Source: Cyanobacteria bacterium P01_H01_bin.74 (lineage in GTDB: Bacteria; Cyanobacteriota; Vampirovibrionia; Vampirovibrionales; Vampirovibrionaceae). Taken from it: 64,000 bases of DNA. How positions within the stretch are numbered: position 1 is the first letter of the stretch; the number at the start of each line of letters is the position of its first letter. Of this stretch, positions 1 through 64,000 are shown piece by piece. The stretch covers positions 871-64,870 of the forward strand of contig JBCDLA010000002.1 of the NCBI GenBank assembly GCA_038745945.1, read 5' to 3'. The notes below the pieces were generated by a model, which was not told the origin of the DNA, did not search any database, and worked only from the letters and a program-made list of their open reading frames with translations. Made by a program: the position numbers and the translations under genes.

Positions 1-353
1 ATATAAAGCCTGTGTAGAATCAGGCATCGAAAAAAAACGGTTGGTCGCTGCAAAATTATGTGACACCTGCGATAATGCATTGCCCGTTGCAGTATAAATG
101 GGAGATAATGTTGGCATAGAAACCATAAAAAAACCAGTGATTAGAAACACAAGGGTGACAGTATAAAACTGTTGTTATTGATATTAATTTATTGTCTTAA
201 CAACAGTAAGAGATTATTAAGTGAGTGCTGGCAAGAAAAAAATGTTTTCAATGTTAAAAATCAATATTATATTTTACATCAAAAACAATGCATTAACTCC
301 TGAAGGGTTAAGTTTTTTAAAGTTGACAGGTTTTCATGAAGTTAAAAACAACT

Positions 354-932
354 TTATGTTGCATATTTGACCCCAAAGCCACATAAATCAATAGGGCAGC
401 AAGACTGCTGGTGATGTTCTAGGATTATAATTTGTCGCAGTAGGTCAGTCAGGTTGAGCTTTGTATCTTCCTCAATGCATTCATAGCAATCCTCCAGAAG
501 CAATTCACCCGCTTTACTTATGGGTTGTTTATTCACAGTCTGATTTTCTTTTGTATTCATAGCGTTGTTAAAAACAAAAGATTCATGAACTTCAACACTG
601 GCTGGGCAGACAATGGGTTCTGCACAACGGTAGCAATCTTCAAGCAGTTCTCCTGTGAAAATGCCTTTTACCACAAGCCCGACAGCTGTTTTTCGAACAG
701 TCCAAGTGCCCGTCATTGGGGAGTGCGTCTTTATTGCATTGGCGTAGGTATAATGGCCTTGAATGAGAGTAGATGTTGTCGCAGAATTTAGCAGATCAAT
801 AATACTAAGTAAGTGAGGGGCCGTTACATTTGCGTCTTGTGATTCAGCCGGTGGCTCTGAACGGGTGGCTGATGGCTTTTTTTTATCGTCTTTTGATGTG
901 GCTTTAAAGGTGTTTTTTTTTGATGATTTCAT
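354..932 (-). CDS. hypothetical protein with duplicated 'ELLEDCY(R/E)C' Cys motifs, possibly DUF177/YceD-like
   Basis: 192-aa ORF. Lys-rich N-terminus. Two copies of GELLEDCYRC/ELLLEDCYEC resemble the CxxC + acidic 'E-L-L-E-D' segments of YceD-family proteins. No adjacent rpmF was seen. Confidence 0.3.
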   Translation of the reverse strand: MKSSKKNTFKATSKDDKKKPSATRSEPPAESQDANVTAPHLLSIIDLLNSATTSTLIQGHYTYANAIKTHSPMTGTWTVRKTAVGLVVKGIFTGELLEDCYRCAEPIVCPASVEVHESFVFNNAMNTKENQTVNKQPISKAGELLLEDCYECIEEDTKLNLTDLLRQIIILEHHQQSCCPIDLCGFGVKYAT

Positions 933-1338
933 TCAGGAAGTCCTCCTTATTAATCAACAAATTCATTGTATTTATATTAGTAACAAAAGTAAAGTATTAA
1001 TATAAAAAGTGGTCATTAATTTACAGAGCGGGTTTATCCTTACACTTTTATTCTACTCAATAATGAAAGCCCTTAAACTGGGTGTTGCTTTGGTAACAAA
1101 CCCAGCAAGTCCCCTTTTAAATGGATGCACGGTTTTGTTATACTGACCCGTAATTATTCTGAACTGATACAACGCAGATCTTTTAGGCCTTAACAGACTG
1201 AATTTTATAACAAACAGTCTTTCTGAAACCAAAAAACATCAGCTTCTCATTAAACTTAAGTACTTAGAGATACTTAAAAACTTGAGTGTCTATGCCCATC
1301 TTCCAAATGATGCTTTCTATCAATTAAGTTCTTAACAT

Positions 1339-2502
1339 ATGCAAGTTGCCCAGACAAAAACCGAAAACAGCAAGACCACATTCGAAATTGCAAATAGACC
1401 GTGCCCGGAACTAACCACCGGAACTGCTGTTGTTGACATCGCTGGCTGCAGTCTGTGCGGTTCAGACGTTGAAAAGCTCGTAAACCGCAAAGTTCCTGAT
1501 GGGACGGTGCTGGGCCATGAAGTGGTGGGTCAAATTAATGCATTAAATATTAATATATTGAATATTAATGCATTGGATACAACCAAGCGTTTTTCAGTGG
1601 GTGACCGGGTGGTATTTTCTCACCATGTACCTTGTTTTTCATGCCAGTACTGCTTAAACGGCAGTCAGTCGATGTGTGACACCTTTAAGCAAAGCAATAT
1701 TTTTCCTGGGGGATTTGCAGAACAGGTCACGCTCTCTGAAGCCCATTTGCAGCACGTGACCTTTAAAATTCCTGATGCCATTTCATTTCAGGAGGCGTCA
1801 TGCATGGAACCCTTGGCCTGTGTGATTCAGGGGGTTCAGCGCGGGAATGTCTTTTTCAAGCCGTTGCAGTCCGCAGTTAAAAAAACTGTGGGGGTTGTGG
1901 GCCTCGGCTTTATAGGCCTTCTGGCTGCACAGGTTTATAAACACCAAGGCTTTCATGTTATGGGCGTTGATATTAACCCTGCCCGTCTTGCACTCGCAAC
2001 AGCGCAGCAGTGGACTGATGTTTCTTACAATCCTGCTGTTGGCTACAAAAATGATGCCCAGGTGCTTGCTGAAATGGCGAATGTGTTTAATTGTAAGGGC
2101 GAGCAGGAAACAGGGGTCAATTTTGTTGGACTGGATGTTGTTTTCCTCAGTGTGGTAACTGCCAAAACCCTTGAAACTGCCTTTAGTCTGCTTCGCCGTG
2201 GAGGGACTATTGTTGTTTTTGCCAGTGCAATGCAAACCGGCACCTTGCCTTTGCAAATTGATCCCAACCTGCTTTACTTTAAAGAAGTTAGTGTGATTAG
2301 CAGCTATTCACCGGATGTTGCCAGTTTAAAGCAATCCGCTGATCTGATTTTCTCAAGGACAATCAACGTCAGCCCGCTACTGACTCATACCGTTGAACTC
2401 ACTGATATTCAATCGGGTGTGGATGCGTATTGTGGTGGCGAAGCCGTTAAGGTTTTTGTTAAAATGCCAAAATACAATTCAATTGAGCATTTCTCAAAAT
2501 AA
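1339..2502 (+). CDS. Zn-dependent alcohol dehydrogenase family (MDR superfamily) oxidoreductase
   Basis: GHEVVGQ catalytic-zinc motif. Structural-zinc Cys cluster CFSCQYCLNGSQSMCD. Rossmann motif GVVGLGFIGLLAA. Carries an unusual N/I/L-rich insert (NALNINILNINALD) encoded by an AT palindrome. Confidence 0.8.
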   Translation: MQVAQTKTENSKTTFEIANRPCPELTTGTAVVDIAGCSLCGSDVEKLVNRKVPDGTVLGHEVVGQINALNINILNINALDTTKRFSVGDRVVFSHHVPCFSCQYCLNGSQSMCDTFKQSNIFPGGFAEQVTLSEAHLQHVTFKIPDAISFQEASCMEPLACVIQGVQRGNVFFKPLQSAVKKTVGVVGLGFIGLLAAQVYKHQGFHVMGVDINPARLALATAQQWTDVSYNPAVGYKNDAQVLAEMANVFNCKGEQETGVNFVGLDVVFLSVVTAKTLETAFSLLRRGGTIVVFASAMQTGTLPLQIDPNLLYFKEVSVISSYSPDVASLKQSADLIFSRTINVSPLLTHTVELTDIQSGVDAYCGGEAVKVFVKMPKYNSIEHFSK

Positions 2503-2555
2503 AACTACTTTCAGATACCCTGTAGATTTTGAGTAAGTTCATAATAAAGCCATGA

Positions 2556-3749
2556 ATGCTTTTAGAAACTTCTAAAGTGATGCAGTCACTGACACCACCA
2601 TCAGACGCCAAGTCAAAAAAACAGTCGCATACGGCAATGCCACCACAAAATAGCCCTGCCCAAAAAACAACCCAAAAAGATACCCCCAAAAAAAATATGA
2701 TGGCAGCCCGCTTTTATGCCCCCAACGATGTACGGTATGAGCGTTGTGACATGCCGGTGCCCAAAGAGGGGGAGCTGGTGGTCAAAGTGCAGGCGGCTCT
2801 GACTTGTGGAACCGATCTGAAGTGCTACCGCCGTGGACACCCGGTTTTATTGAAAACATTGCCTTCTCTGTTTGGCCATGAGTTTTCAGGCACGGTTGCA
2901 GCTGTTGGACCTGGTGCCGTGAAAAACAATGCCCTTGGGTCTGCATTTGCGGTGGGAGACCGGGTGGTTTGTGCCAATTCGGCCCCGTGCTATGCCTGCT
3001 ATTACTGCCATAAAGGCCAAACCAACTTGTGCGATCACCTTGATTTGCTAAACGGGGCCTATGCCGACTATATTTTAATTCCCAAGCAAATTGCACAATA
3101 CAATACTTATGCAGTACCAGAAACATTGGACTTTGAAATTGCTGCATTTTCTGAGCCACTGGCTGTCTGCCTGCATGGGGAAGCCCAAGCTGTCATTCAA
3201 CCCGGTGACAGGGTAGCTGTGCTTGGTCTGGGACCCATTGGCCAATTAATGGCAGCAGTCTGTGTGCTTAAAGGTGCTCATGTTACGGCCATGGCCAGAA
3301 CCGAAAGTAAACTTGAACTTGCCAAAGCCTTTGGTCAGGTTCATCAAGTGGTTCATTTGCGGGCAATGCCAGATGCTGCAGAAATTATTAAGCACTACAC
3401 CCCAGATGCCCGTGGTTTTGATGTGGTCATTGAAGCAGTTGGCCTTCCTGAAACCTGGGAAAAATCCTTACAGCTGGTCCGTAAGGGAGGGCGTGTAAAT
3501 TGGTTTGGTGGCTGCCCATCTGGCTCAACAGTTTCTGTTGACACCAGGCGTGTGCATTACGAGCAAATTACTCTGTTGAGTTCTTTTCATCATACCCCCG
3601 TGCAATTTCAGAAAGCAGTGCAGCTGCTCGCCTCAGGGGAAATCGATGCCAAGCAGCTAATTAGTGCCCGTCAACCGCTGTCTCAATTTGAATCGGCTTT
3701 GCAACAGGTTGAAGCAGGCCAGGCAATTAAAGTGGCCTTAATGCCGTAA
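2556..3749 (+). CDS. Zn-dependent alcohol dehydrogenase family oxidoreductase (second tandem copy)
   Basis: GHEFSGTV, CYACYYCHKGQTNLCD and GLGPIGQLMAA motifs. The ORF has a ~47-aa low-complexity polar N-terminal extension. The true start may be the ATG at 2697/2700 (MMAARFYAPND...). Confidence 0.8.
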   Translation: MLLETSKVMQSLTPPSDAKSKKQSHTAMPPQNSPAQKTTQKDTPKKNMMAARFYAPNDVRYERCDMPVPKEGELVVKVQAALTCGTDLKCYRRGHPVLLKTLPSLFGHEFSGTVAAVGPGAVKNNALGSAFAVGDRVVCANSAPCYACYYCHKGQTNLCDHLDLLNGAYADYILIPKQIAQYNTYAVPETLDFEIAAFSEPLAVCLHGEAQAVIQPGDRVAVLGLGPIGQLMAAVCVLKGAHVTAMARTESKLELAKAFGQVHQVVHLRAMPDAAEIIKHYTPDARGFDVVIEAVGLPETWEKSLQLVRKGGRVNWFGGCPSGSTVSVDTRRVHYEQITLLSSFHHTPVQFQKAVQLLASGEIDAKQLISARQPLSQFESALQQVEAGQAIKVALMP

Positions 3750-3802
3750 ATAGCCGTAAATAAAACGCTATGGCAACAAAAACAGAAGTCCGTTTATTAT
3801 CA

Positions 3803-5443
3803 TTACGCAGTAACAGACAATCTCACAGGCAATTGCATCTGTTGTATAGCAGGTGGCGTTTGCACAGGTGATGAATACATCGGGTAGAGATTGCTGTATG
3901 CCGGCGCAGAACTGTAGGCCGGTGCGGAATTATAAGATGATACAAAGCTTCTTGCCAAAGCGTTCTGGGAGATGCGCTGAGTCATGCCAGCTTGAGTGCT
4001 TAAACTGCTGGGTAGAGGCAGTGGCTTAAAATGAAACCCCCAGGCCAGTGGGGCTGTTTTTGATAAATTGGTTTCAGTAATCGCCCGTTGCCCCCAATGT
4101 TTGGCTTCGCTATCTGTGGCCAGGCCAAGGCTTGCCCTTGAAGACACTTCGTGCAAATCCAAACCTGGAATTTGCATTGCATGAATGAAGTAATTGGTGA
4201 ACAACCCGGAATTTTTGTTTTGAATAGCAGGCAGAGAGTCTCTTGAGGCATACTCTATCCATGTATTAAAGAGTCCAGGAACAGTGCTGACCCATTCTGC
4301 CGGATTCATTTGGTGTTTTAAACCCTGCTTGGCTTCTTGTCGGGGACTTTGGACCGTGAAAGATCCTTCTCTGTTTTGAAGGGGGGTTCGGCAAGCATCC
4401 AGAATAAGAATATTAAACTCGGTTCTTGCCGACTTTAATTGATTTAATAGGTATTTAACTGAAACAGCATGACTCAGAAAACCTTGATCAATGGTGCCAG
4501 TAAAATCAACAGGCAAAAGGTAATTGTTGTGATTGACTGTACCACCATGGCCTGAATAATAAACCAGAGAAACGGCGCCAGGATTAGTTTGCAGAGTGTG
4601 TACAAACTGGGCGACCAGTTGCCGGGTTTGCAGGCCGGTCATATTCAGTCCAGAGAGAACCTGAAACCCATCTTGTTGAAGGCTTTTAATCATTTTACGG
4701 CCATCTTGGGCAGGCCCGCCATGCAGGTCATTTTTGGTGCCAATATAGTCATCATTGGCCAAAACCAGTGCAAATCGGGGCCGGGCATCAATATTATTGG
4801 CAATCCATTGTGGTTTTTGCAGGGACTGTAGACGAACGGCCATCATTTTGTCCAAAACAGCTAAATCAGACAGGCCCAGACTGTCATACAATTCACTTCG
4901 GTTTTCGTAAATCGAGCTGTTATAGGGGTTAATCCGCAACGCCTTATTGAAATCATTCAGTCCCAACTGATAAAAATGATAGGCTTCTTTGGTATTTTTG
5001 ACTTTGGCTTCCTGACTGGCAAGACGTTCCAAGATAATGCCCCGGTTCACTAAAGCGGCAAAGTAGTGCGGATTTATTTTGATGGCCTGTGTGTAATCGC
5101 TATAAGCGTCTGCATAGTTACCGAGCTGGGCATTAATTTTGCCCCGCTCGTGGAATATATCGTAACGTCTTGGGTGGTGGCTCAAATATTCTGTGTAGGC
5201 TGTTAACGCATGCCGGGGATGTTCGATTTCAAAAAGGTGACGCCCCAGATTCTCATGAGTTTGTGCAACCCGAGAAAGTTCTGGAGAAAGGGGGAGGCCT
5301 TGAGTCTTATTGAGTTTTGAAGCATTGCCGAATGATACAGCAGGCCTTGGCTTGGTTTTCAGTGATAGCGTTGTCGCCTGAAATTGGGCCTGAATGGTTT
5401 TGGCGGGTGTTGTTGTGTTGGCAATAAAAGAGACAGCTGACAA
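3803..5443 (-). CDS. TPR-repeat protein fused to a caspase-like (peptidase C14) domain
   Basis: N-terminal half has TPR-like repeats (AYTEYLSHHP..., YADAYSDYTQAIKINPHY, FNKALRINPYNS). Then a caspase fold with both catalytic residues intact: ...FALVLANDDY... YYSGHGG (His) ... ILILDACR (Cys). C-terminal low-complexity SAPAYS repeats. Confidence 0.75.
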   Translation of the reverse strand: MSAVSFIANTTTPAKTIQAQFQATTLSLKTKPRPAVSFGNASKLNKTQGLPLSPELSRVAQTHENLGRHLFEIEHPRHALTAYTEYLSHHPRRYDIFHERGKINAQLGNYADAYSDYTQAIKINPHYFAALVNRGIILERLASQEAKVKNTKEAYHFYQLGLNDFNKALRINPYNSSIYENRSELYDSLGLSDLAVLDKMMAVRLQSLQKPQWIANNIDARPRFALVLANDDYIGTKNDLHGGPAQDGRKMIKSLQQDGFQVLSGLNMTGLQTRQLVAQFVHTLQTNPGAVSLVYYSGHGGTVNHNNYLLPVDFTGTIDQGFLSHAVSVKYLLNQLKSARTEFNILILDACRTPLQNREGSFTVQSPRQEAKQGLKHQMNPAEWVSTVPGLFNTWIEYASRDSLPAIQNKNSGLFTNYFIHAMQIPGLDLHEVSSRASLGLATDSEAKHWGQRAITETNLSKTAPLAWGFHFKPLPLPSSLSTQAGMTQRISQNALARSFVSSYNSAPAYSSAPAYSNLYPMYSSPVQTPPAIQQMQLPVRLSVTA

Positions 5444-5936
5444 AGTACAACAAGACTTTCATACTTTTTTGCGGAGAACTTTATGAGGGGTTTTTGCAGT
5501 AATAAATTTTGCGCTTGTTTTAATGGATTAATTAAAGAACGTTTTGGTTAGATACATCCTGCCTGGCCTTGCTAGTATTGCAAGCACCAGACTTTCAAAA
5601 CTTTGGGGCTTGGTGTTTTCACAGCGTTATCTAAACTGTTGTTATCTAAAGTCATTGTTCTAATACAGAATACCCAATTAAAGTAAAAACATACAATAAA
5701 ATGTCGCAGGCTCTAATGACTTACCACCGTATACCGCTTGATGAAATTGAATTTTTACAAAATTTTACAACAAAAGGCTATTTTCTGCGGACTTTCATTT
5801 CTGCCACTTTTATGGGCTGGGTCCATTGAATTCAGTATTTTTGAATGGGCAGGTTTAAAAAACCAGCGCTACCCTGGTGAAACGGTCTATAATAAAAAGT
5901 GAGGTTTTCTGGTTTTCTTTTAAGGGTTTCTAAAAC

Positions 5937-6710
5937 GTGGATATCGCATCGTTAATAGGCGCAATACTTGGTGCACTGGCTGTTTTTGGTGGTGCCGTTC
6001 TGGAAGGTTTGCCCTTAAGCTCTATTATTCAGCCAACAGCATTTATTATTGTCTTTGGCGGGATGTTGGGGGCTGTAATGTTGCAAAGCACAATGGGCGA
6101 TATGATTAACGCCTTAAAAGGTATGCAATTAATTTTTCTGGGGGCTAAGGAAAAGCCTGAAGACATTTTGACAAAAATTGTCGATATGGCCATGAAAGCC
6201 AGAAAAGAAGGCTTGCTGGCCCTGCAATCTGAAATTGAAGCCATTGACGATCCGTTTTTAAAAAAAGGCCTTGAACTAATGACAGACGGTACTGAGCCTG
6301 GTTTGCTTCGAGACCTGCTGGAAACAGAATTGTCACTGTACGAAGATGAAATTGGGCATGCCTCAAAAGTCTGGGAAGGCTGCGGGGGGTTTGCCCCGAC
6401 GGTTGGAATTATTGGCGCGGTGTTGGGCTTGATTCATGTAATGCAGAACTTGAATGACCCCAGCAAGCTGGGTGGTGGTATTGCTGTTGCTTTTGTGGCA
6501 ACCATCTACGGGGTTGCAGGTGCTAACCTGTTGTTTATTCCAATGGGCGGTAAGCTAAAGGGAAATTCCAGAATCACTATTTTGGCCAGAACAATGATGA
6601 TTGAAGGCATCTTGTCGATTCAGGCTGGCGAAAGTCCCAATTTTATTACCGAGAAACTCAAAGTCTTTACCCACGGTAAAACGGGTAAAAGCGCCGGCAG
6701 CAATGAATAA
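5937..6710 (+). CDS. motA: flagellar motor stator protein MotA/PomA family
   Basis: Four-TM MotA/TolQ/ExbB-family architecture. Conserved C-terminal ...GGGIAVAFVATIYGVAGANLLFIPMGGKLK. GTG start. Immediately followed by motB. Confidence 0.8.
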   Translation: MDIASLIGAILGALAVFGGAVLEGLPLSSIIQPTAFIIVFGGMLGAVMLQSTMGDMINALKGMQLIFLGAKEKPEDILTKIVDMAMKARKEGLLALQSEIEAIDDPFLKKGLELMTDGTEPGLLRDLLETELSLYEDEIGHASKVWEGCGGFAPTVGIIGAVLGLIHVMQNLNDPSKLGGGIAVAFVATIYGVAGANLLFIPMGGKLKGNSRITILARTMMIEGILSIQAGESPNFITEKLKVFTHGKTGKSAGSNE

Positions 6711-6776
6711 ACTGAAGCCTGCCTATGAGAAAAGCGTTTAAGCCAGCGGATTTCATCAAGCATCAGGAGGGCCCCT

Positions 6777-7988
6777 GTGGCTAGGAAAAAAAAACACCCT
6801 GAGCATGAAAACCTTGAGCGATGGCTGGTTTCTTACGCCGACTTTATGACACTTTTGTTTGCAACATTTACGGCCTTGTATGCACTGGCTCAAACCGATG
6901 CCTCAAAATTACGGGAGACGACCAACGCCATCCGGGAAGGCTTTGAAGAACAAAGCATCATGCACGGCATTAAAAGTGTTTTAAGTGGCATGAGTCCCCC
7001 CACCCGAAACCCGGATCCACTCAGTTCTCAGCGGGGGGCTGGGCCTGGGGTGATTGGTAAGTTTGACAGCATGACCTACCGGCCAGGTGAGATTAAGTCC
7101 ATTAAAAAAATGGCCCAAAAACTGTCTCAAGATTTAAAAGACTTAAACCAAGAAATTGCAGACGCAAACAAAGCCGTTGCCTTAAAACAGAACAGCGGTC
7201 AAACCCGCAGTGGGCAAAATCAAGGACCCGGAGATTCTACCCCCCCAATTAATCCCATTGAAGCTGCGGTGCAGGAACGCGGCATTCGCATCAGTTTTGA
7301 CAGCCGCCTTTTGTTTAAATCCGGCGATGCTGCATTAAAGCCAGCCGGTCAAAAATTTATTGATAAAGTTGCCAAACGGCTGAAGGATATTAAAAGCCCC
7401 AATATTCGGATTGAAGGCCATACAGACAGCCAACCGCTGTCAACGTTTAAATTTGCATCAAACTGGGAGCTGTCTGCAGCGCGCTCAAGCAGTGTGGTTC
7501 GTCATTTAATTGCCAATCATGCCTTTTTACCCAGCAGCCTGGCCGTTGTGGGATATGGGGCAACACAGCCTATTGGCAATAATAAAACCGCAGAAGGTCG
7601 CGCTAAAAACCGCCGGGTTGATATTATTCTCTACAACCAGAAAACAGCCAGCGTAATTAACCCCAGGCTGCAGTACTTAAAAGAAAAACCCATTGATACC
7701 AAAGCCGATGTTGACGATGAGAAAAAAGAAGTTTACCCGCTTAAACAAGACCCCCCCGATGACTCTGAAACAGACCAGAAGCCTAAGGACCTGAATAATG
7801 AAGAACCTAAGAAGAATAAAATAGAGCGACCGTTTAAAGAAGGGCCTGTTAAAGTAATTATCCGCGATCAAGACGGCATTGAACGTGTCTTTATTCCAAA
7901 AGTCAAGAGCACTCCATCAGCTGTTACAAAGCCGGTTTTAATGGATAAAAAAAACGATGGCAATCAAGGGGATGAACGCAAACAATAA
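6777..7988 (+). CDS. motB: flagellar motor protein MotB (OmpA-like peptidoglycan-binding C-domain) with long linker and K/D/E-rich C-terminal extension
   Basis: N-terminal WLVSYADFMTLLFATF plug/TM segment typical of MotB. OmpA-like domain (NIRIEGHTDSQP...NWELSAARSSSVVRHL...NRRVDIIL). GTG start with strong RBS (caggagg) 6 nt upstream. 403 aa is ~100 aa longer than typical MotB. Confidence 0.8.
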   Translation: MARKKKHPEHENLERWLVSYADFMTLLFATFTALYALAQTDASKLRETTNAIREGFEEQSIMHGIKSVLSGMSPPTRNPDPLSSQRGAGPGVIGKFDSMTYRPGEIKSIKKMAQKLSQDLKDLNQEIADANKAVALKQNSGQTRSGQNQGPGDSTPPINPIEAAVQERGIRISFDSRLLFKSGDAALKPAGQKFIDKVAKRLKDIKSPNIRIEGHTDSQPLSTFKFASNWELSAARSSSVVRHLIANHAFLPSSLAVVGYGATQPIGNNKTAEGRAKNRRVDIILYNQKTASVINPRLQYLKEKPIDTKADVDDEKKEVYPLKQDPPDDSETDQKPKDLNNEEPKKNKIERPFKEGPVKVIIRDQDGIERVFIPKVKSTPSAVTKPVLMDKKNDGNQGDERKQ

Positions 7989-8187
7989 AAAGTTGCTAAA
8001 TAAAAGCTACTAAGGGTGACTGTTCTGAATAGAACGGTGATTGGTGTGCATTACAACTTCGTTATTTGCCTGGGTTATTTTAATGAAACTCTCAATTATT
8101 TGATTTGTCAGAAAAAGCTTTACTGGTTTTCAGGCAATTTAATTGACAGACAGTTTAATATTAATTAGAACAATCAAAAAAGGTGGG

Positions 8188-8263
8188 TGGTACCCCCAAG
8201 GGAATTCGAATCCCTGCCGCCTCCGTGAAAGGGAGGTGTCCTAGGCCTCTAGACGATGGGGGC
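8188..8263 (-). tRNA. tRNA-Glu (anticodon UUC)
   Basis: The reverse complement gives a 76-nt cloverleaf: GCCCCCA/TGGGGGT acceptor stem, GTCTAGAGGCCTAGGAC D-arm, anticodon loop CTTTCAC, GGGATTCGAATTCCC T-arm, encoded CCA. Nearly identical to canonical bacterial tRNA-Glu. Confidence 0.8.
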
Positions 8264-8381
8264 ATCATAATGCAACGCAGTAAAATATTAATGTACAGAA
8301 TACAAAACAGCCCGTCAAGCTTTATTCAAGATTAACGGCTGCTTTGCGTCATTCAGTATTGCCTTAATCATCATACAAGAA

Positions 8382-9305
8382 TTACTCAGAATTTAAAGCC
8401 GTAAGCATTGCTTGACGTGATGCTGAAATGGCTCTTTCGGGTATAGGTTGCCCCAGCCAGTGCTCTAATGACGCAATGCCTTGATAAAGCAACATATCCA
8501 GCCCATTCATTGTCGTCAGGCAATACTTGTCAGCAACCGAAAGCAGTTGCGTCTGTAGTGGCCGATAAATCAGATCGTAGACCAAAGCATCAGGGTGAAG
8601 TTGGGCAATACACGCTTCCGAGATAGGAATCCCAGAGCAATCGGGCCACATACCAACCGGTGTTGAATTGAATAAAGCGGTTTTGTTTTTAAAATCATCA
8701 ACTGTTAGTTTTTGTAATTCCTTGGAGATAAAACGGGTTTTGCACGCCGGATCAGCTGCCACTTGCTCTAACTGGCGGACTAAATTTTTAGATTTTTCAA
8801 TGTTACGAGAGATAATGGTTACAGATTGAACGCCACAACCACCGGCTTTTAGCAGGGCCAGCAAAACACCGCGGGCTGAACCCCCTGCCCCAATGAGCAT
8901 AACAGACTGTTTATGGGCATCCGCAAGAAAAGATTGGGGTAAGCTTTTTAAAAAACCTGTGACATCCGTATTTTCACCGTATCGCGTATTGTTTTTACCA
9001 AAAATAATGGTATTAACAGCCCCTGCGTGCCGTGCTGTTTCACTAATCTCATCCAGAAAAGGCATGACATCCATTTTGTATGGGATGGTAACATTTAAGC
9101 CCCGGTAGCCTTCAGCTTCTAGTTGGTCAATTAGCAAGGGCAGCCACTCTCGAGAAACTTCATGAAGCAGGTACTGACCAATAGAACTGAGTTGTTCAAG
9201 AGCAGTGTGATGCAGAACAGGAGACAAGCTGTGTTTTAAGGGCGAACCGAGTAGACCCAGTTTTAACGGTTTTGCAGTTTGATGCTCTCTTAATACGGGA
9301 TTCAT
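8382..9305 (-). CDS. aroE: shikimate dehydrogenase
   Basis: N-terminal LGLLGSPLKHSLSPVLHHTA (AroE substrate-binding motif). NADP Rossmann motif LIGAGGSARGVLLAL. Confidence 0.8.
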   Translation of the reverse strand: MNPVLREHQTAKPLKLGLLGSPLKHSLSPVLHHTALEQLSSIGQYLLHEVSREWLPLLIDQLEAEGYRGLNVTIPYKMDVMPFLDEISETARHAGAVNTIIFGKNNTRYGENTDVTGFLKSLPQSFLADAHKQSVMLIGAGGSARGVLLALLKAGGCGVQSVTIISRNIEKSKNLVRQLEQVAADPACKTRFISKELQKLTVDDFKNKTALFNSTPVGMWPDCSGIPISEACIAQLHPDALVYDLIYRPLQTQLLSVADKYCLTTMNGLDMLLYQGIASLEHWLGQPIPERAISASRQAMLTALNSE

Positions 9306-9619
9306 CTCTGGTTACTGGTTAATTGAAGCGCTTGGACATTAACGCCGTATCTTATAGTTTTAAGCGGTTAAAACAGTCAAAGCCGTTATGAGCCAATTGA
9401 TTTTTTGAATTTTAAATAACTTTGAATTTTGAACCATGTTTTTTGAATCATGCTTACTGATTGGATACGGTCTAGTTTGAAGCAGATCTTTCAGTACTTT
9501 TAACAGTTACTTTATTAAAAAATTAGTTTAATTGCATAGCGCTATAAAAACTGCGTTTAAGATGCAATCAATTTTAAATCTTACAGGTTAAAGAACGATA
9601 CGATGAGTTTCAGCCAATT

Positions 9620-10489
9620 TCAGCAATTATTGAGTAGTATATTTTGAAACACCCTGCTTTTTACGCAGTACTTTGGTAACAAATCTGCCTGAACCTCACG
9701 AATTTCATTAATTCTCGGCTGTGGCAATATGTTTACAGCCCTGTTAAATTGTTTCGACAACAGGTTTCTCATAGCGGCATTGAGTTTTTTTGTGGACAAT
9801 GACAACCCTTTGGGATGGTTTTGATAGAAATTTAAAAACAAAGCCCCATGATAGAGAATACCCCCCTTTCTTCTTAGCTGAGAACAACCCATCTGTTTAT
9901 TGCCTGCCTGATCAACAATGTCTGCAATTGCTTGGGTGTCAAAGCATCGAAAAGCATTATTTAAGGCGTTTAAATTTTTTTGGTTCTTTTTACTTTCAAT
10001 AACAGACTGCACCTGTAATTCAGCAGAGCCAATCGCAGCATTAATTGCATCAACAATAAAAGAGGAAAGCAAGCAATACGTCTCTTTAACGGACGTATTG
10101 ACCAGTGCTGAACAGTTTGTAATTACAGCAATAGAAATATCATTCCCATGAAGAACAGCTTGGCCACCTGTAGGACGCGAGATAATGCGGCGGGGTGATA
10201 TATTACTTGTATTGTTGATATGACAACTTAGCAAACTACTGGCGGATGGATCGGCCTTTTTGTTGCCTGTCATAAAACGAAAAACCGATTGCCTGCTTTG
10301 GTTCACACCTATTGACAAAGTGGGTTCTTGCCAGGTGTACACACGATATAAAAACATTGGCTCGCATTGCGCTCTAACCCAGTTGAGACAGGCTTCATCG
10401 AAACTCATTGCCAGTATGCCGTTACTGTCAGCAATAGGCAAGGCATAGAGCTTAATCTGTTTATAATCAGGGCAATTTCTCTGCAGCAT
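9620..10489 (-). CDS. lipoate-protein ligase / octanoyltransferase family (BPL/LPL catalytic domain) protein
   Basis: RPTGGQAVLHGNDISIAV and KQMGCSQLRRKGGILYHGALFL match the BirA/LplA/LipB catalytic-domain motifs (RRxTGGGAV-H ... K-aGsAQ-r--g-iLhHGtl). Confidence 0.6.
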   Translation of the reverse strand: MLQRNCPDYKQIKLYALPIADSNGILAMSFDEACLNWVRAQCEPMFLYRVYTWQEPTLSIGVNQSRQSVFRFMTGNKKADPSASSLLSCHINNTSNISPRRIISRPTGGQAVLHGNDISIAVITNCSALVNTSVKETYCLLSSFIVDAINAAIGSAELQVQSVIESKKNQKNLNALNNAFRCFDTQAIADIVDQAGNKQMGCSQLRRKGGILYHGALFLNFYQNHPKGLSLSTKKLNAAMRNLLSKQFNRAVNILPQPRINEIREVQADLLPKYCVKSRVFQNILLNNC

Positions 10490-10657
10490 TATGAATATAT
10501 TATCTGGAAGCTTTTTAATCTGAGTTTCATTTTATTGAAATCAAAATTAACGGACAGCTCTAGAATACAGCTATGTTTCTGATACAATCACGACATATTT
10601 TTTAACAGCCTGCTGCTCATGCTTATTTGCAATCATGAAAATAAGGATTGGATTGAG

Positions 10658-11311
10658 ATGGAACTTTATATTGACTCCGCTGATCTTACTGAAATTGAAG
10701 AAGCCAGTAAACTGGGTGTTATTTCTGGGGTAACAACAAATCCATCATTATTGGCTAAAAAAGGCCATGGAAATGTTCAGTCAGTTATTCAGAAAATTTG
10801 TTCCCTGATCCCAGAGGGCCCTGTCAGCATGGAATGTCTTGGGACAACAGCAGAAGAAATGATTGAAGAAGGTAAACAATTTGCAACATGGGCACCCAAT
10901 GTCTATGTGAAGGTTCCATTTTGCATAGAAGGGATAAAAGCTGTTAAGTGGTTTTCTGCCAATGCAATAAAAACCAATGTAACCCTGGTTTTTTCAGTTA
11001 ACCAGGCCTTGCTTGCAGCCAATGCAGGAGCAACCTTCATCAGTGCATTTGTGGGCCGCCTAGATGATATTGGTCAAGACGGCATTGCGGTTGTCAAAGA
11101 CATTGTGGATTTCATTGATTGCCATGGTTTTAGCAGTCAGGTATTGGCAGCAAGTATTCGCCATCCGCTTCATGTTGCACAAGCGGCAGCAGTAAGTGCT
11201 CATATTGCAACAGTACCTTATAAAATTATCCAGCAGCTGTATCACCACCCGTTAACTGTGTCAGGAATACAGCAATTTAACTCAGATTGGCAAACATTCA
11301 CAAAACAATAA
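10658..11311 (+). CDS. transaldolase / fructose-6-phosphate aldolase family (short Tal/Fsa type)
   Basis: MELYIDSADLTEIEEA...GVTTNPSLL matches the N-terminus of short transaldolases/Fsa. An aagga RBS lies 11 nt upstream of this internal ATG. The ORF-track start at 10619 is probably an artefactual extension. Confidence 0.8.
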   Translation: MELYIDSADLTEIEEASKLGVISGVTTNPSLLAKKGHGNVQSVIQKICSLIPEGPVSMECLGTTAEEMIEEGKQFATWAPNVYVKVPFCIEGIKAVKWFSANAIKTNVTLVFSVNQALLAANAGATFISAFVGRLDDIGQDGIAVVKDIVDFIDCHGFSSQVLAASIRHPLHVAQAAAVSAHIATVPYKIIQQLYHHPLTVSGIQQFNSDWQTFTKQ

Positions 11312-11349
11312 TTATTAAATTAGCGTATTGAAGGAGGTGTTTAATAGTA

Positions 11350-11523
11350 ATGGCTGAAGTTGAAGTTGAATCAGGTGAAAATATTGAAACCGCTTTAAAA
11401 CGCTTCAAGAAAAAAGTGCAGAAAGCAGGCCTCCTTCCAGAATTAAAACGCCGAGAATATTATGTAAAACCCAGCGTCAAAAGAAAGCGAAAAAGAGAAG
11501 CGGCGCGAAAGCGAAAACGTTAA
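11350..11523 (+). CDS. rpsU: 30S ribosomal protein S21
   Basis: 57-aa ORF missed by the 60-aa ORF track: MAEVEVESGENIETALKRFKKKVQKAGLLPELKRREYYVKPSVKRKRKREAARKRKR, a textbook S21 sequence. Standalone, followed by a terminator. Confidence 0.85.
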   Translation: MAEVEVESGENIETALKRFKKKVQKAGLLPELKRREYYVKPSVKRKRKREAARKRKR

Positions 11524-11573
11524 CATCAAACAGAACAGTAAAAAGCTTATTTTTTACTGTATTTGTTATTCAA

Positions 11574-11616
11574 CAAAACCCCTCATTTTGTATAAAACAA
11601 AAAGAGGGGTTTTTTC
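11574..11616. terminator. rho-independent terminator hairpin between convergent rpsU and rpsI
   Basis: aaaaccCCTC-attttgtataaaacaaaaa-GAGGggtttttt: GC stem followed by a T-run on + and preceded by an A-run, so it is potentially bidirectional. Confidence 0.5.
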
Positions 11617-11630
11617 AATTAGGGTATACT

Positions 11631-12041
11631 TTAGCGCTTTGAAAACTGGAAGCGTTTTCGGGCTTTTTTTCGCCCGTATTTTTTGCTTTCTTTTACGCGA
11701 GAATCTCGGGTCAGAAAGCCTTCTTTACGCATAATGGCTTCATATTCAACATTTAGTGCAGACAATGCCCTGGCTAGCCCCATTCTCGCTGCAATGGCCT
11801 GACCAACAATACCACCACCATGGACACGAATTAAAACCGTAAAGCGTTCTTCAACACCCGCGGCCACCAAAGGTTGTTTTGGAATAATATGAAGAATATT
11901 GTAATTCCCCATGTAAGATTCTAATGAGCGGCCATTGACAATGACATCTCCTTTGCCTGGAATAAGCCGAATCTGTGCAATAGCTTCTTTATGACGACCA
12001 GTACCTCTTGTACCAACTTGAGGATAAGCGGTTGCTGTCAT
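11631..12041 (-). CDS. rpsI: 30S ribosomal protein S9
   Basis: Classic S9 sequence ending ...KKARKRFQFSKR. Gene start overlaps the rplM stop (ATGA). Confidence 0.9.
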   Translation of the reverse strand: MTATAYPQVGTRGTGRHKEAIAQIRLIPGKGDVIVNGRSLESYMGNYNILHIIPKQPLVAAGVEERFTVLIRVHGGGIVGQAIAARMGLARALSALNVEYEAIMRKEGFLTRDSRVKESKKYGRKKARKRFQFSKR

Positions 12042-12487
12042 TATTGTGCTCCCCCCTTCTGTATATCATAAACTAGTGGTTTTTGAGCTTGATGAGTATG
12101 TTCAGGGCCAGCAAATACTTTGAGTTTTAATAATTGCTGATGTCCCAATGAGGTTTTTGGCAACATCCCTTTTACAGCTATTTCAATAATTTTTTCTGGC
12201 TTTTTTTGATGCATTTCATTGAATGTCAGTGTTCTTAAACCACCGGGGTATCCAGAGTGCCTGCGGTAAAGTTTTTGAACGGGCTTTTTCCCAGTAACTT
12301 GAATTTCAGAAGCATTTACAACAATCACCATTGCACCACAATTGACATGCGGCGTGTACTGTGGATTAAGTTTACCTCGAAGCAGGTTGGCTATAACTGT
12401 AGAAAGACGACCCAAGGTCTGGCCTTTAGCATCGATAAGCCAACAGGTTTGCTCAAGCTCAGATTGCTTGGCAGAATAGGTTTTCAT
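12041..12487 (-). CDS. rplM: 50S ribosomal protein L13
   Basis: MKTYSAKQSELEQTCWLIDAKGQTLGRLST... is a typical L13 N-terminus. The ORF-track start at 12538 adds 17 spurious residues. ATG at 12485-12487. Confidence 0.9.
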   Translation of the reverse strand: MKTYSAKQSELEQTCWLIDAKGQTLGRLSTVIANLLRGKLNPQYTPHVNCGAMVIVVNASEIQVTGKKPVQKLYRRHSGYPGGLRTLTFNEMHQKKPEKIIEIAVKGMLPKTSLGHQQLLKLKVFAGPEHTHQAQKPLVYDIQKGGAQ

Positions 12488-13017
12488 AATAATGAACAAA
12501 CTCCATTGGTTTTTTGGATAGAAAAGAATAATGAGCAATTAAATTATAAGAAAGTATTTTTCACAATTCTAACGAATAACTTAAGCAAAACATAGAATGC
12601 AGACAAGTGCTGAATTCTAGAGCAGGTTCTACTTGAATAAGATACAAAGGCAATTGCCCAATAATTACTGGCACACCTCATTTATTTTGTATCTGTTTGC
12701 AATAATTTTATAACAGCCTTGCTGACTAGAGTTTTTAACACTAATTAAATGCATAAGCGGATTAAACGGGCTAATACCCCTTTTTCTGATTACGGCTGCA
12801 TTCTTGTGTATATTGTAAGCCAGTTTCTAAATTCTTTGGGTAAAGCACGCCATTTACAAATGTTTTCTCTAATAGATAAAATGGCATTAATTAAAATAAG
12901 GTTTTAACAGTTCATACTGCTCTTCAGTTGTACTTTTTATAATAAAAGTCTAACAAAAAAATTATAGTGTTAACAGACCCTGGAACAGCAATATAAAAAA
13001 TATAAACTCATTGTTCT

Positions 13018-13063
13018 GTTTTTATACAGAACATAAATCTATTTTTATACAGAACATAAATCT
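13018..13063. repeat. perfect 23-bp tandem direct repeat (tttttatacagaacataaatcta x2)
   Basis: Seen directly in the sequence. Intergenic, downstream of the small minus-strand ORF 13123..13398. Confidence 0.7.
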
Positions 13064-13122
13064 ATAAAAATAAAGCGACTAATAAATCAGCTTTTAGCCC
13101 CACTAAAGTTGAAAAAAAACCG

Positions 13123-13398
13123 TTATTTCATTTTTTGAACAGCCACCAGGCTGGCTTTTGCTTTAAACTTGGCCAATCGAATCATTGACTCATTCCCGAT
13201 GCCTTCGCCGACCCATGCCGTTATTAGGCTGATAACACACATTAGCGTTAATGCGGCAAACAGGACTGTTTCACTCATTGCGCAAGGCCATTGCTTTATT
13301 GTGACTAAAAGTCGACTCAGGTAACTGCCCAATATAATACCCTCAGGAAAACCCATTATTTTAAAGAAAACGCAATACTCAATAGTAGAAAGGATCAA
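13123..13398 (-). CDS. hypothetical small membrane protein
   Basis: 91-aa ORF with one or two hydrophobic segments (VLFAALTLMCVISLITAWV). No recognisable motif. Confidence 0.3.
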   Translation of the reverse strand: MILSTIEYCVFFKIMGFPEGIILGSYLSRLLVTIKQWPCAMSETVLFAALTLMCVISLITAWVGEGIGNESMIRLAKFKAKASLVAVQKMK

Positions 13399-13580
13399 TC
13401 AACAAATTGACTTGAACAGCAGTCAGACCATGAAATTCCTTGTAGACAAGCAATAAAACTGCAAATTGCGGCAGTCTGCAGGCGTTGATTTCATCCAGGA
13501 AATTGGTATTTCCACTTTAGAATACAGTCTTCTTAAAGTATTATACGGTTACTCAGAATGAAACTGGATACACCGGACAA

Positions 13581-14558
13581 ATGAATTTTCCTGTAAACCG
13601 AAAACGTCGCCTTAGAAAAACCAAAGCCCTGCGGAATTTAATTGCTGAAACCCGCGTTCATCCCGCTCAGTTGGTCCTGCCCATTTTTGTCCACGACAAT
13701 TACAACGACCAAATTACCATTGATGCCATGCCTGGTGTCTATCAGTATAGCATTGAAAAAACCCTGGCTGTTGCTGATAAAGCCCTAAAAGCTGGAATTC
13801 AGTCGGTTTTATTGTTTGGGGTACCCAGTGAAAAAGATCAACGGGGCAGCACGGCCTGGTTTGAAGGCGGGGTTGTCCAGCAAGCCACCCGAAAACTTAA
13901 AACCCGTTTTGGCACTGATTTGACGGTCATCACTGACACCTGCTTGTGTGAGTATACCAGTCACGGGCATTGCGGGGTTTACCTGGATGGTCAGGTGTTA
14001 AACGATCCTACACTGGAGCTGCTCGCAAAAGTCGCGGTGTCTCAGGCACAATCCGGGGCAGATATTATTGCCCCATCTGATATGATGGACGGGCGTATTG
14101 GTTATATTCGTGATGTCCTGGATGATGAAGGCTACGATGACAAAGCCATCATGGCCTATTCTGCAAAATATGCCAGTGGGTACTACGGGCCGTTTCGAGA
14201 TGCCGCAAAGTCGACGCCCATTGCAGGTGACCGAAAAACATACCAGATGGATGCCCGAAATGGCCGGGAAGCACTGGCTGAGATCAAGCTTGATATCTAT
14301 GAAGGGGCTGATATCATTATGGTCAAGCCGGCAATGGCTTACCTGGATATCGTTTACCAGGCAAAGCAGGCATGTGACTTACCGATTGCTGCCTATCAGG
14401 TGTCTGGCCAGTACAGCATGATTAAAGCAGCCGCAGAAAAAGGCTGGGTTGATGAAAAAGCGGTGGTTCTTGAAGACTTAACAGCCATGGCGCGGGCTGG
14501 GGCTGATATTCTGATTACTTATTTTGCACAAGATGCTGCAGGCTGGCTCAACGAGTGA
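13581..14558 (+). CDS. hemB: porphobilinogen synthase (delta-aminolevulinic acid dehydratase)
   Basis: RRLRKTKALRNLIAETRVHPAQLVLPIFV N-terminus. Active-site region ...IMVKPAMAYLDIV... Length 325 aa. Confidence 0.9.
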   Translation: MNFPVNRKRRLRKTKALRNLIAETRVHPAQLVLPIFVHDNYNDQITIDAMPGVYQYSIEKTLAVADKALKAGIQSVLLFGVPSEKDQRGSTAWFEGGVVQQATRKLKTRFGTDLTVITDTCLCEYTSHGHCGVYLDGQVLNDPTLELLAKVAVSQAQSGADIIAPSDMMDGRIGYIRDVLDDEGYDDKAIMAYSAKYASGYYGPFRDAAKSTPIAGDRKTYQMDARNGREALAEIKLDIYEGADIIMVKPAMAYLDIVYQAKQACDLPIAAYQVSGQYSMIKAAAEKGWVDEKAVVLEDLTAMARAGADILITYFAQDAAGWLNE

Positions 14559-14672
14559 TAATGTCTCTACACAGTCGACCTCGGCCTAAGCAAAGTTTAT
14601 TGTGTACATAAAAGTGAATACTGTTTAAAAAACCTGATTGAAATGGGACATAGGCATTAATAGTACTTCTGC

Positions 14673-16046
14673 TTAGAGCTTCTGTTTGACCGTTTGTTGT
14701 TTGTCGTAGCCAGTCATTTCCACATAGGCCTGCCCTGTCACCTGCTTTGCACCCATTTTTCCCGCAACAGCGGCACTGCCCTCCCAATAAGATACCTGGG
14801 TCGTTCCTGAGGTTTTAAGTTCCTGATTCTCAAAGCTGGGGGTGACACTCACATCAATATCATGCTCAGGCACACGGATTGTCCAACCCATGGGGTACGT
14901 ACCCCCACTGGACGGGCTTGTCCATATTTTGCCGGATGGGGTGACCGTAAACTCATCCAGAGCCAGGTGTTGGCTGTGGCCATCCTCCCAAACCAAGGTT
15001 CCACTGGAATTGGGATCAACACTGCCGTCTGCGTGGCGCAACAGGTAAAGCATCAGCTCTGTGTTGTTGTTGAACTGAATGCTAAACCAGTCCCAACCGG
15101 TCTGCTTGGCAGACAGTTGGCTGCTGCCGAATTCATGATCCATCCAGGACAGGCCACTTACAGGGGAAAGCTGATTATTGATGAGCAGGGTGCCCGTCGT
15201 ATTGAGCCGTGTCAACGAGTAATAATGCGAAGCACAGCCCACACAATCCGCCTTTTGGCTCACACCTGCCCCTGGTTTGCCGTGAATCACCGGGGGCTTT
15301 TCTGAGGATAAGAGCAGGTGAATCCGATTTTTGCCGTCTGGGGTCTGGGCTTCAAGTGTCATGGTATTGTTTTTGGCATCCAACAATTCTGCCTGCCACA
15401 ACCCATTCCAAACATGGTAGTGGCTTGTGCGTGCACCTGCAATATTGACGCCTTGCCGGTTTAATGTTTCTGCATAGTAAAAGGTTTTTTCCGTTTCATC
15501 ACTGATTGCAAAATGTGTGGCGTAAACCGCATTCAATTGCCAGGCCATCGACGCTTGGGAAGGAAAAATTTGATTTAATGTGTTTTGTAAGGCATTGGAT
15601 TTTGAGACGGGCTTCTGGCCAATCCTGAAAAACGTCAGTTCGTAGCCATAGTTTTTTTGATCCGGGGTTTTCAAATGGCCAGTATAGTACCACCATTCGG
15701 TTTTAAATTGCGGGTGTGCAGCATGATCAGCTGGAAATTGATATTGATAACCTGGCAATGCCAGCTGGAAAGGAGTATCAGCCTCAGCATTGGCTTCGGT
15801 ATTGGCTGATGTCTGGGTTTTGGCAGGCTCTTTTCTCGGAGAAGCAGCTGCTTTCTCTGATGCATTGTTTTTTAGAGGGCCATGATTGCCCAATGCATTT
15901 GATACAGATGTATCGGTTGACGGGGTGTCTATTGAAATCAGCAGAAAACTGGTAATGCCCAGGCAAATCAGCAGCATCATCACTGAAGGCAGTGAAATTC
16001 GACCTTTTTCCGCCAAAACCTTAAACGTTGTGTATGCCATTTGCAT
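14673..16046 (-). CDS. AttH-like lipocalin/CrtC-fold protein (membrane-anchored, predicted secreted hydrolase-like)
   Basis: N-terminal TM anchor, then S/T/A-rich linker, then an AttH/CrtC-like domain (HPQFKTEWWYYTGHL...YELTFFRIG). Last gene of an operon with an FtsX permease and an ABC ATPase, matching the attFGH arrangement. Confidence 0.6.
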   Translation of the reverse strand: MQMAYTTFKVLAEKGRISLPSVMMLLICLGITSFLLISIDTPSTDTSVSNALGNHGPLKNNASEKAAASPRKEPAKTQTSANTEANAEADTPFQLALPGYQYQFPADHAAHPQFKTEWWYYTGHLKTPDQKNYGYELTFFRIGQKPVSKSNALQNTLNQIFPSQASMAWQLNAVYATHFAISDETEKTFYYAETLNRQGVNIAGARTSHYHVWNGLWQAELLDAKNNTMTLEAQTPDGKNRIHLLLSSEKPPVIHGKPGAGVSQKADCVGCASHYYSLTRLNTTGTLLINNQLSPVSGLSWMDHEFGSSQLSAKQTGWDWFSIQFNNNTELMLYLLRHADGSVDPNSSGTLVWEDGHSQHLALDEFTVTPSGKIWTSPSSGGTYPMGWTIRVPEHDIDVSVTPSFENQELKTSGTTQVSYWEGSAAVAGKMGAKQVTGQAYVEMTGYDKQQTVKQKL

Positions 16047-16050
16047 TGTC

Positions 16051-18777
16051 TTACTCCGATTTAATCACTTCCGGGGCCAGGGTTTTTGCCGCAAGCCGGG
16101 CAGGAATCAATCCTGAAACCAGGGCAGTCACTAAAACCAGTCCGGTCGCCTGCACCAAAAACATCACGGGCAAATCAAATCCAATGGTCCAGCCAAACGA
16201 TTGTTTATTAATCACTTTAATTAACAACTGCGACAACACCAGCCCCACCGTCAAACCCGAGACATTGCCCAATATCCCCAGCATGGCCGCAATGGAAAGC
16301 ACAATGGCCTGAATTTGTTTGGCACTTGCACCCAGGTACTTTAAAATGCCGAACTCGCGCTTTGCTTCCAGAACCAGGGCAAACAAGGCATTCATAATCG
16401 TCAGTAATGCCACAACAATGGCAATGGCATGCAGGGCGTATGTAATGGCAAAGGTTTTGTCAAAAATTCGCAGCACTTCAGTACGCAATTCTTTGTTACT
16501 GCGAATGTGAAGCAGGGCGCTTTGGTTAATCTGGTCTAAAATCCGGTTTCGCACGGCATCTGCCGTTTCATCGTTGGTTACGTAAACGGCCAGGTTGTTA
16601 ATGCGCTCATCGTTATAAAATTGGGTATACCAGAACCGGGGCATGACAATATACCCCAGATCGCTGGAATAATCGGTGTAAACCCCTTCAATGACAAAGC
16701 TTTTTTGCCCGGCCGGGGTCTGCAATACAATGGTATCGCCTTGAGTCTTGTTAAACTTGGTTGAAAAAGATTCGGTCACGGTTACTGCCGGATGGGTTTT
16801 CATTCTGGCCAGAATGGCTTTCGGAGACTCACCGCTTAAAAACTTCAGGTTGCCATAGGCTGCCAACACATCAAAGCTGCCCACCCCCAGATTGGTGGGT
16901 TGCCCGTCAAGTGTTAACGGAAACTCAAAAAACGGATCAACCGCTGCTACCCCTTTGACATTTTCAATGGCTTTAACGGTTTCCAAGCGCATGCGCCCGG
17001 TTTGCTTGCTGCCAAATTTTGAAGCCGGCTCAATCCACAGATCCGCCTTCAGGGTTTGCTCAATCCAGCTGTTTACTGTTTGCCTGAAACTGCTGATCAT
17101 AATGGCCAAACTGACCATCATGGCAATGCCCACCATTAAACTGGCCACGGCCACTGCGGTTCGCGCAAGCGACCCACGCAGCATCAGGCCCGCTTGATAG
17201 ACTTCCGTGCCCAGCCACTTTTTTAAACCTGGCAGCACCCAGTGGCTTAAACGTTGAATCATTTCAGGCAAGAGTAAGGCGGCACCAAAAATAACCAGCA
17301 CAGCTGCCAAAAATCCAAAAACAGGTAAGCCGTCAACCGCGGGCTGTGCCGCAAAAAATCCGCCCAAAACCAGTAGTAAAACCCCCAAGACTGCCAACAA
17401 AACCGTCTGGCTACTGAATTTTGATTCATACGAAAACCGCCGTGTTGCCTCAGCGGGAGACACACTGGCTGACTCATAAAGCGGCACGATGGCTCCTAAT
17501 ACTGTCATAATACACCCAAAGGCAACGGATTGAACAATGAGCCACGGGTTGATTGAAAAATGTGTCAGCAATTGCCCGGTATACAGGTTGGCCACCGTGG
17601 TTGCCACAGCTTCTGATGAAAACCGCGACAGGACAATGCCAAAGACAATGCCCAGCAAAGTACCCAAAAGGCCAAGCCCAAAAGCTTCCAGCAGAAACAG
17701 ATTAAACACCTGCACCTTGCTTAATCCAATAGCCCGCAATGTGCCTATTTCAGGGCGGCGGCGAATAATTGAAATCGACATCGTGTTGTAAATCAGAAAA
17801 ACCCCAACCAGCAGGGCAATAAAGCTCAGTGTGGTTAAATTGTACTGATACGAGCGCAGCATCTTATCCAGCTGGGCGCTACGCTGCTCAGGACGAACAG
17901 CCTCTGCCGCAATACCGGGCAGTTTATTCAGCGATTGCTGGAGTTTTTCTTTGACCCACGGCACATCATCAGGTGGAATTCGCAGATCAATCCGGTTAAG
18001 CTGACCAGGCATTGCAAAAACTTTTTGGGCCGCCCCAATATCCATCAGAACCAGATTTCCATCGTAAGCGCTGCCCAGACCGGTTGAAGACAGAATGCCA
18101 GATACTGTAAAGGCTTTAACCGTGTCATTAATCAGCAAGGAAAAAACATTGCCAACCCTTAAATTGTACGTTGCTGCTAGGCCCTCCCCAATAAAGACCG
18201 CCCCGTCTTTTAATAGGGCCGCCGGATCGTCTGATTGTTCAAGAACAATCATCCCTGAATTGTTTTGTGGGTTCTGTGAAAACAGATCCACCCCCAGAAC
18301 CTGAATGACCTCAGTCAATGCGGGCACCGTTTTGGCAAGCTGTAGCTTGTTCTGTTTGTGATTTTCGAGCGTTTTTTCTGGATTTTGATGCGGATACCAA
18401 AGTGCCGTTTGCTCAATAATAGGCAGAATGAGTGTTGAGGCCTGATAATGTCTGGTTTTTCCGGACTGGTTTTCAGCGTTGTTGACTGTATCCACAGGCA
18501 ACCGCCACAACCACCGTAGATGCGACAAGAGTGACTCTGGCAACGTGTCTCGTTGGTAGGGCTGAATGCTCAGCGTGCTTGTCCCGCCCACTTTTTCAAT
18601 GCTGTTTTTAAAATTTGAAAAGGCCATATCATTGGCCAGATTAATGGCAAGCAGAATGGCCACACCCAATGCCACCCCAAGAACGGTCAAGCTGGTCCTC
18701 AGTTTATTGTGCCACAACGCGCGAACCACAATTTTTCTGAACCCGGCTTTAAGCGGCAAAAAATAATGTTTAACCAA
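16051..18777 (-). CDS. ABC transporter permease, FtsX family with two FtsX domains (MacB/YbbP-like)
   Basis: 908 aa. Two blocks of 4 TM helices, each preceded by a large periplasmic loop. Conserved FtsX-type segments (IALLVGVFLIYNTM..., LHAIAIVVALLTIMNALF...). Confidence 0.75.
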   Translation of the reverse strand: MVKHYFLPLKAGFRKIVVRALWHNKLRTSLTVLGVALGVAILLAINLANDMAFSNFKNSIEKVGGTSTLSIQPYQRDTLPESLLSHLRWLWRLPVDTVNNAENQSGKTRHYQASTLILPIIEQTALWYPHQNPEKTLENHKQNKLQLAKTVPALTEVIQVLGVDLFSQNPQNNSGMIVLEQSDDPAALLKDGAVFIGEGLAATYNLRVGNVFSLLINDTVKAFTVSGILSSTGLGSAYDGNLVLMDIGAAQKVFAMPGQLNRIDLRIPPDDVPWVKEKLQQSLNKLPGIAAEAVRPEQRSAQLDKMLRSYQYNLTTLSFIALLVGVFLIYNTMSISIIRRRPEIGTLRAIGLSKVQVFNLFLLEAFGLGLLGTLLGIVFGIVLSRFSSEAVATTVANLYTGQLLTHFSINPWLIVQSVAFGCIMTVLGAIVPLYESASVSPAEATRRFSYESKFSSQTVLLAVLGVLLLVLGGFFAAQPAVDGLPVFGFLAAVLVIFGAALLLPEMIQRLSHWVLPGLKKWLGTEVYQAGLMLRGSLARTAVAVASLMVGIAMMVSLAIMISSFRQTVNSWIEQTLKADLWIEPASKFGSKQTGRMRLETVKAIENVKGVAAVDPFFEFPLTLDGQPTNLGVGSFDVLAAYGNLKFLSGESPKAILARMKTHPAVTVTESFSTKFNKTQGDTIVLQTPAGQKSFVIEGVYTDYSSDLGYIVMPRFWYTQFYNDERINNLAVYVTNDETADAVRNRILDQINQSALLHIRSNKELRTEVLRIFDKTFAITYALHAIAIVVALLTIMNALFALVLEAKREFGILKYLGASAKQIQAIVLSIAAMLGILGNVSGLTVGLVLSQLLIKVINKQSFGWTIGFDLPVMFLVQATGLVLVTALVSGLIPARLAAKTLAPEVIKSE

Positions 18778-18879
18778 ATCGACTGTCCTAAAAAAAATTT
18801 TTGACTCTTACGGGAAATAATGCAAAAACTGATGCGGCAAAATTATTTTGACTCAGCGTGTTTTATTACTGCGTGCAAC

Positions 18880-19572
18880 TTATGCCGCAAGAATTTGCCC
18901 GTCTTTCATACGGACAGTTCGGTTGGCAACCGCAGCAGCCTCATTGCTGTGGGTGGCCATAATGATTGTTTGTCCGTTTTGCTGGGTCAGTATTTTGAGC
19001 AGATCCAAAATACGCTCACCATTTTCAGAATCCAGATTGCCGGTGGGCTCATCGGCCAAAATAATTTGGGGCTGATGAATCAGTGCCCGGGCAATGGCAA
19101 TCCGTTGCATTTCTCCGCCTGAAAGCGCTGATGGGTAGGCGTGTTTGCGGTGTGTCATACCCACTTGCTCAATTAAGGCTTCAATCCGCTCACGCTGCGC
19201 TTTGACTGAATCTGTTAACGCACCCGATGATAGCTCCAACGGTAAAGCCACATTTTCATAAGCGGTTAAAGTGGCCATCAGGTTGAAAAACTGAAACACA
19301 AACCCCAATCGGGTTCGCCGAAGCTGGGTTAAGGCCCTGTCATCTTTTTCACCCAATGAGTCATTAAACAGCATGACCTTGCCGCTGCTGGGCCGGTCAA
19401 TGGCCCCCAGTATATTCAGCAACGTGCTTTTTCCGCAGCCGCTGGGACCCATCAATGCAATAAATTCTCCGGTTTCAATGGTTAAGTTGACCCCCTGAAG
19501 CACATTGATTTCAGATTGTGCATAGGATTTGGTCAGATCTTGTGTTTCAACCGCGATCGAAGCGTTGCTCAA
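18880..19572 (-). CDS. ABC transporter ATP-binding protein (LolD/MacB-type)
   Basis: Walker A GPSGCGKST, signature LSGGEMQRIAIARAL, Walker B ILADEPTGNLD, H-loop ATHS. Confidence 0.85.
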   Translation of the reverse strand: MSNASIAVETQDLTKSYAQSEINVLQGVNLTIETGEFIALMGPSGCGKSTLLNILGAIDRPSSGKVMLFNDSLGEKDDRALTQLRRTRLGFVFQFFNLMATLTAYENVALPLELSSGALTDSVKAQRERIEALIEQVGMTHRKHAYPSALSGGEMQRIAIARALIHQPQIILADEPTGNLDSENGERILDLLKILTQQNGQTIIMATHSNEAAAVANRTVRMKDGQILAA

Positions 19573-19687
19573 GAGGGTGCTTTCTCGTTACTACTTTTTT
19601 AATTTTTAATTTTTATAATCTTTTAATTGATTGTCTGTGTTTATTTAAACCAAATTTCTTTAAACCAGCATTTTATTTTTTATTAAA

Positions 19688-19716
19688 GTCAGCTTGCCTC
19701 AATGGCTGACTTTTTT
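19688..19716 (+). terminator. orphan terminator-like hairpin in ORF-free region
   Basis: GTCAGC-ttgcctcaatg-GCTGAC followed by TTTTTT on the + strand. No + strand protein gene lies upstream. Confidence 0.3.
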
Positions 19717-20415
19717 AGTATATCAAAAAATTAAAGAGGCTCGGCAGCGGTTAAGAGTTTTTCTTTTTTCATTCTTTAACCAGGTTCTGTTGTGGAATTT
19801 ATTTAAGCCATTGAAGAGTAGCAGCAAAATGAAAGAATGCCCGAAATCGAAAAAGCAATCTTTTTAAACCATGAGAAAATTCACTGATAGTGCTTAGCAT
19901 AGAAACGAAAAGATAATGACTTAGAGTTAGATGAGATGTGGCATTTTGTGCAAAAAAAGCACAAAAGTGGTGGGTTTGGCTTGTCTAAAATAGAGAAAAA
20001 ACACTGTATTACTGTCCAACTAGCACTTAGAATTGTTTCTACAGGAAAGAAACTGTAGAAACAGCTTAAACTTTTTGAAATAGAATAAGTTATGTACGGA
20101 CTATTTTTCTACATATCCAAGCATTGTTAATCATCCAAATTATGTCATTACCAAGGCAAAACTTGGGCATTGGAAAGCTAAAATAACAGAAATACACACT
20201 ATTTAGTAAGATTCAGAAGGAAAGCATTGCATAAGGTACAAACTGCGCTGCCACTATTTTTTACACTCGATTGGCAAAAATAGCTATATTAAATGAGCAA
20301 CGTCATTTTTTGTGTCATTGCCGATGAATTTACACAACCATTGCACAGAATCAGTGACACTAAAATGAGTCTTTAGTTAGAGAGTCCTAAAAAAGACCAA
20401 TTCTGGTTTAAATAT

Positions 20416-21219
20416 TTAAAATATTTTGGCATAGTAATTCAAGTGTTCAATCACCATCTGCATAAAGATGGTTAATGTAATCCACATAGTCGCCAAACCT
20501 ATCGATGGCTTTAATGCAAAACTCAGCTGAAACACCGGGATCTGCTGGGCTGTCCGGTTGACCACACCCAGCATCAAATCAACGGCCATGGTGACTACAA
20601 TAGCCGGAGAAACCATTTGAACCCCGATGGACAGAACATGGCTGGACAAGTGGACCAAATACGACAGATCAATCGCTGTTCTGAAATCGTGTGTCACACT
20701 GTACAACGGAAATACTTCTAAACTGTGGTGCAATGCATTAATCAGCCAATACATGCCACCCAGGTACAGAAAGACACCAATGGCAATAAAACTAAATAAG
20801 GTCTCCAACAGCATGGTCTGAGACCCCTGAGAGGGATCCATAATCATGGCCGAAGACAATCCAATCTGATTGTTTAATACGTTGCCAGCTGCATTAATGA
20901 CTTGCAGAATCATGTTGGCAATAAAGCCAATAAAGGCACCGACCACCACATTTAATAAGATTTGAAGCATGTACACCGGATAAGCATCCATATTGTTGAC
21001 CACGCCTGCCGGATGGGGGGACACGGTAAACGAAAGCATTATAGTCAGGTAAACCGCCAGACTTATTTTTATGAGGATTGGAATATTTTTTCGATTAAAC
21101 AACGGGGCTGTTCGCATAAATGCCAATATTCTGAAAAAAAGCAAAAGTAGACCGTCTAAATACGGCCCAAATTTTTCGTACAGGCCCATATACGATTGCA
21201 GCGCCAGTGAGAAGTCCAT
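20416..21219 (-). CDS. fliR: flagellar/type III export apparatus protein FliR (SctT family)
   Basis: 267-aa polytopic membrane protein with FliR/SctT-like layout. Last gene of the Q-O-P-Q-R block. Confidence 0.75.
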   Translation of the reverse strand: MDFSLALQSYMGLYEKFGPYLDGLLLLFFRILAFMRTAPLFNRKNIPILIKISLAVYLTIMLSFTVSPHPAGVVNNMDAYPVYMLQILLNVVVGAFIGFIANMILQVINAAGNVLNNQIGLSSAMIMDPSQGSQTMLLETLFSFIAIGVFLYLGGMYWLINALHHSLEVFPLYSVTHDFRTAIDLSYLVHLSSHVLSIGVQMVSPAIVVTMAVDLMLGVVNRTAQQIPVFQLSFALKPSIGLATMWITLTIFMQMVIEHLNYYAKIF

Positions 21220-21284
21220 TGTCGTATTGTGTTCTCTTGGTATTATCTCGGGATTTTCTTCTATTTAACAGGACATTTGGTTGT

Positions 21285-21818
21285 TTACGGTCTGGCTGAA
21301 TTCTCGGCTGAAGATTTGTCGAGTATCAATTGTTCAGCATGTGAGGCCGGATTTGCAGGAGTTTGACCTGGCTTAAAAACCCTTGTGCTTTTTGATGCAG
21401 AATCCACCTGTGATTGCCCACTCCAGCCTTTCATCAAAGCATTCAGCTTGTCTGAGTTGCCATCGGCGCTGTTAACTTGTGCCTCAAAAAAAGCACGGGC
21501 CCGGCTGTAGCCATCCGATTGACTGCTGCTTGGCTTCAAAACAAAAATGCCATCTTGCGGCAACTGATTAAAGGCAATAAAGGCCGCATCCCGAAAAAAA
21601 TTGGTCATTAACTCTATCATAAACCCCCCCCCCAAAAGCAGGACCAAGAAAACAGCCACTATTTTTGGTGCCGCAGAAATGGTTTGTTCCTGGACTTGAG
21701 TAACCGCCTGCAAAATGCCAACCACCAAACCAACACCTGCAGCAACCAGGGTGGTTGATAAAGAGAGCATCAGAACCAGTAGGATGCCGCGCTTTAAAAA
21801 TTCTAACAAGATTTCCAT
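21285..21818 (-). CDS. fliQ: export apparatus protein FliQ (SctS family) with ~90-aa hydrophilic C-terminal extension
   Basis: First 86 aa align with FliQ/SctS (…LVVGILQAVTQVQEQTISAAPKIVAVFLVLLL…). The ORF then continues in frame for ~91 polar residues (…SSSQSDGYSRARAFFEAQVNSADGNSDKLN…). Normal FliQ is ~89 aa. Confidence 0.7.
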   Translation of the reverse strand: MEILLEFLKRGILLVLMLSLSTTLVAAGVGLVVGILQAVTQVQEQTISAAPKIVAVFLVLLLGGGFMIELMTNFFRDAAFIAFNQLPQDGIFVLKPSSSQSDGYSRARAFFEAQVNSADGNSDKLNALMKGWSGQSQVDSASKSTRVFKPGQTPANPASHAEQLILDKSSAENSARP

Positions 21819-21842
21819 ACAGTAAAACTTCCGGAAAAAATT

Positions 21843-22475
21843 TTAATTAAAGCTCTGAACAAGGCCATTAACAACAAGCCCCCAACCATCAACTGCCACA
21901 AAAATTAATATTTTAAAGGGCAATGAAATAATGGTAGGCGACAGCATCATCATCCCCAAAGCAAGTAGGGTATTGGCTACAACCAGGTCAATAACAATGA
22001 AGGGAATAAAAATAATGAAACCAATTTCAAAAGCTGTTCGTAATTCGCTAATCATAAAAGCTGGAGCCACTTCCCAAATAGCCAAGTCATTGGGTGATTC
22101 AGGCGGTTTTTTTCGTGAAATCTGCAAGAAATAGGCAATGTCCTTTTCGCGGGTTTGTCGCATCATAAACTTTTTTAAAGGCTCTGATCCTCGTTCCATA
22201 ATCTGAACAACATCGCCTTTTTGAGCCATCACTGGGGCAATATTGGCATACATCTCCCCAAATACTGGTGCCATCGTATACATCGTTAATACCAAGGACA
22301 TGCCCACCATGACTATGCCTGGCGGAACCTGTTGGGTTCCAAGAGCAGTTTTCAAGATAGATAGCACAATGGTATAACGCAAAAAACTGGTCATGCTGGC
22401 CACCACAAAAGGAATGAGTGACAGGCTGGACATTAGGATAATTAGCTGTAAGGCCGGATCAAGGTTGCTGAACAT
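21843..22475 (-). CDS. fliP: export apparatus protein FliP (SctR family), no cleavable signal peptide
   Basis: Strong FliP/SctR identity: ASMTSFLRYTIVLSILKTALGTQQVPP, FMMRQTRE, ELRTAFEIGFIIFIPFIVIDLVVANTLLALGMMMLSP, PFKILIFVAVDGW. At 210 aa with a short N-terminus it resembles SctR, but the adjacent gene is fliO-like. Confidence 0.85.
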   Translation of the reverse strand: MFSNLDPALQLIILMSSLSLIPFVVASMTSFLRYTIVLSILKTALGTQQVPPGIVMVGMSLVLTMYTMAPVFGEMYANIAPVMAQKGDVVQIMERGSEPLKKFMMRQTREKDIAYFLQISRKKPPESPNDLAIWEVAPAFMISELRTAFEIGFIIFIPFIVIDLVVANTLLALGMMMLSPTIISLPFKILIFVAVDGWGLVVNGLVQSFN

Positions 22476-22610
22476 TTATAAAATCCAATTAATTATGAAA
22501 CCCAATTTATGCGGATAAAATTTTTCTGGAGTACACTTAAAGATGTATTGCCAATGAGAGCCACTAAAAACAGAATAAAGTCAAGACAAACTATTCAGCA
22601 ATAATAACCA

Positions 22611-23132
22611 TTACTTGCCTGTTCGACTGGCTATCAGCCAACGAATACTGCTCAAGAACCGCTCTTGAAACCCATTGCCACCAACCATAGTGCCAGCCCT
22701 CTGGTCACGGAAGAGCCTACGTACAGGATGCTGTTGGTAGTTTTCTTCTTGAGCATGCGGTTGATACCAGGGCTGACTGGCTGTGAGCGCGTCTCCAGTT
22801 TCAGCATCTGGGGTTTTAGACAAGCGTTCCAATGCAGAAACAGGCTCCAACCGAGACAGCAGTGAAACGGTATTATTACTGTTGGAAACCAGAAACCGTT
22901 CATCACCGTTGCGAATCACATAAACAGACTGCACGGGAGACAGGGCCAATGAAGACTCAATGCCCAGTTCAGGATGATCTGTGTCTTGTGAAAGACCGGA
23001 TGCCCCTGCAGAAGCATTGCTGCCCCGTTTGCCGCTCACCAGCCAATAGGTTAAGTAAAGCACACCCAGTGCAATAAAAGTGTACAGTATAAAAGAGCCC
23101 AAGTAGTATTCAATACTGTTTGCTTCAATCAT
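22611..23132 (-). CDS. fliO: FliO-like small single-pass membrane protein
   Basis: N-terminal TM (LGSFILYTFIALGVLYLTYWLV), then a KRG...ASAGASGL... segment, then SPVQSVYVIRNGDERFLVSNSNNTVSLLSRL. This parallels E. coli FliO (…ISASASLGARERVVVVDVEDARLVLGVTAGQINLLHKL). Position between the fliN-like gene and fliP matches flagellar operons. Confidence 0.5.
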   Translation of the reverse strand: MIEANSIEYYLGSFILYTFIALGVLYLTYWLVSGKRGSNASAGASGLSQDTDHPELGIESSLALSPVQSVYVIRNGDERFLVSNSNNTVSLLSRLEPVSALERLSKTPDAETGDALTASQPWYQPHAQEENYQQHPVRRLFRDQRAGTMVGGNGFQERFLSSIRWLIASRTGK

Positions 23133-23177
23133 AATGTCGCTTTCCTTTTTGGGCTGTTTTGTCGCAGCAAGTCTTTA

Positions 23178-24626
23178 TTAATCCCAGTCTTCATCATCAT
23201 CGTCAAAAGCATCATCCAGATCACTTAAGGGGTCTGTTGCTTCCGAGAGTCCCGCAACATCAGAGTCTGGTTGCTCAAGTGGGTCATTAACGCGTGTTTG
23301 ATTAACCGAATTGTGTGCCTCAACGGTTGTCAAAGAAAGGCTGGTTTCAGTGTCGGACTCTGTCATTTTTACAGCCCGAACGCGCACGCCAAACTTGTCG
23401 CCAATAATTAGAAGCTCTCCTTCGGCAATCGGTTTGCCATCCACTTGCAATGTCACCAGATTGTTAACAACATCGCCAAGTTCAACCACAATGCCTTCTG
23501 AGATTTGTTTTAAATGCTTTAACGGCAGTTTAACGGGGGGCAGTTCTGCAATTAAGTCAACATGCAGATTGTCCCAAAGGCCTGAACTCTTCTGTCCTTG
23601 AGAATCTTCTGAATCGGCATTGCCCAGACTGACCATAGTTAAAAAGTCCTTTTCATCAGGGGGGATTAAGCTTTTTTTGCGGGCAGGATCCCACTGGATT
23701 AAAAACGCACTGCCCAAGCTGGTTTTTTTGGAAAACTGGGCGGGACTCCCAGGCCTGCATTCTGAAAAAAACAAAGTATCGCACTGGCTCTCATCCAGTA
23801 CAATCATATCACCCGGTTCAATTAAGTGCAGCTCACCCAGCTTGACCTTGGTTTTTCCCAAGACAAGTTTCGACAACAGGGTCATCTGGAAAAAGACAGC
23901 ATCTGAAAAGTCTTGCTCTGTGTTGGGCCTGCTTTTTTCGGCGGTAAAATCAATGGCCTCAATTGCCACTTTGACCAGCAACTGACCCAGGTCTGCATTG
24001 ACTCCTTCATTGCTGGCATTGCGCTGCGGGCTTGAAATTACCCAGATTAAGTCAATAAAGCCATCAGCATTGTCTGGCAACTGATTGTAAATAATTTGGG
24101 TTGCTGCCTGATGTTGTGCCAGTTTTGTACCTTCTGAAATAAGTGCTGAGTCCTTGAAAGCCAAAGACAGCTGCTTTGAAAAGGCTTGGAATAAGCTGTT
24201 TTCCAAAGGCGTCACCTGATCTAATGAAAAGCCGTTGCCATGGTCTTCTTCGGGCGATTGCCCCAGTGACGCATCAAGAAGCTGACTGCACAAGGGCTCA
24301 GAAAACCGCCACTCGACGACGGTCAATGCGTCCAATGAAACCAGTGGCTGTAAATGGGCCATATCAATGGATGACACATGAAATCCGCCTGCCTGTTGGC
24401 AGAAATAATGGGGTTGTTCACTGGCACCGAGAAACTTCACCGAAAATCCCTCAATGCCCCAAAAGTTTTGCAAAGACATTGCGATGTCTTCTGAAAATCG
24501 GGTGGCCAGATTCAGAATGGGTTGCCAGGCAGATGCAAAGGGGACAACCGTGATTGTCTCAAGCAAACGGGGGCTCACCCCGGTTGAATCTGAAACCAAT
24601 GCATTCATATGGTGCTGATTACCCAA
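23178..24626 (-). CDS. type III/flagellar C-ring protein of the SctQ/FliN(FliY) family with two SpoA domains and an acidic C-terminal tail
   Basis: Two SpoA-like (FliN fold) segments: …TLLSKLVLGKTKVKLGELHLIEPGDMIVLDES… and …LPLKHLKQISEGIVVELGDVVNNLVTLQVDGKPIAEGELLIIGDKFGVRVRAV…. The poorly conserved N-terminal 250 aa is typical of SctQ. No FliM-type LSQEEIDALL/GGXG motifs. Ends in DLDDAFDDDDEDWD. Confidence 0.65.
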   Translation of the reverse strand: MGNQHHMNALVSDSTGVSPRLLETITVVPFASAWQPILNLATRFSEDIAMSLQNFWGIEGFSVKFLGASEQPHYFCQQAGGFHVSSIDMAHLQPLVSLDALTVVEWRFSEPLCSQLLDASLGQSPEEDHGNGFSLDQVTPLENSLFQAFSKQLSLAFKDSALISEGTKLAQHQAATQIIYNQLPDNADGFIDLIWVISSPQRNASNEGVNADLGQLLVKVAIEAIDFTAEKSRPNTEQDFSDAVFFQMTLLSKLVLGKTKVKLGELHLIEPGDMIVLDESQCDTLFFSECRPGSPAQFSKKTSLGSAFLIQWDPARKKSLIPPDEKDFLTMVSLGNADSEDSQGQKSSGLWDNLHVDLIAELPPVKLPLKHLKQISEGIVVELGDVVNNLVTLQVDGKPIAEGELLIIGDKFGVRVRAVKMTESDTETSLSLTTVEAHNSVNQTRVNDPLEQPDSDVAGLSEATDPLSDLDDAFDDDDEDWD

Positions 24627-24847
24627 TTGGCTGGCGGATGGTTTTATTACTTATTATCAGTTTAAAGGGTAACAGGGCACCTGTGTTAATGAAAGCAATA
24701 GAGATACAGCATTTACAGGAGTTTAAAAAAAGTTTTAAGTTTTGATAAAACCGGACCAGAACACGCGTTGTGCTTTGGCAAAAAAAACGGGCTTGCATTG
24801 TCTGGCAAACCCATTTTAAACTGTTCCATTTTGTAGCTAAAAATCTT

Positions 24848-26320
24848 TTAGACAGGGGCCAACTGCTTCAGTGTGGCATTGGCCTCTTCAATATTACCCT
24901 CAAGCCCCATGGTTACGGTCTTGGCTTTGGTGGCTGCTTCTGCAGAGGTTCGTGCCATTTCTTGTGCCGCCTGATTGAGCTCACCAATGTTTCGGGTAAT
25001 TTCAGCAATACCCTGCAACGAGTCTTCAACCCGACTGGCAACATTACTGGATAGCTCAGTGGCTTCCGTCACATTTGAGGCAACATTCTTGGTGGATTGC
25101 GCCGTTTGGGTAATGTTGCCAGAAATCTCATTGGAAACAGCAGTCTGCTCTTCAACGGCGCTGGCAATAGTGCTGTTAATGTCGTTAATTTCGCCAATAA
25201 CGGTTGCAATGGTGTTGATGGCAGAAATAGACGTATCGGTGTTTTTCTGCATGCCTTCCACCTGAACCCGAATGGTCTCTGTGGCTTGCGCCGATTGCTT
25301 TGCCAGCTCTTTGACCTCATTGGCAACAACGGCAAAGCCTTTTCCTGCATCACCGGCACTGGCAGCCTCAATGGTGGCGTTTAATGCAAGCAGATTGGTC
25401 TGGGCGGCAATCTCTTTAATAATATCCACAATTTTACCAATTTCTTTAGCAGACAAAGCCAGGTTCTCAACGGTATTTTTCGTTTCATCCGCTTTTTCTG
25501 TGGCACTTTCTGCAACAGCAGATGCTTTTGCAGCATTTTCAGAGACTTCTTTTAATGAAGAAAGCATTTCCTGGGTGGATTTGGATACAGTCTGCATCGT
25601 CTGGTTAATGTCTTCAACCGCCTGGGTAACCACGGTCATTGAATCGCTCATTTTGTTGGTCGATTGTCCAACATTACCCACGTTTTCTTCAATGGTATTA
25701 CTGGCCCGCAGCACTTCCTGAATGTTGGCAGTCGACTCTTCAACCGCACTGGCCACGGTAGAAACATTGCTATTCAAATCAGAAACGTTGTCTAACACAT
25801 CGTTTAAAGAGACCACCAGTTTTTTAGAACTGGTTTGTTTCACTGTATCGTTGTAAATGGTAATGGCAATGTCAATATCAAGGAAAGCAGCCCTCAACAA
25901 GCTTTGGAATGCCAGTGTTTTTTTGGCAAGGGGTACTTTTTTCTCTTCAAATGCTTTCATCATGGCTGCTACCATTTCTGCAATGGCAAAGCTATAGCCA
26001 CCCAGATAAAATTGCGGCTCAATGGCGCGTTCTTCGTGGGTACGTCCTATTTTTTCAATCCGCTGCATATAGCTTTCATCAAACACCCCTGAAAATAAGC
26101 CTTCCCAATGGCGCTGCTGAGCTTTTTTGGCATATTCTGCGGAACTGGCTGTTTTAAACTTAGCCTGCAGTTGTGGCCATTGAAAGATATGCTCGTAAAA
26201 CTTGTCTAAAACCGGGCCAATATGATCTTTAATGGCCGGCATCACCACGTCTTTCAAGGACTCTGATGTCTCTTGATTGATTTTTAAAAACCGAAGCCGT
26301 TCTTCACGCGAGGTGCTCAT
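24848..26320 (-). CDS. soluble methyl-accepting chemotaxis protein with N-terminal globin-coupled sensor (HemAT-like)
   Basis: N-terminal protoglobin/sensor-globin domain (…KDHIGPVLDKFYEHIFQWPQLQAKF…EPQFYLGGYSFAIAEMVAAM…). C-terminal MCP signalling domain with the highly conserved tip (…TETIRVQVEGMQKNTDTSISAINTIATVIGEINDINSTIASAVEEQTAVSNEISGNITQ…). No TM segments. Confidence 0.75.
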   Translation of the reverse strand: MSTSREERLRFLKINQETSESLKDVVMPAIKDHIGPVLDKFYEHIFQWPQLQAKFKTASSAEYAKKAQQRHWEGLFSGVFDESYMQRIEKIGRTHEERAIEPQFYLGGYSFAIAEMVAAMMKAFEEKKVPLAKKTLAFQSLLRAAFLDIDIAITIYNDTVKQTSSKKLVVSLNDVLDNVSDLNSNVSTVASAVEESTANIQEVLRASNTIEENVGNVGQSTNKMSDSMTVVTQAVEDINQTMQTVSKSTQEMLSSLKEVSENAAKASAVAESATEKADETKNTVENLALSAKEIGKIVDIIKEIAAQTNLLALNATIEAASAGDAGKGFAVVANEVKELAKQSAQATETIRVQVEGMQKNTDTSISAINTIATVIGEINDINSTIASAVEEQTAVSNEISGNITQTAQSTKNVASNVTEATELSSNVASRVEDSLQGIAEITRNIGELNQAAQEMARTSAEAATKAKTVTMGLEGNIEEANATLKQLAPV

Positions 26321-27234
26321 AATAATGTATTCTCCCTACTCTCCAAGCTAATTAAAAAAATTTTTCCGTACTTAAACCGCCCTATCAAAACAAGACTGGT
26401 TTATGAACAATTTATGCGCCATACACGCAGACCACTTTGCTAGTAATTTCCAGCTGACTCTCTAAGACTATTTTTTTATGCTTAGTTAAAGCAATTGAGG
26501 AAATTTATCAATAGAAAAGGCACAATCAATAATAAAGAGGCCCTTTACATTAAATAAACACGATATATTGAATTATACCATCAGGTTTCAAAAAAAGATC
26601 AGAACAAAAATGAATTGTTTTTAACAGATTCTTCAAACAAACTGTATCAACATATTTTCTGAGACATCTTATAATTGAAAATATGAAGAATCACCAGCCA
26701 AATGGGGTATTTTTTCAACAGATCCCAGCTGTGCTTTTAAAGAAACCGAAAAAGTGATATACTATTTAGTATACAAGTGTGTCGTTCTGTGGTGGTTCAA
26801 TAAAGTCTGATCAATTTAACCAAGAAACCGAACTGGCAAGACTCAGAAAGCAGGGTAAACCAGCAAGTATGATCAAGACCAGTAAAGACTTTAACCACCT
26901 GCAATTCAAGTCAGCAAGCACTAATTCGGGTTAATGGACTGAACAATAAAGTTGTGGCCTGGCCAACGCCTTATTTACTGTGTGATTCATCAAATGCGCT
27001 AGTAAGGGGTTAACTCATACGGGCCAAAAATCGGGCCAAAATCCGAGCTTGTAAGTCTTCTGGCTTGATGAAGGACTTGTTTCCCAGATTCAGTGTTAGC
27101 AGAACCACAGCACCTGATAAATTAGGCTTTAACCCCTTTTTTATTTTAAAACAGGGGCCTGGAAAGAATTTTGGACTCTTTAAAAGAATTTTTGAAAAGC
27201 TTTCATCATTTTTACATCATTATAGACAGGACAA

Positions 27235-30200
27235 GTGGCACCGATGACATCAGAAGACAATCCGAATACCCTCTCTCATTTTCTCTTTAAAACGCTGGTA
27301 CTAACGGGGATGCGCCCCCTGCGCGACCAGGCATTTAACAGCACCCGCAACGCCAAAATTTCAAAAACTGAAAATGAGGCCCTCGATGCTGGATCTGTGG
27401 GCTACGAACAGGAAATTATTGCGGGCAGCCCCCAGTGGGAAAAGCTCTTGAATATGCCGACACCAGCCCTGACCCGGGAAGAGGAAGCCTTTATTGACGG
27501 CCCTGTTGAAACCTTGTGTGCCATGCTGGATGACTGGGAAATTCGAACACAAACCCACGATCTGCCCGCTGAGGTCTGGCAGTTTATGAAAGACGCTGGC
27601 TTTTTTGCCCTGATTATCCCCAAGGCCTATGGCGGACTGGCTTTTTCTGCACGGGCCCACTCCGATATTATTTTAAAACTGGCCAGTCGCAGTGCAACAG
27701 CATGTGTCACGGCCATGGTGCCCAATTCTCTGGGGCCTGCCGAATTGCTGGCAGTTTATGGGACTCCGGAGCAAAAAAGCTATTATTTGCCCCGGCTGGC
27801 CCGTGGTGAAGAAATTCCGGCCTTTGGCCTGACAGAAACCAATGCCGGCTCAGATGCCTCCAGCATGACATCCGCTGGTACAGTTTGCAAAAAAGACGGC
27901 GTGCTGGGCATTCTACTGAACTGGGACAAGCGTTATATCACACTCAGCCCCATTGCCACCTTAATTGGCATTGCCTTCAAGCTTTCTGATCCAGACCACC
28001 TGCTGGGCGATGAAGACGATCTGGGTATCACGCTGGCCCTCATTCCAGCCAGCAGCCCGGGGGTTGAAATTGGCCGGCGGCACAACCCGCTGGGGGTTCC
28101 GTTCCAAAATGGGCCGACTTCCGGGAAGGACGTGTGGGTTCCTATTAATGCCATTATCGGCGGTAAAGAGTATGCTGGCCAGGGCTGGCGCATGCTGATG
28201 GAATGCCTTTCCGTAGGCCGGTGCATTTCATTGCCTGCCTTATCCGTTGGATCTGCCAAATTGGTGACGCAAATGGTCACCGCCTACAGCCGGGTACGTC
28301 AGCAGTTTAAACTGGCCATTAGTCAATTTGAAGGCATTGAAGAAATGATAGCCCGCATTGCCGGGCACACCTATTTAATGGAAGCAGCCCGGGTGGCCAC
28401 GTTGCAAATGCTGGATCGCGGGGAGCACCCCACGATTTTATCTGCGGTAATGAAGTACCACACCACCGAAATGGCCCGTACCATTCTCAATGATGGCATG
28501 GATGTGCTGGGCGGCAAGGCCATCTGCGAAGGGCCTGACAACTTAATGGCGGCACTCTACCATGCCATCCCTATTGGCATTACCGTAGAAGGGGCCAATA
28601 TATTAACGCGCAACTTAATTATCTTTGGGCAAGGTTCGGTGCGCTCTCATCCCTATCTGTTGAAAGAACTGCGGGCAGCCAAGCTGGAAGACCGCAAGGC
28701 TGCAAAAGCGGCCTTTACAAAGCTGATGGCATTCCACGTGGCAGACAGCACCCGAAACGGGTTTAACAGCGTTTTGTTCGGCCTGACAGACGGCCACCTG
28801 AGCAATACCCCAGCCTGCTCCGCTACTGAGTATAAGTATTTTAGGCAGATTAACCGCTTGTGTGCGGCCTACGCCACGATGGCTGACATCACACTGATGC
28901 TTCTGGGAGACGGGGTAAAGCGAAAAGAGCGGATTTCTGCCCTGCTGGGGGATACAATGAGTTACCTGTACCTGTCCAGTTGCGCGCTTCGGCATTTCCG
29001 GATTGAAGGCAGCCGTGAAGAAGACAAGCCACTGATGCAATGGTCTTGTGAGTATCTGCTGTTTAAGGCCGAAGACAGTCTGGCCACACTGATTCATAAC
29101 TTTCCGCTGCCCAGTGCCTTGCAGTGGGCCAATCCGTTTCTCTACCTGCTGGTCTTTCCAAAAGGCCGGCGATTTAACCAGGCCAACCACCGGCTGGACA
29201 AAGCGGTGGTAAACGCTGTGATGAAAAACCCTGAAACCCGTGCCCGCTTGACCAGCGGGGTGTATCAGCCCCAAAACACCGATGAACCCTTGGCCGTCAT
29301 GGAAGCAGCATTCAGTGCTGTGGTTCACGCGGACACCACATTAAAAACATTGCGCCAGCAGAAAAAAGCGGGCAACTTGGCGGGTGATTCCCCGGAAGCC
29401 TGGGTGAATGACGCACTGGAAAAAGGCTTAATTACTGAAGAGCAAAAGCAACAGCTGGCCACTGCCGAGCAGTTGCGCCAGCGGGTCATTCGGGTGGATG
29501 ACTTTAATTTGAATTTGGATCCGGTTGAAAAAAAAACGGCACTGGCCAACGGTAAAACCCTGAGAAATCAGTATCCGCTGGGCACGCCCTGGCAGATAAA
29601 TATTCCGCGGCAAACACTTGTGGATGTACTCAATAAAAGCGTGGCCCACTTTGGCAAACTCAATGCCATTGACTCAATGGGCAAAAAGTACACCTACGAG
29701 GAACTGGGCGATCTGGTCCACAAGGTGGCCGCCGGGCTACAACACCTAGGCGTTCGAAAAGGCGACAAAGTGGCGCTGTTTATGCCCAACACGCCTTACT
29801 ACACCATCTTTTTCTTTGCCATTGTGAAAGCCGGGGCTGTGGTGGTCAATGTATGCCCGGTTCTCACGACACCGGAAGTAAAAGAACAGCTGGAAGACAG
29901 TGAGACCAAGGTTCTTGTAACACTCAATTTAAAAAACACCTTTGAAAAGGCAGATGCCCTTGGCAAGGCCAAAGTGGTGGAGCATGTGGTGGTTTGCCCC
30001 ATGAGCGAAGTGTTGCCATTCTTAAAAGCCCAGGCCTTCCGTTTTTTGCGCAAAGACAGTGTTGTGAACCTGGATAAATTATCGACAGATGAAGCGGAAA
30101 ACAAGCACCTGGTAACTTATAAAGCAGTGGTCAACAGCAGAACCCCGTATTGTCCGCAAAAAATCTCACCAGATGATTTGGCAGCCCTCCAGTATACCGG

Positions 30201-31371
30201 GGGAACAACCGGATCGCCCAAAGGGGCAATGCTGACCCATTATAATCTGCTGGCCAACGTCTATCAGATTGAACATTATTTTTTAGAGAGTGCCAACAAA
30301 CCCAAAACCGATGCCCTCCTGGCACAGGGAAACGAACGCGTTTTGGGCAATATTCCGTTTTTTCATATTTTTGGGTTAACGGTTGCCATGTTGTGCACGG
30401 TTAAAATGGGCAACGAGTGCATTATTCTGCCCGATCCGCGCAACACCAAAGACACCTTAAAAGCCATCCACGAGAAAAAGCCCACGCTTTTTCCTGCGGT
30501 GCCGCGCCTGCTGCAATCACTGAAGGAAAATCCCAAAGTACATCAATACGATCTAAGCTCACTAACTACCGTTATTTCAGGTGGCGCCGCACTGCCTGAA
30601 CAGCTTAAGCAAGCCTTTGAGGCACTGGCCAAGACCCCAGGCCTCATCAAAGAAGGCTACGGCCTGACGGAAGCATCACCCGTCATTGCGTGCAACCCGG
30701 CTTACGGCAACAACAAGGTCAATTCGGTGGGGCTGCCCTTGCCCAAAACCCAGATTAAAATTGTGGATGCTGAAAATCCGAACAAAACGTTGCAGTTGGG
30801 TGAAGTGGGTGAAATCTGCATTCAAGGGCCGCAGGTGATGCTGGGCTACTACAAGCAATCCGCTGAAACAGCCGAAGTGATTATTGACGGCTGGCTGCAT
30901 ACCGGTGATTTGGGGTATATGGACGACACCTATTACATCCACATTACTGACCGCAAAAAGCGCCTGATTCTGGTCAATGGCCTGAATGTCTACCCGACGC
31001 AAGTGGAAGCAGCCATACACCGACACCCGGCAGTCGAGGAATGCCTGGTCATCAGCGTGCCGGATCCCCGTTCTGGTGAAGCCGCGAAAGCCTTTGTTCG
31101 GCTAAAAACAGGCCTGGGGGCTTACCCATCTGCAGAAGATATGATAAGGTTTTTAGCAAAGGATCTCAGTCGGATTGAAATTCCGAAACACCTTGTGTTT
31201 GTGACAGAGGAGTTGCCAAAAACCAGTGTTGGAAAGCCCGACTGGAAAACCCTGCAGGACAGAGAGCGAGGCTTGCCCCTTCAAGTGGGTGAGCCCGATG
31301 ACGCGGACACTGTCCCGTTACTAGAACATCCAGAAGAAGATACTGCATATCCAAAACAAGAACAGGCATAA
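27235..31371 (+). CDS. natural fusion: acyl-CoA dehydrogenase (FadE-like, N-terminal ~780 aa) + long-chain acyl-CoA synthetase (FadD-like, C-terminal ~590 aa)
   Basis: N-terminal part is collinear with E. coli FadE from ...SKTENEALDAGS... through ...VIRVDDFNLNLDPVEKK (…LARGEEIPAFGLTETNAGSDASS…, …GITVEGANILTRNLIIFGQG…). The same frame then continues into a FadD-like AMP-binding enzyme: VALFMPNTPYY, LQYTGGTTGSPKGAMLTHYNLLAN, GYGLTEASPV, GWLHTGDLGYMDDTYYIHITDRKKRLILVNGLNVYP, KTSVGKPDWKTL. A single 1378-aa ORF (GTG start; alternative ATG at 27244). Confidence 0.8.
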   Translation: MAPMTSEDNPNTLSHFLFKTLVLTGMRPLRDQAFNSTRNAKISKTENEALDAGSVGYEQEIIAGSPQWEKLLNMPTPALTREEEAFIDGPVETLCAMLDDWEIRTQTHDLPAEVWQFMKDAGFFALIIPKAYGGLAFSARAHSDIILKLASRSATACVTAMVPNSLGPAELLAVYGTPEQKSYYLPRLARGEEIPAFGLTETNAGSDASSMTSAGTVCKKDGVLGILLNWDKRYITLSPIATLIGIAFKLSDPDHLLGDEDDLGITLALIPASSPGVEIGRRHNPLGVPFQNGPTSGKDVWVPINAIIGGKEYAGQGWRMLMECLSVGRCISLPALSVGSAKLVTQMVTAYSRVRQQFKLAISQFEGIEEMIARIAGHTYLMEAARVATLQMLDRGEHPTILSAVMKYHTTEMARTILNDGMDVLGGKAICEGPDNLMAALYHAIPIGITVEGANILTRNLIIFGQGSVRSHPYLLKELRAAKLEDRKAAKAAFTKLMAFHVADSTRNGFNSVLFGLTDGHLSNTPACSATEYKYFRQINRLCAAYATMADITLMLLGDGVKRKERISALLGDTMSYLYLSSCALRHFRIEGSREEDKPLMQWSCEYLLFKAEDSLATLIHNFPLPSALQWANPFLYLLVFPKGRRFNQANHRLDKAVVNAVMKNPETRARLTSGVYQPQNTDEPLAVMEAAFSAVVHADTTLKTLRQQKKAGNLAGDSPEAWVNDALEKGLITEEQKQQLATAEQLRQRVIRVDDFNLNLDPVEKKTALANGKTLRNQYPLGTPWQINIPRQTLVDVLNKSVAHFGKLNAIDSMGKKYTYEELGDLVHKVAAGLQHLGVRKGDKVALFMPNTPYYTIFFFAIVKAGAVVVNVCPVLTTPEVKEQLEDSETKVLVTLNLKNTFEKADALGKAKVVEHVVVCPMSEVLPFLKAQAFRFLRKDSVVNLDKLSTDEAENKHLVTYKAVVNSRTPYCPQKISPDDLAALQYTGGTTGSPKGAMLTHYNLLANVYQIEHYFLESANKPKTDALLAQGNERVLGNIPFFHIFGLTVAMLCTVKMGNECIILPDPRNTKDTLKAIHEKKPTLFPAVPRLLQSLKENPKVHQYDLSSLTTVISGGAALPEQLKQAFEALAKTPGLIKEGYGLTEASPVIACNPAYGNNKVNSVGLPLPKTQIKIVDAENPNKTLQLGEVGEICIQGPQVMLGYYKQSAETAEVIIDGWLHTGDLGYMDDTYYIHITDRKKRLILVNGLNVYPTQVEAAIHRHPAVEECLVISVPDPRSGEAAKAFVRLKTGLGAYPSAEDMIRFLAKDLSRIEIPKHLVFVTEELPKTSVGKPDWKTLQDRERGLPLQVGEPDDADTVPLLEHPEEDTAYPKQEQA

Positions 31372-31374
31372 GAC

Positions 31375-32565
31375 ATGAGTAAAACCGATTCTGTGGCGCG
31401 AGATGCCGTTATTGTTGACTTTGTGAGGACCCCGTTTGTTAAAGCGTTTGAACCCACAGGGCATCGGACAAAAACCGGAAAACTGGCCCATGTTCTGCCG
31501 GATGATATGGTGGCGCAGCTGGTCCAGTCTGCTTTATCCAGAAATCCGATTCCGCCAGAGCACATTGAAAGCCTGGTCACCGGCTGTGTTCACCAGGAAG
31601 CGGAACAAGGCCTGAACCTCGCCCGGCTGGTTGTGTTAAATCCAAAATCAGGCTTGCCGCAGTCGGTGGGGGCGGTTACTGTCGATCGATTTTGTGGATC
31701 CTCAATGCAAGTCATTGCAGATGCAAAAAACAGCATTTTGGCAGGCGAAGCCGAAGCCATTCTGTGTGCTGGCGTGCAATCAATTAGCCGCATCCCCATG
31801 GCCGGGTGGAACCCGATGCTTAACCCGGCTGTCTATGAGGGCAATGCCAAAGGCTTTATGAATATGGGCATCACGGCTGAAAATCTGGTGAGCCAGTACG
31901 GTATTTTACGGGAAGAGCAGGAAGCTTTTGCCGTTCGATCCCACCAAAAAGCGGCTGAAGCCAGAAAACAAGGCTATTTTCATCAGGAAATGATTGCCAT
32001 TGATGGCATTGATGCCGATGATACCATCCGGGAAGACAGTTCCGCTGAAAAAATGGCCACACTGTCCCCCGCTTTTAAACATGATGGAACAGTAACGGCA
32101 GCCACCTCTTCGCCAGTGACGGACGGGGCAGCACTGGTTCTGGTGACATCTGCCGCGTTTGCAAAAAGCCACGGCTTAAGCATTCTGGCAAAAATCCGGG
32201 CCTTTGCCGGCTCAGGCTGCGCCCCAGAAGTGATGGGGATTGGCCCCGTGGAAGCCAGTAAAAAAGCGCTTTCGCGTGCGGGCCTTACTATGGCGGATAT
32301 GGATATTGTTGAGTTGAATGAGGCCTTTGCCGCACAATCCCTGGCTGTTTTGCAGGCCTGGGAAACCGATGGTATGGCAGTCCCTTGCGAGAAGCTCAAT
32401 ATTGACGGTGGCGCGCTGGCGCTCGGTCATCCGTTGGGAGCCTCTGGCGCAAGAATTACGGGCAAAGCAGCCAGCCTGCTGCACCGTACTGGTAAGCAAT
32501 TTGCCCTGGCCACCATGTGCATTGGCGGCGGTCAGGGGGTTGCCATGGTTCTTGAAGCGGTTTAA
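31375..32565 (+). CDS. fadA: acetyl-CoA C-acyltransferase (3-ketoacyl-CoA thiolase)
   Basis: Thiolase motifs VDRFCGSSMQ (active-site Cys), …NEAFAAQ…, and C-terminal ALATMCIGGGQGVAMVLE. Starts 4 nt after the fadE-fadD fusion. Confidence 0.85.
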   Translation: MSKTDSVARDAVIVDFVRTPFVKAFEPTGHRTKTGKLAHVLPDDMVAQLVQSALSRNPIPPEHIESLVTGCVHQEAEQGLNLARLVVLNPKSGLPQSVGAVTVDRFCGSSMQVIADAKNSILAGEAEAILCAGVQSISRIPMAGWNPMLNPAVYEGNAKGFMNMGITAENLVSQYGILREEQEAFAVRSHQKAAEARKQGYFHQEMIAIDGIDADDTIREDSSAEKMATLSPAFKHDGTVTAATSSPVTDGAALVLVTSAAFAKSHGLSILAKIRAFAGSGCAPEVMGIGPVEASKKALSRAGLTMADMDIVELNEAFAAQSLAVLQAWETDGMAVPCEKLNIDGGALALGHPLGASGARITGKAASLLHRTGKQFALATMCIGGGQGVAMVLEAV

Positions 32566-32811
32566 GACGTGGTTTTCATGTGTGAACAACCAGATTGTTA
32601 ATAGCCAAGTTTTAAGAGCAAAGTTTTACCTATAAAGCTTTCTCAGTGTTTTTTCCGTTTTGGATGAGTCCGGGCAGAAGACGGTCTCTGCCACTATTTT
32701 AAATTCATTTAACCCCAATTTTAAGCCCCTCCTTATTTTTAAGCTCATACTTATTTCAAGTTCCTCCTTATTTTAAATTTCCCTTCCCTATAACCCAGAA
32801 GTCAAAGCGTC

Positions 32812-35565
32812 ATGGCCAGTTCACCCCCCTTAGACAGCTCCCATTCTAGTCAAATAGTCCCCAGTCAAACAGCCACCATACAAACAGTCGCCGTCATTGG
32901 CGCCGGATCGATGGGTTCAGGCATTGCCGCACAATGTGCCAATGCAGGTTGTCAAGTTTTTCTGCTGGATATTGTGCCCAATACTCTGGATGAAGGCCAG
33001 TCACGCAACTGCCTGGCGGAAAACGCCATCAAACGGATGCTGAAAGCCAGCCCTGCCACCGATCCGTTAAATGCCGGCTTCATGCACCCAGACAATGCCA
33101 AACGTATTACAGTGGGCAACTTGGAAGATGATTTAGAACGGGCCGTGGCCAATGCAGACTGGGTGGTTGAAGTCATCATCGAGAACCTAGCCATTAAACG
33201 GCAACTCTTTGAGCGCTTAGAACCGCTGGTTAAGCCGGATGCTATTTTATCCTCCAATACCTCAACCATGCCCCTGAAAGATTTAACCCTTGGCCGCAGT
33301 GAGGCCTTTCAAAAACAATTTGTCATTACCCACTTTTTTAATCCGCCCCGCTTTATGCACCTGCTTGAAATTATCTCCGGGCCCAAGACCTTGCCAGCAG
33401 TCACCCAAACGATTTACCAGTTTGGGGATATTCATCTCGGTAAAAACGTTATTGAATGCAAAGACACACCTGCATTTTTGGCCAACCGCATCGGCATCTA
33501 CTACATGGTTCGCGCCATCACAGAATCGATTGATTTCCAGATGAATATTGAAGACGTGGATGCTGTTCTTGGCACACCCATTGGCTTTCCCAAAGAGGGC
33601 ATCTTTGGCCTGCTGGATTTGGTGGGCATTGGCATTATTCCGCTGGTGACTGACAGCTTAACGCAAATTCTGCCCGAAACCGATCCGTTTAGAAAACTCA
33701 ACCAGGAAAAAGGCTTAATGCTGGTCAATGCCTTGCTGCGTGACGGCCGAACCGGTCGCAACGCAGAGAAAGGCGGATTTTACCGCCGGCAAATTGACCC
33801 TAACAGACCGGATAAAAATGCAAAGCCCGTCAAGCAAGCAGTCAGCCTATTTAACCCATCCAACTACTACACGTTGCCAAGCAAGCAGGATGCCAAAAAA
33901 AACACACCGCAAATTATCAAAGATGCCAAAACCAAGGGACCTCGAGCTGTTTTTGAGAGCGACACCAAACTCAGCCAATTTGCGTGGGTGGTGGTTCGCG
34001 ATACGTTGCTGTATGCAGCACACCTCATTCCGGAAATTGCAGAGGACATTGCCGATGTGGATGCCGCACTGCGCGGTGGCTATAATGCCAAATGGGGACC
34101 GTTTGAGATTATCGATCGTGTTGGCATTGACTGGTTCTGTAACCGGGTGAAAGCCGATGGCATTGCATTGCCCAAAATTCTGGAACTGGCAGACGGGCAA
34201 CCCTTTTATAAGGAAATAAAAGGGCAATTGCACCGGTTGTCTTTTAATATTGCCACCAGCTCAGCAACCTATACCCCGCTGAATGACAAGCCGGGTGTTT
34301 TGCGGCTGTCTGCCGTGAAACGGGCTGCAACCAAGCCACTGGTCAGCCATGGATCTGCCAGCCTTTGGGATATTGGAGACGGGGTCACTTGTCTGGAATT
34401 TCATTCAAAAATGAATACCCTCGATCCTTCCATTTTGTATGTGATTAATGAGAGCATTAAACTCATTAACACCAGTGAACAATACCATGCCATGGTCATT
34501 TACAATGAGGGCAAGCAGTTTTCTCTGGGCGCCAATCTGGGCTTAATTGATGCAGGACTGAAGTTTGCTAAATTGCCGACCCTAAAAAACCTGTCCTTAT
34601 CCAGCCCGTTAAAAAAGCAGCTCTATGAAACAGTGGAACGATTGATTTACCAGGGTCAAAGCGTGTTTACAGCACTGAATTACGCCACATTCCCGGTTGT
34701 CGGGGCACCGCAAGGCATGGCATTGGGAGGCGGTTGTGAAATCTTGCTGCATTGCCATGCCGTTCAGGCTGGCGCCGAAACTTATATGGGCCTTGTAGAA
34801 AGTGGTGTCGGGCTGATTCCCGGTTGGGGTGGCTGTCTTAAAACCCTGTCCCGTTTTGAACCCAATGCCACAATTCAGGGGCCTTTCCCCTATACCCGAT
34901 CAGCATTTGAGGCCTTGCTGATGCCCCAGAATGCGGTGTCAACTTCGGCCCAAGATGCCATGCACCCGCAAAAAAGCTGGCTTCGAAAAGAAACAGACGG
35001 AATTACAATGAACCCGGATCGTGTTCTTGCCGATGCCAAAGCTAAAGCACTGGCCTTATTGGCTGAGAACAACAACCGGCCTGAACCACCGCCGGATTCA
35101 GAATATATGATTAATCAGAAAAGTCACCGGCTGGCTGGTCCTGCCGGGCAATCCGCGTTAAATATGGCTGTGGATGATTTTTATGTCCGTCAGTTGGCAA
35201 CCCATCATGATGTGGTTGTTGCTGCGGCGTTGGCAACCGCAATAACCGGTGGTGATTCTGCGGGCGTTAGCATGCCAGTGAGTGAACAAACTTTGCTCAG
35301 GCTTGAGCGAGAACAGTTTTTATCCTTAATTCAAACCACACAAACACAACGCCGCATTGCACACACGCTCAAAACAGGAAAACCTTTGCGGGAAGAGCCT
35401 GCTGAAATACAAACAACAACCGACAAACTTCGAGAAAGTTTATCTTCTGTTGACTCAAGCCATCTAAAGATTTCTGGACGGCCCCTCACCGGGAATGGGT
35501 TGTTTGAGCTAAAGCTGATGGCAGATGCAACCGTATTATTGCTTCGTATGAGCGGAAACACCTAA
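32812..35565 (+). CDS. bifunctional 3-hydroxyacyl-CoA dehydrogenase / enoyl-CoA hydratase (FadB-like, reversed domain order HAD then ECH)
   Basis: N-terminal NAD-binding VAVIGAGSMGSGIAAQCANAGCQVFLLD and 3HCDH core. A crotonase fold follows later (…FSLGANLGLID…, …VVGAPQGMALGGGCEILLHCHAVQAGAETYMGLVESGVGLIPGWGG…). 917 aa. Confidence 0.8.
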   Translation: MASSPPLDSSHSSQIVPSQTATIQTVAVIGAGSMGSGIAAQCANAGCQVFLLDIVPNTLDEGQSRNCLAENAIKRMLKASPATDPLNAGFMHPDNAKRITVGNLEDDLERAVANADWVVEVIIENLAIKRQLFERLEPLVKPDAILSSNTSTMPLKDLTLGRSEAFQKQFVITHFFNPPRFMHLLEIISGPKTLPAVTQTIYQFGDIHLGKNVIECKDTPAFLANRIGIYYMVRAITESIDFQMNIEDVDAVLGTPIGFPKEGIFGLLDLVGIGIIPLVTDSLTQILPETDPFRKLNQEKGLMLVNALLRDGRTGRNAEKGGFYRRQIDPNRPDKNAKPVKQAVSLFNPSNYYTLPSKQDAKKNTPQIIKDAKTKGPRAVFESDTKLSQFAWVVVRDTLLYAAHLIPEIAEDIADVDAALRGGYNAKWGPFEIIDRVGIDWFCNRVKADGIALPKILELADGQPFYKEIKGQLHRLSFNIATSSATYTPLNDKPGVLRLSAVKRAATKPLVSHGSASLWDIGDGVTCLEFHSKMNTLDPSILYVINESIKLINTSEQYHAMVIYNEGKQFSLGANLGLIDAGLKFAKLPTLKNLSLSSPLKKQLYETVERLIYQGQSVFTALNYATFPVVGAPQGMALGGGCEILLHCHAVQAGAETYMGLVESGVGLIPGWGGCLKTLSRFEPNATIQGPFPYTRSAFEALLMPQNAVSTSAQDAMHPQKSWLRKETDGITMNPDRVLADAKAKALALLAENNNRPEPPPDSEYMINQKSHRLAGPAGQSALNMAVDDFYVRQLATHHDVVVAAALATAITGGDSAGVSMPVSEQTLLRLEREQFLSLIQTTQTQRRIAHTLKTGKPLREEPAEIQTTTDKLRESLSSVDSSHLKISGRPLTGNGLFELKLMADATVLLLRMSGNT

Positions 35566-35683
35566 GAAATATCATCCGGAAAACTCGAGCCAGCCAAATA
35601 GTCAGGCATTTCAAAAGGATTTCATCTGGCTTTTATCACTTTTATCTTTGCCTGCCGTTGGTATTGCGTGCAAAGCGCCTGTC

Positions 35684-37570
35684 TCAGATGGAAACCCTGT
35701 TTCGTCCAGCGTTTTTAGCACAATACAGTGCATTATCGGCATTGGCCAAACTGCTTAAAATAACAGATTGATGTGACTCTCCTGTAGTCTGACTGCTGTC
35801 AACAGCCGTTAAGCCTATGCTAAGGGTTACCTTAAGACTTTCGTTGTGTAACCCATAGACCACCATGGATTCAATACTGGTTCTGATTCGCTCCATTAAT
35901 TGCAAGGCATCATCCAATGTTGTGTCTGAGAGAACCAGTGCAAATTCTTCACCACCAAACCGGCAAAGCACATCGCTGCGCCGAATATTTTCAGTGAGTT
36001 GCTTGGCAAGGGCCTTCAGGATTAAGTCCCCACTCAAATGCCCATAAGTGTCATTAAACTGCTTAAAATGGTCAACATCCAGCAATGCCAAGCACAGCGA
36101 TGAAGATTGTCGCCTGGCCCGCTCAAGCTCAGATTCAAACCGTTGGTAAAATACGCGCCTTGTGATGAGGCCGGTTAACTCATCGGTTGACGCATACGCC
36201 AGTGCCATCTCCAGGCGACGGGTTCTTTCTATTGCTGAGGCAACCGTGGTTTTGAACCGGGTTAACCAGGTTTTATAGGGAGCGCTTTCTAGCACAATGC
36301 TTAAATCAACAGGGCTTTTATTTTCGGCTTGAATGCGATTGGCACCTGAGGAAGCAATGATTAAAATGCCCAATAACTTGTCATCAGAGTGGGGTTGTTG
36401 ACTCAGTGGCTTCGCTATTTCTGACGCAATTAAAATACCATCCAATATGAGCGGTTGCTCAGGAATCGAGAGCACGGTGCAAACAGATGATTCAAGTTTA
36501 CCGCTGTTTTTGTAAAACAGATCCAGATCAAAACGGGGCCCACTGTTTTCAGTTTCTTGCGTTGAGCAATTTTCAGCAACTTTTTCTGTGGGGAAAACAA
36601 TGCAGTTTGTTAAAACATCCTGGCAAGCTGTCAAAACCTGATTATGTGTCTTCCAGCGTTTGCGGTTGACAGACTGATGGTACTGCCCTGCTGCAGGGTC
36701 ATAAGTGGGAAATCCTTCGTCTTGCTGGAAACTAAAATCTTCTGTTGTTGCCAATGCCCCCACTTGCACTGCAAACCGAAATTTCTTGAGTTCAGGCTGC
36801 CATTCAAAAAACAAAGCCCCAAAAGTGGGACATAACGCTGTGTTAATGTAGTGAACCGCTGATGTGGTTGCCACCTGAAAGATGGCTTGCTTGTTTTCTG
36901 CGGAAACCAGCTGAGCCGTCATTGCACGTAAAGCATCGTTCATGGCGTCATTCGTGGCTTGCTGACGAAGCGATTCTATTTCTGAAATTTTTGTTGCTAA
37001 ATACGGTGCCATAACGTGTAATTTTTGGCGGTATTCAGGGACCAATGCTTCTGCAGAATTGGCGGCGGCAAATGATATTTCGATTAGTGCAATGGGTTTG
37101 CCTTGATCCGTGGTTAATACCTGGTAACAAGCTGTGTTTTCACTGTTTTTCTTAATAAAAAACCCGTTATCTTGGTTTAAACTGGCTTGAGGCGAAATCA
37201 TGGCATAGGTCTGCCAATCTAAAAAAAGCTCAGTTGTATCATTTAACAGGGCAACTGAAACGGATTGTGCCTCTTGAAATAGAATATTCAGGGTTGCTTG
37301 AATAATCTCGACTGCATAGTCGGCACCCAGTTCTAGCGCGTTAAAGTTTAATCGACGAGCAATATCGAGCTCAAAAGTGGCTTCTTTTTTTTCAACTTTT
37401 TCAGTTTGTCTATTGGAATCGGTCTTGATTGCGCTTTTAATTTTGACTTCTGGGGCTAGCGGTCTTACATTAATGGGAAGGGGGCCGTTTTCAACGGTTT
37501 CAGATTGAAGTGACAAGGTTTTGTCGGGATTATCCAAGGGATCAATGCGCTGGCTTTTTAAATTGTCCAT
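35684..37570 (-). CDS. diguanylate cyclase (GGDEF) with large N-terminal cytoplasmic sensor region (probably tandem GAF/PAS-like)
   Basis: C-terminal GGDEF domain: …RRVFYQRFESELERARR…LALLDVDHFKQFNDTYGHLSGDLILK…RFGGEEFALVL… with GGEEF active site. No TM segments. No EAL domain. Confidence 0.75.
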   Translation of the reverse strand: MDNLKSQRIDPLDNPDKTLSLQSETVENGPLPINVRPLAPEVKIKSAIKTDSNRQTEKVEKKEATFELDIARRLNFNALELGADYAVEIIQATLNILFQEAQSVSVALLNDTTELFLDWQTYAMISPQASLNQDNGFFIKKNSENTACYQVLTTDQGKPIALIEISFAAANSAEALVPEYRQKLHVMAPYLATKISEIESLRQQATNDAMNDALRAMTAQLVSAENKQAIFQVATTSAVHYINTALCPTFGALFFEWQPELKKFRFAVQVGALATTEDFSFQQDEGFPTYDPAAGQYHQSVNRKRWKTHNQVLTACQDVLTNCIVFPTEKVAENCSTQETENSGPRFDLDLFYKNSGKLESSVCTVLSIPEQPLILDGILIASEIAKPLSQQPHSDDKLLGILIIASSGANRIQAENKSPVDLSIVLESAPYKTWLTRFKTTVASAIERTRRLEMALAYASTDELTGLITRRVFYQRFESELERARRQSSSLCLALLDVDHFKQFNDTYGHLSGDLILKALAKQLTENIRRSDVLCRFGGEEFALVLSDTTLDDALQLMERIRTSIESMVVYGLHNESLKVTLSIGLTAVDSSQTTGESHQSVILSSLANADNALYCAKNAGRNRVSI

Positions 37571-64000: not shown

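Follow-up and report, generated by a model that had tools for sequence, protein, structure and literature searches.

A window of 64,000 nucleotides from the MAG labelled by NCBI 'Cyanobacteria bacterium P01_H01_bin.74', the nearest kin of which are Vampirovibrionales, contains an isolated set of flagellar-type export-gate genes. A first-pass annotation described the set as headed by an oxygen-sensing chemoreceptor and ending without flhB, and offered two explanations, a reduced or repurposed export apparatus and a scattered flagellar regulon in a reduced genome. Is this set defective, and which machine does it serve? Our analysis makes it likely that the set is a lineage-typical operon which, in the class Vampirovibrionia (Melainabacteria), encodes the inner core of a type III secretion apparatus of the flagellar type. 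A gate without flhB beside an oxygen sensor is no anomaly; a stand-alone gate without flhB is the normal layout in this bacterial class.

Six minus-strand ORFs were verified at the coordinates given below, and the identities first proposed for all six were confirmed by domain matches. A globin-coupled (HemAT-like) soluble chemoreceptor (MCP; 24848..26320), with Protoglobin and MCPsignal domains, precedes a block of five genes. These encode a SctQ/FliY-like cytoplasmic-ring protein of 482 aa starting from TTG, with two FliMN_C (SpoA) stretches (23178..24626); a FliO-like bitopic membrane protein of 173 aa (22611..23132); FliP, the pore subunit of the export gate, of 210 aa and without a signal peptide (21843..22475); FliQ of 177 aa, of which about 90 aa form a C-terminal extension (21285..21818); and FliR of 267 aa, the final gene of the block (20416..21219). 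All ORFs of the block are intact, and its genes already carry flagellar annotation.

The apparent absence of flhB had been judged against the expectation that flhB normally follows fliR. This premise is wrong. The E. coli K-12 fliLMNOPQR operon stops at fliR, with rcsA as the next gene, and four Burkholderiales clusters that run from fliF to fliR likewise terminate at fliR. The anomaly of the missing flhB falls because its premise on the position of flhB is wrong. The resemblance of the block to fliLMNOPQR of E. coli and Salmonella is in fact close, since in both cases a C-ring SpoA gene is followed by fliO, fliP, fliQ and fliR, the run ends at fliR, and flhB lies at a separate locus. The identities to the E. 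coli proteins are 45% for FliP, 41% for FliQ and 26% for FliR. The block differs, however, in that a single 482-aa gene with FliM-like, SpoA1 and SpoA2 parts stands in place of fliM and fliN, the signal peptide of FliP is missing, FliQ is of double length, fliL is absent, and the block lies outside any larger flagellar region.

The chemoreceptor is a separate matter. A terminator-like hairpin with a 13-bp stem and a U8 run (24780..24817, minus strand; folding energy -19.1 kcal/mol) lies about 30 nt past the stop codon of the MCP gene and about 150 nt ahead of the block. It was missed by the automatic terminator scan and was found by eye and by folding; we infer that transcription would terminate there. 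One globin-coupled sensor has been reported in V. chlorellavorus (PMC4451040). At about 120 related loci the block never adjoins an MCP gene, and the globin-MCP stands next to it in this genome only. The pairing of an MCP with a C-ring gene, which had attracted attention as unusual, is therefore not significant. The globin MCP gene would be a mere neighbour with its own transcription, outside the conserved block.

The relation of the block to flagella and injectisomes was examined with profiles and structures. The 173-aa protein matched Pfam FliO over residues 36-111 with 29 bits against a gathering score of 22; its score for TIGR03500 was 29.2, under the cutoff of 55.25. A FliO gene, or a weakly matching one, occupies the same position in the relatives. 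To our knowledge, FliO is specific to the flagellum and absent from injectisomes. The proposal that this gene argues for flagellar ancestry is thus upheld by the Pfam match above the gathering score. The Pfam scores of the other membrane proteins were 238 bits for FliP, 76 bits for FliQ (Bac_export_3) and 178 bits for FliR (Bac_export_1). FliP scored 233.4 for TIGR01103 (fliP), over its cutoff of 217.45, and also exceeded the cutoff of NF009438, the EscR/YscR/HrcR subfamily. Among PDB chains, flagellar FliP gave 158-195 bits and SpaP 134-149 bits. In the comparison of flagellar and injectisome profiles that had been recommended, FliP thus did best on flagellar models and structures. The contrary outcome envisaged in the first-pass annotation was a set devoid of FliO similarity and clustering with injectisome SctQRST; what we found is FliO similarity and a flagellar-leaning FliP. 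FliQ scored 71.6 for the flagellar NCBIfam model, under the equivalog cutoff of 88.9 and still above its score for the Sct model. FliR scored 161.1 for TIGR01400 (fliR; cutoff 168.6) and 125.3 for sctT, and PDB FliR and SpaR were equal at 64.9 bits. FliQ and FliR, both below the flagellar equivalog cutoffs, tie with their injectisome homologues in the PDB comparisons, which we count against the reading of the block as a flagellar-type core operon.

FliP and FliQ both have unusual lengths. FliP begins at the conserved DPALQL segment, and proteobacterial flagellar FliPs are 255-288 aa long. The FliPs of class members are 210-223 aa and start at the conserved core in nearly all cases; the proteobacterial leader comprises 45-75 aa. 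This comparison of N-termini agrees with the earlier statement that FliP lacks a signal peptide. A signal peptide on FliP is typical of proteobacterial flagella and is not strictly defining. FliQ has twice the canonical length of 89 aa, and the family model covers its residues 5-75 only. The length is kept class-wide (157-189 aa), with an (I/L)AFN..P....VLPP motif after TM2.

The NCBI start of the 482-aa gene is at 24608, six codons later, giving 476 aa. The N-terminal domain of the protein (approximately residues 31-230) has the FliM-middle/CheC fold and is followed by SpoA1 (SepQ_C-type), SpoA2 (FliN-type, residues 353-417) and an acidic tail with a terminal W. The two-SpoA, SctQ-like architecture first assigned to it is therefore correct. 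The AF2 model is of modest overall quality (mean pLDDT of 55.8); 3uep (YscQ-C) and 4yx1 (SpaO SPOA2) came up as PDB matches. The score for TIGR02551 was 69.6 against a cutoff of 100.8, and Pfam FliM had no match in the protein. A FliM-fold domain and two SpoA domains are combined in a single gene, not divided between fliM and fliN. The Q-like proteins of the class are 380-620 aa long and retain the FliM-middle/CheC-fold domain and the two SpoA domains at an identity of only 21-35%. FliY of Thermotoga and Bacillus consists of a CheC-like domain and a FliN domain. In comparison with FliY, the protein of the block has an additional SpoA1 domain, and neither a conserved EIDALL-type N-terminus (the CheY-binding peptide) nor GGXG was visible in the alignment of the Q-like proteins.

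A conserved internal ATG (Met331; 23634..23636, minus strand) is a predicted second translation start of this gene. The column of Met331 holds Met in 24 of 25 homologues, within an otherwise variable linker. An AAGGA Shine-Dalgarno-like motif lies at 23647-23651, and such a motif is found at positions -17 to -5 of the internal ATG in 22 of the 25 homologues versus 12 of 253 other in-frame ATGs. Initiation at Met331 would yield a product of approximately 152 aa consisting of SpoA2 and the acidic tail. Two products of the Q-like gene are probable: besides the full-length protein there would be a C-terminal, FliN-like piece of about 150 aa, and the two would act as FliM and FliN, on the model of the SctQ and SctQ-C pair of injectisomes.

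The five-gene block is conserved in register at about 120 loci of Vampirovibrionales and Gastranaerophilales, always amid housekeeping genes. At least 30 Vampirovibrionales genomes, among them V. chlorellavorus NCIMB 11383, share the gene order, the long FliQ and the FliP without a signal peptide, as do about 85 additional loci from metagenomes and Gastranaerophilales. FliP is 66-83% identical within Vampirovibrionales and 62% identical to that of Gastranaerophilales. Since the identity of the block declines in step with taxonomy, its inheritance looks vertical across the class. As judged from the sequences, the unusual traits (the two-SpoA protein with its internal ATG, the signal-less FliP and the double-length FliQ) are conserved class-wide. 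In a search for FliP homologues, the 120 matches listed were all orthologues of 71-83% identity, with no outgroup among the matches listed. The FliP loci L030 and L034 were considered as paralogues in one MAG and rejected as such; they are strain copies, 92% identical, of one locus. Two conserved upstream neighbours (about 500 and 389 aa) had no Pfam match and were not counted as members of the block, as opposite-strand genes intervene.

Where are the partner genes of the gate? Proteobacterial FliF-M and FlhA/B/F/G queries gave no BLASTP or tblastn match in the window or in any Vampirovibrionales locus; no partner genes therefore lie within 10 kb of the block at the Vampirovibrionales loci. 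One related locus (L093) has, about 1 kb from the block and divergent from it, a flgF-flgG-flgB-flgC-SLT-fliE-fliF-x-fliH-flhA cluster, the FliF of which is full-length with the M-ring C-terminal domain present. A 316-aa gene at the fliG/sctK position of this cluster had no Pfam or PDB sequence match. By its gene order, this linkage ties the block to rod, FliE, FliF, FliH and FlhA partners. In the published gene table of V. chlorellavorus, the block is entered as spoA-fliO-fliP-fliQ-fliR, and Table S3 places flhB, flhA, fliF and rod genes at loci other than the block (PMC4451040). We therefore regard the operon as complete as it stands and as one that has not lost flhB: its partners are presumably encoded at other loci, as they are in every relative. 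The suggestion of a scattered flagellar regulon fits this dispersal of partners in every relative.

Within the window itself, which covers 64 kb of the MAG, the only flagellar partner genes beyond the block are motA (5937-6710) and motB (6777-7988). This stator pair (5937..7988, plus strand; MotA_N and MotA_ExbB domains, MotB_plug and OmpA domains) forms a separate locus 12 kb from the block and had been overlooked in the first-pass annotation. In Vampirovibrionales its orthologues stand as an orphan pair, with a TPR gene and the nuo operon next to them, a context uninformative on which apparatus MotAB drives. The window is also rich in ordinary biosynthetic and beta-oxidation genes, and we found no evidence for the reduced genome once suggested.

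The proposed mechanism is based on homology with the Salmonella system, from which the stoichiometry and the role of FliO are transferred. FliO has been described as an assembly chaperone of FliP (PMC5542435). FliO would chaperone the assembly of the FliP pentamer, and FliR and FliQ would then join FliP to give a FliP5Q4R1 export gate within the MS ring. The 482-aa protein would form a cytoplasmic ring or sorting platform, with its FliM-like domain joined to two SpoA domains. FlhB, FlhA, FliH/I/J, FliE/F and the rod proteins would be supplied from elsewhere, in this genome by extrapolation from the relatives.

One view of the machine so served, which we regard as quite possible while giving it somewhat less than an even chance, is that the block is the sole flagellar export-gate operon of the organism and builds its swimming flagellum. 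The scattering would then be that of an ordinary regulon, with no second apparatus. FliO is present, FliP is of the flagellar type, motAB and a chemoreceptor occur in the window, and the lineage is flagellated. V. chlorellavorus swims by a polar flagellum (PMC4451040), and the flagellated melainabacterium ACD20 is listed with one fliP-fliQ-x-fliR set only (Di Rienzi et al.), the layout of which matches the block. However, Table S3 for V. chlorellavorus includes a contiguous fliP-fliQ-fliR-flhB-flhA cluster apart from the block, fliM and fliN as individual genes, and a complete fliE-F-G-H-I cluster, within a table that comprises FlhA, FlhB, FliI, FliF, rod, hook and filament genes (PMC4451040); the claim of two export-gate sets in this species is based on that table. 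Gut Gastranaerophilales, moreover, have been judged non-flagellated, and according to published gene tables they keep FliP, FliR, FlhA, FlhB, FliI and rod genes and are without hook, filament, L/P-ring, stator and switch genes. The Q-like protein, for its part, shows no conserved CheY-binding N-terminal peptide, which also speaks against a sole flagellar operon.

These published gene tables suggest that the core survives where the flagellum proper is lost. The core may instead serve a paralogous, filament-less basal body, kept alongside the swimming flagellum, and we put the chance of this only slightly below even. A repurposed or reduced export apparatus, as first proposed, is a live possibility. 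More tentatively, and on balance doubtfully, the block could be the operon for the gate and sorting platform of a distinct type III apparatus that derives from the flagellum, is inherited vertically and is common to Vampirovibrionia. Such an apparatus would coexist with a canonical flagellar set in Vampirovibrionales, persist alone in the non-motile gut Gastranaerophilales, and be a second exaptation of the flagellar export machine, independent of the injectisome.

Two known situations can be compared with a filament-less basal body. Buchnera, the aphid symbiont, has filament-less basal bodies and keeps export and basal-body genes, which is interpreted as a protein exporter; the gene subsets of the non-flagellated Gastranaerophilales are comparable to those that it keeps. 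The organism of the block probably swims too, to judge from its motAB and MCP genes and from the motility of V. chlorellavorus, and in contrast to Buchnera the core would coexist with a complete flagellar set and not replace it. Dual flagellar systems, such as the polar and lateral flagella of Vibrio parahaemolyticus and fla1/fla2 of Rhodobacter sphaeroides, have two paralogous export-gate gene sets per genome, like V. chlorellavorus. Here, however, the second set is without listed flagellin, cap, junction and L/P-ring genes and is scattered in small pieces.

The remaining value of the locus is evolutionary and mechanistic. In non-photosynthetic cyanobacteria, an export core of the flagellar type is strongly conserved and shows traits like those of injectisomes: FliM- and FliN-like parts fused in one protein, the gene of which probably has an internal start, a leaderless FliP, and a FliQ with a conserved cytoplasmic extension. 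If the class-wide apparatus is real, it would have rod but no hook-filament genes, a SctQ-like two-product platform protein and a signal-less FliP, and secretion or another envelope role would be possible. Should the pattern of the published tables hold, with the core surviving loss of the flagellum proper and accompanying a canonical set in Vampirovibrio, it would be a natural experiment in the conversion of flagellar export machines to other uses, the same transition that gave rise to injectisomes, and would provide the 'partial flagellar gene sets' of the Gastranaerophilales abundant in the human gut with a function.

We consider it very improbable that a flagellar system is being lost here and that the block is its decaying remnant. 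Partial flagellar gene sets in many Melainabacteria have been interpreted by their authors as loss of function, and the block is isolated amid housekeeping genes. Against this, all five ORFs are undamaged, both here and at the roughly 120 loci, which span two or more orders; FliP remains 62-83% identical despite divergence of the neighbours, and the long FliQ and the internal start are lineage-specific and conserved.

It is just as improbable that the block is part of a horizontally acquired non-flagellar injectisome (SctQRST). There are genuine likenesses to SctQ-SctR-SctS-SctT, as in Yersinia YscQRST and Salmonella SpaOPQR: the Q protein combines an N-domain with two SpoA domains, one of them SepQ_C; SctR, like FliP of the block, has no signal peptide; and FliP surpasses the NF009438 subfamily cutoff. 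An internal translation start is known for YscQ, SsaQ and SpaO, and a SpoA2-only product from such a start is likely in the block. The block nevertheless has a FliO gene between its Q and R homologues, and its FliP is nearer to flagellar FliP. No sctU, sctV, sctN, sctC or sctJ was found near the block in the window, and over the window and the roughly 120 related loci there was no sctU after sctT and no sctN, sctV, sctJ, secretin or needle gene. The cluster linked at L093 includes flagellar rod genes and encodes FliE and a FliF of full length, M-ring C-terminal domain included, and inheritance across the class is apparently vertical.

That flhB was lost or missed after fliR, by assembly error or recent deletion, is extremely improbable: the non-coding spacer behind fliR is unusually long, but flhB directly follows fliR in none of the related loci (0 of about 120, in independent assemblies), and a search of 19573..20415 for an flhB pseudogene, with tblastn and two Pfam-confirmed FlhB proteins, revealed no remnant at E<=10. 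FlhB, FlhA and FliF-M likewise had no tblastn match at E<=10 in 19500-20500, and Rfam families had no match in the spacer. The non-coding gap and the ABC exporter behind it are where the first-pass annotation put them. The AT-rich spacer (19573..20415) measures 843 bp at 32% GC, contains no ORF longer than 63 aa (the second longest has 57 aa), and leads to a MacB-type ABC exporter; it plausibly carries the promoter of this downstream ABC operon.

Pfam searches confirmed the coordinates and identities that the first-pass annotation had assigned to a six-gene run on the minus strand. The chemoreceptor (MCP) gene, with Protoglobin and MCPsignal domains, lies at 24848-26320. It is followed by a block of five genes for the 482-aa Q-like protein of the SctQ/FliN family (23178-24626; two FliMN_C (SpoA) stretches), FliO (22611-23132), FliP (21843-22475), FliQ (Bac_export_3; 21285-21818) and FliR (Bac_export_1; 20416-21219). 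Since the block genes share a strand and are separated by gaps of only 24-135 bp, they are compatible with one transcript that starts upstream of 24626 and ends just beyond 20416.

A FliP-alignment scan, with one genome per species, identified 31 loci with FliP identity of 66-83% in genomes named Vampirovibrionales, Vampirovibrio or Melainabacteria, including V. chlorellavorus NCIMB 11383. Nearly all of them keep the five-gene order, with the Q-like protein at 407-619 aa, then FliO, FliP (about 213 aa), FliQ (about 170 aa) and FliR. Most of these loci are flanked by heptosyltransferases and S20 upstream and by ribonucleotide reductase and PFOR downstream; this flanking synteny was not found in the window. 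A profile search with the Q-like protein across 1.84 billion representatives gave 155 matching clusters (E<=1e-30), including a 380-420 aa subgroup, one member of which is Gastranaerophilales per NCBI naming. The contexts of these matches and 80 metagenome loci showed the order Q-like-FliO-FliP-FliQ (157-189 aa)-[small gene]-FliR amid housekeeping genes. FliP of the window is 62% identical to Gastranaerophilales FliP, versus 48-49% to proteobacterial FliP. The recurring gene order and this identity pattern indicate that the block is a class-wide, vertically inherited operon and no local oddity.

Between fliQ and fliR, the Gastranaerophilales versions of the block carry one more gene, of 149 aa and without a Pfam match (12908-13357 in locus L045; 3155-3604 in L048), and the lineage of locus L043 has a block without any fliR. 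Ahead of the block, 18-19 of the Vampirovibrionales loci (L001-L035) share a TPR gene and two conserved genes, of about 500 and 389 aa and without a Pfam match; the window lacks all three.

The absence of flhB had been taken as anomalous on the premise that it normally follows fliR. This premise fails: in E. coli K-12, rcsA comes after fliL-M-N-O-P-Q-R, and four fliF-to-fliR clusters retrieved from Burkholderiales terminate at fliR as well. Among the loci retrieved, only those of Syntrophales and Steroidobacteraceae continue with flhB-flhA-flhF-flhG, and flhB followed fliR in none of about 120 related loci. In the window, fliR is followed by an 843-bp stretch (GC 32%, longest ORF 63 aa) and then by MacB-type ABC exporter genes. 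The suspected flhB pseudogene was not found there, as tblastn of 19500-20500 with Pfam-verified FlhB and FlhA, and also with FliF-FliM, gave no match at E<=10. The isolation of the block and its lack of flhB are the normal state for this bacterial class. The AT-rich spacer contains a perfect 10-bp inverted repeat, GTTTCTACAG(8 nt)CTGTAGAAAC, at about 20035-20062, and a weaker hairpin (-10.6 kcal/mol, z -2.0 on folding) immediately past the fliR stop. Beyond it, at 14673-19572 (-), a CrtC-like double-lipocalin protein is encoded; the genes for an ABC ATPase and its MacB/FtsX-type permease (908 aa) lie immediately upstream of it.

The pairing of the MCP with a C-ring gene, which the first-pass annotation had called unusual, did not prove to be a conserved one. 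No MCP homologue was found within 10 kb of the block in any other locus examined, and a previously overlooked terminator-like hairpin (24817-24780; 13-bp stem then U8; -19.1 kcal/mol) separates the MCP stop from the start of the Q-like gene. The pairing is local to the window, and the MCP is probably transcribed separately. A single globin-coupled sensor was reported earlier in V. chlorellavorus and interpreted as an aerotaxis receptor (PMC4451040).

With NCBIfam models, FliP scored 233.4 for flagellar TIGR01103, above the cutoff of 217.45, and 207.7 for injectisome TIGR01102, slightly under 208.6; it also passes the EscR/YscR subfamily model. FliQ and FliR scored 71.6 and 161.1 with the flagellar models, both below cutoff, and 61.4 and 125.3 with the injectisome models. 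Against PDB sequences, the flagellar and injectisome matches gave 158-195 and 134-149 bits (SpaP) for FliP, 44.7 and 42.7 bits (SpaQ) for FliQ, and 64.9 bits each (SpaR) for FliR. The FliO-like gene, already read as a pointer to flagellar ancestry, holds up in Pfam, scoring 29 bits where the gathering score is 22. Flagellar ancestry is favoured because FliO is present, because the genes are ordered as in fliN-O-P-Q-R, and because in L093, a locus carrying a homologous block, a divergent flagellar-gene cluster (flgF-flgG-flgB-flgC-SLT transglycosylase-fliE-fliF-316-aa gene-fliH-flhA) lies about 1 kb away, its fliF product having the M-ring C-terminal domain. The system is flagellar by descent, divergent and with some SctQ/SctR-like traits. 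In L093, the enzyme between flgC and fliE is an SLT-type lytic transglycosylase. The 316-aa gene (2630-3580, minus strand), between fliF and fliH, occupies the position of fliG in flagella or sctK in injectisomes; its product had no match in Pfam or PDB sequences.

The C-terminal SpoA domain of the Q-like protein matches FliN (PDB 8umd), the upstream one is of SepQ_C type, and residues 31-230 of the AlphaFold model have pLDDT of 70-86 (whole-model mean only 55.8). On these grounds its architecture is FliM-like + SpoA1 + SpoA2, as in SctQ. The homologue alignment showed no conserved CheY-binding N-terminus, and a conserved acidic tail with a terminal Trp. Within the variable linker before SpoA2, a Met is kept in 24 of 25 homologues (Met331 in the window, ATG at 23636-23634), and an AGGA/GGAG/GAGG motif stands 5-17 nt upstream of its ATG in 22 of 25, as compared with 12 of 253 other in-frame ATGs. 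An internal translation start is thereby predicted, which would give a FliN-like protein of roughly 150 aa. Injectisome SctQ proteins (YscQ, SsaQ, SpaO) have such an internal-start arrangement. FliP, as noticed before, lacks the leader of proteobacterial flagellar FliPs. FliQ is twice the normal length, which had escaped notice, and its extension carries an (I/L)AFN..P....VLPP motif class-wide.

The scheme of action that we infer for the block is transferred as a whole from the Salmonella system. FliO would aid FliP oligomerisation (PMC5542435). FliP, FliR and FliQ would form the gate, to which FlhB and FlhA, encoded elsewhere, would be added. The cytoplasmic ring, which docks FliH/FliI, would be built from the Q-like protein together with its shorter form.

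V. chlorellavorus has one polar flagellum for swimming and all flagellar genes (Soo et al. 2015, PMC4451040). In Table S3 of that paper the five genes appear as spoA-fliO-fliP-fliQ-fliR (2600256631-627), and a TPR gene located four genes upstream agrees with locus L019. The table also holds a separate contiguous fliP-fliQ-fliR-flhB-flhA (2600255743-747), and separate fliM and fliN, fliE-F-G-H-I, L/P-ring and hook-associated genes. A second group consists of fliH-flhA, an orphan flhB, flgF-G-B-C-fliE-fliF, flgE and fliJ, and an orphan motBA (PMC4451040). Four gut Gastranaerophilales, judged non-flagellated, have only FlgB/C/F/G, FliE, FlhA, FlhB, FliI, FliJ, FliP and FliR (Soo et al. 2014), and a 2026 preprint reports a subset of this kind in about 75% of Gastranaerophilales genomes, where it is "postulated to be involved in extracellular secretion". 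Taken together, the two sets of Table S3 and the Gastranaerophilales subsets suggest that the block is part of a conserved core able to exist without a filament, which in Vampirovibrio, according to the published annotation, stands beside a canonical set. We put the chance that the block serves a separate apparatus at slightly under even, and that it serves the ordinary flagellum only a little lower. Decay and an injectisome are both unlikely readings.

The features of the block that once seemed strange are now explained, and its genes already carry flagellar annotation. The novelty lies in a variant architecture shared across the class and in a possible second apparatus, derived from the flagellum but filament-less.

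The window also contains motA and motB (5937-7988; MotA_N/MotA_ExbB and MotB_plug/OmpA domains), missed in the first reading and orthologous to the orphan V. chlorellavorus motBA pair. A TPR and caspase-domain (Peptidase_C14) protein is encoded directly upstream of motA (3803-5443, minus strand); in relatives, a TPR protein is found at the motB end of the orphan motAB pair. The plus-strand genes at 27235-35565 form a beta-oxidation operon, in which an unusual 1378-aa dehydrogenase-ligase fusion (FadE-type acyl-CoA dehydrogenase with ACDH_C, and AMP-binding acyl-CoA synthetase) is followed by a thiolase and then a 917-aa 3-hydroxyacyl-CoA dehydrogenase/enoyl-CoA hydratase. For a 1668-aa ORF at 55055-60061 (-), Pfam gave nothing at E<=0.01. 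The GGDEF diguanylate cyclase encoded at 35684-37570 (minus strand; 628 aa) has a long N-terminal region without an assigned domain, and a 465-aa protein (44152-45549, minus strand) carries a dual-specificity phosphatase domain at its C-terminus.

Follow-up and report, generated by a model that had tools for sequence, protein, structure and literature searches.

A conserved C-terminal tail on the export-gate protein FliQ in the Vampirovibrionia

FliQ of the Vampirovibrionia (Melainabacteria) carries a hydrophilic C-terminal tail that is real, conserved and under selection, and that is confined to FliQ of this lineage. We analysed a 64,000-nucleotide stretch of a metagenome-assembled genome, Cyanobacteria bacterium P01_H01_bin.74 (hereafter the window), in which an initial annotation had noted a FliQ core running on for about 91 residues to its stop codon. 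The open reading frame reads as was quoted then, with about 90 residues past the core, and the segment singled out at that point, 21285–21560, corresponds to residue 87 of the window FliQ through the stop codon. To our knowledge, no subunit of the type III export gate is smaller than FliQ and few vary so little in size: it is a bare hairpin of 80–90 residues in every solved structure. A literature search returned no paper linking FliQ to a C-terminal extension or discussing the length of FliQ in Melainabacteria; the long-tailed FliQ is a real, previously undescribed form of a known protein.

The fliQ gene and its canonical core

The fliQ coding sequence occupies positions 21285–21818 of the minus strand (177 codons plus the stop codon at 21285–21287) and is supported by the open reading frame list, by Pfam PF01313 and by an exact match at NCBI, 'MAG: flagellar biosynthetic protein FliQ [Cyanobacteria bacterium P01_H01_bin.74]'. 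Its canonical core (residues 1–87; 21558–21818, minus strand), recognized by Pfam, alignment to PDB chains, AlphaFold2 and Foldseek, consists of two hydrophobic helices joined by the hairpin loop QAVTQVQEQTISAAPK. The Bac_export_3 profile (PF01313) scores 75.9 bits against a gathering cut-off of 25 and covers residues 5–75 only, residues 2–83 align with solved FliQ and SpaQ chains of 86–89 aa each, and the NCBIfam models for FliQ/SctS have 81–88 positions. By profile span, model lengths and chain lengths, a canonical FliQ would stop at about residue 87–90.

With an alignment of 116 sequences as input and the protein modelled as a single chain, AlphaFold2 predicts core helices at residues 2–42 and 49–84 (pLDDT 78–90). 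The best matches of Foldseek in the PDB are SpaQ and FliQ chains, with target-normalized TM-scores of 0.57–0.61 over 80–86 columns and weak E-values (0.014 to 0.9), as expected for so small a fold. Residues Q37–T46 and A49–K52 are invariant in the alignment of 116 homologues. E44 and K52, each invariant, align with residues 46 and 54 of Salmonella FliQ, the window protein being offset from it by a register of +2; this pair in the hairpin loop presumably forms a salt bridge. The NCBIfam equivalog model for FliQ, TIGR01402, gives 71.6 bits, which lies under its cut-off of 88.9 and above the 61.4 bits of the injectisome model TIGR01403. The window protein is a divergent FliQ. Each defining feature tested identifies it as such, namely the profile match, the hairpin fold, the loop residues and the gene position. 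The usual size of the family (about 81–94 aa, with nothing past the hairpin) is typical rather than defining, and here the protein has 177 aa, 90 of them past the core. Salmonella FliQ (89 aa; PDB 6F2D/7CGO) and SpaQ (86 aa; PDB 6PEM) share Bac_export_3 and the hairpin with the window FliQ, and canonical FliQ/SctS proteins share the Glu/Lys pair of the loop and the gene position relative to fliP and fliR, whereas the window FliQ is of double length and bears a 90-residue hydrophilic tail found in no solved homologue.

The gene lies between fliP and fliR in the order fliO, fliP, fliQ, fliR, all on the minus strand. The first gene of the module encodes a FliN/SpoA-like (SctQ-like) protein of 482 aa (23178–24626; Pfam FliMN_C at residues 353–417). 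It is followed by a fliO-like gene (173 aa; 22611–23132; Pfam FliO, 29 bits against a cut-off of 22), fliP (210 aa; 21843–22475; Pfam FliP) and, 65 nt downstream of fliQ, fliR (267 aa; 20416–21219; Pfam Bac_export_1). Every related locus inspected keeps the order fliP-fliQ-fliR; at some of these loci an additional gene separates fliQ from fliR. Each of the long-FliQ loci inspected is a stand-alone module of FliN/SpoA-like (about 370–480 aa), FliO-like, FliP, FliQ and FliR genes; these five-gene modules sit in unrelated neighbourhoods, and no flhB or flhA follows in the loci inspected.

Vampirovibrio chlorellavorus, the only cultured member and a pest of algal cultures, swims to its prey. Its FliQ orthologue (P0038) has 170 aa and lies within a spoA-fliO-fliP-fliQ-fliR module, entered in the published gene table as genes 2600256627-31 (PMC4451040 Table S3). 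The same table holds a second set, fliP-fliQ-fliR-flhB-flhA, as genes 2600255743-47, with fliQ as 2600255744, and swimming by one polar flagellum has been reported for the organism (observation cited in PMC4451040). By homology and from the reported motility of this species with its 170-aa orthologue, we infer that the window protein is a working subunit of the FliP5Q4R1 gate.

Authenticity and anatomy of the tail

On base composition, 91 codons in a row without a stop would be expected with a probability of about 0.005. In the annotated frame the codon-usage score is gene-like over the tail (+0.32 bits per codon, compared with +0.39 over the core); it is negative in the other five frames. Among the matches listed in a search with full-length FliQ, 116 of 120 clusters measure 159–180 aa and span about 95% of the query; the remainder are two truncated proteins and two tandem fusions of 280 aa. 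The named relatives are Vampirovibrio, Vampirovibrionales, Gastranaerophilales and 'Candidatus Melainabacteria', all of the class Vampirovibrionia (Melainabacteria), which is non-photosynthetic. When one genome was scanned per species (GTDB), 577 genomes had a relative, and in the best 80 of these 577 the FliQ reading frame has 162–170 aa without exception (80/80). All 80 loci can be assigned to Vampirovibrionales or Gastranaerophilales, either from their names or from the type of sequence, and they include two V. chlorellavorus assemblies (L003 and L054), one of which is strain NCIMB 11383. This comparison of orthologues in the best 80 of 577 species genomes, a check that the initial annotation had named, favours a real extension.

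We aligned the window gene with the 80 loci by codon and estimated dN/dS by the Nei–Gojobori method, using pairs with unsaturated dS. Across 295 such pairs the tail has a median of 0.31, compared with 0.09 in the core, and tail values fall to 0.02–0.07 in close pairs. The tail is therefore under purifying selection, weaker than that on the core. That a native stop codon past about residue 88 was lost from this genome through an error of sequencing or assembly is now barely credible: the source is a metagenome-assembled genome, a run of nine G lies in the core (about 21625–21633) and some proteins from related metagenomes are clearly frameshifted (such as P0150, P0156 and P0256), but the same frame, length and motifs recur in more than 116 independent clusters, in 80/80 of the best species loci and in both V. 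chlorellavorus assemblies, only the annotated frame has positive coding potential, and the G run codes for a conserved GGG at residues 63–65. Orthologues, coding potential and dN/dS rule out both an artefact and a chance reading frame. Of the two readings first offered, a missed stop thus gives way to a genuine appendage on an export-gate protein, with frame, length and motifs kept in independently assembled related genomes numbering in the hundreds.

The tail (residues 88–177; 21288–21557, minus strand) is hydrophilic, with neither a transmembrane segment nor a known domain. In the window FliQ it is rich in Ser, Ala, Lys and Gln, and the family median GRAVY is −0.91. No extra transmembrane helix was found in the tail, the best 19-residue Kyte–Doolittle window having a family median of −0.12. 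The net charge has a median of +5, with about 13 Lys/Arg and a positive distal part.

Mean column conservation across 116 long FliQs is 0.80 in the core and 0.36 in the tail, where it is confined largely to four islands that we term motifs A–D. All four are present in the window FliQ, their sequences being confirmed by translation. Motif A, QDGIFVLKP (residues 88–96; 21531–21557, minus strand; consensus QDGxF(I/V)LPP), was defined from column conservation and translation and adjoins the core. Motif B, RARAFFEAQ (residues 106–114; 21477–21503, minus strand; consensus RARxFFxxQ), falls within a predicted helix at 102–116, and motif C, DKLNALMKGW (residues 123–132; 21423–21452, minus strand; consensus DKLKxFxxxW), within a second at 122–132. 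A variable linker (residues 133–157; 21348–21422, minus strand), with a mean column conservation of 0.25 and pLDDT below 50 at residues 136–148, leads to motif D, ASHAEQLILDK (residues 158–168; 21315–21347, minus strand; consensus LxxxEKMxLxK), again defined from column conservation and translation. Phe111 of motif B is found in 110/116 homologues and Glu162 of motif D in 113/116, tails of the Gastranaerophilales type (..FVETKKILGR) included. Conservation over residues 102–116 has a period of 95 degrees, which points to a single conserved helix face, and over residues 158–170 it alternates, falling on every second residue. Tail length in the 116 long FliQs is 72–87 residues (SD 3.9). We define the long-tailed class by a tail of 72–87 residues together with a proximal LPP motif and a distal Glu-centred motif; on motif content, the window FliQ belongs to this class of Vampirovibrionales and Gastranaerophilales proteins.

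AlphaFold2 predicts three short helices in the tail (residues 102–116, 122–132 and 160–173) with pLDDT of 60–78 (ten-residue block means 67–79), along with the low-confidence linker; for a tail of the Gastranaerophilales type, pLDDT is about 50. The picture from these models is of a tail that is largely unstructured and probably carries short docking motifs rather than a folded domain. The Gastranaerophilales tails diverge mid-tail (..VLxxDYYKYTTPFEGEM..IMKNPGKVPYID..PKPNFVETKKILGR). They retain the proximal motif, the Phe and the distal Glu and are highly conserved among themselves, with a run of invariant or near-invariant residues, M-K-N-P-G-K-x-P-x-x-D.

Tail length among relatives and origin of the tail

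A search with the core only (residues 1–88) retrieved relatives that have the core signature QAVTQVQEQTIAAAPK and shorter tails, many of them fragments or frameshifted genes from metagenomes. The longest protein listed has 154 aa and the full-length window FliQ is absent, which suggests that the search covers proteins of about query length. Complete relatives of 98–154 aa on long contigs rule out a long tail throughout the class. The shortest (P0169, 98 aa) lies on a 260-kb contig (L084), its tail ending in ..MVLPPGR, and is joined by proteins of 110 aa on a 382-kb contig (P0238, L085), 119 aa (P0151, L087) and 147 aa (P0172, L089), and by a group of 134–136 aa (P0258 and P0231; locus L088) with at least ten clusters, including 'Melainabacteria bacterium GWF2_37_15'. 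The five-gene module is also present in L084, L088 and L089; in the short-tailed loci L085–L087, gene calls gave neither FliMN_C nor FliO upstream of fliP. For the AroA gene of the L084 contig, the nearest matches bear the names Vampirovibrio sp. (57% identity) and Melainabacteria (54%), which places short-tailed forms of FliQ inside or adjoining the same class.

These shorter-tailed Vampirovibrionia proteins have the same core signature as the window FliQ and mostly the same proximal LPP motif, but their tails of 11–60 residues lack motifs B–D, and of the Gastranaerophilales-type motifs the 134-aa group retains just the middle one, IMKxxGKVPY. The hydrophobic-(I/V)-L-P-P part of motif A is common to most related lineages, several short-tailed ones included, and several short-tailed FliQs terminate just past it. 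Judged from these sequences, the tail ranges from 11 to 90 residues, its length is specific to each lineage, and the window FliQ is in the longest class. The initial generalization that FliQ is almost invariantly of 85–90 aa does not hold in this one bacterial lineage, where tails of 11 to 90 residues follow the core. Since sister lineages cope with 11–60 residues, the tail is accessory and outside the core export mechanism.

In the natural FliQ–FliQ fusion of 280 aa, the first tail is shortened and links to the N terminus of the next subunit, which shows that the tail starts beside the N terminus of a neighbouring subunit. Taken together, the short tails of relatives and the mostly lost first tail of the tandem protein indicate that the tail is dispensable for basic gate function. 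A covalent FliQ dimer thus exists in nature, and it fits the even number (four) of FliQ subunits in the gate.

We scored a tail-only profile (residues 84–177, built from 48 diverse sequences) against 1.84 billion representative proteins. It gave 19 matches, all of them FliQs or FliQ fragments except a repeat protein (P0129), which is a false match. Neither Pfam nor NCBIfam has a match within the tail, and Foldseek against the PDB found structural matches for the core and none for the tail. The tail-only profile, Pfam and NCBIfam together rule out a fusion to a known or separately encoded protein. As there is no match outside FliQ, the tail looks like an innovation of the Vampirovibrionia lineage and not a captured domain. 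The FliP and FliR proteins of the window are collinear with their solved homologues, including the periplasmic domain of FliP, and show no visible compensating insertion or deletion. This collinearity rules out the tail as a replacement for a missing piece of either protein.

Extras of one lineage on conserved proteins of the gate or its assembly are found elsewhere, and the FliQ tail resembles them in this respect. LysM and AMIN domains, borne by some FliO proteins, bind the cell wall and are hence periplasmic. Vibrionales FliP has an added N-terminal domain and Clostridium has a FliR–FlhB fusion (PMC7064499), and variants of FliO bear LysM or AMIN domains (PMC12403147). These additions are on another subunit and another terminus, none being on FliQ. 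Moreover, the LysM, AMIN and FlhB additions are recognizable domains or whole proteins, whereas the FliQ tail is poorly structured, bears motifs and has no detectable relatives outside FliQ.

Topology and possible role of the tail

FliP5Q4R1 is a helical assembly inside the MS ring, above the membrane plane, with the Q subunits outermost (10.1101/249128). The N and C termini of P, Q and R have a common orientation and only the tip of the Q ring contacts the membrane (bioRxiv 10.1101/249128). The C terminus of FliR is periplasmic and a loop of FlhB encircles the cytoplasmic base of the FliQ hairpins (PMC7064499; PMC13308203); the termini of SctS also face the periplasm (PMC6863770). In the window FliQ, the N-terminal flank has a charge of −1 and the membrane-proximal C-terminal flank is acidic (−3), and the loop is neutral. 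Acidic flanks with a neutral, invariant loop fit an N-out/C-out topology. Since the termini face the periplasm in all solved gates, the tail is expected on that side, and we infer that it is periplasm-facing and lies on the outside of the gate, enclosed by the MS ring. The initial annotation had left the appendage as cytoplasmic or periplasmic; the solved homologous gates and the helix-flank charges argue for the second placement and against the first.

We favour, with somewhat more than even confidence, a model in which the tails are lineage-specific, periplasm-facing docking arms on a genuine Vampirovibrionia FliQ that position or stabilize the gate. Residues 1–87 would form the ordinary hairpin, in four copies around the outside of the FliP5–FliR1 gate as in known systems, and four flexible arms of about 90 residues each would emerge from the outside of the gate on its periplasmic side, with the MS ring around them. 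The F(I/V)LPP of motif A may run along the gate surface, and the helices of RARxFF and DKLKxFxxxW, which are amphipathic, would dock on a neighbour together with the Glu-centred motif at the C terminus. Candidate neighbours are the periplasmic domain of FliP, the FliF ring at its inner face, a periplasmic protein peculiar to the lineage and the raised membrane. Such docking would position or stabilize the gate in assembly.

Several observations count against docking arms, among them the short tails of relatives and of the tandem fusion. The basic distal tail is unfavourable for translocation, and the positive-inside rule alone would suggest the cytoplasm. AlphaFold2 confidence over the tail is modest. 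FliP and FliR carry no compensating change. Finally, with a second fliPQR-flhBA set listed for V. chlorellavorus, the long FliQ may serve either apparatus in that organism.

A rival proposal, which we consider unlikely, is that the tail is purely a transient aid to assembly, helping FliQ insertion, setting subunit number or keeping the FlhB site free, with no role in the finished machine. It would suit a motif-bearing tail with low-to-moderate model confidence. FliP–FliR is known to need the assembly factor FliO, and FliQ occupancy is detergent-labile and variable (PMC7911332; PMC7064499). The natural FliQ–FliQ fusion likewise suggests that subunit pairing is important. However, the module still has a FliO-like gene, and nothing in the sequence tells transient contacts from permanent ones.

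Were the tail instead a tolerated, essentially functionless read-through, disordered and drifting since the loss of a stop codon, its range of 11 to 90 residues among lineages that share one core would be readily accounted for, as would a dN/dS some three times that of the core, the low AlphaFold2 confidence (most of all in the Gastranaerophilales type) and the absence of most of the first tail from the tandem FliQ–FliQ. We regard this as quite improbable, because dN/dS is well below 1 and very low between close pairs, length within an order is tightly held (SD 3.9), motifs and Glu162 are common to orders whose tails are otherwise unalignable, and the M-K-N-P-G-K-x-P-x-x-D stretch of the Gastranaerophilales is invariant or nearly so.

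Still more doubtful is a cytoplasmic tail that touches FlhA, FlhB or the ATPase complex and regulates gate opening or substrate entry. Beyond the strongly basic distal part and the positive-inside rule, cysteine labelling of EscS, in one experiment, was initially interpreted as showing cytoplasmic termini (PMC6863770). Against this, all solved FliPQR/SctRST structures have the Q termini on the periplasmic side and the loop at the cytoplasmic base, and the loop is invariant here, so that the core should be seated alike. The tail has no hydrophobic segment with which to recross the membrane, and the flank right behind helix 2 is acidic.

Under the docking-arm model, a conserved tail that doubles the size of FliQ throughout a large lineage of bacteria implies that the gate can bear extra parts on its outside, facing the periplasm, and it suggests contacts peculiar to the lineage between the gate and the surrounding ring. 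A bolder version, which we offer only tentatively and think unlikely, is that the four tails, with or without the small periplasmic proteins whose genes some relatives have between fliQ and fliR, make up an extra periplasmic collar or tether from gate to ring. If true, the collar would be a basal-body element specific to Melainabacteria and absent from all basal bodies solved so far. In one Campylobacter jejuni study, FliQ is reported to have resisted FLAG-tagging (PMC12403147). The long-tailed protein shows that a C-terminal addition to FliQ is tolerated, and it offers structural biology a natural handle.

The fliQ–fliR junction

Lineage-specific additions seem to have a hot spot at the junction between fliQ and fliR. 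In many Gastranaerophilales, and also in the lineage that has a 134-residue FliQ, a small gene encoding a product of 112–173 residues lies between the two; it occurs in about 30 of the loci L001–L080 (the best 80 of 577 species genomes with a relative). Examples are found at L081 (5845–6264), L034 (6496–6948) and, for the 134-residue lineage, L088 (5389–5910). The encoded proteins have a signal peptide or one transmembrane helix and fall into at least three subtypes, most of which carry a C-terminal F-E-x-x-D-x-P-P-like motif similar to F(I/V)LPP, the core-proximal motif in the tail of FliQ. Searches of Pfam and NCBIfam with the small protein returned zero matches. In the window, the 65-nucleotide gap between fliQ and fliR contains no such gene. 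The lineage with a 98-residue FliQ (L084) carries an unrelated ORF of 228 residues at the same junction (8347–9033), in which no hydrophobic segment was seen, and a second ORF of 100 residues between fliO and fliP (7005–7307).

Fused and duplicated fliQ genes

Two of the related proteins (P0003 and P0004) are a natural 280-residue tandem fusion of FliQ to FliQ. The fusion gene occupies positions 5001–5843 of L081 and recurs at L082 and L083; in all, 14 contigs of several different origins carry it. In the first copy the tail is reduced to a linker some 35 residues long, and in the second it is complete. Gene order around the fusion is FliMN_C-FliO-FliP-FliQQ-X-FliR, with a flagellin gene adjoining the module. 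Known export gates contain four FliQ subunits, an even number that is compatible with a covalent FliQ dimer.

The published gene table of Vampirovibrio chlorellavorus lists two fliP-fliQ-fliR sets, along with duplicates of flhA, flhB, fliE, fliF, flgB, flgE, fliH, fliJ and fliO (PMC4451040, Table S3). In this species the long FliQ is encoded in the set with the order spoA-fliO-fliP-fliQ-fliR (L003 and L054).

Long fliQ genes in probably mislabelled or contaminated bins, and frameshifted or truncated copies

Long FliQ genes of the Melainabacteria type also occur in bins named Oculatellaceae, Acutalibacteraceae, Muribaculaceae, Bacteroidaceae, Clostridium, Clostridia and Alistipes (L001, L027, L031, L033, L039, L044, L057, L058, L060, L069, L071 and L072), in one of which, L027, the gene sits within a complete five-gene module. 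Mislabelling or contamination of the bins is the probable explanation. Several long-type genes from metagenome-assembled genomes (P0150, P0156, P0256 and P0205) are frameshifted or truncated within the tail, and their ends read out of frame; they could be assembly errors or pseudogenes. Short 'FliQ' calls in the clade should therefore be verified before being accepted as genuine.

Neighbouring genes in the window

The first gene of the module (23178–24626, reverse strand) encodes a 482-residue protein that is recognizable only in its C-terminal region, where a FliMN_C (SpoA) domain spans residues 353–417; the N-terminal 350 residues carry no domain assignment. Its orthologues also match SepQ_C, and the protein looks closer to the SctQ/FliY type than to a plain FliN. 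Immediately upstream of the module is a chemoreceptor gene (24848–26320, reverse strand), in which an N-terminal protoglobin domain is fused to an MCP signalling domain.

On the forward strand, positions 27235–31371 encode a 1,378-residue protein in which an acyl-CoA dehydrogenase with its full set of domains (N, M, C and bacterial C-terminal) is fused to an AMP-binding acyl-CoA synthetase. Since thiolase and hydroxyacyl-CoA dehydrogenase/enoyl-CoA hydratase genes follow, the locus looks like a fused beta-oxidation operon.

Follow-up and report, generated by a model that had tools for sequence, protein, structure and literature searches.

In the window (the whole stretch of DNA that was analysed, 64,000 nucleotides), three forward-strand genes are predicted to encode core steps of beta-oxidation (Table 1). 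The first is a single open reading frame of 1378 codons with no internal stop, in which a FadE-type acyl-CoA dehydrogenase runs on into a FadD-type acyl-CoA synthetase, and it is followed by a FadA-like thiolase and a FadN-type bifunctional enzyme. The NCBI protein for the fusion (MEM0950596.1, 1375 aa) begins at an ATG at 27244, three codons in, which is probably the true start. The current database label of the fusion proteins is 'acyl-CoA dehydrogenase' only. The promoter or promoters of the operon presumably lie in the intergenic region upstream, in which no Rfam match was found.

Table 1. Features of the fusion gene and its surroundings, in window positions
Feature	Position	Strand	Remarks
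AT-rich intergenic region upstream of the operon	26321..27234	.	914 bp; consensus-level promoter-like sites only
Whole FadE-FadD fusion ORF	27235..31371	+	1378 aa counted from GTG 27235
FadE-type acyl-CoA dehydrogenase module, aa 41-757	27355..29505	+	ACAD N, M and C domains plus bacterial ACDH_C helical domain; ends at VDDF
Glu452 in ITVEGANILTR	28588..28590	+	ACAD catalytic base position by inspection, MCAD/VLCAD-type 'EGT/AN' motif
Linker, aa 758-779	29506..29571	+	about 22 residues; sequence and length vary across the family
A9 homopolymer (GAA AAA AAA A)	29528..29536	+	inside the linker; weak slippage candidate
FadD-type acyl-CoA synthetase module, aa 780-1345	29572..31269	+	AMP-binding and AMP-binding_C domains, ANL motifs
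Acidic disordered C-terminal tail, aa 1346-1378	31270..31368	+	final codons overlap the thiolase translation-initiation region
Acetyl-CoA C-acyltransferase, FadA-like thiolase	31375..32565	+	start 3 nt past the fusion stop codon
FadN / Staph_FadB-type bifunctional enzyme	32812..35565	+	917 aa; dehydrogenase N-terminal, enoyl-CoA hydratase C-terminal

Domain architecture of the two halves

For the FadE half, Pfam matches above the gathering scores were obtained for Acyl-CoA_dh_N (aa 99-192), Acyl-CoA_dh_M (196-290), Acyl-CoA_dh_1 (315-462) and ACDH_C (469-757), and the NCBIfam acyl-CoA dehydrogenase model NF007000 / PRK09463 was matched over aa 41-759 (995.7 bits against a subfamily cut-off of 600, profile positions 5-722 of 726). 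The FadE_coli model NF038187 scored below its cut-off (868.3 bits against 1300, profile positions 80-797 of 816), and since this profile was matched only from position 80, the half lacks the membrane segments found at the N-terminus of E. coli FadE. No hydrophobic segment was found in aa 1-80 of the fusion (top Kyte-Doolittle 19-residue window, 0.56), so that both points of the initial annotation, likeness to FadE and absence of the membrane segments, were upheld. Glu452 (in VEGANIL, invariant in 34 of 34 fusions) was equated with the ACAD catalytic base by inspection against IFEGTNEILR of ACAD9, and not by structure-based alignment. The solved structures nearest to this half are those of VLCAD and ACAD9, which have a homologous ACAD core (E = 2e-36 to ACAD9, 8phe) and likewise carry an additional helical domain C-terminal to it; these are eukaryotic mitochondrial enzymes and, unlike the fusion, have no ligase fused. 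A search by sequence for a solved structure covering the ACDH_C domain found none.

For the FadD half, Pfam returned AMP-binding (aa 802-1206, 7.7e-95, 318 bits) and AMP-binding_C (1256-1334, 67 bits), NCBIfam long-chain-fatty-acid--CoA ligase models matched aa 769-1345, and the FadD profile PRK08974 was covered over positions 6-554 of 561. All ANL motifs were present, namely the P-loop (A3) YTGGTTGSPKG (987-997), GYGLTE (A5, 1141-1146), TGD (A7, 1223-1225), the hinge DRKK (A8, 1239-1242, hinge residue D1239) and PKTSVGK (A10, 1328-1334), which includes the catalytic-type Lys1334; the core motifs are invariant or nearly so across the fusion family and can be aligned to those of 4-coumarate-CoA ligase (4CL). 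A full adenylate-forming synthetase in the same frame, which had been proposed from TGGTTGSPKG, GYGLTE and D-R-K, was thus found with both of its domains. The AlphaFold model of this half showed the full two-domain ANL fold (Foldseek TM 0.87-0.91 to 4CL and McbA structures), and the mobile C-terminal domain, including Lys1334, was modelled with high confidence.

The FadD half resembles long-chain FACS, but since it scored below the FadD equivalog cut-offs (NF006523 / NF004114, 404.1 against 884 and 448.8 against 766), neither equivalog status with the same substrate class nor substrate identity is established; the subfamily model NF004837 also remained below its cut-off (410 against 476). That every NCBIfam equivalog or subfamily cut-off was missed would fit a real fusion with one half degenerated into a pseudo-enzyme, serving as a scaffold, regulatory or membrane-targeting domain. 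FadD proteins associate with membranes, and a membrane-associating FadD half could tether the anchor-less FadE. Such a loss of activity is nevertheless very unlikely, given that 34 sequences show no variation in any catalytic motif of either half, that both catalytic cores show block conservation of 0.75-0.97, and that the ANL fold is modelled confidently. Across the 34 fusions, the two halves are equally conserved (57-72% identity).

The junction and its A9 tract

The junction, in keeping with the initial estimate of nt 29520-29600, was placed in the linker between the invariant C-terminus of the FadE half (V754-D-D-F757, ending at nt 29505) and the start of the FadD half (Y780-P781, nt 29572), and from about aa 769 on the sequence corresponds to the native N-terminus of a Micavibrio-type FadD (LA[LI]ADGxxL..YP). 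AlphaFold predicted two bodies with high confidence, tethered by a low-confidence segment (pTM 0.62-0.67, pLDDT about 90), with low confidence at only 9-12 linker residues and pLDDT below 50 only at aa 754-765; since the pTM reached only these values, a fixed interface or tunnel gets no support from the model.

Because the window stems from a metagenome-assembled genome, and because the A9 tract in the linker is a classic site of indel errors, fadE and fadD might be separate genes that were merged by an overlooked stop, by a frameshift or by chimeric assembly. This is effectively refuted, as the junction was found in frame in 20 further sequences of independent assembly, comprising 11 GTDB species genomes and nine additional metagenomic contigs, with the isolate-derived genome of cultured Vampirovibrio chlorellavorus NCIMB 11383 among them. 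Thirteen of those junctions have no long homopolymer in the linker, neither a start codon nor a ribosome-binding site from which a separate fadD could be translated is conserved, and the FadD N-terminus runs on directly from the FadE tail. The joining of fadE and fadD within one gene is confirmed as genuine.

A shift of +1 or -1 nt at the A9 tract leads to a stop at aa 774 or 776, within about 10 codons, giving a FadE-only product, and the tract is a weak candidate for a slippage site. Transcriptional slippage of the kind seen in Thermus thermophilus dnaX, or ribosomal frameshifting by -1 on A_AAA_AAA, would yield FadE-FadD together with free FadE of about 775 aa, and so a higher FadE:FadD ratio. 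In T. thermophilus dnaX, nine A's give about 50% slippage, and selection generally acts against runs of this kind (PMC1088944). The exact A9 occurs at equal linker offset in the window and in loci L001, L003, L004 and L009, where the following codon is ACG, ATG or AGG and always A-initial, an independent A9 lies elsewhere in the linker of L011, an A8 was found in L055, and a T8 in L001 and L002. Outside the linkers, the 12 fusion genes from the window and the genome loci contain one A8 and two C8 only, and runs of at least 8 are absent from the nine added contigs. Against this, A9 is present in 6 of the 21 junction DNAs, with A8 or T8 in two more genomes, and the remaining 13, among them that of P0002, the nearest relative of the window, show no run of at least 8; with a conserved E-K-K and AAA/GAA-biased codons (0.6-0.8), a run would arise by chance about one time in three per lineage, and 13 A/T runs of at least 8 lie inside ORFs of the window. 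No conserved hairpin was found downstream of A9 (z -0.6 to -2.4, folds differing). Production of two proteins from this gene is accordingly unlikely, and equally so is the wider proposal that, in the lineages with the exact A9 (the window and V. chlorellavorus among them), a dnaX-like tract tunes the dehydrogenase:ligase ratio to suit a cyclic pathway, while the fusion commits fatty acids scavenged from prey to oxidation through a local hand-off.

Operon context, distribution and origin

The thiolase and the reversed-order HAD-ECH enzyme that had been noted downstream were recovered by their domains (in the latter, 3HCDH_N 25-219 and 3HCDH 222-321 first, ECH 526-681 second); the reversed order held, but the enzyme itself is of a known type, Staph_FadB / FadN-like. 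It shares its dehydrogenase-hydratase order with Bacillus/Staphylococcus-type FadN, differing in length (917 aa against a 752-position Staph_FadB profile) and in score (NF052272, 426 bits against a cut-off of 999, profile positions 2-751 of 752 covered). In the Bacillus operon the acyl-CoA dehydrogenase is a short ACAD with no ligase fused. The order fusion, thiolase, FadN is present in every locus of sufficient length, whereas genes flanking this module are not conserved between loci, and in 18 of 21 loci the fusion stop and the thiolase start overlap in ATGA, with a GGAG ribosome-binding site within the last codons; the C-terminal "EQAS" tip of the fusion is conserved because of its overlap with this site. 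A scan of 16 ORFs of the window turned up no ETF.

This context bears on a non-catabolic role, in which the enzyme would turn a free acid into 2-enoyl-CoA to feed a pathway of lipid or secondary-metabolite synthesis. Lipopeptide clusters contain pairs of acyl-CoA ligase and dehydrogenase, and the same logic is found in some fatty-acyl tailoring pathways. Here, in contrast, thiolase and hydratase/dehydrogenase genes always follow the fusion gene, which is translationally coupled to the thiolase, the flanks carry chemotaxis, flagellar and GGDEF genes with no NRPS, PKS or acyltransferase genes, and a FadE-type long ACAD with a FadD-type ligase is the canonical degradative pair, so that a biosynthetic role appears highly improbable.

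Vampirovibrionales, a predatory, non-photosynthetic cyanobacterial order, was the only group in which these searches detected the fusion, and every sequence there has it in frame. The whole family forms one cluster in a set of 1.84 billion representative proteins (1653 bits, against 584 for the next match), and no second FadE+FadD family was found among the best 150 matches, in agreement with the initial view that this is not a standard architecture. Other FadD fusions among the representatives are lipase(Hydrolase_4)-FadD and acyltransferase-hydrolase-FadD (P0281, P0311, P0358). A literature search found no description of a FadE-FadD fusion, which is an undescribed version of enzymes already known.

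The fusions were monophyletic in a neighbour-joining tree. The closest stand-alone FadDs that are named or traceable to a contig (49-51% identity) are alphaproteobacterial and head a fadD-thiolase-FadN cluster. In these Micavibrio, Caedibacter and Paracaedibacteraceae-like clusters (loci L012-L041), fadD-fadA-fadN have the gene order and orientation seen here, the thiolase is 51-59% and FadN 39-46% identical, and the FadDs have the N-terminal LA[LI]ADG..YP motif in common with the FadD half, but FadD is separate, and FadE lies elsewhere, or just upstream in divergent orientation (L013), or downstream in convergent orientation (L021). The common gene order suggests a shared module and a single fusion event; the fusion thus probably arose once, in the ancestor of Vampirovibrionales, and every sampled member retains it, its probable origin lying inside a fadD-fadA-fadN module shared with Micavibrio-type alphaproteobacteria, in which fadD is still separate.

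Proposed function and significance

The ORF very probably represents a bifunctional beta-oxidation enzyme that arose once, with an anchor-less FadE followed, head to tail, by a complete FadD across about 10 flexible residues. Its C-terminal half would convert free fatty acid, ATP and CoA to acyl-CoA, its FAD-dependent N-terminal half would oxidise acyl-CoA to 2-enoyl-CoA, and the tightly coupled downstream thiolase and FadN-type hydratase/dehydrogenase would close the cycle. Judged from sequence, the fusion would have both activities and a long-chain substrate, and would couple activation of scavenged fatty acids to their first oxidation. The selective advantage would be co-localisation or fixed co-expression, possibly with local hand-off of acyl-CoA. 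Vampirovibrio chlorellavorus is a predator of algae, and since the clade includes this species, channelling and the scavenging of prey lipids are plausible. FadD acts once per fatty acid and FadE once per cycle, and a 1:1 stoichiometry is therefore not obviously optimal.

Relative to E. coli FadE and FadD, the domain content and order inside each half are the same, as by inference is the chemistry, and both terminal motifs, VDDF (C-terminal, FadE) and 'YP' (N-terminal, FadD), are kept; the E. coli enzymes are two separate proteins, whereas here a single polypeptide lacks the FadE membrane segments. The E. coli genes fadE and fadD are unlinked. FadB/FadJ and the mitochondrial trifunctional protein share the logic of joining consecutive steps, but neither these nor the other FadD fusions combine a ligase with an acyl-CoA dehydrogenase. 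Fusion of consecutive enzymes is a familiar theme, and no concept is overturned by FadE-FadD.

As a natural 'Rosetta stone', the fusion links the activation of fatty acids to their first oxidation step. It argues that FadD and FadE act in physical proximity, which is hard to test where the proteins are separate. It offers a single-chain system for distinguishing local transfer of acyl-CoA from its release, and could yield a structure of an ACDH_C-type FadE, so far unsolved. Labelling as 'acyl-CoA dehydrogenase' alone hides a fatty-acid--CoA ligase from metabolic reconstructions. In these data, the fusion is a clean synapomorphy-like marker of Vampirovibrionales, and since the module resembles that of Micavibrio-like predators, it hints at an exchange of lipid-catabolism genes among unrelated bacteria that are predatory or depend on a host.

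Integrity and distribution of the fusion

The initial annotation described a FadE-type acyl-CoA dehydrogenase running, without stop or frameshift, into a FadD-type acyl-CoA synthetase. The gene forms one 1378-codon ORF with zero internal stops, and the identical protein is deposited at NCBI as MEM0950596.1, with its start three codons later at the ATG at 27244, and with 'acyl-CoA dehydrogenase' as its sole annotation. One genome from each of 185,579 species was scanned with an alignment spanning the junction, and matches across the junction were obtained in 11 species only, all labelled Vampirovibrio, Vampirovibrionales or Melainabacteria, and including the cultured Vampirovibrio chlorellavorus NCIMB 11383, whose orthologue lies on LAPX01000001.1 at about 191.5–195.8 kb. 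The junction frame was open in 11/11 species, and also in nine further metagenomic contigs, which upholds the uninterrupted frame and answers the initial suggestion that other genomes be searched for the same fusion.

A further search compared residues 180–1378 with 1.84 billion representatives clustered at 50% identity. The fusion family collapsed into a single representative (1653 bits), the second-best match was a multi-module NRPS-like protein (584 bits), and below it came stand-alone FadE at up to 580 bits and stand-alone FadD at up to 561 bits. Remaining long FadD-containing matches were lipase- or acyltransferase-FadD fusions, none with FadE; a fusion made of far more divergent ACAD or ANL families would fall under the listed range of this search. 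Natural FadD fusions of these other kinds are exemplified by proteins P0281, P0311 and P0358 (lipase-like Hydrolase_4 with FadD; acyltransferase with Hydrolase_4 and FadD), and would link fatty acid release to activation. P0035 (950 aa), considered as a split or precursor form, was rejected as an unrelated stand-alone FadE adjoining a TetR regulator. The fusion is not mentioned in the searchable literature, papers on Melainabacteria genomes and on Micavibrio included. The novelty lies in the covalent joining of FadE to FadD, a real feature confined to Vampirovibrionales among the genomes searched; the family of each half and the 'reversed' FadN-type form of the downstream hydroxyacyl-CoA dehydrogenase-hydratase are already known.

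Enzyme modules and linker

Domain mapping, one of the checks proposed initially, placed the Pfam dehydrogenase domains and then both AMP-binding domains in the same ORF (table). The FadE subfamily model PRK09463 (NCBIfam) was matched by residues 41–759 at 995.7 bits (cut-off 600), and the match to the E. coli-specific FadE model (NCBIfam) begins at profile position 80. Because that match starts only there, the N-terminal membrane segments of E. coli FadE are absent from the fusion, in agreement with the first description, and no hydrophobic segment was found in residues 1–80. VEGANIL, the motif of the ACAD catalytic base, is present with its E452, and the nearest solved ACAD cores to the FadE half are ACAD9 and VLCAD; the ACDH_C domain is covered by no solved structure. 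Residues 769–1345 match long-chain-fatty-acid–CoA ligase models (NCBIfam), all under equivalog or subfamily cut-offs, superposition of the FadD part on 4-coumarate-CoA ligase and on ANL structures related to it gave TM 0.87–0.91, and all ANL motifs quoted initially, including the intact ATP/AMP motifs, were found. The halves were assigned to the PRK09463 FadE subfamily and the ANL superfamily, and neither to E. coli-level FadE nor to the FadD equivalogs. GC (0.519) and GC3 (0.577) of the fusion gene are the highest among 36 window ORFs (means 0.445 and 0.43), which is compatible with foreign origin or high expression.

Features of the fusion gene, its operon and the surrounding window
Feature	Position	Remarks
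Fusion gene	27235..31371 (+)	
Acyl-CoA_dh_N/M/1	aa 99–462	Pfam
ACDH_C	aa 469–757	Pfam
AMP-binding	aa 802–1206	Pfam
AMP-binding_C	aa 1256–1334	Pfam
A9 tract	29528–29536	exact; in linker
Thiolase	31375..32565	start 3 nt past fusion stop
Thiolase–FadN spacer	32566–32811	246 nt, AT-rich
Hairpin in spacer	32673–32692	terminator-like
Direct repeat in spacer	about 32728–32743 and 32763–32778	~13 nt, CTCCTTATTTT(T)AA
FadN-type enzyme	32812..35565	917 aa; after 246-nt spacer
Upstream region	26321–27234	914 bp
Chemotaxis and flagellar genes	20416–26320 (-)	
Protoglobin-coupled methyl-accepting chemotaxis protein (MCP)	24848–26320 (-)	
Phosphatase-domain protein	44152–45549 (-)	465 aa; C-terminal dual-specificity phosphatase domain as in polymorphic toxin / 'Swiss Army Knife' proteins
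ORF	55055–60061 (-)	1668 aa

When 34 full-length fusions are aligned, an invariant V754-D-D-F757 closes the FadE part and an invariant Y780-P781 opens the FadD part, with residues between them differing in sequence and length. Stand-alone Micavibrio-type FadDs start M-x(5-15)-LA[LI]ADGxxL..YP, the same motif as fusion residues 769–781; since it is common to them, the FadD N-terminus is taken to be wholly kept, and about 10 residues to have been actually added. Two AlphaFold models (aa 465–1378 and aa 41–1238) had mean pLDDT of 89.4 and 89.6, and pTM of 0.67 and 0.62, respectively, with pLDDT below 50 only at residues 754–765 (linker) and 1351–1378 (tail). The models describe two confident bodies with a predicted flexible tether between them, and a fixed FadE-FadD interface is unsupported at these pTM values. 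P0033, a member of the fusion family, carries in its linker (about residues 780–914) a ~135-aa insert resembling, by eye, a second FadE C-terminal helical hairpin; a duplicated FadE tail was rejected, BLASTP giving no significant match.

The linker DNA of the window holds an exact run of nine A's (A9), and it is improbable, in our estimate, that this tract is a programmed slippage site giving a FadE-only product in addition to FadE-FadD. A shift of +1 or -1 nt would produce FadE alone, ending at residue 774 or 776, and there is a precedent in Thermus thermophilus dnaX, where nine A's give ~50% transcriptional slippage (PMC1088944). The tract recurs at the same offset in the divergent genomes of loci L001, L003, L004 and L009 (10377–10385), followed by a codon that varies except for its initial A; in L011 a run of nine A's stands at another linker position (10423–10431), L055 has A8, and L001 and L002 have T8. 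Runs of this length outside the linkers come to one A8 and two C8 across the 12 fusion genes from the window and genome loci, and to none in the nine further contigs. However, 13 of the 21 junctions (window, 11 genome loci and nine contigs) are without a long run, the window's closest relative included, codon bias on the conserved E-K-K would yield the run fairly often, window ORFs contain 13 further A/T runs at least 8 long, and no conserved structure lies downstream. A -1 frameshift stimulator past the tract was likewise rejected, with no conserved or clearly stable hairpin found.

Operon organisation

The order fusion, thiolase, FadN was found in every sufficiently long locus, and the initial reading of a thiolase and a reversed-order HAD-ECH enzyme directly after the fusion proved correct, the reversed form being the known FadN type. 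This enzyme is Staph_FadB/FadN-like, with its 3-hydroxyacyl-CoA dehydrogenase part ahead of the enoyl-CoA hydratase part. It exceeds the 752-position Staph_FadB profile by insertions and a ~55-aa C-terminal extension, and its alignment with homologues from Vampirovibrionales and of the Micavibrio type is nearly full-length, reaching about residue 904–916 of 917.

At the 3' end of the fusion gene, 30/34 fusions terminate in EQAS, EQA or EQAL behind a disordered acidic tail, which stand-alone relatives do not. GAG CAG GCN TCA TGA ends 18/21 loci (window 31354–31377), the thiolase ATG lies inside TCATGA (ATGA overlap) with a GGAG ribosome-binding site 9–12 nt upstream, and the Glu of the tip is GAG in 19/21 loci, against the genes' own GAA preference. 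The tip is conserved because its codons hold the overlap and the ribosome-binding site, which accounts for the pattern in place of a protein docking motif. Judged from this arrangement, fusion and thiolase are translationally coupled. The spacer between thiolase and FadN-type gene contains a terminator-like hairpin and a direct repeat (table), and may act as an attenuator or promoter within the operon.

The region upstream of the operon is unusually long and AT-rich (GC down to 0.35), and separates it from the divergent protoglobin-MCP gene. Neither an Rfam match nor a convincing ORF was found in it, and its promoter-like sites are at consensus level only. RNA elements beside the operon were rejected, the one Rfam match being a tRNA at a distance. 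The genes to either side run on the opposite strand (protoglobin-MCP; FliN-like, FliP and FliR-type genes of flagellar export; a GGDEF protein), and a regulator beside the operon was rejected, since these genes are unrelated to it and do not lie beside the fusion in other genomes. The chemotaxis protein adjoins the FliN-like, FliP and FliR-type genes, a stretch that fits a motile, oxygen-sensing, non-photosynthetic melainabacterium.

Origin and proposed function

The closest stand-alone FadDs in a database-wide search were 49–51% identical, and the nearest of those with a name or a traceable contig come from alphaproteobacteria, one contig being that of Micavibrio sp. UBA6147. In these alphaproteobacterial genomes, FadD leads the same fadD-thiolase-FadN cluster but is unfused, with an unfused FadE divergent just upstream of the cluster at locus L013 (50% identical), and convergent downstream of it at locus L021. 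Fusion FadD halves formed one clade beside L013 in a neighbour-joining tree calculated without bootstrap, on a sampling biased by locus retrieval. For the FadE half, the best stand-alone matches (~52%; Micavibrio FadE 50%) were scattered over several proteobacterial groups and Nitrospirota, with no clear nearest lineage. Among the labelled matches listed, neither half had close relatives labelled as other cyanobacteria or melainabacteria. We infer a single fusion event in the ancestor of Vampirovibrionales, within a module shared with Micavibrio-like bacteria, probably by horizontal transfer.

At the sequence level, the fusion presents two intact catalytic modules, genetically tightly linked with the remaining steps of the cycle. 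The C-terminal ligase would convert free fatty acid, ATP and CoA to acyl-CoA, the tethered N-terminal dehydrogenase would convert this to 2-enoyl-CoA, and FadN and thiolase would complete the turn. The computations gave no support for channelling; the advantage of the fusion is likely obligatory co-expression and co-localisation, possibly with local acyl-CoA hand-off. The paper on the V. chlorellavorus genome notes beta-oxidation genes and leaves the fusion unmentioned (PMC4451040). Joining FadE to FadD is conceptually unsurprising, and the fusion can serve as a Rosetta-stone link, as a marker for the clade and as a system for experiments. An advantage through co-expression and co-localisation would suit an organism living on prey contents.
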